Positions 1-64,000 of a stretch of DNA of 64,000 nt are shown here, piece after piece. Position 1 is the first letter of the stretch; the number at the start of each line of letters is the position of its first letter. The notes below the pieces were generated by a model. It was not told the DNA's origin. It did not search any database and was given only the letters and a program-made list of their open reading frames with translations. The DNA lies in assembly GCF_000150275.1 (NCBI RefSeq), contig NW_002060966.1:688880-752879 (forward strand). Reading direction: 5' to 3'. A program made the translations under genes and the position numbers. The stretch is from Trichoplax adhaerens. Its lineage: Eukaryota > Animalia > Placozoa.

Positions 1-19
1 ATCCATTGAATAGACTTAC

Positions 20-2527
20 GTGAAAAAGAATCTGATAAATCGATATAGCTTATACTTCGGTGCATTACATCCTGCTTTTGCGAAATTGGGACAAAAGTTT
101 TGGAAGTCGCCGTCTTCTGGTAATTATCGTCTTAAATTTATAATCATTAATTTTTTAAGCTTAAATTGCATAAGTTAGCCGGCAGGTGTAGTTAATGACA
201 TAAATTTTTTACTAGTTGACTTCCGCTGAGAATGGTCTTTATCGTTACTTTCGTTATACCCTCGAATTCTTTTATCTAAAGTAAATTGTATTATTTCTAG
301 TTGGGTCATAATATTCTTCTAATAAATATGGATATTTGACCAGAACTGTGAAAAGCCAGTTAATGCTCTTAAGCTATTGTGATTAAGTGTCTTCTCAAAA
401 ATATAACAAGAACTACAGTTTCTTGTAAGCTTCACTTTATTACAAAAGATTAGGTTCGTCTCACAACTATCAAGGACTATCTAACTGCACTCAGACTATC
501 TCTGGACTATCTAAATTATTACAGCAATATTCACTATTTATATACTGTACAATAAGTTACACAATGATTCTCTTTCAAATACAATCACATCTTACCAGTT
601 AAGTTACAAGTCCATATCTATATTTACTATCACGCTATCAATTCCTAATTTGCACTTCTAATTAAAGCGTCGTAATACAAATCTCATTTGGGGCTTCACT
701 ACAGCTATGTACTTCTAAAGCATTCGATTTAGTATTACTACTTACTAGTCTTACTATTTCTGTTCTTCACAGGTGAGATATTGGCCGTGGTATCTTTCAT
801 ATTTGACTTTTTATTGTTTATTCCACTGGTAATACCTTTTAATTAAAAATCAAGGATATGTTAGATCATAATGAAATTCTTTTCCGGAATTTTTTTCAAT
901 TTAAGTGGCAGAAAGGTGATACTTTCTAAATTAATTCTATGGAAGATAAATATCCTGCAAATAAACTAAATAATATTTGTATGAACGTCTGCTTCCAAGA
1001 TAGCACGCAATTCTTGTCTACAATAACACGGAATACATCGTATTGTACATGTTTGGGTCACAAATAAGAGTTTCAAATCATTTTTGGTTTTATTACAACC
1101 TAGAAGACTTGTTATCCAGTACAAAATTCTAATCTTATATTTCCACTTGATTGTAAATCAAGATTCAAACTACCTGTGTATGATCTAAGCGTATTCTCCG
1201 TTACCAACATAAATTAAGTTATTTTAATACGTAACTTCATTGTCATAACACATTTTTAAGCAATTATCAGAGCTGTAACCTATTGCTACAGATGCCCTTG
1301 CGGCATTTAAAACAACACAATACTTATAGAAATTTTGTAGTGTAGTCAAACACAGCTTATTACTCGTGCATAAACTAACATACAATTTGTAATCGAGTGC
1401 GAAAAATTATTTGGTTTATCTTCTTAATACAACTATGTTGTACCTGGGTGATCGCTTGAATTATCAGACAGTATCCTGACATTTGTCTCCCCATCGTTAC
1501 CTTTATTACTACTTAATGGTTCCTCTATGAATTTAGCTATCTTATCAATTTCGTCCTTCAACCACTGAAAGTCTTCTATATCTTGTTCATTGCAACTATT
1601 TCCATTATTTCCACTATTTTCGCGATTTATCAATGAATATGGACGGCCTGAAAGTAATTTATATATCTTGCGTAGTTTATGATAAGTTGTCTTCATTTCT
1701 TCATATGGCTTTTTTTCTTTATATCTACTAAGCCGCTTCTATCTAATGCTAGAATGCTATCGCTACTGCGTATATATTTTTCCCATCTAGTCTCACTATA
1801 ATAGGATCTCACAAAATCGATTTTATGCTTATCGCAGATTTCTTTCCGAAATTTTAAACTTTCCATGTACTCTTTCTTAGAGGCGTCTAACTTATTAAGA
1901 CTCTTATATAATTTTGCAATTTCATCTCGAATATCTGCAATCAACAGGCGGCGATGGTTTGATATTCCATTTAGAATTTCCTTGGATTTTTCTAAATTTT
2001 CCTTTACTGTTTCGAATCTGGATTTTTTAAAATTTTCCTTTGCTGTTTTGAATCTGGATTTTTCTAAGTGTGCTTTTCCGATCCCATAGAAAGCTTTACT
2101 CAATTCAACTTTATTTCTATACGTATCTTCTGGGACATTAACAACCCTTTTGTAAAAGCACTTTGACCCTCTAAAAGAATTATAATCACTTTCCCTGTCT
2201 TTCTTACGCTTGACTTTTCTAGTTCTGAGAGATATTTCACCCAAAATGTTATTAATTTTTGCCCAAAATTGATAATCTTTGTATTCTTCATAATCTTTAT
2301 TTTTTTTTATTACTATTTTGAACCAGTATTTAGCTTCTTTTAATTGATCTATAGCAAAGTAAGCTTTTCCTAAATATTCCGCTGAATCTATTCTGTGCCA
2401 ACTATTATCTTTAAAGTTTTTCTTCTTGATTCTATATGACCGCCAAAAGCAATCTATAGCTCGAAGATAATCACCCTGCATATAAAATAGATTGCCAATG
2501 GTATCATTAAGTAAGGCCAACTTGACT
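20..2527 (-). pseudogene. Paralogous TPR-Roco gene (partial; runs off the left edge): frameshifted, 5'-decayed TPR exon (2527-1444) plus open linker exons 835-755, 275-213, 130-20
   Basis: 1310-2527 nearly identical to 23660-24838; 1-bp deletion in A-run near 1710; 36-bp internal duplication (KSRFKTAKENFK/KSRFETVKENLE); the first two linker exons are homologous to 22162-22082 and 21880-21734 and all have phase-1 GT-AG sites. Confidence 0.75.
395..686 (+). repeat. Dispersed repeat, copy 1 (inserted in paralogue intron)
   Basis: Aligns with 2867-3153 (aatataacaagaactacag...gactatctctggactatctaaatta...aatacaaatctca); absent from the homologous intron near 21970-22040. Confidence 0.8.
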
Positions 2528-2866
2528 GTTACCTTATTAAAGATTGGTATGTTTTTGTTTAAAGATTATAACTATTTCTGTTAAGTTAGAAGTAATGCTT
2601 TACCGATTAGATAGAATTATTAACAATGCGTATCACATCACATTGTCGTTGCAGGCATATATAGCTTATTAGATTGTAGTGAATGGGTTCTGTAACCCAT
2701 AAATATGCAATCTACTAACGTCAATTAAGATATTAGATTTGAATAAATCCCTAATGTGGCAAAAATAGTCCGGCATCGCATTTAATTTTTGTGGTATTAT
2801 TTAACGATAGAACGTCTGGTAGAGAAGAATTTACCTATCTTTTCTCAAATAGCAATCGAAAGTAAT

Positions 2867-3153
2867 TCAAGAATATAACAAGAACTACAGTTTCTTGCAA
2901 ACTTCACTTTATTACATAAGATTATGTTCGTCTTACTACTACCAAGGACTATCGAACTGCAATCAGACTATCTCTGGACTATCTAAATTATCACAGCTAT
3001 ATTCCTGATTTAAATACAATTCGTCACACTATGGTTTTCCTTCAATCACAATCATATCTTACAAATTAAGTTACAAGATCATATCTAAATTTACTATCGC
3101 GCGATCAACTCATATTTTGCACTTCTAATGAAAGTATCACAATACAAATCTCA
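2867..3153 (+). repeat. Dispersed repeat, copy 2 (A/C/T-skewed sequence probably extends to ~3540)
   Basis: Direct similarity to 395-686. Confidence 0.75.
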
Positions 3154-4017
3154 CAGTACTCACATACTTAGCGCAACCTATTGTAATCTCAGATCTTTAT
3201 ATAAACATCTCAATATAGCCGCTACAATACGAACTGTAAACGCCTTCTACAAATAGTCACTAAAGACAATCTTACACTCTAGCGTACAGATCAGCCTATT
3301 CTCGTAAATCTTAAATCGTAATCTAAGCTACATTCAGGGCTTTTTTTACAGATACTTATTAAGCTATCCTACTAAGATATTTCCTCTAAACTTAGGAATG
3401 GTACTTTGAACCTTAACAACCTTGAAAGTGATAGATACAATTTAGTTTGGCTAGCTGGCAATTACTATTTTAATCTATCTAGTCCTAAACTACTGTAAGG
3501 TTATCAACTGTTAAACACTAAAGTTCCAATTCAGGAGACCATAATACATTTCTTAAACATAGACATATATAGCACGTAACGTAGAAATAAGGTGCAATTC
3601 ACGAAGTCTGCTTTCGTGAAATATCTCAGTTGTGCTGCAATTTGACCAATCTTTCGGATATTAAAACTTACGCTCTTAATATTACAACAAGTTTTAAATT
3701 CACTCATATAACTAAATCAATTCAATTCATACAGCACCTATCTAATACTACAATAGCACAATAAACATAGTTATCTGCAAGATAAAATTTATCCTGTAAG
3801 CAATGATATAGTAATCAATTTCAATTCAAAATATTATTGTAATGCTATAAAGGACTATAACTGCTGTGCCTGACTAAAACTAAAAGATATCCTTAAATTC
3901 AGCATTTTATTTTAGCTATAGCTAATTTCAATCCACAGTCGGTATATGCTGTATGTACATAAAATATACTTAGATCGCAATCTATCTAAAATTTGATCTT
4001 GGATATTTTCCATGTAG

Positions 4018-6201
4018 GAGCAACAACTACATATATAATGGTTGTAAGCAAATGTATTAAAGAAGTTATTGTTAAACATTATTCAGAGATTGCTAAAGAC
4101 GTCCCCATAGCAGATATATTATATGATTTACGAGCAACAGCAATATTGTCTAATGAAGAAGTCAGCAAATTGAGAGATCACTGTAAATCTGACCAAGATC
4201 GCGCCTTTAAATTCCTAAAAGTACTAGAATCAAGAAGCGATAGGAATTTTTATCAATTTTGTACAATATTACAACACAGCGATATTAAAAATGTGCAAAA
4301 TCTTGGTAACAAACTGGAAAGAGCAGCTACCGCAGTTGTGCAGAAACAAAGTAAGTCCATTGCTTGACAACATAAATATTTTGTCAAGACATTAGAAAAT
4401 TGCCCTTAAGATTTGATTGAAGATTTATATTGTTAGATTTTTAAATTTAGATTGAAAAAAAATAGTAATGAGTTTTTAGATAGTTCATCTTGGCGTCTAA
4501 AAATAATGAATGGCCCTGAATATTCTTTTGTTATCACTGAATGATAACTTATAAAATTCAGTACAATTTTGTCTTTCTTAGGCTAAGGATAACTTGTAGC
4601 GTTTTTATAATGTTACATTGGGTAATATTAGTTACCCAAATATTATACTGAATGCAGTGCGCTGAAAATTATACTATACCGTGGCTATCAAAGACTGTAC
4701 GTCTTCGTTATTATTAGTCAAGCAAAATAGAATTTATTGCACATATCTAGAAATTTTTATTACAATTTATTGGTATCAAAATAACAGTATAGAATACATC
4801 CACAAGCATTATAATCAGTCTTAATCACTTACTGTTTAATTAAAAATAATTGATCATTACGTCGAACATTTTTTAAAGAAGTTTATACAATTGAATCGAT
4901 CATTCAGTAAGCTTTTTATTCCTTATTTACGAAATGTAATCTTAGTTAGTGATGGGAACTGTCATGTGACTTTCCCTGGCTATCAGCAACGATCTGTACG
5001 GCGGATTAATAGTTAGAGCGTTATCATCCATAAGAAGACTTTAATTAAAATATCTAGAAACATTTATAGTAGCAGTATGATATGATTTAATAAAATTTAT
5101 CGGCGTCAGTTATGCAGCAAAGCATATCAATATTATAATTTCAAATAATTTTTGCTTGCGCTACAATGCTGCAGCACGGTGTATTAACAGACAATGGTTT
5201 CACTTTCGTTTAGAATATAAAATAGTATAAGTTGATCATTGTAGATGGAGACATAAATACCATAGCCCCTCGTTAAATTGATAACATATGTATGAGGTCA
5301 AGACAGAAAGAAATTAAAAGTTGATGTCACATCATTTGAGAAATTTAATGGTAAATAGCAGATGATAGATTAAATTTGGATTAGATCTCATAACCTTAGT
5401 GTGAAATAGTAATCATTGCACACGATATTGGATTTATAAATGTTTTATAATAAGTAGTTCATAAATATTACATAACTTAGACTGAGCCATTAAATCAAAG
5501 GATAAATTTATCTTTCTCCTAAATTGAAATTTTTTCTTCAGTGGCTTTTAGTTCAGGTTACTTTTTTAGTTAGTATTAATTGATATTTACTGTCTTGTTT
5601 CGGATATAAATGAGAATGAAAGCTTTCAAAAATCAGAAAATAGCACTGAAAATAAGGTAATTTCATTTCATCCAGGCAATGAGAAAATTAGTGAAGAACA
5701 ACTTTTACAACAAAGCAAGATCGGGAACAAGCGAAAAAAGACCTAGGTAAAAAAATAATGGATCATTTTAGGATAATTCTTAGCAGCTACAACATCGCAT
5801 TTGCTGATAAGCTATAGTTTATATCGTTGATCTGATCCTTCATCAAATTTATTATATCCTATTTACGAAATGTAATCTTAACTCGAACAGATTTAAATAG
5901 AATATAATTTATTATTTGCTTCGGAAATTCTTACATTTTTAATTTTATTAAATAATTACTGGCATAATGATAACTAATACAAGGCTGTCCAAATGTACTT
6001 TTGTTATAGGAAGTGAAGACGAAAATGAGTCTGATCAATTTGATTCTGCACCTGGTAGTCCTGAAGAGACGAGTAGTAGCGAAAAATTAGAGTCAACATC
6101 ATCAGTCTTTGCTGATAGAAATAAAAGGAAGCGATATTCCTCTTATCATTTATCAGAGGCTTTAAGTCCAGCTCACAAGCGATCAAATGACTCTGATAAT
6201 G
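4018..6201 (+). CDS. CARD-containing gene fragment (CARD exon 4018-4350, acidic/basic exon 6010-6201; disrupted exon 5676-5746 between)
   Basis: CARD pattern IKEVIVKHYSEIAKDV..ILYDLRATAILSNEEVSKL..SDQDRAFKFLKVLESRSDRNFYQFCTIL; catgtag| and |gtaagt sites, both exons phase 1-1; Met at 4038; no 3' exon found. Confidence 0.7.
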
Positions 6202-6546
6202 GTAAGTGAGTTTGCTAAATACTTTTTTAATGATAGCCCTTAAAAGTTAGGATATATTTTAGTGTCAAAAATAAATTTAATTTCCATGTTATTTCCATAT
6301 CTAAATTTATTATATGGAAATAACAAACAATATTTAACGTGCACTCTATTAATAGAATAATGGTAGCTCACCGCATTCATTTTTAATTTGGATTAGTATT
6401 TTACGTTTATGTCATGGATTATTACTGCAGTTGTAATATAGAAGCCTTTCTACTGCTGTATGATAAGTGAAGAAATTTACTTTTTCTTTTGTGAGGAAAC
6501 TAGCTGGTGCTGTCGTTCTCGTACTAAATGTTGCAAATTATGATTT

Positions 6547-7179
6547 GTGACTGTCGTAGTCAGCCCACGACAGGGAGACCTGGGCCTTTGAAGTTGTATG
6601 AATGCTAGAGCTACAACAGCCAAGTATGCCCCAACGGGCTAAGCATATACTAGTCTTAGACTTTTAAAATAGTTTTATTGAGTGAAGGTAGTCTTGCCAT
6701 CCAAGACTACTCTGACCCCACGGTCAACCGACAACTGAACTCACGGTCAATCGACAACTGTCCTGCTAGTGAGAGCGCTGGGCTTTATATACCCTAGCTC
6801 GGTTGCACTCGGTGCACAGCTTAGGTAAACAACTCTAAAACATACAGCTTTTGTATAGCCGACTGTCTATATAGTTTAGTATGGCAGACGGCGTAAACAA
6901 CACTAATGAGTTATGAACTAATTAAGGGCCAATTAACAACCAAAGGCTCAGCACAAAGTAACAGAAATTACTATTGTGTGAATATTACTTATCACCTCTG
7001 TAAATACATTGCTCTGCACAGTCTACAACAAGTATAACTAGACTACTAATAATGTTACAATTATCCCATAGCTAATAAATAAATGTTATTAACAATTAAT
7101 AAAATCTTAATTACTAATTACTAATTACTAAGGCTAATGCCACAATTAATTGACGGAGTCTATACTCCGTCATAGTCAG
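6547..7179 (-). mobile_element. Solo-LTR-like insertion (~633 bp)
   Basis: Flanking TGATTT direct repeats (6541-6546, 7180-7185); imperfect terminal inverted TGACT; terminal hairpins; minus-strand GGGTATATAAAGCCC TATA followed by AATAAA; internal 19-bp direct repeat 6719-6760; GC above background. Confidence 0.6.
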
Positions 7180-10099
7180 TGATTTAACCTCTTTGATTAT
7201 TCAATTGATCTAACGTTTTAATTCCGACTTCCTGTGTCTATAGGTAGAATATACTTATGAAATGGGCAAGAATTGCGTCAAATTTTGATAACGTTAATAG
7301 CAATGCATAAACCTAACATCCTTACAAAGAAATCTAAATTTATGAACTAAATTGTATTAAAAGTAGCTGGAATCAAATAATAGCGTAAACCAAAATGATT
7401 GATCAAACCTCCATCGCTATATCAGACATTCTTCTTGAGCAGTCGAAGGACTAAATAGAAATATAAAATACAGGAAATGATTACATAATTTGACTAAAAA
7501 TAATTTAGATCAAAATAATAAATCTTAACAATTTATTTATTTTGCAACTGAAGAAGATAGTGTAAATTAAAGATAGAGCTAAACAGTGTCAGAAAAGCCT
7601 TTGTACAGATAAGCTTGCCTACACTCTTTGCTATTGCATATCTGAAATCAGCAATTTATTCAACATTATAAAATATTATTATTCAAAATATTGGCGATAA
7701 GTTTATTTGAATTTGTTATTATATAAATGTACATGTGTTACGGTTCATCATTACCGTAAATAAAAAAAAAGATATTTATTCATATTTTTTCTAATGTAGA
7801 GTTGTGATATGTTAAGTTGTTAATGGATTTTCATTAATGAATGTGTGATAAAGATTGTCACACTTGATTAGTGAGTTGTTAAGTAACAAGTCTAGTTGAT
7901 TTGTTAATTGGAGTAAGAGTGGCAAACACTCAATATTAATTTACATATATTTATTCTATACTGACTATCATAAATACTTATATGTTATACAAAATCAAGT
8001 ATATTGTAAATAGAATTATGCCGATAGAAACTGGCACAGGTATATAAGAGCGTGCCTTTAATCATAGAAGGAGTTCTTATATTACATTGCCTAGTAGTAT
8101 ATTCTATCGTTCGAATAAAGAGGATTTATGAAGTTATCTGGATATTCTTACTGCTAAATAAGGTCTTATACTGAGCTGGTCGAGTTAGTGAAGCTTATTG
8201 GCAACGGTATATTACGGTAGAGCGGTTACGCTAGAAATAATTAGTTACTTAAGCCACAAATGACGTTAAGACAGCATGTAAAAACACAATAACTGACTGC
8301 CCTTATGAAAACACCTAATAAATTACTAACAGTTGCGAAACTTATGCGTATCCTACTACCATTTCTATACCTTCAGTACTATAGCTACCCCCATCATCAT
8401 GGTGGTGCATCACACGAACATGCATCACTCTGATCCTTGTACTAACGCTTGCTGAAAGCAGCTCACAACGAAGAAATGTTCTATTTATATCTTGATCTAA
8501 GATATCTAAATAAGTAATCGGAGTTAACCATAGGAGAGTTCATCACAAAGTAAGATGCTGGATAAAGTGCTTTCAATGGTAAAGAGCAAATTGTTAATGG
8601 AGCAAGCTACATAGCTAAGAAATTTAATCATATTCTACGAATCACCTCTTTAGCTGATCATATAACAGATTTTCAGGTGATTTTACTGTCTTCGACATTA
8701 TTATTACTTCATTCTCTTTTTCGCTTGTTGCCTTTCCTACTTTATCGTAACTGTTATTCCCTTTCCCTTTTTCCATTGCCCTAATCACGCATAATATCCC
8801 TATTATCAATGCTATTTTCTGATTTCTGGGAGATTCCATGTTCACCTACGAGTACATATCCGATATAATACAGCAAATATTAAATTAATACTGGCTTCTA
8901 AACAAACTTAATTAGGAGGCGTTGAAGAAAAGGGTTTTAATTTAGAAGAAGGATTAATTTATGCTTTAGTTTAATCGCACAGCCATTACAGAATTATATA
9001 AGACCCATTTGTGAGAAAATGTGTTCTTTATTGCGTAGCATAAATCCTATAAGATTAAAATTAATTATTGGTACTTTAGATCAGCGTGTAAGCTGTTACA
9101 AAGGACATTAGCTAAGAAAGTGGAAGAAATAAATAATATAGCTGCAAAAATAGTCAAAATGCGAAGTTTTTATTAAAATTCAACATTAAAAATTTTATGG
9201 AGGTATTTAGGGCACAATAAAACTGTTTGCAAATATCTCTAGGCAAATAACTTTTGCGCCAAGTTTTGTCTAAGTATAGCCACATAAAGATATTACTTAT
9301 GTCGCTTTTACAAAGCAGCTCCATTATATACCGTGCATTATCTTTTTTAAATGCTAAAGCTACTTATTAATCCACAAAAAATAACCGAATAAATTTCAAT
9401 TTACTGAAAAGAAGAATAAAGCTTGGATTAAGGATGAGTTATTTCCTCAAGCTTTCTTGTCAAATTACGTTAACAAAATTAACTGGCGTAACCTGTTAAA
9501 GCCTAAATCTAAAAGGCAATTTCGACTGGACATTGCAATCATGAACAAAATTAATTACTTACTGTATAAGCCCGTATTCTTGAAACTTTAATGAATTCGT
9601 TCGAAATTTTGTCATAAAATCTACTTGCTACTGGTTACAAAAAATAAAATCTTGAAACTTGCCACAATGTATATTCCGTACACTGAATCCCCTCTGATAA
9701 TATATTTTCAAAAAATAATTATCATAAAATAATTATGCTTTGGCATAATTTAAACTTTGTAATAAAAATACGTAAAGTAAACAGACTTTTAAGTAGGTAC
9801 TGATTTAAACCCTCTATTACTGAAAGTCAAATATACTCAGGTAGGTACCTTGCAGATAGAATTCTTGTTATCACAGAAACATCTACAAATTCACACAGCT
9901 CAACTTAAGTCAACTCTAAATGTTCCCTTTATATAGGAACCATTTACCTTGCAAACAACATTGATATTATTATTCTACCTTAATTTCAAGGTAACACGAT
10001 AACATGTCTGTACCGCTAAGCATTATTACGAGGGCTAGTAAATTTGACTTCACTATTCTTTAATTTGGGATTGTTTTAAAATAGTGCTTAAGTGCAGCT

Positions 10100-11630
10100 C
10101 CAAATAAGTTTAAGACTAAGATTAAAAGAAAGCATATAATCAACTGCAGTGAACTATAACATCTACGTTATCTTCGCCCTGAATTTTTAGGTCGATCTCT
10201 GGAGCTAGATTATACAACTTTATAGCATAATCATATCTTTTCAGTAAGTGATAGATGTTCCCTATGTCATAGTATGTTCTAGAAATATGAAGATTATTAG
10301 GATTTAATATGGCTAACCGAGTTCGTAAGTAGTTCTGATCCATAGAAAGGGCTTCAAAATACAGGCTCTGTTTTCAGCACACGTATCCAAGTCAGGCATA
10401 GAAAAATGACACATCTAGGCTTTCCTCTCCTAGAGCTTACTGGCGAATTATTAAGGATTTCTAGTATAGAACTGTTGCTTTCTGATTGCATTGTTAAAAA
10501 GCATAAATTTCTGCCATATTGTAATAAGATCAGAAAGAATCAACAAAATTCACTCCAACTACAAGCAAGCGGATTTTCTGGGATTTCATAAACATAAATA
10601 GGGCTGCATCTAAGCGACATTGAGCCTTATAGACAATACCGATATTGTCTAAGCAGTATGCAACATCTGTACTACTTTGGCCAAAGTTGATCAGAGGAAT
10701 TTGAAGCGATTTTTGATACTTAACAAGAGCTTTGTCAAATTGACCTTCCATCTAATGCGAGTACGGTAAGCAATGTAATACTAAGATCTTTCTGCATATA
10801 AACTATACTCTTTTAGTAATTTCAACCGCATATCTAATGATTTTGCAAAGATCTTTCTATCTAGTTTGTATCTTCTTGTAATACTAAGATCTTTCTGCAT
10901 ATAAACTATACTCTTTTAGTAATTTCAACCGCATATCTAATGATTTTGCAAAGATCTTTCTATCTAGTTTGTATCTTCTTTGATATGCGATTACTAATCC
11001 AATATCATCGTGAGACATGGAAACTAATAAGTTAGTTACTTCTACTAATTTAAACCAAAAATTAAGCAGTTTTCGCAGCATTTGCAAGGAATGATCATAT
11101 TCCTTATTTCTCCGATACATAATGCCTAAGTTACGGTAAGCTTCTACCGTATCCAAGTGATACTCGCCTAAAATCTGAATCAGCATAAAATATGCACTAT
11201 TACTTATAGTAGTAGATTGATACCAAAGACATTTCAAACCGAATAATGGAGCTAAATGACCTAAGCATCTAGCCGTTCGTAAGTCATTCTGTAGTTCTTC
11301 AGATAAAATTTTAGTTTGCATACAATAATGCATGGCTTCTTGGTATTTTCCTAGTTGTGGAGAGATTTTCGATATATCGAGATATATATCGCATGCTAGC
11401 AGATGATTTGGATTTGTATTTGATGGACAATCTAAATAGCCAATTGTTGCTACCACTTAGAGATATGTCGATAACGCGCCTTGAAAATTTCCTAGACAAT
11501 CTCTAGCCAAGCTAGCGGATCGAAGCTTTTTCATTCAAGTCAGATTATTCAAAAAGAAGCAGGATTTTTGCTCGTAGTAATTACCCCTAAGATCAACCGA
11601 ACTATTCATCTGCATGTTAATTCGTATACA
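10100..11630 (-). pseudogene. TPR (kinesin-light-chain/nephrocystin-3-like 42-aa repeat) pseudogene
   Basis: Fragments LGEYHLDTVEAYRNLGIMYRRNKEYDHSL, STDVAYCLDNIGIVYKAQCRLDAAL, HISRTYYDIGNIYHLLKRYDYAI in different frames with stops. Confidence 0.85.
10775..10980. repeat. Perfect 103-bp tandem duplication inside the TPR pseudogene
   Basis: 10775-10877 = 10878-10980. Confidence 0.92.
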
Positions 11631-13109
11631 TGGTTTACTTATTCGTCAGCTATCCCAATTTAGATTTATATATTATTTTCTTCAACAAAATGCTCAGTAA
11701 CTGAAATGTACACAAGTTTAGTAAATGTAGGGTATCGTAAATTTTCTGAATGGGTTACTTATATAGCCTTTAGTGGTGTAGTGATCAAAACTAATTGCTT
11801 TTGCACTACGAACATAGCAGTACTATACTTGAATGGCATCATCGAATTTTCAATTATGCCTAAAGTAATTGCTCTAGAACTTTAAATTTACTAATGAATT
11901 ATATAATATAATATAAACACTTACTACAGCAATTAAGTTTTAAAAGTATCAGTAAACTGGCAGTAACAATCACAGCAGGTGATACGATAATGAATTTCTG
12001 TGATGAGAAAATTTGGCAAAATGAGTTAGCATGCACTCTACCAACTTAAAATCGTACTATATTCCGTGGAATTTCCATGTGTTTCGCTAATTATTGATTA
12101 ATAAGGCTAAATTAATATGAAGCTTTAATTGCTTAGAAAGAGATTTCAGCGCCGTAATAATCAAATAAAGTGCAAAATAAGAAAGTAATTCCATCGTATC
12201 GTCTAATGAAAAGCTTATTACCAGCATTATCATTATTCTTTTCCCCTGCACAAAGGTAACGTCTCTAGTTACATAATGACGCATCCCAATAAAAGTAATG
12301 TTTCGTTATAAGAATTCTATGACCAACCTTACTTGCAAAGGGATCAAACCACAAATTTTTTAGCTTGTAATGGATTTCAAAAGCCAATATATGATAAATA
12401 CATAGGCGTAATACCGGTACATAAATGACATACTACACTAAGGACTAAAAAGTTCAACATCTTACATAGCGTAATGTAGAGTTCGATAAGTCAACGGTGG
12501 TAGATTTAATTGCTACGTAGAGAATAACACTAAGATCTTAGTAGAAGAAAATACTTCATTGTAGACTATAATTGCGTATAATGTGTAGACATGATGAAGC
12601 AGCACGTAAACTGCTCGCGAAATAATATGAGAAAATAATAGCAGTGTGACTATTACAACTAACAAAATCTGTAGTATTATAGCTTAGAGACAGTAGGAGA
12701 TAAAACACGTACAGAGAACTAAAATTCAGGACTAGACGCAGCTTTTACTATAAAAGATTACGTAACGATAAATACTTGCAGAAAATAGCAAAGACGGTAA
12801 GTGCTATAAATAATAAAATGCAGCAAGCTATATTTGAATATATCTGGTAGCTAATAGACTGCAAAGATATCGATATTCAACAATACAGAGCACAAAATGT
12901 CTATAAATAAGAGAATACGACAGCTTTAGTACGACCTAAATACATAGACATAGAACACCGTAAAGTAGAATGAATTATTACTTTCCAGTTATTTTTAATT
13001 TTAGCGTTCACTGTAATACCTATATATTACAGTAGTTTAGCGCATCAATCATATATTCTCATTGGTCGATGTATTCATAGCATGAGATATTTTTTATATA
13101 GACTTTCAA

Positions 13110-13392
13110 TTAATTTTCATCACCAGCAGTAAACTTTTTTTCCAATTTTTCTATTATATTTCCAAGTTGGCAACTACTTAAGATTTTGATTAAACGATCC
13201 AACTTCGCTTTTTTAGGATATCTACCATACCATTCGTCTAATAATTTCATGCAATTTGAGAATCTTCCATCCATGCTGTCAATAATATCTTCAACATCTG
13301 CTGAATGAAATTCCTACTTATAAGCAAATTGTTTCAACTTCTTTCTGGTGATAATTCGGCAATAATCTCAAAGCATTCTCTTCTCTTTTCAT
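13110..13392 (-). pseudogene. Decayed death-domain exon (former 3' end of the Roco gene)
   Basis: After a catttcag| acceptor: DEKRRECFEIIAEL, frameshift, KKLKQFAYK*EFHSADVEDII...NCMKLLDEWYGRYPKKAKLDRLIKILSSCQLGNIIEKLE = death-domain pattern with an internal TAG (13314-13316). Confidence 0.75.
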
Positions 13393-13685
13393 CTGAAATG
13401 CAAATGGGATAGCATTAAGTTATGGAGCGTAACAGTGTTAGAGTATGAAGTACTACTAAACTGAAATAGCTAGCACACCACATTAGCTATTCTTCTAGAT
13501 CTCATATCGCAGTTATTGTTATATCAAAATCTATTCTGGGAACACACATACTCTGAAATCTAAGCTGGAATAGCATCTGAAATTTTTTTCTTATTTTCCG
13601 CACTAAGTCGCTATTTCAAGCTGTGGTGTGCTTTAGAAACTACGCGTAATTGAGACGAATTGACTATTATTGCTAATTTACCATC

Positions 13686-16600
13686 TTATAATGCCATCTT
13701 AGTAGCTATTTCTCCTTGCCGAAAAGTATTAGATTCTTGTATAATAGGTTCAGTATCTATCAGTTTGTGTTAATAGAAACAGGTCATATACATATGTCGA
13801 TATGCAATTATAGCAGATATTATAGCATTGTTCTAGTTATAACAGAGCTCTAAATTTAATTTTGCGTAAATAAAAGAGAATGAAATCGTACAGATTAAAT
13901 TACTTCCACAGATTCTATCAATCTGCTGAATTTAAGCAACTTTGCTTTATCATAACACTATTCTTAATGCATAAATGAGATCTACGTTTAAGCTCTTATC
14001 ACTACTTGATCAATAGCGACGGTATTAACGAAATGATATAGTATAATTACGATAGTCCGTTAACTATTTTAAATTATATTTTTTTAGTATTGTCATGCAA
14101 TTGTAAGTCACAAATTATAGAAATCTAGTAAGAATTCGGTATAGGACATAATACGTATCTGATAAATGAATTACAAGAGAGTACTTTTCTAAGAATTTAG
14201 TAACATTAGTTAAAAGCCATCAACGACGAATCAAAGACCATACCAATTTTTCCGTAAGACTCTACCTACAAATTAATCACCTTGTTTGTCAGATTCTTTT
14301 CTTATCTTATATTCTAGATTTACTTGTAGTGATTGAACTAAATAATCAATATTTTATCAAACGGAATTCTTTAATACAGCTAATCGCGATTTTCCATTAG
14401 CGAATGCGGTACATGATATAGTATTAATTTGATAAACGTAATTATCCCTTAGATATATGATCGTAGTTCAATAATTACAAGGAATAACATATAAGTCATG
14501 AAATTTTTTGTGTAAACCTGACTAAGTCGCCTATTGACCAAATAGAACAGAATTTTCTTATTATCAATGTTATTTTGTGATCTTAAAAGCCTCTGTACTC
14601 ATTTATAGGCGAATAATATAGCAAATATTAAATAAATATAAACTTCAAAAGTAAACTGAAAAAGAAGCCTCTGAAAAATGATTTTTAATATTGTAGAAAG
14701 ATAAATTTATGCTTTAGCTCAGTCGCTCAACTTAAGTTTTACGATGTTTACTTGCTCATCATAAAGCATTTATCAGCTAATATCCTATAGAAAGATTATA
14801 ATTTCGCATTACAGTTATAAGATCTAATCCAAATTTAATCTATAGATTGCCATTTATTTTTAAGTATCTCCAATGCTTGACAGCGACTTAGATTTCTTAC
14901 CGTAGTGTCTTAATCCCTTGTATGAATTATCTATTTCACTAAGGACTGCAGTATTTGCATCTATCCTTGCGAAGATCAACTTATACTATTTTATATTCTA
15001 CACGATAGTACAATCATCATTATTAATACTTGAAACAATTACGACATAGCGCATACAGATTTGTTTGAAATTGTAATGTTGATATCCTTAAAGGTACTGC
15101 AAAAGTAACAAAGCTAATTTTATTAGATAATATAGTACAAGATTAACGTAACATATCGTAAAGTTACAGTAAATAGCAGAATAAAAACGGAAATTAAACT
15201 TGCTTTTCGTCGAAGTTATGCTATAATAATGCTACAGTATGGTACTTTCCGGAAACAGGAAATAGTTTTGACGTCACAATTGATATCATTTAAAAATTGT
15301 AACGTTCATACTAGGTCATTACAACGAATATGAAGGACTTACTGGGAAGTAAATTTTGATCTTTCTCGACATCAATGTTACATTCTTGGATTTTTCTTGA
15401 CTTTTCTTTAATTTCATCTGCCATATGTTTCATTTTTTCTCCCAATTTTTGTAATGAATTCAAAGAATGCCTTGCTAATAGATCGCAAACCTTATAAATA
15501 TCTCGATCACTACAACCTAAAAGGATATCCAACAAAGCTGCAGAACGTTCAGCTTTTATTTGTTGTCCATTCATAAAATCAATATCTTCAGGCATTAAGA
15601 TACCCATTCGTAGCAAAAAATGCTTAATATGATCATATGGCTCCGCGCTCTTAAAGTCTTGACGATAATGCCATAACACTTTACGTATATTGTCGCTTAA
15701 AGCTGGCAGACTTTGTGAATCTAAAGCTAGAAACGTTCAAATAGACCCATAAGATAAATCTTGATCATGCTTACTATGCTTATAATATTGTAGATGTAAT
15801 ATATTTGGATTTCACCAACAACATGCTTCTTTTTAGCAACTGTGGTAATGTTGAAAACGAGAACATAAAACGTGAAACATAATTTAATCTACATGTATAA
15901 CAATAGCATTAATAAATCCACAAGGTATATAGCTATAGAAATAAAGGTAATATCTTATCTAAACAGAAAATTTGATGAAATAAAGTACCGCTATTCTGTT
16001 AACAGAATGGATGTTTAATTTCTTTGTTACTTCAACAACATAAACTAAAATAATGGAATAGCAACGGAAATTAAACTTATTCTCCCGACAATAAAACGTA
16101 TCCTATTCAGGACGGCAATTAAAACTTATTTAGTAAACTCACTAACCATTTGTGTAATCTAATTGCTTGCTAGCTGCCTTGGAACGTTTTCTTTTAATTC
16201 CAGAAACTGGTGACATTAGCTCTGAATATTCGCGGCTATTATGCATTGAAGGCATATCAGCAACAGTTTCGCAGTCAGACTCATTTTCGTCTTCTTCTAT
16301 AATACAAGTACATTTGAACTTTATTATATTATCATTACAATCGTAATTGTTATATAAAATTGAAGATGGAAGAATTCCTAAACTAGAACTTTATTTCTGA
16401 AAGCAAACGATAAATAATTAATAAAAGCGTCAGTTTTAAGGTTACATCGTATGTTGGACATTACAAGGTTGCTGAAAGATCAGATCAACTGTATGAACTT
16501 TAGTTTATCAATAAATGCGACACTATAACTACGAAGAATTATCCAAAAATGATTCATAATTTTTTACCTCGCTCTCGTTTTCGCCGGTCCTCTATCCGAC

Positions 16601-19600
16601 TTTGTGGTAAGTATTGCTCTCCATTAATTTTTCTCATTGCCTGAATTGAACAGAAAGATCTAATTATCAATGTTATTTGTTGATTCTCGGAAGATTTTAT
16701 ACTCATCTATATTTGAAATAATATTGCAAATATGAATCAATCTTAACCTCCGAAACAGACTGAACTAAAAGCTATGAAGAAAAATATTTAAATTTTGGAG
16801 TAGAATAAATTTATACTTTACTTTAATAACCCTGTTTACGTTGTACAATATTTATTAATTGCTCATCGTAAAATATTTATAAATCAATATTGCATGCAAA
16901 AGCTACTATTTCACATTAAAGTTATAAAATCTTATAACAAATATAATCTATCAATTATCACTTATTATGAGGTATCTAAAATAATGTAAGAGCTACTCTG
17001 ATTCCTTTACTATCTTAATTCCATCCATGAATTATTTGTTTAATTAAAGACTAAATTATTTATGTCTATCTTTGCAATGATCAACTTATATTATTTAATA
17101 TTCTAAACGATAGTATAATCATGAACTTTTAATTCTACACATTTAACACTATATCGTATTCAAAAACTGTTTAAAATTATAATATTAATATCTTTTACTA
17201 TGTAACTAATGGTGCTAAATTTTATTAGATCATCTCATACTGCTACTATAAAAGTTCCTTGATTCTCTAATCGTATTTCTATTGATGAAATAACGTCATG
17301 ATTACCAATTGTCATATAGTTAGTTACTTATAGCCAGAGAAAATCGCTTAACAATCTCAATTACTAAACCATTTCACTTGCATTTCCTTTATGAGAGCTG
17401 CTATGCCGTTAGAGCGATAATATACCTTGGAATATGTCTTCGCATTATCAGCCGACGATGTTAGAGTATCTTCTTTACCACACGTTGATAGTTTTGATGG
17501 ATTAGAGAAAGTAACAACTTGATCTGATGATGTTGATTTGATACCTTTACAGGGCGAACGCGACGAAAAGAGTACTATGGAAAGACATACAAATTATAAT
17601 TAGAAATTGTAGATTGGATTCCTTTCTGTAATATAAAAATTTTGTATTATACCGAATATAGATAGCTTTGCAGTCTGTTTCTACTATACTCAAATATAGT
17701 TTGTTATGTTTAGTTATTTATAGCACCTGCAGTCTTCATTGTTTCCTACAATCATTTGCTATTACTTTGTCTGTTTATGGCAAATATCATATCCAATTCT
17801 ACAATCCTGTTCTCTGCGTGAGTTCTATCTCTTAATTTATAAGTACTGATGATTTATGCCATAGATTCGCCAGTTGAACTAGCCGCAATAGTAGTACTTC
17901 CTCACGTTACTTCACGACAGCTCATATGCTGATCTACCGTAACTACCGCATTGTATCTCCGCTATTGTCTACAACACAGTATCCACTTTTATTAAAACCC
18001 TTTCCATAATTTCTGAGAATAGCTACCAAATCCGCAGCCGCTGACTCTCCGAACCCTCCATCACACTTTTAAACTATAAAGTGCCAATTAGTTTTAATAT
18101 CAATCTTGTAATACTGCTCTATAAAGTAAAATTGCAGAAACTTATATATTTCATTTTGAGTTGTAAGGTATTATTTTTGGCTCTATCTGTAGGATCTAGG
18201 TAAAAACTGCCTTGATAAAGTATTAGAAATCTGCTAATTGATACAAGCAATTAATTATTAAAGAGTGCCGTATGCGTGCTAACGCTTCTGAAGATACTTC
18301 ACTGCAGACTTATATACTGCTATATGGCACCTACTTCATTATCATTTGGTGTACAGTTTGCATTAAGTTATCGATTACCTTCTGTAAGACAGTATAATAT
18401 TGTATTCTAAGTTGATGATATATTTAGTAATGTCTACCGTAGGTGTTGTGTTCAATATGTGATAGATATTCTCGTTAGAGGCTTAAGTATTAAAGATAGC
18501 TAGCTTAGTAACTGTAATCCTTTTGAAGAGGAGCGCTACAGTGCTCACACTAGAGCTTCACATGAAAGGTGTAAACTATCCTGTATTTGAGATGCTAATA
18601 CTAAAGTGTGTAGTAAGTAAGGTGCTAAGACTGTAAACGCGGAAAGGTATATAAGCAAGTAGTTTACTATAGTAAGATAGTTCTTTCTTGTTAATAGAAG
18701 ACCTCAGCTAATCGATTACGTTGTATCTTCGTAAAGGAGGTTTTGTTCGATAAATCTTAATTTTGTAAAGTTTTGAAGATTCTTGATCTATCAACCTCAC
18801 ACCTTCTAAATTCAAGTATTCTCTAAATAGCTATAAGCTGATCTTGCAACTCTTTCGAGCTATTAATCACATTCATGGAGAAAGTATTTTAAGAAAGAAC
18901 ATATCAAAATCAGTCTTAATCAAGAACTATGGCGCTACTAACTATGATCATCGTAATCGGTGACAAAATTTTCATACTATATGGAGGATTTATTATTGAA
19001 ACCTTCCGTTAACAGCGTTAGAAAACCAATACACGAAATTACCTGAATCCCAACCTTTCATGTTTGCTAGCTTATGCTTGGTACGGCATTTAGCGTTAGT
19101 GCATTTGATTATTCGTGCTGCAACATGACTAGAATAAGCCATTAATTGATCACATTTTAGGCAAGGAAAAAAATATCCGCAGTCAAATTCTTGTCGCTCA
19201 GGGTAAACATCCTTCACGATTTTCGATAGCATTGTTTTAAAATAAACATATAATTGATCGTTGCTTAATGCTGAAATTGCTTTCGTTTTAATCTGATAAT
19301 CTTCTTTCGGTTCGCCTATAATTTCGTAGCAATACTGAATTCTAATATGTGATGCACTCTTTCCAACTATTATAGTATAATTACCATGTTTTGGTAAGTA
19401 TTTAGCGCTATGATAATATAATTCAACATCCAATTCTGATTGGGATGACAGTAAAAACTGATGAAAGATTTGATCTGTAATATATAGAGGTGAGTGTTTG
19501 TCGTAACCTAGATAAAGCCAAGACGATTGAAATCCGCATTTTAATTCGTTGCCTGTTTCTTTCTTACGTAAAGATAATAAATACGGGAGAAAATACTGTT

Positions 19601-22600
19601 CATATGTACTAGCTTTTATATCCTCCAGATTTCTTGAAGCTTTGTAAATTAAACGATTTTGTTCCATTACTTGTAGCAGAGAATCAATATCTTCTTCCAA
19701 TAATGCTTCATGACTTATTGCACACTTTACGGAGGCTTTAGTAACGATTCCATAGTCCCTAGCCCATTTGCAATATTCTCTGCTCTTGCTACTGCTGGCA
19801 AGACGACGTTGCTTATAATTATCGACCAATGTAGAAATTTTGCGAAAGTTATCGTAAAACCAACTTAATTCTGTAACTATAAGACTATCAGTCTCACTGT
19901 ATTGACTAAATATTATTTCTCCTATGCCGTGTAAAAATTTTAGAACGTTTATAATCTCACTCTGCTCCATTCTGTTTGTAGCTTTAGTGTAAACTTGTTC
20001 TAGTGTCTGAATATATTGCATACCGGTGGAATTCTGCTTATCTAGAGTATGGCTAATATTCCTATCAGATACTAGTATAGGATTATCGAATAATTCCGCC
20101 ATTATGTACCATTTAAGTTTAATTTTCTGTTTGAAGAACGGAACGTCTAGGATACAATTTTGAATTTTTTCGCATAATTTGTTCCAGCTACTGCTATTGA
20201 CCGTCTCCTCTAAATCTTTACTCTGATTTCCATCAACTGTATTGATTATTATTTCCGGAGAATAAAAGTGTGATTTATACTGTGGCATTTTCATATCCAA
20301 CTCATCCATAAATTGACTTCGTCTAGTCCATTGCGCTTCTTCTGTTAATTTATCATCGCTATTAGTGGCAACAAATAGAATGATTGGCAATGGAATTTCG
20401 TCCTCTTGACTATCAATGCTAATATATGACTGATTCTCTTTTGTATTCCAATCAATTGCATTAATCAGCCATTCCTGAAATGAAGTCATATAATCATGGC
20501 GACCAACACCGTAATCACTACTGACAATTTTATCCAGTTTGACACTGACATCAAAAGGAGCAATGTAAACATTATGCTGAAATTTGAAGGGTTGATAGTA
20601 AGCGTGATTGTTAAAATTCCAAATTTTAGCAAACTGATTAGCATGGTAATATTTACGCCTCTGATGGAATTTCTGGAAACATCGCGAGAAAGACGGTGAA
20701 GATAAACTTTTAGTAGTTTCATTAAGCAGGCTGATAATATTGTCACTAGCTGTGGTGATTTCGTTATCATTATTATTAACGGGATAGTCTATATCGATTT
20801 TGTCATCTATAATTTTATCACTACTCGAAATGGCAATTCTACTTTTATCACTAGACTGATTGTTGCCTATTTCAAGAGCAGCGGAAAAAATTCTTTGTAA
20901 CTCAGGGTTTGGTGATATATTCCCCTGCTTTTCTATGACTGATAATACTTTATTATCGATGAAAGATTGTCTATCAAAAATAATTTTTTCGTCCGAATTA
21001 CTTGCTTGTTTTATGGTATCCAAGTTGATTAACACCGTTGTAGCATTAGGAGAACTTTCAGGTTGTTTGGTTAGTAATTTATATATAAAAGATTTGTCTT
21101 CATGATTTGGTCCAATAAGCATTATATTTGCAAAGTTATTTGAAAATTCACCACGAACAAGCGCTGTTTCAAAGGCTTCTTTAAATTCTCTTATAGCTGT
21201 CCCTGATTTGAAATTTCAATATTAGTCAAGAAATAAACGGTCTATCAAAATCGAAGCCTAAGCAGCTGTCTATTTGAGATTTTTATTTCAATTAGTAGTT
21301 TATCTAATTTCATTTGAATAATACTGTATAGCATCGCACGTTATTTGATCAGCTAATCATTTAATTAAGCAAACTATCATTATTAATGATCTTTCTACCG
21401 TATTTAAAATTATAACAAGTAGGAATGAAGCTATTTCTATATCAGCTACTTATATGCTGAAGAAATAATTGCTATATCAAATCAACATGTTGCAAGACCC
21501 AATAATTATTCCATGAACAAAGTGAAGTGCGATAAATTGACTTTGTACTCACTAGCTATGGTTAAAATAGAGCTTTTGTCCCTAACTTTTACACTAACAG
21601 ATTTCCTTGCAGTAGTTTTTTGCTCGGATAATTCACTCTCGCTATAATCTATTAATAAGATAATAAAATACTGATTAACTTTCGTCATAAAATTATACAA
21701 TCTTCATTAAGTAGTATTAATGAGCTGTACTACCTGATGATGATGAAGTTAGCAATAGTCCAGTCACCGCACATTGACGGTATTTGCGTTTTGTCTTTGA
21801 TGATATAAATATTTTACGACTTGCCATTTGCTGCGAATAGCCTTCATCGTCACTTTCGCTATACGCTCGAATTCTTATACCTAAATTAAATTTCAATATT
21901 TCTAGTTAAATCTTTATACTCGTCATATAAATACGGATATTTGACCGGAACTATGAACGGCCAGTTAATAAACATTAGCTATTTTAAATAGTATTCGGAA
22001 GTCTCGGTCTCAAATACGTCAGCAAATATCGACAATTATGTCTAATGCATTCGATTAAGCAATACCACTTATTAGTCGTACTATTTTTGCTATTCATAGG
22101 TAAAATATCAACTGTAGTATCCTCTATATTAAAACTCTTATTATTTGTTACACTAGTGCTACCTGGCAATTAAAAATTAAGAAAATATTGGTACGTCATT
22201 GTTACAGAGTTATACACTTTAGTATCGAGGTAATAGCAGAAACAATTATGTTAGGATAATTTTGTTGATTTACCCCTATATGAAGAGTTTCTGATTTAGT
22301 TATGTAATATTTAAATGTAACTCTAGCTTTTATGGTGATACATACAGCCTACTGAAATTATTAGCTTAATTAGGGAATCGAGAATAATCTTCTTACAATT
22401 CAAATCACTGTGATTTTAATTTACTTATGGTAGATTGTAGATTATCGTAGAAATGTTCCGTGATAGACGATTTTGTAATCTGACGATTTTTGATTAGTCA
22501 ATGGATATCTATGTTCGTAAATACTGTTATCTTAATTAGGTAGCAGTAGATAAAATTAGCGTTTGATTCATTATCAGGTTTAAACGTCAATATCACTAAC

Positions 22601-25558
22601 TAGGGTGTCTTTGCGATTGTAAAAGAGTCTATAAATACGATAAATCGTATAATAAAGTGAGTTCTTATGATTAGTGTTTAAGATAAGATACGAGGCGTCT
22701 AAGTCTTTTTGTAGTCTGCTAGTATAGGAAAACAGTTCATGAAAGAGTAGATACTGCTCCCTGATATGTGCTTCAGGGAATCGACTGATTGATCGTGCAT
22801 TACGTTATCTTGTAGCAAAGCTGTTTTGTAACAGTAATGACATTCTTTTGAAATATTTTTTCAATTAAAAGAATAGAAATGAGAGTTTCTAAAAGGATTA
22901 TATGGAACAAAAATATCCTGCAATTAAGCCAAAAAATATTCGTAAGAAAGTTCGCTTCTTTGACTGTACATAATTCTTATCTCTAATGATGCGGAATATA
23001 CCACGTTTCATTTAATAATCGTCATCAATTTGAGCTACAGAAATTACTGCTAACTCTAGCAAACAAAGTATTCTATTATAGAATTAAAGGCTATTTAATT
23101 ACCTTTATATATTAATAATCTAGACATCATAAACAAGAGAATTTGAATTATTTCTGCTCGTATTACAATCTATAAGACTTGATATTCATTTGAAAATTCT
23201 CATCTTATGTTTCTACTTGATGGAAAATCTAGATACTTACTACATCAGTATGGTTTAAACGTAAACTCTGTTACTAATATAAATATAAATATTTTAATAC
23301 GTAATTTTACTGTCACAATATATTTGAAAGCAATTATTAGTGCTGTAATCTATTGCTACAGCTACCCTTACGGTACATGAAGCAGCACAGTACTTGTAAT
23401 AAATTTTACTTTAACCTGTAAGATTAATTCCTCAGCCTATGGTACAGCAACTAGAATCTTTAGGTTAATGCACTAACGAATGGCTCGATATAACGTAACT
23501 CTCATACTTTTTATTGTTCATTATCCAAGTTATGCAATCTATCAGTCGTTATAAATATATTTGTTACGCTATCAGTATTTCTTTGAAAACAATGATATAA
23601 CACATTTGTAAGCAATTATCAGAGCTGAAATCTATTGCTACAAGTACCCTTGCGACATATAAAACAACACAATACTTATAGAAATTTTGTAGTATAGTCA
23701 AACACAGCTTATTACTCGTGCATAAACTAACATACAAAATCGAGTGCGAAAAATTATTTGGTTTATCTTCTTAATACAACTATTTTGTACCTGGGTGATC
23801 GCTTGAATTATCAGACAGTATCCTGACATTTGTCTCCCCATCGTTACCTTCATTACTACTTAATGGTTCCTCTATGAATTTAGCTATCTTATCAATTTCG
23901 TCCTTCAACCACTGAAAGTCTTCTATATCTTGTTCATTGCAACTATTTCCATTATTTCCATTATTTTCGCGATTTATCAATGAATATGGACGGCCTGAAA
24001 GTAATTTATATATCTTGCGTAGTTTATGATAAGCTGTCTTCATTTCTTTATATGGCTTTTGTTTCTTTATATCTACTAAGCAGCTTCTATCTAATGCTAG
24101 AATGCTATCGCTACTGCGTATATATTTTTCCCATCTAGTCTCACTATAATAGGATCTCACAAAATCGATTTTATGCTTATCGCAGATTTCTTTCCGAAAT
24201 TTTAAACTTTCCATGTACTCTTTTTTAGAGGCGTCTAACATATTAAGACTCTTATATAATTTTGCAATTTCATCTCGAATATCTGCAATCAACAGGCGGC
24301 GATGGTTTGATATTCCATTTAGAATTTCCTTGGATTTTATTAAATTTTCCTTTGCTGTTTTGAATCTGGATTTTTCTAAGTGTGCTTTTCCGATCCCATA
24401 GAAAGCTTTACTCAATTCAACTTTATTTCTATACGTATCTTCTGGGACATTAACAACCCTGTTGTAAAAGAGCGTTGACACTTTAAAAGAATTATAATCA
24501 CTTTCCCTGTCTTTCTTACGCTTGACTTTTCTCATTCTGAGAGATATTTCACCCAAAATGTTATTAATTTTTGCCCAAAATTGATAATCGTTGTATTCTT
24601 CATAATCCTTATTTTTTTTTATTACTATTTTGAACCAGCTATTAGCTTCTTTTAATTTATCTATAGCAAAGTAAGCTTTTCCTAAATATTCCGCTGAATC
24701 TATTATGTGCCAACTATTATCTTTAAAGTTTTTCTTCTTGATTCTATATGACCGCCGAAAGCAATCTATAGCTCGAAGATAATCACCCTGCATATAAAAT
24801 AGATTGCCAATGGTATCATTAAGTAAAGCCAACTTGACAGTCATTTTTATATCCGACGGCAATGAAGATTTTAATTTATCCAAAAGTGTCTTAGATAAAT
24901 TTGAAGGTGTTGAGTTTACAGTTGTTTCCTCAAAAATTTTTTGTATGCTTCGTAGTACTGTTATTGACTTCTTGACATTTTGAGGTTTACAGTTTTCAGT
25001 CGTTTTCTCAGTTTTCTCGTTTTCAATCATTTTCTCAATGCTGTTTTGCATGCTTCTTGATTGTTCTCTTACAGACTTCAGAATAACAGATCGAGCCATG
25101 TCATATTTATATTGTAACATATAAACACTTGCTTTACCACCTTGAACCAAAGTTAGTAAATTATTGGGTTCATTCGAATTTAAATTTCGAATAGCAACTT
25201 CAAAATTACGTAAAGCTTCATCATACTCTCCATTTTTGATACTTACATTGCCCATTATATACTGAGCTTCAGCAAGTAAAGAATTTAGAAATTTTTCTTT
25301 GAAATGTGACTTTTTTGCCTCAAAGTCTTTCTTAACTTTATCAAGTTGATGAAGCTGAAATTTAGACTTCATTAAACCAATCCAACTTCTACAAGTAAAT
25401 CTGGTATAATCTTTATCATCAATGCACTCCAACTGCTCCGCATCCTTGTTCGTCTCATTATAACACTTTATTGCATTGTAATAGCTTCCATTATCGTAGT
25501 AATCGTCTGCTTGATCAAGTGTAGATATTAATTTTTCATTTAATGGTTTATTATCCAT
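13686..25558 (-). CDS. Multi-exon TPR-Roc(degenerate)-COR-Cys4-CARD Roco-family protein, ~1690 aa (exons 25558-23791, 22162-22082, 21880-21734, 21648-21553, 21202-19043, 17574-17426, 16640-16568, 16296-16147, 15720-15343, 13756-13686)
   Basis: Manual splicing: every junction is GT-AG and frame-compatible (phases 1,1,1,1,1,0,1,1,1) with no stop until TAA at 13688-13686; joins ORFs 23780..25558, 21984..22169, 21506..21700, 18993..21122 and 15311..15679. A 33-nt symmetric microexon at 14313-14281 is also possible. Confidence 0.72.
15343..15720 (-). CDS. CARD exon (symmetric phase 1-1)
   Basis: IRKVLWHYRQDF...HFLLRMGILMPEDIDFM...AERSAALLDILLGCSDRDIYKVCDLL fits the CARD pattern; ctttag| acceptor, |gtaagt donor. 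Confidence 0.8.
19043..21202 (-). CDS. Roc-COR exon (2160 nt, symmetric phase 1-1) with C-terminal CxxC...CxxxxC motif
   Basis: Roc-like IMLIGPNHEDKS, KIWNFNNHAYY, ILFVATNSD; COR-like LKFLHGIGEIIF, LIVTELSWFYDNFRKI, YFLPYLL; PCLKCD...IKCTNAKC; acceptor aaatcag| at 21203 and donor TCAG|gtaatt at 19042. Confidence 0.85.
23791..25558 (-). CDS. TPR-repeat exon (first coding exon of the Roco gene)
   Basis: 592-aa ORF with TPR-like helices (AEAQYIMGNVSIKNGEYDEALRNFE, LNDTIGNLFYMQGDYLRAIDCF, SKAFYGIGKAHLEKSRFKTAKENL); CCAG|GTACAA donor just before the ORF stop. Confidence 0.88.
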
Positions 25559-28500
25559 GTTTACTAAATTTTCTCAAGGCAGTATGTCTTTTTCATGCAT
25601 CAGGTAGTAAAAATGTGATTACGCGTATAATTAACTATACGACAATATCTAACGTACTACTAAAATAAAATATGCCTGGATTGAAATCATTATAACCGCT
25701 CCCAATTTGCCTTTACAGCTATAATAACTTTGTGCATTGATGATCATGATATGGCGACGAATGCAACTGCATGAGTATTAAAAATAGTCACAGTCTGTAA
25801 AACTTGAAATTTAGAAAAACAACCGTCAATTATTCACTTTGAATTTAAATTATAGCCTTTGCTGCTTAGTAACGTAACTCGGAAATTCCCGCCATTGGCT
25901 CTCCTTTGTTAAGATGGCGAAACTAATTCTAGTTGCCCCACCTACTGATTAATTTCCATCGCTTATATATATGGCAAATACTAACATAAAAGGTTATTTC
26001 ACGATACGTCTACAAACGCTCCTGTCAATTTACCGATTATTTGTTTATTTTATTGATATTAGACACTTATTTCAACTCCTTCACAACAATAAAGTCCTAA
26101 AAAAGCCTTAATGGATATAAGCCTGGCAGTATACTTCGTTAGTATGTCTCATCATAGGAATAGCGTGATAAACAAAGACATACAAAATTTAAAATTCATG
26201 GCTATCGAGCATAGAAAGCACCAGAAACTCACGACATACCCATACTGTGGGAAACCAAAATGGATATAACAGTTTTTGTCATAATATAAACGCATTTTCC
26301 TATTGCGTATCTGAAAACCAGCTAATCATTCAACGTAATTTACTGTTCTTATTTTTTAAAGTGACTATAATCTTATTTAAATTTGTTATTATATCATTGT
26401 GTATGCAGGACAGAACTACCTACCGTATGAATTCATCGACCCATAATCATCTCTTATTTAGTAAGGGTAAAAAACCCATTATTCACAGCTTGTGAAAAAA
26501 TGCCTAATTTACAACTAACAGTTACCAAACTTATCACTTTCTATGTATTTTCTATAGTAAAGTAACAATAAATTCAAACTAAAAGCTATAAAAAACTCCG
26601 TTTCAGTCCTTTACTACAAAAAAGTCTGCGAATGCGCGATCGCGAGCTACCCTAATAAATTCACTAGAGTTCAGCTCAATCTATTCAACTTGTCCAATTC
26701 GTATAAGAATATAAAAAATCTGTTTCATAATTGCGTAAAACTGATTTTAAAATGATAGCGCTTTGTATGACTTCTGGATCTAATAATTACCATTAATCAA
26801 GGTCTATGTCAACTCCATTTAAATAGACAATTGAGTGCCCAGTACCAAGCAAAGTAACACTGTTTACTAGTGAATTTATTCTTTACCTTTGTATTACATA
26901 TGTTAGTAAGGTAGATAACTAATACATATTTAAAGTTGTTAGTATGTGTTAAGCATCTATTATATAATATATGTTCTATCATACCTACATAACATAGTTT
27001 TCACGTTTGCTGTTACACATGTGCACGCGTTTTATGTTCGCCTAAAATGTAATTTCACCCAGATAACTTTTGGATAAACATACCTCATTTGTTACTATTT
27101 AATGAGATGTTTATTATTAATAGAACAATTTTTTTAATTTAAAGTTTTGTAGCTCGTTTGAGTAGTTCTTTAGAACTGGTATAATTTTACATTAATCCTT
27201 CCCTTACATTCTATCTCCATTCTGTACTCATACGATCTTACCTTAAGATGACGTACATTGATTTTTGCTTACTGATTTATATTAAGGCAAGTAGTACAAC
27301 ACTTTGGATTATGGAGTTTCTCTTGCAACTGCGATGAGGCGAATAATATTGCCTTAGGCAGAAGAAAAATTCTTGCTTAGGTAAGACTAATGATGCCTCC
27401 CATTTTGATTTGGCTGGCGCAACAGGATAACATGCATTAAAGTTAGGGTTAGGGTTTACAGTAATATGAAAATTTATTTTTGTGACTATAGGTATGCTGG
27501 TTCGAATAGTAGGTTATCACTTTACATGGTATGTGTAACCTACGCACTTGTATAAAGCAGACATCAAGGTAAAAATTTTCACACTACTTCAATAGTAAGT
27601 CATACTTTAGGAGCAACATCAAACACATTAACTCAAATTTAGTTCGATAATGTTATAAATTCAATAAGCATAATGAGGAGGTTTATAGAAAGCATTGGTA
27701 ATCGCTTTGATCAACATATAGTCTTCCATCATTGGAAGATAGGCACTAACTACAGCTGATTTTACCGTTTTAGCAACGAAGATTTGAAACATATCTCGGA
27801 TGTATCCCGTTACTGTTGCGTTAATTAATTTTATACCTAGGGATTATATTATGACAACCACTTAGGAAGCGCTACATGAGATCATCATCACATTCAATCA
27901 ATGTCAAAAAATGTTATGAGTAACAACTGTAGGGATGAGTAATTTATAATGTTATACATTTTTATTCAGTCCTGGTAATATAAATTACTGTCCAATTAAT
28001 TCATAACGATGAAGGTGTGCGTATGACATACCATTACTAAAAGTATATAAAAGATTTTAATGTCAGTCAAATCGCCTAAAAAAAATCCCCTAAAATAATG
28101 CGATGCTGATAGTTACTGTAGTTATGCTTGGGCTACTACACTTATTTATAAGTGCATAAGGCTGTAAGCCGTATAAAAATGATGGCTATATTAATAAACA
28201 AACTGGAATTATTAACTGTGAGTAATATTAATATCAAACAGTTTGGTTATCTTTTATTGGCATCACATTTAGTTGACTGTGACTTATCTCGTATATATAT
28301 CTTGCAGTCAGTCATTGAAAAGAAATACATCAGGGTGGCATTTAGAGGAGCTTTCAATGTTACAGAGTACAAAGTATCATTGATACCCTTTATACGGGCA
28401 AAAGCACATGCAATGAAGATATGTGCTCTTATTCTGCATATATTCCACAGCAAAGTATACAATCTCATTTATTTGCATAAAATTGCAAAGATCTAAGTCA

Positions 28501-30309
28501 TCTTCGCATCATCTAAAGGTGCATGGTAATATTTTTAAAATATAATATGCTAAATAGATCGTCGTAAGTTGATGTTAAAACATTATGTAAGTGTCAGATA
28601 GAGTACAGAAATATAAGTTACTAGATAGTGCATTCATTAATTATTATTGTGAGTATATGGAGATAGCAAGCGTTAGGGAAAGCATGAATGTGAAGTAAAT
28701 TTCACTTCATTCTGTGATACTTTCTTGAATCTATCAAAGCATGTATCACTAGCAATAAAAATAAATAAGCGTAGTCAGAAGCTCCTCATTGAATAATTTG
28801 TTCATTTAATTAAAACAACTAACGATTTAAGATAAAAATTTCAACCATTCTGTTGCATCTATATGTTTCTATACAGCTATCTGGGTTTGCGTTAATATTT
28901 CAGCCTATGGTACAACAATTATATTTCCTGCAGATTTATTCATTCCATTCGATGTACGCGTGTTACAATTTGTAGCCTCATGTTCTGATATCATAGCATA
29001 AGGAATGTAGCTCGTGCAGTAGAAATCATATACAATTATTGAATGGGCTCTTCAATTTTTTAAATCAGACACGAAGGAAGAATTTGTCATTTCACTAAAG
29101 TAGATTTCCTAATATAACCCAGAGCAACTAATTACTGTATACTGAGTATAGTAGAAGAAATTGACTACAGTAACAGATGTGAATATGATATCTTTAGAAC
29201 TATCAAATACGGCTACAGTCTATAATTTCACTTACTAGCACTAAAGTACTATCGAATGGTTTTAATAAAGGCTATTACCGCTAATGAAAATTCTGCAGGC
29301 CTATTTGGGAGGATCTATCATTAATATTGTAAGCTATTACTGAACTTCCTCGATTTCGATCTCATCTGAACCCCTATTGTTGTCTCGAACCAACCTAATA
29401 ATTGGAGGACCTAACATATTAATCGTTAATATATTCATTCAAGGCAGAACTACAGTATATGGTCCAATTGTTGCCATTTACAAAGATAGGTTTTGAATAT
29501 ATCCTATTTACCCTTGACATCATGCACGCAATTTCTTTTTTAAAATCAAAACTAGAACTTTGATTCATTTATATAGAATCGTCGCTTTTTTTACTTGATC
29601 CTCGGTCTCTGGTATATTTCCTGCTGAGTTTCTTGCTACACAATATTCAGATAATCGATTCATCCTGCATACTACAAAAGAAGATGATTAATGATTCGAT
29701 GCATGCGCATGCCTAGGATAAAATGATCTTTTCTGCCTAGAGGCTAAATATAAAAATTGATTTTCGATATATTCTAAGCAAATATCAAGTATGTTTTAGT
29801 GCTACTTTTGCTATTAATCACCATGCTCATTAATACAGTCCACGTATGCTCCAAGGACTCGAATATATTACATAGTGTGAATTACTACAGCAATCTTATT
29901 AAAGAGAACAGAGTCAAACTGGATCGATTAATTAGAAATAATTCTAGTTGAATTAACTAAAGAAATCAAATCAGATTATAATTTTGTGAAATATACTCGT
30001 AGTTATTCCGTAACATCAAGTGTAGAGTTGTATAAAAGATGACCAATAACTAATACTATAAATACTTTCAGAATCAATGCTTATTTCAAGTGAAGAAAAT
30101 TTCTAATCATATCTGTTTGACATTAATAATTTTTGAAATTAGAATAGTACAACGGAAAAGTTATCCAGATAACAATAAATATCCTGAAGATACCGATTTT
30201 AGCGAAGGCTTCTTTCAAATTATTAAAATGATAAAGAAGAATTAAAAGACTCCTTATAAGCGATCATTACGGCTACTTTTGTTCAAGAAGTATACTAAAT
30301 TATACAACA

Positions 30310-32772
30310 ATGCCTATAACTCATCAACCTCCCAATCATTCTAATCGAAGTAGTCCACAAGATGAAGATCACCAAAATCAAATACAACCGATTGTGTGGA
30401 AATCGATTTCATCATGGCATGTGGTACCTCCGAGCTGTCCTCCAGGCTTAGAATACTTATCCCTTATTGATAGAGTCTACATTGTCCATAATGGCTATAA
30501 GAGTAATAGTAAGTTTAGAATCTTGAACCTGATATTACAATTGTTACGATTCGAGATCAAATTCTAAACTATCAACCATTACAGTACCATTCGCAGTCCA
30601 ATAAGTCTTCTTTTTAAATAATTATATGTACAAAAATGATCTTGCACAACTTCAAGCGAATGGATGATAGCCTTTAGCAGTGTATGGCCAGACTGGCCAC
30701 CAGAACTCCTAATTTGCCTGCATTAATGTTATATCATGACTGCATAGTATCATACAACAATAATTACTGTCATAGCATTATAGTGGAGACTACCAGTAAA
30801 AAATTGACTAATTACTAACAGTAGCTGATTATTGCCCACTAAAGTCACTGTGTGTATAAGTGTAATAATATAGAGTATAAGATATCATTAAAGTTTTACT
30901 GTATGGAGTATTAAAAGTTGTACGTATAAAAGCATAATTGTAGTTGAAAAAGTTGAAAAAGTACTAACTGATAGATGAACAAATACATTATCCTTTGTTA
31001 GCTTCTAAAATACGGCATGAACTATTCTAACTAATAACTTACGAGACTCCTATGATGATGAAGTGATAAAATTAATACTATATCATATCTATCAACGATA
31101 CAATGATTTACTTCGAATGATGTCGATGATCTGGTACACATATTGATCCTAATGTTAATGTGCTATACTTTTATAGAAGATTTTTCCAATGACCATTACA
31201 GTTATCACATCAAAGGAAATGATGGGCAAATAATTCTAGGAGCTTGTGGAGGTAACCTGATCGCCAAGCAAATAATTAATCTTTCTATAAGCATTACAAA
31301 GAGTGTCGTAATATCTAGCGTACAATAAGTTACGACTAAGCAATATCTGCATTGGATAATTTATGTATAAACTTCATGTGTGAGCTTTCCATAGCAAATT
31401 TCTATATTACTTATTAGCTACCTGTGAATGTTGTTTGTATCTTACCTGCACTATATGTATTATTAACCTTAATGAATGAATTAACTTCAATTGAATATGG
31501 ACTTCGATTTTATCTTTAATGAAATTGAAATTGTCAGTAAGAGATAGTGTGGGTAACAAGTCACAACTCAGCTGCTATCAAGAATTAATGCTAAGCGATT
31601 GCGATGAAAAGCAAATCGTTCACTTATCGCAAATAGGATATAAGCCTAATGTATTTTGCTGGCTATTCGGTTGGAAGAGCTATAAATTCAACGTGTTTTG
31701 CCCACCAGGCACAAGCATTGGTAGCTTTCAAAAGTAAGTTAATATGAGTAAGAAAAATTTATAAATTTAGTGATAATTAACATGCCTACCTCATTTAATT
31801 CACAACATGTATGGATTAAGGATTATTTAATATTTAGAAAATTTGTAAATTCACGTTAAGATCATATTTCGATTGCTGAAATTAATTTACTTCGATCTCA
31901 TATTGAGTATTTAAAGTTGAAAATAGCTTAATATTACCACAAAATTCTACTGAACTACTAGGCGAATAATTGCATTTGATGCTCCAAGTTAGATATTAAG
32001 ATTTCAGAATTTTCTTATTTTTTCTCTGAAATCAACTGAAATATTTAGAAATAATGAAAAAAGTCAAGATTATTGTATTTATGATACCAAAGAAAATGCA
32101 AGAATATATATAATGGAATCTAGTATTGATCTTCAACAAGCTCAAGTATCAAGGCGAGACAGAAATCATCTACTGAGCTTCTACGAGGTGTTACAATCTC
32201 TCTTGAAAATATAGTAATTATTATCGCATCGTCCTTGCTACTCAAATTGATACGATATATTCCAATACAGAATCATGGACTAGTACTAAATTCCTCAATG
32301 ATTGCACATCGTCGTATTTAGGTTTCAAATTAACCAATGCGCATTCTATCTCCTCGCATATTTGATGATTATTTTAGATCAAAAGAAATCTCTATGGTCA
32401 ACGTATTGGTACCTTAACGAGATCTATCAATGTCACCACCAGTAGGGCTACAATAGAAATTTCCTGTAAGTTCAATGCAATTTTATTATTGATATACAAT
32501 TGATTGAAGGATTATCAGATTTAAGGACTCGGCAAATTTTTAATAATAATATTTAGCATTTATGCATATCTATGCAAGAATTAATTCTAACTTAACTTTT
32601 ATTAATTAAATTTAATTAAATATAGTTCCCAACGAAATGGATGTTCATCTGAAAGCGATTATACTTGGCTTAGCTATCGTTGTACCAATATAACTGAAAC
32701 TCATAGTAATCAATCTTTTTTTTCACAAAATTTCAGTCGCGTATCTACTGGCTATATGACTATAAAGAATAA
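30310..32772 (+). CDS. Phospholipid scramblase-like protein (exons 30310-30508, 31177-31251, 31538-31733, 32049-32187, 32378-32465, 32626-32681, 32737-32772)
   Basis: PLSCR signatures PPSCPPGLEYLSLID, YHIKGNDGQII, VFCPPGTSIG, FPNEMDVHLKAIILG; GT-AG junctions in frame; alternative stop at 32693 if the last intron is retained. Confidence 0.85.
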
Positions 32773-33999
32773 GAGAAATATCACAAAATTTTTAATTGAT
32801 TTCGGAACACAGCATAATGTAAAATTATACGTTTGGTGTCATTTATGATATCTTGCTGATCTTCAACTACACCAACTAATACATCTATCTGATCAGAAAA
32901 ATAATCTAACATGTTTACTACACTGTCATGAAAATAGCATATCATGGACTTCTTGAACTAGTAAAGCAACTATCCTACAGCATTGACGAATCATTTAAAT
33001 ATCATCGTAAGCTAGATTTTCGACAAAAGAGCAGTTCAAAAAATTAAATGACCGTTGTAAATATTCCAATTTCGTATCAGAAAAGCAATTAAAAATTAAT
33101 TAAGCTGAAGTTATCCATGTCAGTAACAGTTCAATAGGTTCCTTTATTTCTATCATTAGCCACATTACTCACACAGTAAAGATAGTCTTTCCCTTCCAAA
33201 AGGGAAAGTTGCTTTATGAAATACCAAAGCATTTATCCAAAAGTTCGAATAAATACTCTATCAATGTCATAATTTTATTGAGATTATATTCATTCGATTC
33301 TAGTCAGTCACTCATCAGGGTTTCAGGTAGTAGTGGCCAGTTATCGGCAGTCATAAGTAATTATAATTGCTTGAGAAGTCTAAGCACCATCGTTAGCGCT
33401 GTTTGATTTTGTTATGTTCAGTAGTGAGATTCATCGTGATCTACATTGTCTCAGTTAGATCGTAAGGTCAAATAATATTCAATGTCGTTTTGGATCATTA
33501 CTTGGTCCAATATAAAGAGTAACCTAGGACTAACAGATATCGGTCAGGTATTGATTACTTGTGTCGAAGTAGTCCAATTAGTACATTAGTCGGGGTACCT
33601 CGAGAATTTCCTGCATCTGCGGATGAATTAGTTCTCATACAATACCTTAAATATACTGAACGGTAACAGGTATATCAATTATATTCACAAAGTAAACAAC
33701 AATCAATAAATTTTAAGCCAAATTAATATCATGCGAAACTTACTAATTTAATTACCATATTATAAGCGCAGAGATTTCGCTTACTTAACGAATTCTTACA
33801 TATAAAATCAGAATTATGCTTTTGTGCTATTGCAACAGGAAAAATTTAATACATACGAGTAAGTACAGAAGCATGATTAAGTTACCACATTGCGGTTGAA
33901 ATAATAATAATAATACCATGTAATTCCAATAAGTTAGTAAGAAATCCAAATATGGCAACCAGAAGAACAGCACTATGTAAAGTACAAGATTTTTAGAAG

Positions 34000-35025
34000 T
34001 GCTAGTGTTTCATGAAGTATTTATGATTTCTCAGCATTGTTTAAAATTTCGCATTAGTCTCGCAAAAAAGCATTATTGATCGTACTACTTCATATATAAC
34101 GGCTTGACCAAAAGAGCAGTATCTTTTATCTAATAAAGCTACATTTGAAATGTGTTCAATTTATTTTGTTGAATCATTTATTGTGTCGTAGACTAATTTG
34201 AACAAAAACACTTTCTACGAGTATTATTAAACAGTAGGAAAGATCGATACGATTAAATTATTTACATCATCAAGCTGTTAAATAGGTAGACTATCTTCTA
34301 CTCGTATAATAGGCCTTATAGAAGTTAATTTAATAAGTAGTGGTAGCTGTGATTAGACATAATATATGCATTGTGAATTATGGAACATCAAGAAAATGAA
34401 ATTTGAAGACATGGCTTAGTAATCTTATTTATATTATATAAAGCCAGCCAAAGAGAGTGATAACTCAGAGATCTTGCTATTCATAATTTTCTGAAGTACA
34501 AATCTAATCGTTCTAGCATAATTCAAGTAAATTAAAATTGAAATAGTTTGAACTACTCCAATAGCTCAAAAACTTTTATGTTTAGAACTTAAAGTAGACT
34601 AATAAAAAGCATTATTCACCGCGCTCCTTAAGATCAAGCAATGGGGCAAAGAGTAGACTTTTTTTATCTAATGATGCTTTATTTAACATGATTTAAACTT
34701 ATTCTTGCAATGTTGTTCATTGTACCGTTTATGAATTTGAAACAAAGATAGCCTCTAATATTAATATTGTATAGATCAATGTACTTGAATTTATTAATAT
34801 TATGTGTTAACTCTAATATCTGCAACCCTTTAAGCTTCAATAAAGGCTGGCTATCTTTTACTCCGGTAGCGCACCATATTGCAGCTAATTCATTAAATAT
34901 TCGTAACTCTGATTAGATGTTACTTATAGAACTTAAAGAAATGAAATCTTAAGACATATCCTTACTTATGTTATATATAGTTATTATAAGCCAAACGTAC
35001 AAATGAAAACTCAGAGATCTTCAAG
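34000..35025. repeat. Diverged ~545-bp tandem duplication
   Basis: Colinear shared blocks aaaaagcattatt, ttttatctaat, aaatgaaat..aagacat, aactcagagatctt at ~545-bp offset. Confidence 0.65.
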
Positions 35026-35140
35026 CAGATGACCATGAAATAGCACACTTATAAATCATTCTGTTAGGCACATAATGTCCCCAATCGGTAATAATAATAT
35101 TGGGCATACTCAAATGCCTTGTACACTGTATGCTATGAAA

Positions 35141-35620
35141 TCATCTAGCCTTCATCAATATCAATCCATCATTTCGCTTCTGAAAACGATTGTGCTTATT
35201 AAAGAAATACAAATTAGCCAATCTCCTCCTAGTATTTTGATCAAATTGCATACATAAGAATGAATTAATAATAGTAGCAATAGCTATAGTTCCAAATGCA
35301 GCATAAATAAAAATGAAATAGGTAAAATTTTTCTCACCCACTTCCTGAGCTGACTTTTGCGTTATAACCAAAGCAAAAGAGGCTGCAAGAAATGACCAAG
35401 GCGTTCAAATATAGCGTACAGTAATAATATTTAGCATTTTTATAAACTTAATTCTTCACAAATGCTGTTCTTTCTGTAGGCCAGACCCAATAGTTTCAGG
35501 TCTAATATAGGATTTCAACTATGCAGTAATTTTCCAATAGTATGTGAAAATAGTTGATGTAGGCAGTAAGTATGATATTAATACAAACAGAATCAAAAAT
35601 AAAGTCAAAAATTTCAAATT
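35141..35620 (-). pseudogene. Rhodopsin-like GPCR pseudogene (TM5-TM7; relic may extend to ~36130)
   Basis: LISYLLPTSTIFTYYWKITA*LKSYIRP...IKFIKMLNIITVRYI*TPWSFLAASFAL...ATIINSFLCMQFDQNTRRR with in-frame stops. Confidence 0.8.
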
Positions 35621-36429
35621 GCCCTAAATGACAACAATACTCCAGTGTAATCACGATGTTAACAATATAGCAGCTTATTCATACTGTAATCATTTTGCTC
35701 TAAAGAATTCGTAACTAAATGATAACAATTAGCAATTAGGCACCTTGTCGACTACATCATACAGAATAGCACTTGAATATATTCCAAAATATAAGCCACA
35801 AGCGAGCTATTCTTTAGTAAAATCACGTATAAAGTATTGTAACTATTTTTTACATTCATAATAAATCTATTTCAATTGGTACAATCGACAAATTATACCG
35901 ACATTTATATTTCAATCTTGATACAGTAAACTTGACTACCGTAATTTCACTGATTTTGAACATTGCTGATACGTGATAATATATCCTGCAATACAAGCAA
36001 GCATATAACCATTTCATGATCTGAATATAGTAAATCCACACTTTATTAGTGCGCTATATTGTAACATTTATAAATACTTTTATTTATCGTCCGGTCTTCG
36101 AAATAATATTAAAATTGAAGCCTAGCATGGAAAATTTTTGTCAGTAATGTAATATCATCACAGTAATTGGATCACAAAATTTCCAGGAGTAATGACCTTC
36201 AAGATTATAAGGGAAGATTTCTACGCAACAAGGAAAAATTTTGTTAATTAAAGTACTTCTAAATTATAATATGACCCACTACATAGCCTGAGATTAAAAC
36301 TATTGCAAAAGGCTATATCTAAACTCTTTCAGTATCGAGAAACTATCACTTATAGATATGCACATATACTCGTAAAGTAACGCACTTCTTGAGTACCTAA
36401 ATCATCAATAACCTGTTACGTTATTCAGC

Positions 36430-36975
36430 GGTCTCGTAACAACAGCGTTTCAAGTAGAAATCCTTGTACAAATTTAGTGACCTTTTCCTAATATTTTGAT
36501 CGAATTTGAATGTATAGGAAAGGATTCACAATAGCACTAATAGCTATATCGCTGAAATATACATAAGCCATAGAAAAATTGATATAATTTGTTTGGCATA
36601 TTTCTTAAGATATCTATAAGTTATAGCTATACCAGAGTATGTTGTATGCAATCGCCAATAAGTTAAAATATAACGCGCCGCAATAATTATATAATTTTTC
36701 GCCTATTTTTAAACTTCTTTTGACATAAATATTGATCTTCTTGCTGATGTATCTGAATATTTCCAGGTCTTATATAGCATTTCAAGTATGTAATAATTTT
36801 GCAATAACTAACAACGATCGATGATGGCAGTGTCTATATAATTATTATAAATACCATGTTTAAGTATAAATCAAAATTTGCTGCCTCTCCATGAACATCA
36901 CAAAACGTTATTTCATCTTGATAGACTCCAGCATAAATAGGTATTGGCAAAGAAGCTAAAGAAAAGACCACAAAT
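36430..36975 (-). pseudogene. Rhodopsin-like GPCR pseudogene (TM4-TM7)
   Basis: SLASLPIPIYAGVYQDEITFCDV...TLPSSIVVSYCKIITYLKCYIRPGNI...AISAIVNPFLY (NPxxY) with stops and frameshifts. Confidence 0.8.
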
Positions 36976-39215
36976 GTTAAGGCTTACGATTTATTCGATA
37001 CCATATGCATGATGTTATGATACATATTGTTTTAGTACACGTGTCTCATACATTTTCAGGAGTAGTTATATGACTATCTGTGATTAGGTTTATTTCGGTT
37101 CGTATCGATACACTTATGAATCATATGAATCTCGTAGAGGACGAGAAGAAAGATAAGTTTACATGTGCTAGTGGAACAGCAACGAGTGTAACAGTCCCTC
37201 TTTCTCGTTTTTAGTGATAACAATAAATATACTTACTAGAAGAATAATAGTCACATGAAATTTATTTGAATGATAAAATAATGAAGTAGATTTAGCAGTT
37301 GTGAAGTAGCGATTAATATCGATTTGATTCACGGCAACGATTGAAATTCAAAATAGATTTACTGTTTTATGATACATTTGAAGACTTACAAACATGATTT
37401 CTAGCACGAAAATCTAAGTTGGGTATCTACATTAACATGCAATCGGCTGCAACAGTGAACGTACAGACTAGATCAGATAAAATGGATACTCAAAATATGC
37501 AATAAGTTGGTATTCGATGGAAAGGAATCTAGAAGTAAAATAAGTAATATCACTGAGTTCACTAAATATCCAAATATTGACGTAGGAAAAACAGCACTAT
37601 TTGTATTTTTATGCCAAAAATATTTCGCCCGAACTTCTCCAACTTGTAACAATAATTATGAACTACTGAAGAGCTATATGCTGTACTATGCTCCATCACA
37701 AGGTATAGCGCACTGTACCTACCATTCTTTACAGTTCTAATTGGTTCATAAAACACGGTATCATATCATAGCCTCTACAAAAACTACTATGGCTTTGGTA
37801 TCGTATTAACGGCATCGAGAATGAATATTTCTGTCCACAAAATTGCTTTCAAACATAGCTTATAATATGGTTCATTCAAATTCAGGGTCCTATATATAAA
37901 TTTTTAATGCTAACTAAGTACTGTTTGATTGTAAATGAAAATTTTGAAAATAAAACATTCGCATCGATGTAAGAGTTGGACCAAAAAAAGCAATGGAATC
38001 CGTAAAGAAAAGTACATCAATTTAATTTAGAGCTGACTGGGCTTCTGCAAGAAATTTACAACACTTAAATGACCCACTCCGCAACCTATTAAAAAGCACT
38101 ATGTATCATATAAACAGGATAATAAAGCTTACAAAATTGAGAGTACCATCTATGGATATTTAGTAAGATGAGCTATACTTGGAGGTTTTAACAGCTTTTA
38201 GAAAGGGTTCTGGATCTTCAATTTTTTTGTTGCACTGTCGCTGACCACTACCTCGTAATACAGTGGATAGATATTGGTTTTTCTGAAATAAGATAATCTT
38301 CTATAGAACATTACGTAGTAATGCTTGAAGTTTTAGCATACTCTCAACGACGTGAATCTCATGATAAATATAGCAGAAATGGCCGAAAAGTATGTATGAA
38401 TATGTTGTCTACGGGAATTAAAGTAGAAGCTACCAGAGTATCACTGTTTTCAAGATGCTTTCAAAGCTGCTGCACGATAATGTTTCATCCTATTAGGATT
38501 TTATCCGTGTAAACGCTAAAATAATTGGAGCCTTATCTATGTTACCCCATTTATTAAAATCAAAGATGTTGATTACTCTACTCTAAATCTTTTTTTAGCA
38601 GTCGCTAGTTCTTAATTATTTATATGCATATTTAAGTGTTATAATTATGCTAGAGATCGTAATAATACTACATTAATCGTACGATTTTGTCATATCTGAG
38701 AAGTAAAATAGAGGAATGTACAAAAATGCAAAGGACGTTCCCTTTCGTTAGTTCAAATCATATGCCAGTAACTATTGGATAAAGCTGATTAGTCGTTCCA
38801 ACTCTAAGGGACGAACTAAATATCTATACAGAATCTGGAAACTCTGCATGTACGTTGTTACTAAATTAGTGCGCAAAGTTATTCAATATGTCTATGATTA
38901 TTTTATATTTCGAACTAAAACACGTGCCTATTATTTATTTAGTGATTCAATCCTATGTCAATGTCGTTAAGAGTAAATTTTACAACGACGCAATTTACAA
39001 CTCAATTCTTAGCAATAGCAATATTGTAACTAAAATAATCAACGTTTATCTTTCCTTTAATAATTGACTATTAAATTCATGCTTAACAGCCTTTATTTAT
39101 TTAATCAATCAACATATGTCTTGCATACGCCTCTTGTAATTTTAAGTTCATATCAAGCCAAAAAATGTTATTAGAAATGCTTTCTTAGGACGTTCAAGCA
39201 AAGAAAATATTAGCA

Positions 39216-40073
39216 ATGAACGTGGCTAGAAAGGAATTCAAAATTGTGACGGCTTCCTTCGCCGATATGGAATGGATTATGAAGATGAGAGCGATTCGAG
39301 GTCGCAATCCTGGACAAAACGATGCAATAACTTATCAATTAGCTGATCCAACAGGTTTCTATGTCGGGTTGCTAAATGGAGAAACTATCGGCTGTGTATC
39401 GGGAATGAAGTATGAAAATTCTATTTTCTGGGGAAATCAAATGGTATTAAAAGAGCATCGCGGTAAAGGCTATGGAAAGAAGCTATTTCAGCATGTGTAT
39501 AATTACGTCAAGGATTTCAAAACTTCAGGATATGATACACTGACTTGTGATGCAGATATTTATGCACACCTTGGTTTTAAAGCCTTCCATCATACTACGC
39601 GATATGTTGGAATAGTTGACAAACTGCAAACTCATTGCCGTAATATCGTTGATGCCAAGAAAGTCCCATTTGAGAAACTTTTAGAGTACGATGCACGTCA
39701 CTCTCCCGATCGCCGAAAATACTTTCTTGCTGCGTGTCTAAATGTAGGAACAGATCGTGCTTTTGTCTATTTGGATAGTAACAGAGATATTCAAGGATTT
39801 GGTGCCATTCGTAAAGCTGTTGATGGTTATAAAATTGCACCTTTATATGCACAAAGTATGGATATAGCTGAACGTTTAATTTACGGTTTGACAGCAACGT
39901 TCGAAAATTGTAAGGTAATGATAGATATACCAACGCCTAACGAAAGTGCTATGAAACTTATCGAAAAATTACAATTACAAGCAACGTTGAATACTGTAAG
40001 AATGTATCTCAATCGGCCCTTCACATACGATGTGAACTCTGTTTATGCAGTCTCTTCGTTGGAAATTGGATGA
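39216..40073 (+). CDS. Tandem GNAT acyltransferase (YitH/HolE-like), copy 1
   Basis: 285-aa intronless ORF; GRNPG..DA..YQLADPTGFYVG, acyl-CoA motif HRGKGYG, GFGAIRKAVDGYKIAPLYA, C-terminal LEIG. Confidence 0.92.
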   Translation: MNVARKEFKIVTASFADMEWIMKMRAIRGRNPGQNDAITYQLADPTGFYVGLLNGETIGCVSGMKYENSIFWGNQMVLKEHRGKGYGKKLFQHVYNYVKDFKTSGYDTLTCDADIYAHLGFKAFHHTTRYVGIVDKLQTHCRNIVDAKKVPFEKLLEYDARHSPDRRKYFLAACLNVGTDRAFVYLDSNRDIQGFGAIRKAVDGYKIAPLYAQSMDIAERLIYGLTATFENCKVMIDIPTPNESAMKLIEKLQLQATLNTVRMYLNRPFTYDVNSVYAVSSLEIG

Positions 40074-43000
40074 ATTTTATTTATAGCCTTAGATTCTTTC
40101 GAAACGCTATATTCTGATGGTAAGTGAAAGGTCATCCATACTTTATGCAAACCTGTGGCTGACATTTTGTATATTTAAAATATATTATTGACTTCTGTGA
40201 TGTTTTGTCTACCCAATAATATAGGGTTCATTAATCTATTATCAATAAAGTGATATCCAGATGTACTATGAAATGATTAAGCCCAATAGTGCTGTCGACA
40301 TTATTCGCCTGTAGTGAAGCTGTAAGACAAGCTATTGTTATCAACATGATATGTAGAAGTGAATTAGACATAACTGAAAAATAATACCAAAATCTAGGGT
40401 AGTTAACAATAATAGGTATATATAAGTAATATTTGGAATAATTCAAGTATGGTGATTTGAGCTTCGTAGAATATGATGCTAATCATACAATTTTATTCTT
40501 ATACTTGGTTCTGTATGTTTTGAATTATGTTTTTCGCAATTATCATGTTGTAAACAAGTTAGATAACATATTAACAGTTACGCTTTCTGTCATTGTTGCT
40601 CTTAGTCCTTCTTTTCTAAGATCTGCTGTTGCAGGAAGTGTTCCTGGTCAGTCAGAGCTTGTTGCACTATTATCTATGTAGTATCTCAATCGATAGAGAA
40701 CCAATAATAAAATCTGCTATTCTAAAATTACTTGTGTAAACTACACTTTAATTACAATAAGTAGAATAGGTTGTATTACATCGTCATATACAATGTTGAT
40801 TAATGTAAAAATAAATACTGTTAATGAAATAGTAAGATATACGCAATCGATTCAGTTTTTGCCCTGAAACAAGCTAATACTCGTAAATATGAAATTATAA
40901 ACTCTAATAAGCAAAGCATCATTTTTTTATTTGTCTCTGCTATATAGCAATGAATATCAGAAATTTAGATAATATAGAGTATTAAGGGAAATCTACCTCT
41001 ATACTCGATATTTTTCTAATCCGCAGTGATTGCGAGATCTTTAACTGAAATATCTGCTTTGAGTATTCTAATAAAGACTGCCTTTAAAAGCACAATGAAA
41101 TTACAAATTTTCCTATCAATCGACGTCGCAAATCTCGCTAATATACAAGATTAACAAATTTGTAAATCTGCCTCTAATTTAATATCCGTGTGAATACTTC
41201 TCCGAAAGGTTCGCTCGCTGAAATTAAGATTAATCATATAATCACTTTTAACCTTTAATCACTAATTACTTTTAACTTAGCGTTAATGCTATTCTGAAAC
41301 TGTTTATTTGTGAAAAGTAGGATTAGTTCTCCGATTATTATACTAACAGAGAAAGTCTTACTAGATTTTAGCAATGCGAATATCTTGTATTTGAGTACTA
41401 ATGAGCGACTAGACATAAAAAAAAACACTGAATGCACGTGATACTGCTCTCTGTTTTTACGCATAACCGCATCTAAGCACTCCAACTAATTAATAAGTAA
41501 AGTAAACGTCTTGAAGCTCCATTTTGATCATTTATACTATTATTAGTAATCAATGAAGCGTTGGAACAATAACATGACAGTAGAAATGGTCTGATTAAGG
41601 TTGATTGATAAAGAAGCAATCTTCAAAACGGCTTAGTTAGTATAACACATATCCCTAGGACGGTTCAATGGGATTCGAAACTTGTCTTTTCTACATCGAT
41701 TTGTCTAATCTTTCAAGATGGAGATCGTAATCCTCGCTATTTGTCTTTATTTTCATCTGAATGATCCTAGTAGGCTCAGCTTAGCTACTTAGCGAATTCA
41801 ATTACTTCAATCTAGGCTACGAATAGTTAAACAGCTTGTTTGCCTATTAATCCTTTATTTAAAAATAAAAAATAAATTGTCAACGAGAATAGAAGAATGG
41901 TAAAGAACGTGCACAACCCAAACTTGCATGCAAGTATTTTGGCTGCTAGAATGACCGATTTCAATAAAATGGAGTCCAGGGCTACGTTACTTATATTGAT
42001 GACCGCTACAACAGAAAGTATTATATAGTAAATGAATGCTTTTTAGAAACTGTATAGTACTTGTATTCTATCATCTAACATGGACATAGCATTCCGTATT
42101 ACTAGTGCAGTCCGTTTCACTACAATTGATTGCTACAGAAATGTCCATCCCTGGAGAATTGATCGTTTCTTTGTCCTTTTAGTCTAGAAACATCAAAGGG
42201 AATCAATAAAGTAAAGTAATAAAAAATAACAACAAAAAGCACTGCGAATGACTTTTATTAACGTTAATTCCGTGCCACCGCCTCCTATCTGGCCTTTCAC
42301 CACCCTGTTTATACGCATTCTGAGAAGCTAATAAAAAAATTTAGTCTGTGTCTGGATTAATCGCTCTTATTACACTATTAATCTTATCAAAATTTTTGAA
42401 AACTATAGCTTGATACTTTGCCAGTTTACTACTATTACTATTAAACCACTTGATGAAGAACAAAGTGGCGTTGTGAATAGTAGTAAAAACCGAATAAAAC
42501 CCAATCTAGGAGGCTTCAGTACTTACAAAGTAATCCACGGTAAGCTATGTCAAGTTTATTTCATTTTTTATTCTCTCTTCCTTAAGAATTCCAACTCAAG
42601 GACTGCAGAATACCAAAGATTATGTTTAAGCCATTGGAATAGTGGCAATTCTGTCCGACACAGTAGATACCATAGGCTGCAATTACACTTAGTATCTGGC
42701 ATTAAGTGAATAACTACTGTACGTAACTTTGTAAATTATAAAGTAAAAAGTGCAAATACAAATAGCACGCGAAGTAACGTAATACGAGTATCTAACCAGT
42801 GTGGATTCTACCAGTAAAATAAATAATACTTCATAGATAGTAATTGTAAAATCTAAAATAGTAGCAAGCTGACCAAGGCCTTGTATGACTCTTATGAAAA
42901 GTAACTGAGAGTGGAACGTCATAAATTGAAATGAACTTGTGAATATATTCCAAATTTCGATAGGATAAAACTTTTAAAATATTGAATTTAAACTCCATAT

Positions 43001-43104
43001 CAAATCGATCCTATTCAGAGTCACTGATAGACAACTGTTTTATTATTTCACTAATACAAGATTAGAAGGGGCATACTGTACATAGGCAGTAACATAAAAG
43101 CTAG

Positions 43105-43956
43105 ATGGCTAACCAAGATTTTAAAATTGTGGTCGCTTCCGCTGAACAGATGGATTGGATTATAAAGTTGGCAGAAAATGAAGGCTGGAATCCTGGATGT
43201 AAAGATGCTATCGCTTTTCAACTCGCTGATCCGAGCGGTTTCTTTATTGGCTTACTTAACGGAAAACCTATCGGCTGCGTAGCAGCAATTAAGTACGAGA
43301 ATTGTGGATTCGGGGGATATTATATCATATTGAAGGAACACCGTGGTAGAGGCTACGGATTGAAACTCTTTCACCATGCAGTCCACTCCGGCAAGGAATT
43401 AAAATTATTCGGACTTGATGCAGAGCCTGCACAAATCAGTAGTTACGAAAAGTCAGGTTTCATAGTTTATCATCGCACTATGGAATATATTGGGATAGTG
43501 AATAAATCAGAGATTCCTTGCGACAATATTGTTGATGCAAGAACTGTCTCATTCGATAAATTATTACAATATGATAGACGCCATTCTCCTGACGTTCGAA
43601 AGCATTTTCTAGCTGCATGGATCAGTGTAGGAACAGATCGTAGCTTAGTGTATTTAGATGAGAATAATACTATTCAAGGATTTGGTGCAATACGAAAAGC
43701 TATCGATGGCTATAAAATTGGACCTTTATATGCAGACAGTTTCGATATAGCTGAGAGTTTGATTCATACATTGGTAGAATCTTTTGAAAACTGCAAAGTA
43801 TACTGGGCCGTGCCGATGCCCAACGAAAGTGCCATAAAACTTGTCGAAAAATTGCGTTTGGAAAAATTATCGGAGACTGCTAGAATGTATAGCAGGCAGC
43901 CCCTTTCGTACGATTGGAATATGGTTTATGGTCTTACTTGCTTGGAAATCGGATAA
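43105..43956 (+). CDS. Tandem GNAT acyltransferase (YitH/HolE-like), copy 2
   Basis: 283 aa; EGWNPG, HRGRGYG, YKIGPLYAD, LEIG. Confidence 0.94.
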   Translation: MANQDFKIVVASAEQMDWIIKLAENEGWNPGCKDAIAFQLADPSGFFIGLLNGKPIGCVAAIKYENCGFGGYYIILKEHRGRGYGLKLFHHAVHSGKELKLFGLDAEPAQISSYEKSGFIVYHRTMEYIGIVNKSEIPCDNIVDARTVSFDKLLQYDRRHSPDVRKHFLAAWISVGTDRSLVYLDENNTIQGFGAIRKAIDGYKIGPLYADSFDIAESLIHTLVESFENCKVYWAVPMPNESAIKLVEKLRLEKLSETARMYSRQPLSYDWNMVYGLTCLEIG

Positions 43957-46912
43957 AGCTTGTGTGATATTCTGAAAGACTGCATTTCATGAATACAGTT
44001 AATAAAGAATGCGATGGTAATGTGCTCTGAAAACGTAAAATTAATAAGAAACAAAGCGCTCGTTTACCTTTAATAGTTGGTTGTACGTAAAGTAATGACG
44101 AATGATAGTTGATAGGATGATGTAACTTACGAATACCATATTGCTATTCGTACTACGTATAGAAACAATTATATTTGGCAGCCAGATATAGTGTAGTTCT
44201 GTTTTTAAGTAGTATAAGAATAGGATGCTTGATTCGTGAGTAGAATATTGTAAAAGGGTTCGGTAAATGATTGCACTTTTGTAAAAGTTGTATGAAATTG
44301 TTGTGGCAAAGTTTGCCGTCGATTATCCGGTCGATCATAGCTGTTTAGAATTGTTCTTAAGAGGGAAAGAAAAGTAAATTACTTTTGACAGATGGATTCG
44401 TAATAAAAGCGACCTATAGGGTAGCTTCAAAGCGGAATTGGCCGTTTTATGCCCCATGGGTGATTTGCTAATAGGAGAAATAACCTTCTTTGTTCAACTT
44501 CATGCTTTGGAGAAAATTGTATAAGGCTACAGCGTAGAGAAACGACGTGATTTGCTGAGATGTCTTCAAGAGTACACAGATTTGTCTATCATAATTAGAA
44601 GGTTATGATGATAATATACATGAAATTTCCTGTCTATTCTGCCCATTTCTAGCTGGTAATACGATTTACATTAGTGATTCAGTTCCATCTCGTTAGAGAT
44701 TTACAACAATGGCTTACCCTAGTGAGATTTGTTATTACAGATCAAAGTTGGACGACCACTGTTACTATCTATCGCATGTTGCATGCTGAGCCCTTTATGA
44801 TCCATCCCCTTCACCCTTTCCTCCAAAATTACTATTTTCTTCGAGTATGATGAGATATCAACAAGGTAATAAGTATTTGGCCTGTCATTGAATGACTTTA
44901 TTAATCTATATTCCTTACAATGTTTGCCTGTCTTCAAAGCTTGTGTAAGATAATCACGAAATAACTTGACAACAAACGAAAAATTTATCTATTGCATATG
45001 TATTAATAAATAAACCTCCTTTAAGTATGATTAATATATTCATCATATAAATATTAATTTATGAACGTGACTGTTTATCTTATCAAATGCACTTTATATA
45101 GTAATTGCAGTAGTAATAGTAGTCTATAACCTTCAGATAAACACCGATTAAGGATTGAACCTAAATTTACTAAACTTTAATACGATGCATTAATCTCTTG
45201 CTATAGTGATGGACTGGATTATGATAGAATGAGTTCGAAATATTGGATGTTAAATACGCAATGGAAATGAAATTTTTCTATTTCGATAATTCGAATATAT
45301 CCACAAAATATCGTAGAGAAAGTCTTAAATTAATAACAAAATAATAAATAGCAAAATATTCAGTCAGGTGTTATAGGTAGTTATAGCTTTTTGATTATGC
45401 TTCAATTACTTTAGTTCAATCTTTACATGTTTAAGCAATGGAAATTAAATTTCAGTTATTTAGATACTATGAGCACATCTATAAGAAATAGTAGAGAGAG
45501 CCGAATCAAACTGTAATAAGATTGAAATTCAGTCAGAAGTCACTAGGCACTTACAGATTTTTCGTCAATTTATTTGGAGTCTAATACTAAAGGAGAAAAG
45601 AGCAAGGAACTGCTGAAAGCCTTTTTTATAGGCAGCTAACAAAAATATCTTCAACCAGCATACAAGTTAAGATAATGAGTACAGCAGTGCCTTCTACTAA
45701 ACCCCAATGTAGTGTCTATTGCCATCTACTTTTCTAATACAAGGCATAGATAGCACGATTATATTATATTTTTTCATATATTTTTAGCCGCATGAAGTGA
45801 TTATAACCATCGAGATAGATCATATCTCTTTACTAATATAGAATCCCCTAGACTATTAATAGCATTTTTACAAGAATTAATCTCATACTTATTTATTATT
45901 GATTTGTCCGTAGATTATAACCACTTTTCATGTCACAAGGTTGTAGTACAGCCCCAAATACATTGAAGACTATAATTGTTAGATTGTACGAAAATTGATC
46001 AATTGTATGCGAGATTGTAAGATTATAAATTATAATCTAATTGCAGATAGATAGTCTTTAGTAGTTATTAGAACCTAACTTACGTAATAAAGTAAAATTC
46101 TCAAGAATTGTAGAGCTCGCTTTATTTTTGAGAGACCCTTCATCGCAAACGTAGCGTATACTTGTAAATATATTGATATCTATTTCGTCATTGCTGCCGT
46201 AACTGACGATATAGACTTTACCCAATTAAACAATTTAAGTTTGTTTAACTTATTTAAATTTATTTTATCTACCTCAATCATTTTCCAAAACCATGCAATA
46301 TGCATATAGTAGCTAATCGGCAGTATTTACTCAGACTTGACGAGTACATCAAATCATTGACGAGAAACACATATTCCTAAAGTAGTTATGAAGTGACAAA
46401 TTCTTATAAACATCAAACATCTTATCTTGGCCACGAGCGCAATATCAGAGAATGTCAAACATTAAGATAATCTATTCTAATAATTTTATTATAGTAGTAT
46501 AACTACATTCTAAATATAGAGTAAAATCTGGAATATTTAATGTTAACCAATTTTAATTACTGTGCAAAAGGAGCCGTATAATAACTCATTATTTATATTA
46601 TCATACAAGTCAAATTGGGTGATAAACAAGCTATTAATCACCCTCATCTTTGCTAACTCGATAAATAACCTTAGCCTCCAATATCTCTACAATGCTGTAT
46701 ACGCGCATTATCCATACCTTGATAAAATATGATCATGTTAAACATTTCCATCATTAAAGTACAAGCAGCATTTTTCATAAAATAGTTCTACTGACTGTTA
46801 CTGTAGGTATTATTAAAATTAGTTTGTGTACACATACGATTGTTTATCCATCAGGCTATCATCTATCAGGTAGATTGTTAGACAAATCAACTTTCGTAGA
46901 TTAAGAGGATCT

Positions 46913-47752
46913 TTAGTGACATGTAAAGCTATAAATTTTCAATAAATCGACGTTAGGAGCCTCGCCAGTGTATAAAGTTCCAAATTTAAATACTTCGACT
47001 AGCTTTAGCTTTTCTGCTAATGCCTTTCCATGATTATTCGTTTCTGGAAAATCGAGAGTAATCCTACAATCACTTTTGTGTTGACAAAGAGACTTTAACA
47101 AAATTTCTGCAATTTGTGTTGTTTCAGCGTAAAGTGGGCCTACACGATAACCATTAACACTTTTTCTAATTGCTCCGAAGCCTTTCACTGTATCTTTATC
47201 CATATAAGCTAAGCAATCTGTTGTTCCAGTATTGATCCATCCTGCTAAAAAGTGTTTTCTCTCATCTGCATAAAATCGTGCATCGTATTGCAGAATTTTA
47301 TCAAATGGTACACTACTAGCTGCACAAACGAAGGGACAAGATATTGTGCTATTATCCACAGCTCCTGTATATCGAACATTGACATGAGCCATTTTAAAAC
47401 CAGAATTCTGATATTTAGGTGCATGAATTAGTAGTCCATCAACTCGAACATTATATCCATTCAAGTAGTTCATTGCATGTTGAAATATTCTTATGCCATG
47501 ACCTTGACCACGATGCTCTTTGACAACAACATAGTATCCAATAATAGCAATATGATTAAATTTTACTCCAGCTACACAACACACCGGCTTACCATTGATA
47601 AGGCCTATAAAATATCCACTGGGATCAGCTTGTTGAAATGCGATTGCATCATTATCACCAGGATTCCATCCTTCTTTCCTAGCCATAGAAATGATCCATT
47701 CGACATGATCGGACGAAGCTGATACTATCTCGAGATTGGAATTTTCTGCCAT
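46913..47752 (-). CDS. Tandem GNAT acyltransferase (YitH/HolE-like), copy 3
   Basis: 279 aa; EGWNPG, HRGQGHG, YRVGPLYAE; lacks the terminal LExG. Confidence 0.92.
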   Translation of the reverse strand: MAENSNLEIVSASSDHVEWIISMARKEGWNPGDNDAIAFQQADPSGYFIGLINGKPVCCVAGVKFNHIAIIGYYVVVKEHRGQGHGIRIFQHAMNYLNGYNVRVDGLLIHAPKYQNSGFKMAHVNVRYTGAVDNSTISCPFVCAASSVPFDKILQYDARFYADERKHFLAGWINTGTTDCLAYMDKDTVKGFGAIRKSVNGYRVGPLYAETTQIAEILLKSLCQHKSDCRITLDFPETNNHGKALAEKLKLVEVFKFGTLYTGEAPNVDLLKIYSFTCH

Positions 47753-50659
47753 TTAAAAATATCACATCAATCCAGTTATATAAACAGGAGAAATACCGTC
47801 ATAGTCCAGAGCTAGTTTGAACTTAAGGTCGTCTTTGCTCCTTGTCTTATTTTGTTCGAAAATCAGTCTTTAGTAGTATAAATGTTATTCACTGCTTGCC
47901 AGCTATCTTGTAATACTAGCAATTCTAATTTGTATATTATAGGAGTGATTTCAATAGCGAGAGAACAATCCGTCAGTTAAATCTCATTAATTCTGCCGCC
48001 CTTTGTAGTTGTGCTATTGGTCACTTGATCTTAACAACACGATTTAATGGTGCCTGATTGCCGTTATTCCATATCAGACATATGTGTAGTTATTCTATCA
48101 GAGTATGGCTTTAATATTTCGTATAGCGTAGGGTAATAGAAACTCTAAGCTTATAAAAGCTATGATTCTAAATGTAATAACATTCGACTATTATTTCTTC
48201 TGTAGTAGTCATACTGTTTTATTTATTTAATTTAATGCCTGGCTATAGAAAGCCTTTCTGAGTTCATTTGCATATCAAAATATTGAGGTGATAATGATTG
48301 GTTAATCGCCATCAATGGAACCCTTAGCTATAATTTAGTTTTTATTCGTTAACAATAATAATTAATTATTATAGTACCCCCTAGTTTTGATGAAGACAGC
48401 GAATGCGAATTTGTTCATGGATGCAGCTTGAAACAAATAGGCCTCCTGGAAATACTTGATTTACTATTAATAACTATACGTGCAATCTGTAGGAAGCCTA
48501 GCCCTTTGTATACGATAATGAATGCCAATATAACGATCAGGAAAACTGATAGCTGCCATACTGCTACATTAGAGTAGAGTTAAAAGTCGACGTGATATCG
48601 GTGTTCAAACACTAGTACACTGTTGGCTCTAGTTCTATATTTTACTACAGCGCTGAAAACAGTAAATTGAACTCTACAGAAAGCCAAGATATTGACGGAG
48701 ATTTAAGGCAAACTGCCACACGTCGAGTTTACATATGCTAGCAAATTTGTCCAAGCCCAATTTTAGAGGATAAATTTATTTACTGGATGCAATCGTTTCT
48801 AATCTACTGTGTGTAAAGATCTAAGTGTTGCCAACAATTTATCATAATCGATTCCTGTTGACTGATGTTTTATATTTTTCTCTCAATTTTAGAAATAGAA
48901 AAAGGATTAATACGGGCGTATCATCACTGACTCTATCCGGATTCATTAAAATAAAATTTGATCAGTCCAGTACCTATAAAGTAGTCAGAGGTAAGCCAAG
49001 TGTAATTTGCTTACGTTATTATTTGAAAGATAGAAAGTCAAAGCTTAGTAATACTACTTTACTATCCTGACTTCACTGTTGTTAATTTAAATGTTAGATC
49101 TGTAATGGCTAGTCTTACTATTGTTGCTACATTAACATCAGTTAAAAAGAATTAATGCTAATTACGGTTACTGTAGCTAACTAAAGGCTATGACACATTT
49201 TTTTTCTGCAGCCCACAGAGTGGAATAGTACGTAGTATGATTTAAAGTAGTAGTAATCGAATAAAGGACAATACTTTCAAGATGTAATAACTTTTCCGTT
49301 TTTCAAGAATCCTCACAGTTGTTACCAACTTAATTCTCGATTTCTAGTTCAGCAAGTTCTTTATATACTAACGCATAATACTGAACTATTCTAAGAACCT
49401 AATAATGTCCATGCGCTACAACTATAGCAGACCATTAATTACAATATAATTATACATGCTCACAGAATCGTAAGAACAACTATGACGTCTCAGTATTAAA
49501 AATCTATTTTTACTACATCATAAGTTCGGAAACTCTCTCTACGTATGCTAATTAATAACCAGTTTTACCAATTCTTAATACTAGTAACTGGAGAAGCATA
49601 CACTTTTCCACTATTAAGCCTTACAATACTGTATCTATAATGGTTCTGTAAGTGTTGTGTATTTGTCGTGGGGAACAGGTTCGAACTCAAAAAATACACG
49701 TGCTTTTTCTGGACTACAATCTAACTTTATTCCACATCATATACTAGATAGTAGATACCGCTAAAATCCCCTCGTATTCACTCTATCACAGCTATATATA
49801 TGTAACCATACGATACACAGAGATTCCACGCCTGCGCATAATACAATACCCAATCATGTGATAATTGATAAATACTCAATACTCTTTAACCATCAATCGT
49901 TATCATTCGAGCATGTTATTGTTAACCTATCGATACGAACCGAGTCAATCAAAACAAGAATACCTTACACTACTAGTATTAACCAAGTCTGAGAATCAGA
50001 TATACGACAGTAAGTCTTGTTACTAAAAATCGAGACAATATCTAGAGAGTAACCAATTCTTAGGATTAACCGTAGCATGCATACCATTGGTTCTTATCCC
50101 AACACTTTTGCACTCATTCTATGTAGCTCAGTCTCCAACTTTGTCGCAAGCAAGCTTACGACAAGATTTACGTAAAAACAAATTTCGAAATTTTCCAGGA
50201 ATCAGTTCCCTTAACTACTCTCAAGAACTTAGATGCCTTTACTTCTACGCTACAAAACTAGAGAACTGATTTTATTCCTATAGCTGCTAAGCTTATATAC
50301 CTTTCGGCAGTAGCTGACATCGATGAATCACCTTACAACAGCAATTATCGATAAGGACACTTACTTACTGATTTTACATAATAGTTTGCTTGTACCGAAT
50401 TCAATTACTATATAAGAATCCTATTACAATATATCATTTACTATAACACATTGTAACTTCAGTAGTTCCTACTATAAGCAACTAATTGTAATCACTATAT
50501 ACCAAATAAATGTTGAATTCGCTAAATTTAATCATTTAATTCTTCACGGTACTTCGTACTGTGACAAACTTACAGCCATTACTAAATAAATGATCGTATT
50601 TAATTTCTAACATTTCTACAGAATAGAAAGTACAAGCATAAGTAGTATCCTAAATTAAG

Positions 50660-51511
50660 ATGGATAACGAGGACTATAAAATTGTAGTGGCTTCCTCTGA
50701 TCAGGTAAAGTGGGTTATTAAAATGGCCGATAGTGAAAGTTGGAATCCCGGCTGTAAAGATGCAACTACTTTCCACCAAGCTGATCCAACAGGTTTCTTT
50801 ATTGGCTTGCTCAATGATCAACCGATTGCCTGTATATCGGCCGTTAAATATGAGGAATTTGCTTTTATCGGATATTATATCGTTGAAAAGGAATATCGAG
50901 GTAAAGGCTATGGATTAAAGCTATTTCAGCATGCAATGAATACCGTCAAGGATTATAAAAAAATCGGACTTGATGCTGTACTTCAACAGGTAAGCAATTA
51001 CCAAAAGTTTGGCTTTCAAACTGTTCATCGTAATATGCGCTACATTGGACCGATTGGTAAATTAGAGAGCCCTTGTGATAACATTGTGGAAGCTAAAAGT
51101 GTGGCCTTTGACAAAATGGTAGAATATGATAGACACTTTTCCCCTGGCCTTCGAAAGTACTTTTTAGCTTCGCTAATGAATACAGGAACAGATCGTAGCT
51201 TGGTTTATTTGGATAATGATAAAGCTATTCAAGGATATGGTACTATACGAAAAGCTGTTTTGGGCTATAGAATTGGGCCTTTATATGCAGAAAATACTGA
51301 CATTGCCGAGACTTTAATTCGTGCGTTAGTAGAAACATTCCAAGATTGCAAAATTCTTTTGGATGTTCCAATGGAAAACGAAATGGGCATCAAACTTGTT
51401 GAAAAACTACAATTAGAAGCAATATTTGAAACTGTCAGAATGTACACAGACGGAACCTATGCATATGATGTCAACAAAGTTTTTGCTGTTACTTGCTTAG
51501 AACTTGGATAA
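50660..51511 (+). CDS. Tandem GNAT acyltransferase (YitH/HolE-like), copy 4
   Basis: 283 aa; ESWNPG, YRGKGYG, IGLDAVLQQVSNYQKFGF, FETVRMY, LELG. Confidence 0.94.
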   Translation: MDNEDYKIVVASSDQVKWVIKMADSESWNPGCKDATTFHQADPTGFFIGLLNDQPIACISAVKYEEFAFIGYYIVEKEYRGKGYGLKLFQHAMNTVKDYKKIGLDAVLQQVSNYQKFGFQTVHRNMRYIGPIGKLESPCDNIVEAKSVAFDKMVEYDRHFSPGLRKYFLASLMNTGTDRSLVYLDNDKAIQGYGTIRKAVLGYRIGPLYAENTDIAETLIRALVETFQDCKILLDVPMENEMGIKLVEKLQLEAIFETVRMYTDGTYAYDVNKVFAVTCLELG

Positions 51512-53829
51512 AGTTGATTTTAGCTAGGAATGCATGCTAACACTGTACGTTGCTAGTAATTGAGTACTTATAAGTTCGAAAAACTTTTGTAGTATTTAAT
51601 GAAATGTAGAATGGGATTGTAAGGTTATAACAATAGCGATACGAAATAGAGTTAGACATTCTAAGGTACATTTAAGTGGTAAGAAGTACATAGATAAATG
51701 ATGCTTGATATGTTCTACGTTATTCCTCATTATAGACTCAATGTTAATGAATACCATGAATTCTTTTCGGTTGTATCTTAACTATTGTCTTGTTTAATTT
51801 GTGTACCTATTTTTCATCATCAATTAGTAGCTGGTTTATACTAAGTGTGATATTAGATCATGCAAATTCACATTATTTGGATAGTCAAGTCACATTGGTG
51901 AGGCTCTTACATCACTCTGCCGCGATTATTTCTCCGCTTAATATTGCATATTTATAAATCCACTTTAACTTATTGGTTATATCTCTAGAATCTTTCATAA
52001 TCACGTAATATGTGGCGAAATGTGATCATTTATGTTATGATGTAGATTGCATGCTCTATGTAGTCTCAAACGGTGTTTAATGTATTTCTGGCAAGTTTAC
52101 AGATGCAAATAAATGTATTTCTATGATTCTGGATCGTATTTTATTTATCATTGTGTATAACATATGCATTCGTCACAATATGAGAGTATGTTTACTGAAA
52201 GTAGATAAAATTATTTTACCAACGCTTGTTTCCCAACAATTACAGTGTTCCAAATAGGAAACTCATTTAATGAGATCTCCTAAACTAACGAAACTATGTT
52301 GACTATCCGTACCGTATCGTACTTTTTATAAAATACTTCTAGTTTTTCCACCAATTCAGTTAATAAAATACAATTTGGCAACCTATTGCAACTGTTTACG
52401 CGCATATTAGGAAATCGTCGAGATCGACGAATTAAAATTCATTACCGTATATAAGTAGTTTAACTATTAGGATAAAGTTTGCACCAATGTGCAATAAAGA
52501 CGTATACAGTTACTGATCAATACTTTAATTTTACTTGTAGCTATAAAAACATGACGGAAAGTGTGATGTTTCGGAAGATTGTGGATTCGTCATGATCACA
52601 GTAAATTACCAGAGTTAATTTAGTAGAGGAATAGAGTTTATTGGAATTAGTGCAAAGGAAAAAACCGTATGAGATTACAGCGTGTATAACGACGTGACTA
52701 GTCGAATAGCTATAGTAATGTAGCATAGGTAAAGCGTGCAAGCTTACCGTGTAACTAGCAGAACTAACTAACGAGATAGGTGAAAGAAGATAGCTTTTAT
52801 AATGTATGAAGCACAGCAGGAGGAAATCATAAATGACTAATAAGAATATGTTACTTCTATGTTAAGACAGGGCTACGATATAATTCAGCTAGATTCAAAG
52901 CGATTTCCACAGAGTATTTTGTTAATATAAATTATACATATTTAGAGTTATGCTACAATCTAGTGGAAATTGACTTTTACTAAAAATAGACTATACCGTA
53001 TTTAGAAGTAAACACTACAGAAAGTAGAGCACGACGGGCGATAGTTTAAGACAATTACAAGTGAGAACAAACTGCAAGCGATTCCATAAAACACATACTT
53101 GACGATTACTTTTAACTCTAAAATGATGTTATCATGAATAAGCTATTTGCTTGAGAATGCAAGAACTTCATTTATATGTCGTAAAAATTAGATAATAATT
53201 ACTGTTAAAACCATAGATTCTTATTACAGGCTTTTAAATTATAATTCATTATATAATTAATTTGTATATCATACGAACGACCTTTGAATTATTAGTATTG
53301 TATAAGTATATGAGATTCCTTTTTTGATATAATCTTTCTCTTCAGAACTTTAATCTTAATTAAATCTGAACAATTATTTTTGACGTCCATTGGTGTCATA
53401 GTCTATAAGAATCGCGATTTAACATAACGAAGATGTATTTTTTTGTCTACTTCATACCAACTATATCATAAAATTTGTTTCAAATTGCTCATTTGATTTA
53501 GGTTTCGAGGATATATCCTCTATAGTTCGAGATGGTTGCTAAATGAGTTGTAAAGGTAGAAGTCAAACGCATTTTATTTCTCAATTCAAAGTCTTAGAAA
53601 ATTATAATTATCTTAGCTTACTTAGATTCAACACATTTTCGCTCCAAAAAGGAATTTTACGCAGTTATGATAATCATGCATACTATATGGATGGATACTA
53701 CTGATTTTTCTTTCTCTTAACTCGGAGTTGTTAATAGCCATTATTTATCTGCATTTATACCTATAGGGTCAGGTTAGTCGTAGTCACTATTTAATGAAAA
53801 GTATTAATGCAATACAGTACGGTATTTGC

Positions 53830-56800
53830 TTATCTATAATCGCTACTATCGCTATGGCTCGTTAACCATGATAATTTACCATCTACGTATTTAACTTGCT
53901 CTTTAATGATTAAATCAATAGCTTGTGGATAACATCGGTGCTCTGCTGTTTTAATTCGTTGGCTTAAGGTCGTCTCTGAATCATCAGGCAATATCGGTAC
54001 ACTTTCTTGAACTATGATAGGGCCGGAATCAACCTTCGCCTACATTTCAATTTTTGTATTGAGATTATAACAAAGTGTGCAAATATATGATTATAACTAA
54101 GCTTATGCCAACGAGAGAATATATCAGACACTATATGTGGCACAGAAGCAAGATTCATATTATCAGTAGAATTAGAAATATTACCTCAACGAAGTGAATA
54201 GTGCAGCCTGTTATTTTTACTCCAGCAGTGAGAGCTTGTAAAACTGCTCCACAACCTGGGAATGCAGGCAGTAAGGATGGATGCGTATTTATTATTTTCC
54301 CCTTCCACTGATTAACAAAATCTATAGTTAAAATTCTCATAAATCCTGCTAAGCAGATTAAGTTAACAGATTTTTCTTTTAACACATGATCCAGTTCCTT
54401 TTCAAATTGCTTCCGCGTAGTATAACGTTTATGATCAATTACCTAAGGAAACAAACTCATTAAACGCCGTTCATTTTCATCGAATTCTAATATTGGTTTG
54501 CACTACTATGTTATCATTAATTCATCATTTGAATAACAATTTCTAATGGTAAGTTGTTAGAAAAGATTATGATAGTCTAAATGCTTACGATATTTTCAAT
54601 GTTATTCTGCCTTGCTCGCTCAAGTCCCGCTACTTTATCGACATTAGAAATAACCAAAACTACTTCTATTCGATATTTTTCAGCTTTAGCGTAATCTATG
54701 ATCGCTTGTAGATTGGTTCCAGTGCCAGAAATCAGAACAGCGAGACGATACTTTTTGGGCAACGAAACTGAAATATTTTTAACTGTTACAACGCCAAAAG
54801 CTTTTATGTCATTATCAGCTCAGAAAGATGTAGAAATTAAAAAAGCCAATTACCTACGATGTTTTGATCATACAGAACTTCATACAGATGTTGCACTTGA
54901 ATTTTTAGCTCTCCAGGTCTAATACTTTCAATATTGCCTATAGACCAGTACTCTTCTCCGCTGGCTGCTAATAGTTCGAGCAATGCATTGTGAGCATTTG
55001 CACTACAAATCAGTACAGCTCCAATGCCACAGTTAAAAGTTTTTAACATCTCATCAGGGTAGACATTGCCTGCTCGGTAGTAATAATTAAAGTAGATTTA
55101 AAACTCACAATCTATTTATCGAGAATTCGACCTACTGTCTTCGTACATGCTGCACCGTTTACCTTCGTTTGCTATCCATTTAAATACATCAGCCATTTTC
55201 CATTGATGAGCATCAATTACTGCTTTACAATTTTGGGGTAAAATGCGGCTAACATTATCTACTAAGCCACCGCCAGTAATATGAGCATAAGCTTTCACCA
55301 ACGATGATCTTAGCACCGACAATAATGATCGACAATAAATTTTCGTTGGAATTAAGAGGGCTTTACCTTTAGAAAATGTTATGAAGCAGTCAGAATTTTA
55401 TTGATCTTCGCATATGGCGAAAATTTCTTCATAAAAGTATTATAAAACAAAACTGGTATGCAGTCGTTACTCTAGCCATTTATACATACCTAATGACATT
55501 GGAGCTGTACCAATATTGGATGAATGAATCGAAAATGGTGCCGGCATATCATAATGTAACTGTTTTTGTTCAACAATTCGTCTAATTAAGCTGAATCCGT
55601 TGCTATGAATTCCCGATGAAGCAATACCTATCACTTTATCTCCTACACCCGTATTTGCAAATAATAATTTGGATATGGGTCAGTCCTCTTATTAGAAACA
55701 ATCACTTCAAGCTAATTATAATTAATTATCGATGAAGAAGATGTCTGGCATTTTCTCTCATATATCCGAATAGGTCTTGGCAAATGATAAAAGCTATGAA
55801 ACCTACCGGGTATAATCGTATCTATTTCAGGTAGATCCTGACCGCGTTCGACATATCCTATAGCAAATCCGGCAAGATCATATGTACCAACAGGATAAAG
55901 CCCTGGCATTTGAGCAGTTTCACCACCAACAAGAGCACAACCAGCTATACGGCAGCCAGTTGCAATCCCGGAAAGTATGGCTTGGATAACTTCTTTGCCA
56001 AGAGAACTGTATGAAATGTAGTCCAACATAGCAACAGCTTCAGCGCCTCTTGCTAGGAGATCATTAACGGACATGGCAACAAGATCAATTCCAATACTAT
56101 TATGATAATTAATTTCTTGACAAATCTAATTTTGTTAAAGATTCCATTTTGACAAAATAATTAGGGATTATATGGCGTCTATAATTAAATATCCAGCGGC
56201 CAAAAACAGCCTTTAAATTATAAAAATCATACCATTAACTTAGTCCCAACACCATCTGTAGTGACAATAATAGACGGACTTTGATATGTGGTAGCTGAGT
56301 AATCTAATAATGAGGCAAACCCTCCTATTTCTTCACTACAACCTCGCCTAAGCGTTGACTTAGCCAGTGATTGTATATTTGCCACGAGATCATTACCAGC
56401 TCCAATATTAACTCCGCATGCTTTATAAGTTAGGCCATCAGGTAATCTGCATCATTCAATGGTCACTGTATTATTCACGTAACTGTTATCGATATTGCGT
56501 CCTTTATATATACGGTATATACGGAAATAGTACCATGTTGGCTCATTTAAGAACTGAAATCACTTTTTGCTATATTTAAATGGTTAGTTAATGATTTTAC
56601 TGTATTTAAATTATAATTATGCTCCATTAGATTGTAATAGAGAACAGTTATGTTTTGAAATTTAGGTCCTACATTGAAGTACAACTTGTTTTACTAATTT
56701 TGCATTAATAGAATACCAGGATAATCAATTTAGTCCATATAACTATAACGTATACAAAACGTGTTAGATCTCGTCTATGAAGAAAGCATTCCATTTACTG

Positions 56801-59259
56801 ATGGAAAGGAACAGAAGTGAATGAAACTTGTAAAGTCAAAAATTACCTATCACTATCAAGCCAAGATTTAGCACCGATATCTTTCCGAAACATCTTTCCT
56901 TCAAAGTTAATGCAATCAATAGCCCGATAAGCTATGATTGATGCTTTAGAAAGAGACGATGCTTTGGCGGTCACTGTCATAACTCTTCCTTTTTTAGTTA
57001 ATACTTGGTGATCCATATTATCTAAGCATTGATAAATAAAATCTTATAGCAATACTGTGATCGCTAACATAATAGCTTCAAAATCTAGAATGTTTATTAA
57101 CGTAAATTTAGCGGTAGATTGAAATTCCTACAAATTTCGATGCTACAGTATGTAGCAAAATGGAATTATACGCGTAAATAAAAATTTTTTAACAGTAGTA
57201 ACATAATCGTACATGAGAAGATTAAAGCTAGCTCTTAAAGTATTTCCGATGCGCAATCATTTGTAGCAAGTTACTATAAATGATTCGAAGCTCACACGAT
57301 CACGATAAGATCTGCTATTAGTCGTTTATGTCGACCATTATCTCGTTTTTAATCAAAATATTCAGGTCAGATTGATTTATAGGTATTTAATACTACGATA
57401 CTAGGATGCTATGCAGATATTATGTAAATTTCAATTTTTACCTGTTAATGCAGTTCCAGCGTGGAATATTTCTATACCAGCAAATGTGGCAGCTTTATTA
57501 ATGCTATAAATTTCAACATCAGTCTGGTATGGTCCTGGGTAACCTCTACTCACTAATACTACTCCTACGGCATAATCTGGATGCCATTCAACGATACGAT
57601 TCAAGTTTTGCTTGATGCAATCTTCCAGAATATTGAACAAGTCGCTTTTCAGTAAAGGTAGTAAAACCTAAAGCAACATGACAGCGCTGTTCACACTAAC
57701 GCCTATTCTTAGTATTTCTAGTTATGAAAGAATAGCTGAATACAATTTATTTGCTAATACTATTAAAAATGAAACCCATACAGTCCTACCAGGCCATCAA
57801 TCAGCCATTAGGCATGTACTACTATTTCTTGGAGTTTTACCTGTGCTTCAGGATCACCCAATCTACAATTGAACTCTAGTACTTTCGGACCGTCATTTGT
57901 AAGCATTATGCCAGCATATAAGATCCCGTTATATGGATGGCCAAGGCTTTTCATTTTTGAAATGATCTTGAGTATAATTTCTTCCCGGATACATCTGTCA
58001 TCGTCATCTGAAACCTAATATTGGCATGTTACAAAATTTAGAAGGCTTTATTAATGGCTTGCTTACAGGATAATGAGTTTATTCTGGTCGCATTTTAGCA
58101 TAATTATAGCAATGCATATTAATATTACAACTTTCAAGTGTAGAGCTATCTTTGCAAAATTCATCAATGAATACTAACCTTAGTATATGGAGCAAATGCC
58201 CCCATTCCTCCTGTATTTGGACCTAAATCGCCATCGTATAGTCTCTTATAATCGTGGACGTATGGCATTATGCTGACATTAGCCCCATCGCAGAAAGCTA
58301 GAACCTAATGAAAATCGTGTACATATAGTTAGCCTTTATTCCAATCTACAATCGAATGAGCCGTAAATCCTTTAAAAAGGGAAAAGTACAGCATATTTCT
58401 TGATTAATGACTAGCCCATTACCGAGATTTCATCTCCATGCAAGCATTCTTCAATAATGACCTTTTTCTCTCCAAATTTATTATTCTGTACGGAACAAGA
58501 ATAGTCAAGACATTACTACAGTTGATAGTTTCGAGCTCGTTCAAGTAACTTGAAAGATAAAATCTACCGCAAAATGATAGCTGTAATACGTACTATTAAA
58601 ATGTCGATGATGGCTGTTTCCGCTTCTTCTTGACTACAACAAATAGTAACACCTTTTCCAGCTGCAAGGCCATTTGCTTTAATAACGTAACGAGATTGTT
58701 GATTGCTACAATTAAAAGAAAAAATAACTTGGATCATTTTGTGTGCAGTACCGCTTGTGGTGTTGTAATTAATCGCAATCTTCCCAAAGCTAAAGAATTT
58801 AAAGTAAGTATGACCACAAGTACGGCAATGGTCGTTTTTAAACTACCTTCCAATGTAATCGATCGCTTCTTGAAATTGAGTAAAGGATTTCCATTTAGCG
58901 GTAGGAATATTGCATGACTGCATTATTTCCTTGGCATAGCACTTATCCCATTCCAATCTTGCAGCTGCTTTACTTGGACCAAAGCACGGAATTTGTCTCT
59001 GTTGTAAGAAATCGACTATTCCATCGGCCAAAGGTGCCTCAGGTCCAACGACCACCATCGCTATTCGCTCATGCTGGCACCAGGCTGAAATTTCATCAAA
59101 ATTGTTCAATGAAAGATGAACATTAGCTGATTTCCATTCATTTTCGGTACCACCATTGCCTGGTGCTACATATACCTTCTGAATATCAGAATTTTCAGAC
59201 AGTTTACAAGCTATTGCATGTTCCCTGCCTCCACTGCCAAGAACTAGGACCGTTTTCAT
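53830..59259 (-). CDS. GART: Trifunctional purine biosynthesis protein GARS-AIRS-GART, multi-exon
   Basis: GARS: [35 protein letters not shown]; AIRS: [30 protein letters not shown]; GART: [48 protein letters not shown]; stop at 53830-53832. Confidence 0.97.
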
Positions 59260-59500
59260 TGAGCGTATTGCAAACAGCGGCTACGTTTTGCTCTAAAGTT
59301 GGCCAAATCAATGGATTTGAAAATCAAATTTTAGCGTCTGATAGGCCCACAAGTACCGAAATAGTCGGACTCAAGTCTGATAATTGTATAATTATATGCA
59401 GTCAAGATTGTAAAATAGGGATGCCTTGATTGTACAGTCTTCCCATTTACGACAGGATACAGTAATGTTCATTTGACTTTAAAGTTCTACTCTTACGGTA
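59260..59500. promoter_or_regulatory. Probable compact bidirectional promoter between GART and a divergent gene
   Basis: GART ATG at 59259 on minus; plus-strand donor ttacg|gtaagt near 59497 and spliceable exons downstream. Confidence 0.45.
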
Positions 59501-59732
59501 AGTTGTATTGGTTGTCTGCCTACAGAGTTTTATCCTTAACTACTGTATGATGGTGTCATGATGGCGCCAAGTGAGAAATTCCTAACGGTATCGCAGAAGC
59601 CGCCACTACACGCAAATCTAGTTTAAATCAGTGGATGGATATTCAGCATCATTATAATAAACAGTAATGACACTTTAGACCATTCTAAAATTTGATTTCT
59701 TTATTTATTCAAGATATTAGCTGAGCAGACCA

Positions 59733-60471
59733 ATGTCGTCGCACGACGAGTATGCAGAATAATTTATTAACCAATGCTCAATATGAAGCCTTTGCCACAT
59801 GATGGAATTGCTTTTTAAATAGAAATACACGATATTAAGAACAATATAATATGTTAATGATAACTGGTGTGATATTTTATTTGATAGATAGTAATTCTAC
59901 GGTAATTCATGTTGGATTGTATCTTGAGTATGACCGTTTTTAATGCAAATAGTTTGTCAACACAATATTTATAAAGGTAGGTGCTAAATTGAAGAACCTG
60001 AGGCTAAAGTGTCTAGTTTAAGCAATACGCACGAAGAATACAGCGGATGATTGATTAATTAATCTATAAAGTTATTCACCGTACGCTAGCGTTTGCTGTA
60101 CATTGTGATCGTCTATCGATAAGATGGATGCTTGTAAGACCGAAAAATTTCAATTTTCCTGATTAATAAATCTTTTTTAATAGTAGTTTACCTTTGGTAA
60201 TGAATAATTGTGCCAAAGCTATGAGCAGATTCCGTAAGCTAAAGCTTGGGACCGTGTACTGTAAGCCAAGGTGCGAAAGAGTTGAAGGACGGAGCTTAGG
60301 TGAGAACTTTATGACTCCTCTATTTGTCCCAACTTGTAGGCAATACCAAATAACCAATTAGTGCATCAGGAAGTATTTGGAGTCAAAAAATATTTATAAG
60401 AGCAAGCAATGCCCGTATAAATACTAAATACTATTTGCCTTGATTCCAACAGATCATACAAATAAGCACAT
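59733..60471 (+). CDS. 5' exons of an unidentified gene head-to-head with GART (59733-59749, 60184-60299, 60452-60471)
   Basis: In-frame GT-AG splicing gives MSSHDDSLPLVMNNCAKAMSRFRKLKLGTVYCKPRCERVEGRSLDHTNKHM; no family recognised. Confidence 0.45.
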
Positions 60472-60678
60472 GGTAAGTGAAGCATTCCGCTTAGTAAAGA
60501 ACTACGCCAAATATCGCGAACTGTGTGCTAGTCACCGTTCTATATATATAAATCGCCTTAAATATCCTAGAAATAAACAGCAGGCTCGAGTATTAGCTTG
60601 ACATACAGTACAGTAGTCAATGCTTCCTCTTTTAATAATTTACTAACTAAATACGAGTATAATGAATTGACTGTTGTA

Positions 60679-61510
60679 CAAAATGGACAAATAAAGAGGA
60701 AGTATTGCCTAGATTGAACTCATGCTGCAACTGCTGAATTTGTTTCTAGAATATTTCAAATAGAGCTTTCCTATGAGCACGAAGGAACCAGAGAGGCAGG
60801 CTGCCTCTTGCAATGAAATGACAGAGCATGCTAATAAAGTCCATCAAGACAAATGAACAAAAAAGAAAGAGGAAGTAATGGCTAAATTGAACTCGCTGTG
60901 CTTGCTCCTAGAACATTTCAAATAGAGCTTTTCTAAGAGCAAGAAGGAGCCAGAGGGACAGGCTTGATAGGGAGTCTCTTGCAATGAAACGACAGAGCTT
61001 GCTAATAAAGTCCATCAGGAGAAAATGGACAAAAAGAAAGAGGAAGTATTGCCTAAATTAAACTAGCTATGCTTGTTCCTAGAATTTTTCAAATAGAGTT
61101 TTTCTATGAGTACGAAAGGAACAATGAAATGACGGAGCATGCTAATAATGTCCATCAGGACAAAATGGACAAAAAGAAAGAGGAAGTATTGCCTAAATTA
61201 AACTAGCTATGCTTGTTCCTAGAATTTTTCAAATAGAGCTTTTCTATGAGTACGAAAGGAACAATGAAATGACGGAGCATGCTAATAATGTCCATCAGGA
61301 GAAAATGGACAAAAAGAAAGAGGAAGTATTGCCTAAATTAAACTAGCTATGCTTGTTCCTAGAATTTTTCAAATAGAGCTTTTCTATGAGTACGAAGGAA
61401 CCGGAGGGGCAGGCTTGATAGCGAGCCTCTAGCAATGAAATGACAGAGCATGCAAATAAAGTCCATCAGGACAAAATGGACAAAAAGCAAGAAGAAGCAT
61501 TGCCATCATT
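60679..61510. repeat. Tandem repeat, ~5.3 units of ~170-172 bp and 140 bp
   Basis: Unit starts (aaaatggacaaa..gaggaagtattgcct) near 60679, 60849, 61021, 61161, 61301, 61472. Confidence 0.93.
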
Positions 61511-62431
61511 GACCTAATGCTCCGTTTGTTTCAGAGATCGATGAATAACTATTTACATGACTGAATACTCTAACTACAGTGCTAATTAGTCCCCAATGCA
61601 GTACACTGCTCATGACTACAGTAGGCTGGAAAAGCAGCTTTCTACAAGTGTGATTTTGAATTTCTAATTTGGCCATTTTCATTTCATTGGCTTCTTGTCA
61701 AGCCATGGATTGAATGGACTGCAACGCCCTGTAACGATGGATGGGGATGAGGTGGATGGATGGATGGATGAGGTATGAGTTCATGTCCAATGCTTTACTA
61801 TTAGAACTCTTTATTTCATCCAAGCGCATACAAAGTGGCTTACTCTCAGCATGGATTGGGTGATTGATTGTGATTGGTCCATGATGTTGTTATGAGTCAT
61901 GACGTATGACTCATGACAACGTCGACCTTTGTTTTCTGTCTTGGTGTAGTGTACTGTACTGGTGCTTGAACATGTCGTACGAATAATACAAAAGCATGTA
62001 GCGGTTGAAGACCAGTGAGCAGCGTGACGTCCAAGTCTACCATGGACATGCAAATTGAAATCAAGACTTTGAACTCGATCTTGATGCCATCGAATAACTC
62101 CAACTGGAAATCGTTCTATTCCGTTGATGATGCTTCCATTGAAAGAAGTACTTGCTAGACGATCGAGTAAGACATGACTGGAAGCCAATGGACGGGCCAT
62201 GACAGAGAAAAGGTGTCGACAATGCACCAGGGTAACATCCTCGAAGGTAGTCCAAGGGTGCCATGGCGAGGTAGGGTGGGCAAACAAGGGTAACATCGCA
62301 TGCAGGCCATTTTAGACGATGTTATCCTCAAAGGGTAGAGTATCCCGTAAGACTATTTGACGTCATCCTCGTTGAAGGGTAGTGTATTAAATAGCACTGC
62401 TTAGACTAGTCTTACAAGTCATTCAAATGCC

Positions 62432-62481
62432 NNNNNNNNNNNNNNNNNNNNNNNNNNNNNNNNNNNNNNNNNNNNNNNNNN
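62432..62481. other. Assembly gap (50 N)
   Basis: Run of N. Confidence 1.
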
Positions 62482-62893
62482 CATTTGGCTGGCATCATAC
62501 TTTGTAATGCCATGGAGGAAGCTGGTGTCGTTGCAAACGAGGACGCTTTGCTCCTTTTTTTTCTCATTATCAGACCATACGTTATACGTTGTAACTTGAC
62601 ACTGGATGGTATTTTACAGTCAAAGCAGTTTCTTCTAGACCGACATTATGAAATAGATGTGGATTACGTCGAGGAGAATAGAACGATGATTTTATTGACT
62701 TACCTATTTAGCCATTCATTTTTTGCCCTTGACTAAAGTCCATTTTAAAAAAGAATTCATTGTAATGTAGTAGTTTTCTAATTGTGTCTTAGTTAGACTT
62801 TGATGGATTGAATTGTTGTGTAGTTGATCAGAAAATGAGAAATGGATCTATTGGATTTCCAATTCAAGACTAACCTGCCATTGTATTTTATAG

Positions 62894-63728
62894 AACAATA
62901 TGAAGCTTTCGTCAAATTCACCAATGATCATATACGCAAGCAACTCAGTAATGCGCCCATGTCATGTAAGTATAAACACTAACCCATAGCGACGACTGTT
63001 TCACCACGGAAACTTGCCTTGATTGATTTTAGAATCGGTTGCAAATGCGGTCTGTTGTAAAACAGTAGTTATAGCAGATAGCGAATCCATTATTTCCTTA
63101 TAACGGTTTCAAGAAGAAATGAATGAACGATAGATTTGATAAATATCTTTCTGCTATGAACAGTACTTAGTATTAGGCTCTGTGTTGAGTAAAGAATGTA
63201 ACTCCAGTATTTGCCGTGGCAATTTATCTTTTCTATGGTACAGTATTAGAACGGCCAATACACAAACACTTGCATTTCTTGTCAAGCAATATTAAAAAGG
63301 CTTTAGAAAAATAAGTAGACCATCTGTAGTGTACAACATAAAATAGAATGATAGAGATTCAGTAGAAAAGTTATAGATAGGATTGGATACCAGTTCTTAT
63401 ATCCTTTACATGCTCTTTCATCAATTAATGATATTATGATATATACCAACCGTACACTACTGGTAGCACAAAGTAGAGGGATAACGAAATTTTAAACTTT
63501 AATTATACACCAACTCTACTCTTCAACGCAAAGTAGAATGATCAGGAAACCCTAACCTTAATTATGCAACAAAAGTATAGCGATAAGGAGATGGGCGAGA
63601 ATAACAAATAGAACATCAGATGCAAATAACTTAACCATAAACATGTTATTCGGATTATCACACTACACAATTTAATGTTCTTTTCACTTAGACCATTCTT
63701 TTTTAATCTCCTTTTAGACATTTCTTAA
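62894..63728 (+). CDS. akirin: Akirin, last two coding exons (62894-62965, 63718-63728)
   Basis: ttttatag|(E)QYEAFVKFTNDHIRKQLSNAPMS|gtaagt ... ccttttag|YIS* matches the akirin C-terminus (EQYDAFVKFTxDQI...SYVS). Confidence 0.88.
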
Positions 63729-64000
63729 GGTATGTAGGTAGCTACATTGGATTGGCGATTCATATTTTAGAAAGTATGAGTACCACTTGATTGATTGGCT
63801 AATTCCAATTTAAAAAATTCGACGGAGGATCGTGGATGGCCAGTCTATTATTGTACATTATTTCTTGATGATGTACAGTTGGATTCCCTATGGTCGTAAT
63901 ACTGTACTCATTGTACATTACATGTGATAAAGTTTTCAATCTCGTTTATTTAACTTGTTATTAATGGATGTTTGTGTCTGGTATTCATGTATAAATAATC

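What the first reader, a model, noticed from the sequence alone, without database searches (positions are those of the whole stretch)
13110..25558. Hidden giant TPR - pseudo-Roc/COR - Cys4 - CARD(-DD) gene: an NLR/Apaf-like sensor built on a Roco core
Seen: five ORFs that look separate, plus small unannotated exons, join through ten canonical frame-compatible exons into ~1690 aa; a remnant death-domain exon follows. Known: Roc-COR is a dimerising switch module, CARD/DD recruit caspases and adaptors, TPRs act as sensors, and placozoans have expanded Roco genes with TPR/death folds. Inference: a sensor-switch-effector immune or cell-death receptor using Roc-COR in place of NACHT/NB-ARC, in reversed order (sensor N-terminal, CARD C-terminal).
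Basis: partly seen in the sequence, partly recalled or inferred. Interest (0 to 1): 0.88.

Follow-up and report, generated by a model that had tools for sequence, protein, structure and literature searches.

The report
Trichoplax TPR–pseudoRoc–COR–CARD Roco gene
This is one real, expressed, about 1,680-codon gene of the placozoan Trichoplax adhaerens, already annotated as TRIADDRAFT_61614, that combines a TPR sensor-like arm, a degenerate Roco GTPase core and an Apaf-1-like CARD, and it belongs to a Roco expansion that has already been described.

Summary
The observation largely holds. The window is T. adhaerens scaffold C1391. The ORFs at 25558-13100 (minus strand) form one multi-exon gene.

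- **RNA evidence:** contigs from three studies confirm every junction from 19043 downstream.
- **N-terminal junctions:** these rest on two independent public gene models, on splice sites and on reading frame.
- **Domains:**
  - TPR is strong in Pfam.
  - Roc-COR is shown by homology to paralogues that pass the Pfam Roc and COR-A cut-offs, and by a family profile that hits bacterial Roco structures.
  - The Roc motifs are degenerate (G1 GxxxxDKS, G3 NFNN).
  - A Cys4 motif is conserved across the family.
  - The CARD is supported by a profile search and by an AlphaFold model (Z 15, 1.5 Å to the Apaf-1 CARD).
- **Death domain:** it is a true relic, with a frameshift and an in-frame TAG. It lies in the 3'UTR, behind a stop codon in a 75-nt exon.
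- **Not hidden:** the gene is TRIADDRAFT_61614 (1652 aa). T. adhaerens ROCO genes with TPR, CARD and death domains were reported in 2014.
- **New details:** the degenerate G1 and G3 motifs, the death-domain relic, and a mosaic structure produced by gene conversion within a four-gene tandem array.

The scan had already flagged a paralogue upstream (s1-739426). An immune or cell-death role remains an inference.

The parts
23791..25558 (-). Exon 1: start codon at 25558 and the TPR region (Pfam TPR hits at 25273-25187, 24826-24629 and 24271-24197). Donor GT follows 23791.
   Evidence: P0055 and P0007 start at the same Met.
22066..22162 (-). Unverified: it is absent from both public models of this gene and from the model of paralogue C.
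   Evidence: Not tested by RNA.
21734..21880 (-). Exon 3 (147 nt), linker.
   Evidence: Models P0004 and P0055. Canonical AG/GT and frame.
21553..21648 (-). Exon 4 (96 nt), linker.
19043..21202 (-). Exon 5 (2160 nt): degenerate Roc, COR and a Cys4 motif. Sub-features: G1 GPNHEDKS 21113-21090; G3 WNFNNH 20621-20604; G4-like ATNSD 20372-20355; COR-A 20030-19575; Cys4 (CxxC-x16-CxxxxC) 19163-19086.
   Evidence: The donor at 19043 is confirmed by RNA.
18383..18801 (.). A 419-bp dispersed repeat (SINE-like, no terminal inverted repeats) inserted in intron 5. Not part of the coding sequence.
17425..17574 (-). Exon 6 (150 nt), linker.
   Evidence: RNA joints in X7, X4 and X10; frame.
16568..16639 (-). 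Exon 7 (72 nt), basic linker.
16147..16296 (-). Exon 8 (150 nt), acidic/basic linker.
15343..15726 (-). Exon 9 (384 nt): CARD. The six-helix core lies at about 15703-15416.
   Evidence: RNA joints. Atlas CARD clusters. Profile hits to the CED-3 and Apaf-1 CARDs. AF2 pLDDT 88.7. Z 15.0 and 1.5 Å to the Apaf-1 CARD.
14281..14337 (-). Exon 10 (57 nt), a cassette exon: present in one X10 contig and skipped in X4 and X10 contigs. An alternative donor at 14244 brings an early stop.
13682..13756 (-). Exon 11 (75 nt). It carries the stop codon used in the observed transcripts (TAA 13688-13686).
13113..13392 (-). Last exon, 3'UTR in the observed transcripts. It holds a full-length death-domain relic with a frameshift at about 13348-13340 and an in-frame TAG at 13316-13314.

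Best explanation
The locus is one expressed protein-coding gene of Trichoplax adhaerens: TRIADDRAFT_61614, on scaffold C1391, minus strand, about 12.4 kb, with 11-12 exons and about 1,665-1,715 codons depending on cassette exons. It is a member of the placozoan expansion of Roco proteins.

Domain order, N to C: a TPR array of about 590 residues; low-complexity linkers; a Roc-like G domain; COR; a family-conserved Cys4 motif that is probably a zinc ribbon; charged linkers; and a CARD closest in fold to the Apaf-1 and CED-4 CARDs.

Shown here:
- The G domain has lost the second P-loop glycine (GxxxxDKS) and the whole DxxG switch-II motif (NFNN).
- Its bona fide paralogues keep GxxxxGK[ST] and DFGG.
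- A once-terminal death domain has decayed (frameshift plus stop) and now sits in the 3'UTR.
- The gene is a mosaic of its tandem neighbours, made by gene conversion or unequal exchange.

Inferred:
- With those motifs gone, the Roc module most likely no longer works as a GTP-driven switch. It probably serves as a structural partner of COR, the dimerisation device of Roco proteins.
- The protein probably acts as a scaffold. Its TPR arm binds a ligand or partner, and its COR-mediated dimer or oligomer presents CARDs for homotypic recruitment of CARD-bearing partners such as the CARD-caspases of Trichoplax, in cell-death or innate-immune signalling.
- By analogy this works like the apoptosome or an NLR. 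It is not a member of that family.
For: One gene:
- RNA contigs from three studies join all exons from 19043 to 13392 with GT..AG, and the frame stays open to the TAA at 13688.
- Two independent public models (P0055, P0004) join the TPR exon to the Roc-COR exon at 23791>21880, 21734>21648 and 21553>21202. Those junctions are canonical and frame-compatible.
- RNA runs hold about 0.46-0.49 of the words of 15560-25558. That is more than the exons downstream of the TPR exon can supply.

Roco identity:
- phmmer finds 48 relatives. Paralogues aligned over the whole exon at E 1e-43 to 1e-52 carry Pfam Roc (46.8 and 41.4 bits, cut-off 27) and COR-A (42.7, 49.2 and 39.7 bits, cut-off 35.3), together with TPR and Death or CARD.
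- The family profile hits Chlorobium Roco RocCOR (3dpu, E 2.3e-9), Methanosarcina Roco (4wnr) and LRRK2 Roc.
- This protein's own COR-A hit scores 24.5 bits, E 2.8e-5.

Degenerate motifs. The same G1 sequence appears in H2 protein P0004.

Cys4: C654, C657, C674, C679 and W691 are at least 90% conserved in 16 family members.

CARD.

Death-domain relic.

Selection and expression: dN/dS is 0.36 against paralogue C over the Roc-COR exon, the ORF is intact, and the mRNA is spliced.
Against: - No RNA evidence was obtained for the N-terminal junctions, because only one read-laying run of 6 kb was allowed.
- Pfam Roc and Pfam CARD do not hit this protein's own sequence, and COR-A is below the curated cut-off. 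Domain identity therefore rests on transitive homology and on a model built from an alignment of CARD paralogues.
- I did not fold the Roc-COR exon.
- Loss of GTP binding is inferred from motifs only. Lys and Ser of the P-loop and Asp of G4 are retained.
- Exon 5 is hardly more conserved than the neighbouring introns within the conversion tract (94.4% against 93.1-93.5%), so constraint is shown only by dN/dS.
- Nothing here tests ligand binding, oligomerisation, CARD partners or an immune role.
Confidence: 0.72

Rival explanations
1. The protein is a Roco-family scaffold with no role in immunity or cell death. An example would be a cytoskeletal, ciliary or trafficking adaptor like other KLC/NPHP3-type TPR proteins, with the CARD used only for self-association.
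For: The TPRs are of the TPR_12/TPR_10 (kinesin-light-chain / nephrocystin-3) type, and relatives are auto-named Nephrocystin-3 or Kinesin light chain. Civiero et al. 2014 speculate on chemotaxis or phagocytosis roles for the placozoan ROCO expansion.
Against: The whole family ends in death-fold domains (CARD or DD). The CARD is closest to apoptosome CARDs. The tandem array with gene-conversion mosaicism resembles immune-receptor clusters.
Confidence: 0.18
2. The Roc domain is still a working GTPase or nucleotide-binding switch that uses non-canonical motifs, so the protein is a regular GTP-regulated Roco.
For: Lys and Ser of G1 and Asp of the G4-like motif are retained. LRRK2-type Roc domains also deviate from NKxD (my own knowledge). 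dN/dS over the Roc part is 0.35.
Against: Both Asp and Gly of DxxG are replaced (NFNN), four residues of switch II are deleted, and the second P-loop Gly is Asp. Bona fide paralogues in the same genome keep all of these. From established Ras-superfamily knowledge, these residues contact Mg2+ and the gamma-phosphate.
Confidence: 0.08
3. The gene is a decaying paralogue on its way to becoming a pseudogene. It is transcribed but has no function.
For: It has a death-domain relic with a frameshift and a stop. A stop-bearing 75-nt exon and an alternative donor give early stops. It is a mosaic of neighbours. Exon identity is about the same as intron identity in the conversion tract. Broken TPR fragments lie nearby.
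Against: An uninterrupted reading frame of about 1,684 codons runs across at least 10 exons. The mRNA is spliced in three studies. The orthologue in strain H2 has the same motifs. dN/dS is 0.36.
Confidence: 0.08
4. The mosaic gene is an assembly chimera of tandem paralogues in the 2008 Sanger assembly.
For: Sharp switches in the best-matching paralogue at 23597/23598 and at about 18818.
Against: An independent H2 contig and model (P0004, 4,144 bp) spans 24469..20328 across the 23598 switch at 96-100% protein identity. A DNA-like run (X1) covers 13120-19119 continuously.
Confidence: 0.03

Closest known systems
Trichoplax adhaerens ROCO expansion (Civiero et al. 2014, PMC4104024; public model TRIADDRAFT_61614 / B3SBH0)
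   Same: Same organism and same family. ROC-COR cores flanked by TPR, CARD and death domains were reported for at least 17 genes. This gene already has a 1652-aa public model that matches the window at 99.7-100%.
   Different: In the papers I found and read, nothing describes the degenerate G1/G3 motifs of this tandem sub-clade, the Cys4 motif, the death-domain relic or the gene-conversion mosaic. In Pfam only TPR passes the cut-offs for this protein. RNA shows a different 3' end and a different exon-6 acceptor from the public model.
DAPK1 (human Roco: kinase-ankyrin-Roc-COR-death domain)
   Same: A Roco core followed by a C-terminal death-fold domain used in cell-death signalling (my own knowledge; the family is reviewed in PMC4104024).
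   Different: This gene has no kinase or ankyrin repeats and has an N-terminal TPR instead. Its live effector is a CARD, not a death domain, and its G motifs are degenerate.
Apaf-1 / CED-4 / NLR (STAND NTPases)
   Same: A tripartite logic of repeat sensor, nucleotide-binding/oligomerisation core and death-fold effector. The CARD model superposes on the Apaf-1 CARD at Z 15.0, 1.5 Å over 93 residues, and on the CED-4 CARD at Z 12.9. Placozoans also have expanded Apaf-1-like genes with TPR or WD40 repeats (Kamm 2019).
   Different: There is no NACHT or NB-ARC. The core is Ras-like Roc plus COR, which dimerises rather than forming a ring. The domain order is reversed, with the sensor N-terminal and the CARD C-terminal.
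Prokaryotic Roco (Chlorobium tepidum CtRoco, 3dpu/6hlu) and LRRK2 Roc-COR
   Same: The family profile matches their switch-II region and COR-A (E 2.3e-9 for 3dpu; E 0.004-0.02 for LRRK2).
   Different: Those are active GTPases with LRRs. Here the repeats are TPRs and the DxxG motif and the P-loop Gly are lost.
Brown-algal LRR-ROCO candidate immune receptors (Teng et al. 2024, PMC11378527)
   Same: Expanded, clustered Roco genes proposed as NLR-like receptors that diversify by exon shuffling.
   Different: Those have LRRs rather than TPRs and no death-fold effector. Diversification here is by gene conversion between tandem paralogues.

Membership tests
Roco (Roc-COR) proteins | A Ras-like Roc G domain | tested here: inconclusive
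   Pfam Roc does not hit this protein. The region aligns end to end with paralogues that pass Pfam Roc (46.8 and 41.4 bits), and the family profile hits CtRoco and LRRK2 Roc. Homology is met. The fold was not modelled.
Roco (Roc-COR) proteins | A COR domain directly C-terminal of Roc | tested here: met
   COR-A hit at ORF residues 365-516, 24.5 bits, E 2.8e-5, below the cut-off of 35.3. The same region in paralogues scores 39.7-49.2 bits. The family profile aligns to COR of 3dpu.
Roco (Roc-COR) proteins | Canonical GTP-binding motifs: G1 GxxxxGK[ST] and G3 DxxG | tested here: not met
   G1 is GPNHEDKS and G3 is WNFNNH, with a 4-residue deletion in switch II. Paralogues have GPxNVGKS and WDFGGH. 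This protein is a degenerate (pseudo-GTPase-like) member.
CARD (death-fold superfamily) | Sequence match to CARD profiles | tested here: inconclusive
   This sequence has no Pfam CARD hit. 10 of the 17 sequences in the alignment (the query plus 16 genome homologues found with it) hit Pfam CARD, best E 3.7e-12. The alignment profile hits the CED-3, Apaf-1, RAIDD and BCL10 CARDs at E 1e-8 to 1e-3.
CARD (death-fold superfamily) | A six-helix bundle with a kinked helix 1 | tested here: met
   AF2 with alignment A1 gives pLDDT 88.7 and helices 11-19/21-27, 30-39, 45-52, 57-68, 73-84 and 89 onward. VIA-align gives Z 15.0, 1.5 Å over 93/93 residues to the Apaf-1 CARD, and the top 66 matches (Z of 8 or more) are essentially all CARDs. 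Caveat: the model was guided by CARD paralogues.
Death domain (PF00531) | An intact, translated death domain | tested here: not met
   Pfam Death scores 30.3 bits against a cut-off of 22.6 on 13313-13113. The domain is split by a frameshift and a TAG and lies behind the stop of the observed mRNAs.
NLR / Apaf-1 (STAND NTPases) | A NACHT or NB-ARC nucleotide-binding oligomerisation domain | tested here: not met
   No NACHT or NB-ARC hit in any exon or in the public model. The core is Roc-COR.
TPR-repeat proteins | Several TPR units | tested here: met
   TPR_12 58.8 bits, TPR_2 49.2 bits and TPR_1 28.5 bits, all above their cut-offs.

The most novel reading that the evidence does not exclude
A tandem sub-clade of placozoan Roco proteins has given up the GTP switch: DxxG is lost in all four array members, and the P-loop Gly is also lost in two of them. 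These proteins would work as nucleotide-independent, COR-dimerised platforms that present an Apaf-1-like CARD to activate CARD-caspases. In that reading they are a Roco-based functional analogue of the apoptosome or of NLRs. Their sensor (TPR) and effector (CARD or DD) modules would be reshuffled by intron-to-intron gene conversion, as in plant R-gene and animal NLR clusters.
Probability: 0.25. Interest if true: 0.6.

Novelty: new member of a known kind. Interest (0 to 1): 0.38.

Why it matters
If the inferred function holds, animals at the base of the metazoan tree built death-fold signalling platforms on a Roco core as well as on STAND ATPases. That would be a second, independent route to NLR/apoptosome-like receptors.

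A naturally degenerate Roc domain that keeps COR also bears on the debate over whether Roc-COR in LRRK2-type proteins acts mainly as a dimerisation device.

On the practical side, this work improves the annotation of TRIADDRAFT_61614. It identifies domains that database cut-offs miss and gives an RNA-supported 3' end. It also documents gene-conversion mosaicism in a placozoan receptor-like gene cluster.

The gene model and the family architecture are already public, so the result is incremental rather than surprising.

Tried and rejected
- **Single-sequence AF2 of the CARD exon:** it gave a poor model (pLDDT 60.7). I replaced it with the alignment-based model.
- **Foldseek E-values for the CARD model:** they were weak (best 0.037), although every top hit was a CARD. 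The VIA-align second look gave Z 15.
- **Pfam on the CARD exon and on the Roc part:** neither gave a significant family.
- **A 38-nt 'mini-intron' (GT..AG, in frame) that would bridge the death-domain frameshift and stop:** I rejected it. It is too short for a normal intron, and no such joint appears in the RNA contigs.
- **P0006/P0050 as the model of this gene:** I rejected this. They are paralogue C, 90% identical only in the Roc-COR exon and 34% in the TPR.
I could neither confirm nor exclude it. The apparent similarity to an exon of paralogue B is low-complexity and not positionally colinear.
- **Complex prediction:** I did not run it.
- **Joined spliced protein:** I searched the exons separately by reference and used the public model P0055 where a whole protein was needed.
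Full report
**Origin and observation**

The window is the last 64 kb of Trichoplax adhaerens scaffold G000:C1391 (688880-752879 of 752,879 bp). On the minus strand they are 25558..23780 (592 aa), 21122..18993 (709 aa), 15679..15311 and 13274..13110, with several 50-65-aa ORFs between them.

**Transcript evidence**

I found RNA-type runs that hold 0.40-0.49 of the words of 15560-25558.

Contigs of three runs from three studies (X7, a declared RNA-seq library; X4; X10) show the following minus-strand introns, all GT..AG:
- 19043|17574
- 17425|16639
- 16568|16296
- 16147|15726
- 15343|14337 and 15343|13756 (a cassette exon, 14337-14281, with an alternative donor at 14244)
- 14281|13756
- 13682|13392

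A fourth run (X1) covers everything evenly and behaves as genomic DNA.

- The 19043/17574 junction is exact.
- I followed the frame exon by exon without using a joined sequence in any search. It stays open from exon 5 into a 75-nt exon (13756-13682) that no one had predicted, and ends there at TAA 13688-13686.

**N-terminal half**

I obtained no RNA junction evidence here. Two independent public models of this very gene agree on 23791>21880, 21734>21648 and 21553>21202:
- P0055 = TRIADDRAFT_61614 / XP_002117593.1, 1652 aa, 99.7-100% identical to the window.
- P0004 = TrispH2_012052 of strain H2.

The sites are canonical and phase-compatible. It can be kept in frame only with another acceptor (21873), so it stays unverified.

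The word share of the RNA runs implies that at least about 1 kb of the TPR exon is present in them, because the downstream exons cannot supply enough words. Adding the exon lengths gives 1684 codons, or 1665 without the cassette exon.

**Domains**

- **TPR.** Several Pfam TPR families score above their cut-offs.
- **Roc-COR, direct evidence.** This protein's own sequence gives only a sub-threshold COR-A hit (24.5 bits, E 2.8e-5; cut-off 35.3) and no Roc hit.
- **Roc-COR, family evidence.**
  - An exhaustive phmmer search found only 48 relatives at E of 1e-3 or better.
  - Every named relative I looked up is from T. adhaerens or Trichoplax sp. H2. A few unnamed ones come from ENA or Logan assemblies.
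  - Distant paralogues that align over the whole exon (E 1e-43 to 1e-52) pass Pfam Roc (46.8 and 41.4 bits) and COR-A (39.7-49.2 bits). They also carry TPRs plus a C-terminal Death domain or CARD.
  - A profile of 16 family members hits the RocCOR structures of Chlorobium Roco (3dpu, E 2.3e-9; 6hlu), Methanosarcina Roco (4wnr) and LRRK2 Roc.
- **Degenerate G motifs.**
  - In the family alignment the bona fide members read GPxNVGK[ST], WDFGGH and ASHGD.
  - This gene reads GPNHEDKS, WNFNNH (with four switch-II residues deleted) and ATNSD.
  - All members of the local tandem clade have lost DxxG.
  - The P-loop Gly-to-Asp change is shared only with paralogue C and is also present in the H2 orthologue.
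Loss of nucleotide binding itself is an inference from Ras-superfamily knowledge.
- **Cys4.** C654, C657, C674, C679 and W691 of the ORF are at least 90% conserved across the family, which is compatible with a zinc ribbon.
- **CARD, sequence evidence.**
  - Pfam is silent on this sequence.
  - Language-model features point to CARD clusters (0.91).
  - The exon finds 24 further exons in the genome. Of the 17 sequences I aligned (the query plus 16 of these), 10 hit Pfam CARD.
  - The profile hits the CED-3, Apaf-1, RAIDD, BCL10 and ICEBERG CARDs (E 1e-8 to 4e-3).
- **CARD, fold evidence.** An alignment-based AF2 model (pLDDT 88.7) has a six-helix bundle with a kinked helix 1. It superposes on the Apaf-1 CARD at Z 15.0 and 1.5 Å over 93/93 residues, and on the CED-4 CARD at Z 12.9.

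**Death-domain relic**

The last exon (13392-13113) matches Pfam Death at 30.3 bits against a cut-off of 22.6. It is colinear with the whole C-terminal death domain of paralogue TRIADDRAFT_61416, down to the stop. However, the helix-1 piece is in another frame (frameshift near 13348-13340), and there is an in-frame TAG at 13316-13314. Because the observed mRNAs stop in the preceding 75-nt exon, the relic is 3'UTR.

**Context**

The gene is the first of four head-to-tail paralogues on the minus strand:
- A: this gene.
- B: TRIADDRAFT_61612.
- C: TRIADDRAFT_61609, whose 1697-aa public model has the TPR, Roc-COR and CARD-exon regions colinear with gene A.
- D: the locus the scan had already flagged as s1-739426.

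Broken TPR fragments lie between them.

Gene A is a mosaic:
- 18818-23598, introns included, is 92.6% identical to gene C.
- 23597-24841 is 94% identical to gene B, with the switch inside intron 1.
- The rest is only 65-79% similar to any neighbour.

An independent H2 contig spans the switch point, so this is not an assembly artefact. Within the tract, exon 5 (94.4%) is hardly better conserved than the introns (93.1-93.5%), and dN/dS is 0.36.

**Comparison with what is known**

- Civiero et al. 2014 (PMC4104024) reported at least 17 T. adhaerens ROCO genes whose ROC-COR is flanked by CARD and death domains, TPR and LRR repeats. Teng et al. 2024 repeat this.
- Kamm et al. 2019 describe placozoan NB-ARC/Apaf-1 expansions and two CARD-caspases, but not the Roco genes.
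- DAPK1 is the classic Roco with a C-terminal death domain.

The architecture and the gene model are therefore known. The additions here are the domain assignment for this particular 'uncharacterized protein', its degenerate G motifs, the Cys4 motif, the RNA-based 3' end, the death-domain relic and the conversion mosaic.

**Verdict**

This is a real, expressed Roco gene with a TPR arm, a degenerate Roc, COR, Cys4 and an Apaf-1-like CARD. It is a new, somewhat aberrant member of a known placozoan family. The NLR/apoptosome-like mechanism is a reasonable analogy and is untested. The joined spliced protein was deliberately not assembled for any search or fold. Exons were searched separately by reference.

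Noticed in passing
window 18818-24841, compared with G000:C1391 upstream of the window (loci L028-L032): Gene A is a patchwork of its tandem neighbours. 18818-23598, introns included, is 92.6% identical to paralogue C (TRIADDRAFT_61609). 23597-24841 is 94% identical to paralogue B (TRIADDRAFT_61612). The switch point lies inside intron 1. This indicates gene conversion or unequal exchange that swapped the TPR and core modules.
   Followed up: partly
window 18383-18801: A 419-bp dispersed repeat with sharp ends and no terminal inverted repeats. More than 100 candidate copies were found in the genome, and the 40 that were scored are 92-95% identical. Depth is about 200 times the baseline in the DNA-like run. 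It sits in intron 5 and is also present in RNA contigs. It looks like a young SINE-like element.
   Followed up: partly
window 9954-11492 (-), and about 14.5-16.2 kb before the window start (-): TPR-only fragments with broken reading frames lie between the full-length paralogues (Pfam TPR_12 42 bits on a 190-aa ORF). They are probably remnants of further array members.
   Followed up: partly
window 13120 and downstream (lower coordinates): An X4 RNA contig of 2,517 nt runs from exon 13756-13682 through 13392-13120 and continues about 2.2 kb beyond the laid stretch. This is either a long 3'UTR or read-through towards the TPR fragment. The only AATAAA/ATTAAA signal found between 13392 and 12900 is at 12999.
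   Followed up: no
window 3993-4367 (+): A plus-strand ORF with a bona fide CARD (Pfam 28.0 bits against a cut-off of 23.9), lying between paralogues A and B on the opposite strand. The gene it belongs to was not determined.
   Followed up: no
window 1-2541 (-) and upstream: This is the 5' part of paralogue B (TRIADDRAFT_61612, 100% identity). Its public model lacks most of COR relative to the H2 orthologue P0003, which may reflect a deletion or an assembly gap (50 Ns in the region).
   Followed up: no
window 15028-15679 and 18772-19072: Low-depth RNA contigs read through the donors at 15343 and 19043 into the introns. These are unspliced precursor or intron-retention forms. The public model P0055 ends by reading through 15343 to the stop at 15311.
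   Followed up: partly
Trichoplax sp. H2 proteins P0054, P0004 and P0002: In the H2 annotation this one gene is split into three models on three contigs: TrispH2_009746 (the TPR ORF alone, 592 aa), TrispH2_012052 (partial) and TrispH2_011652 (partial).
   Followed up: yes
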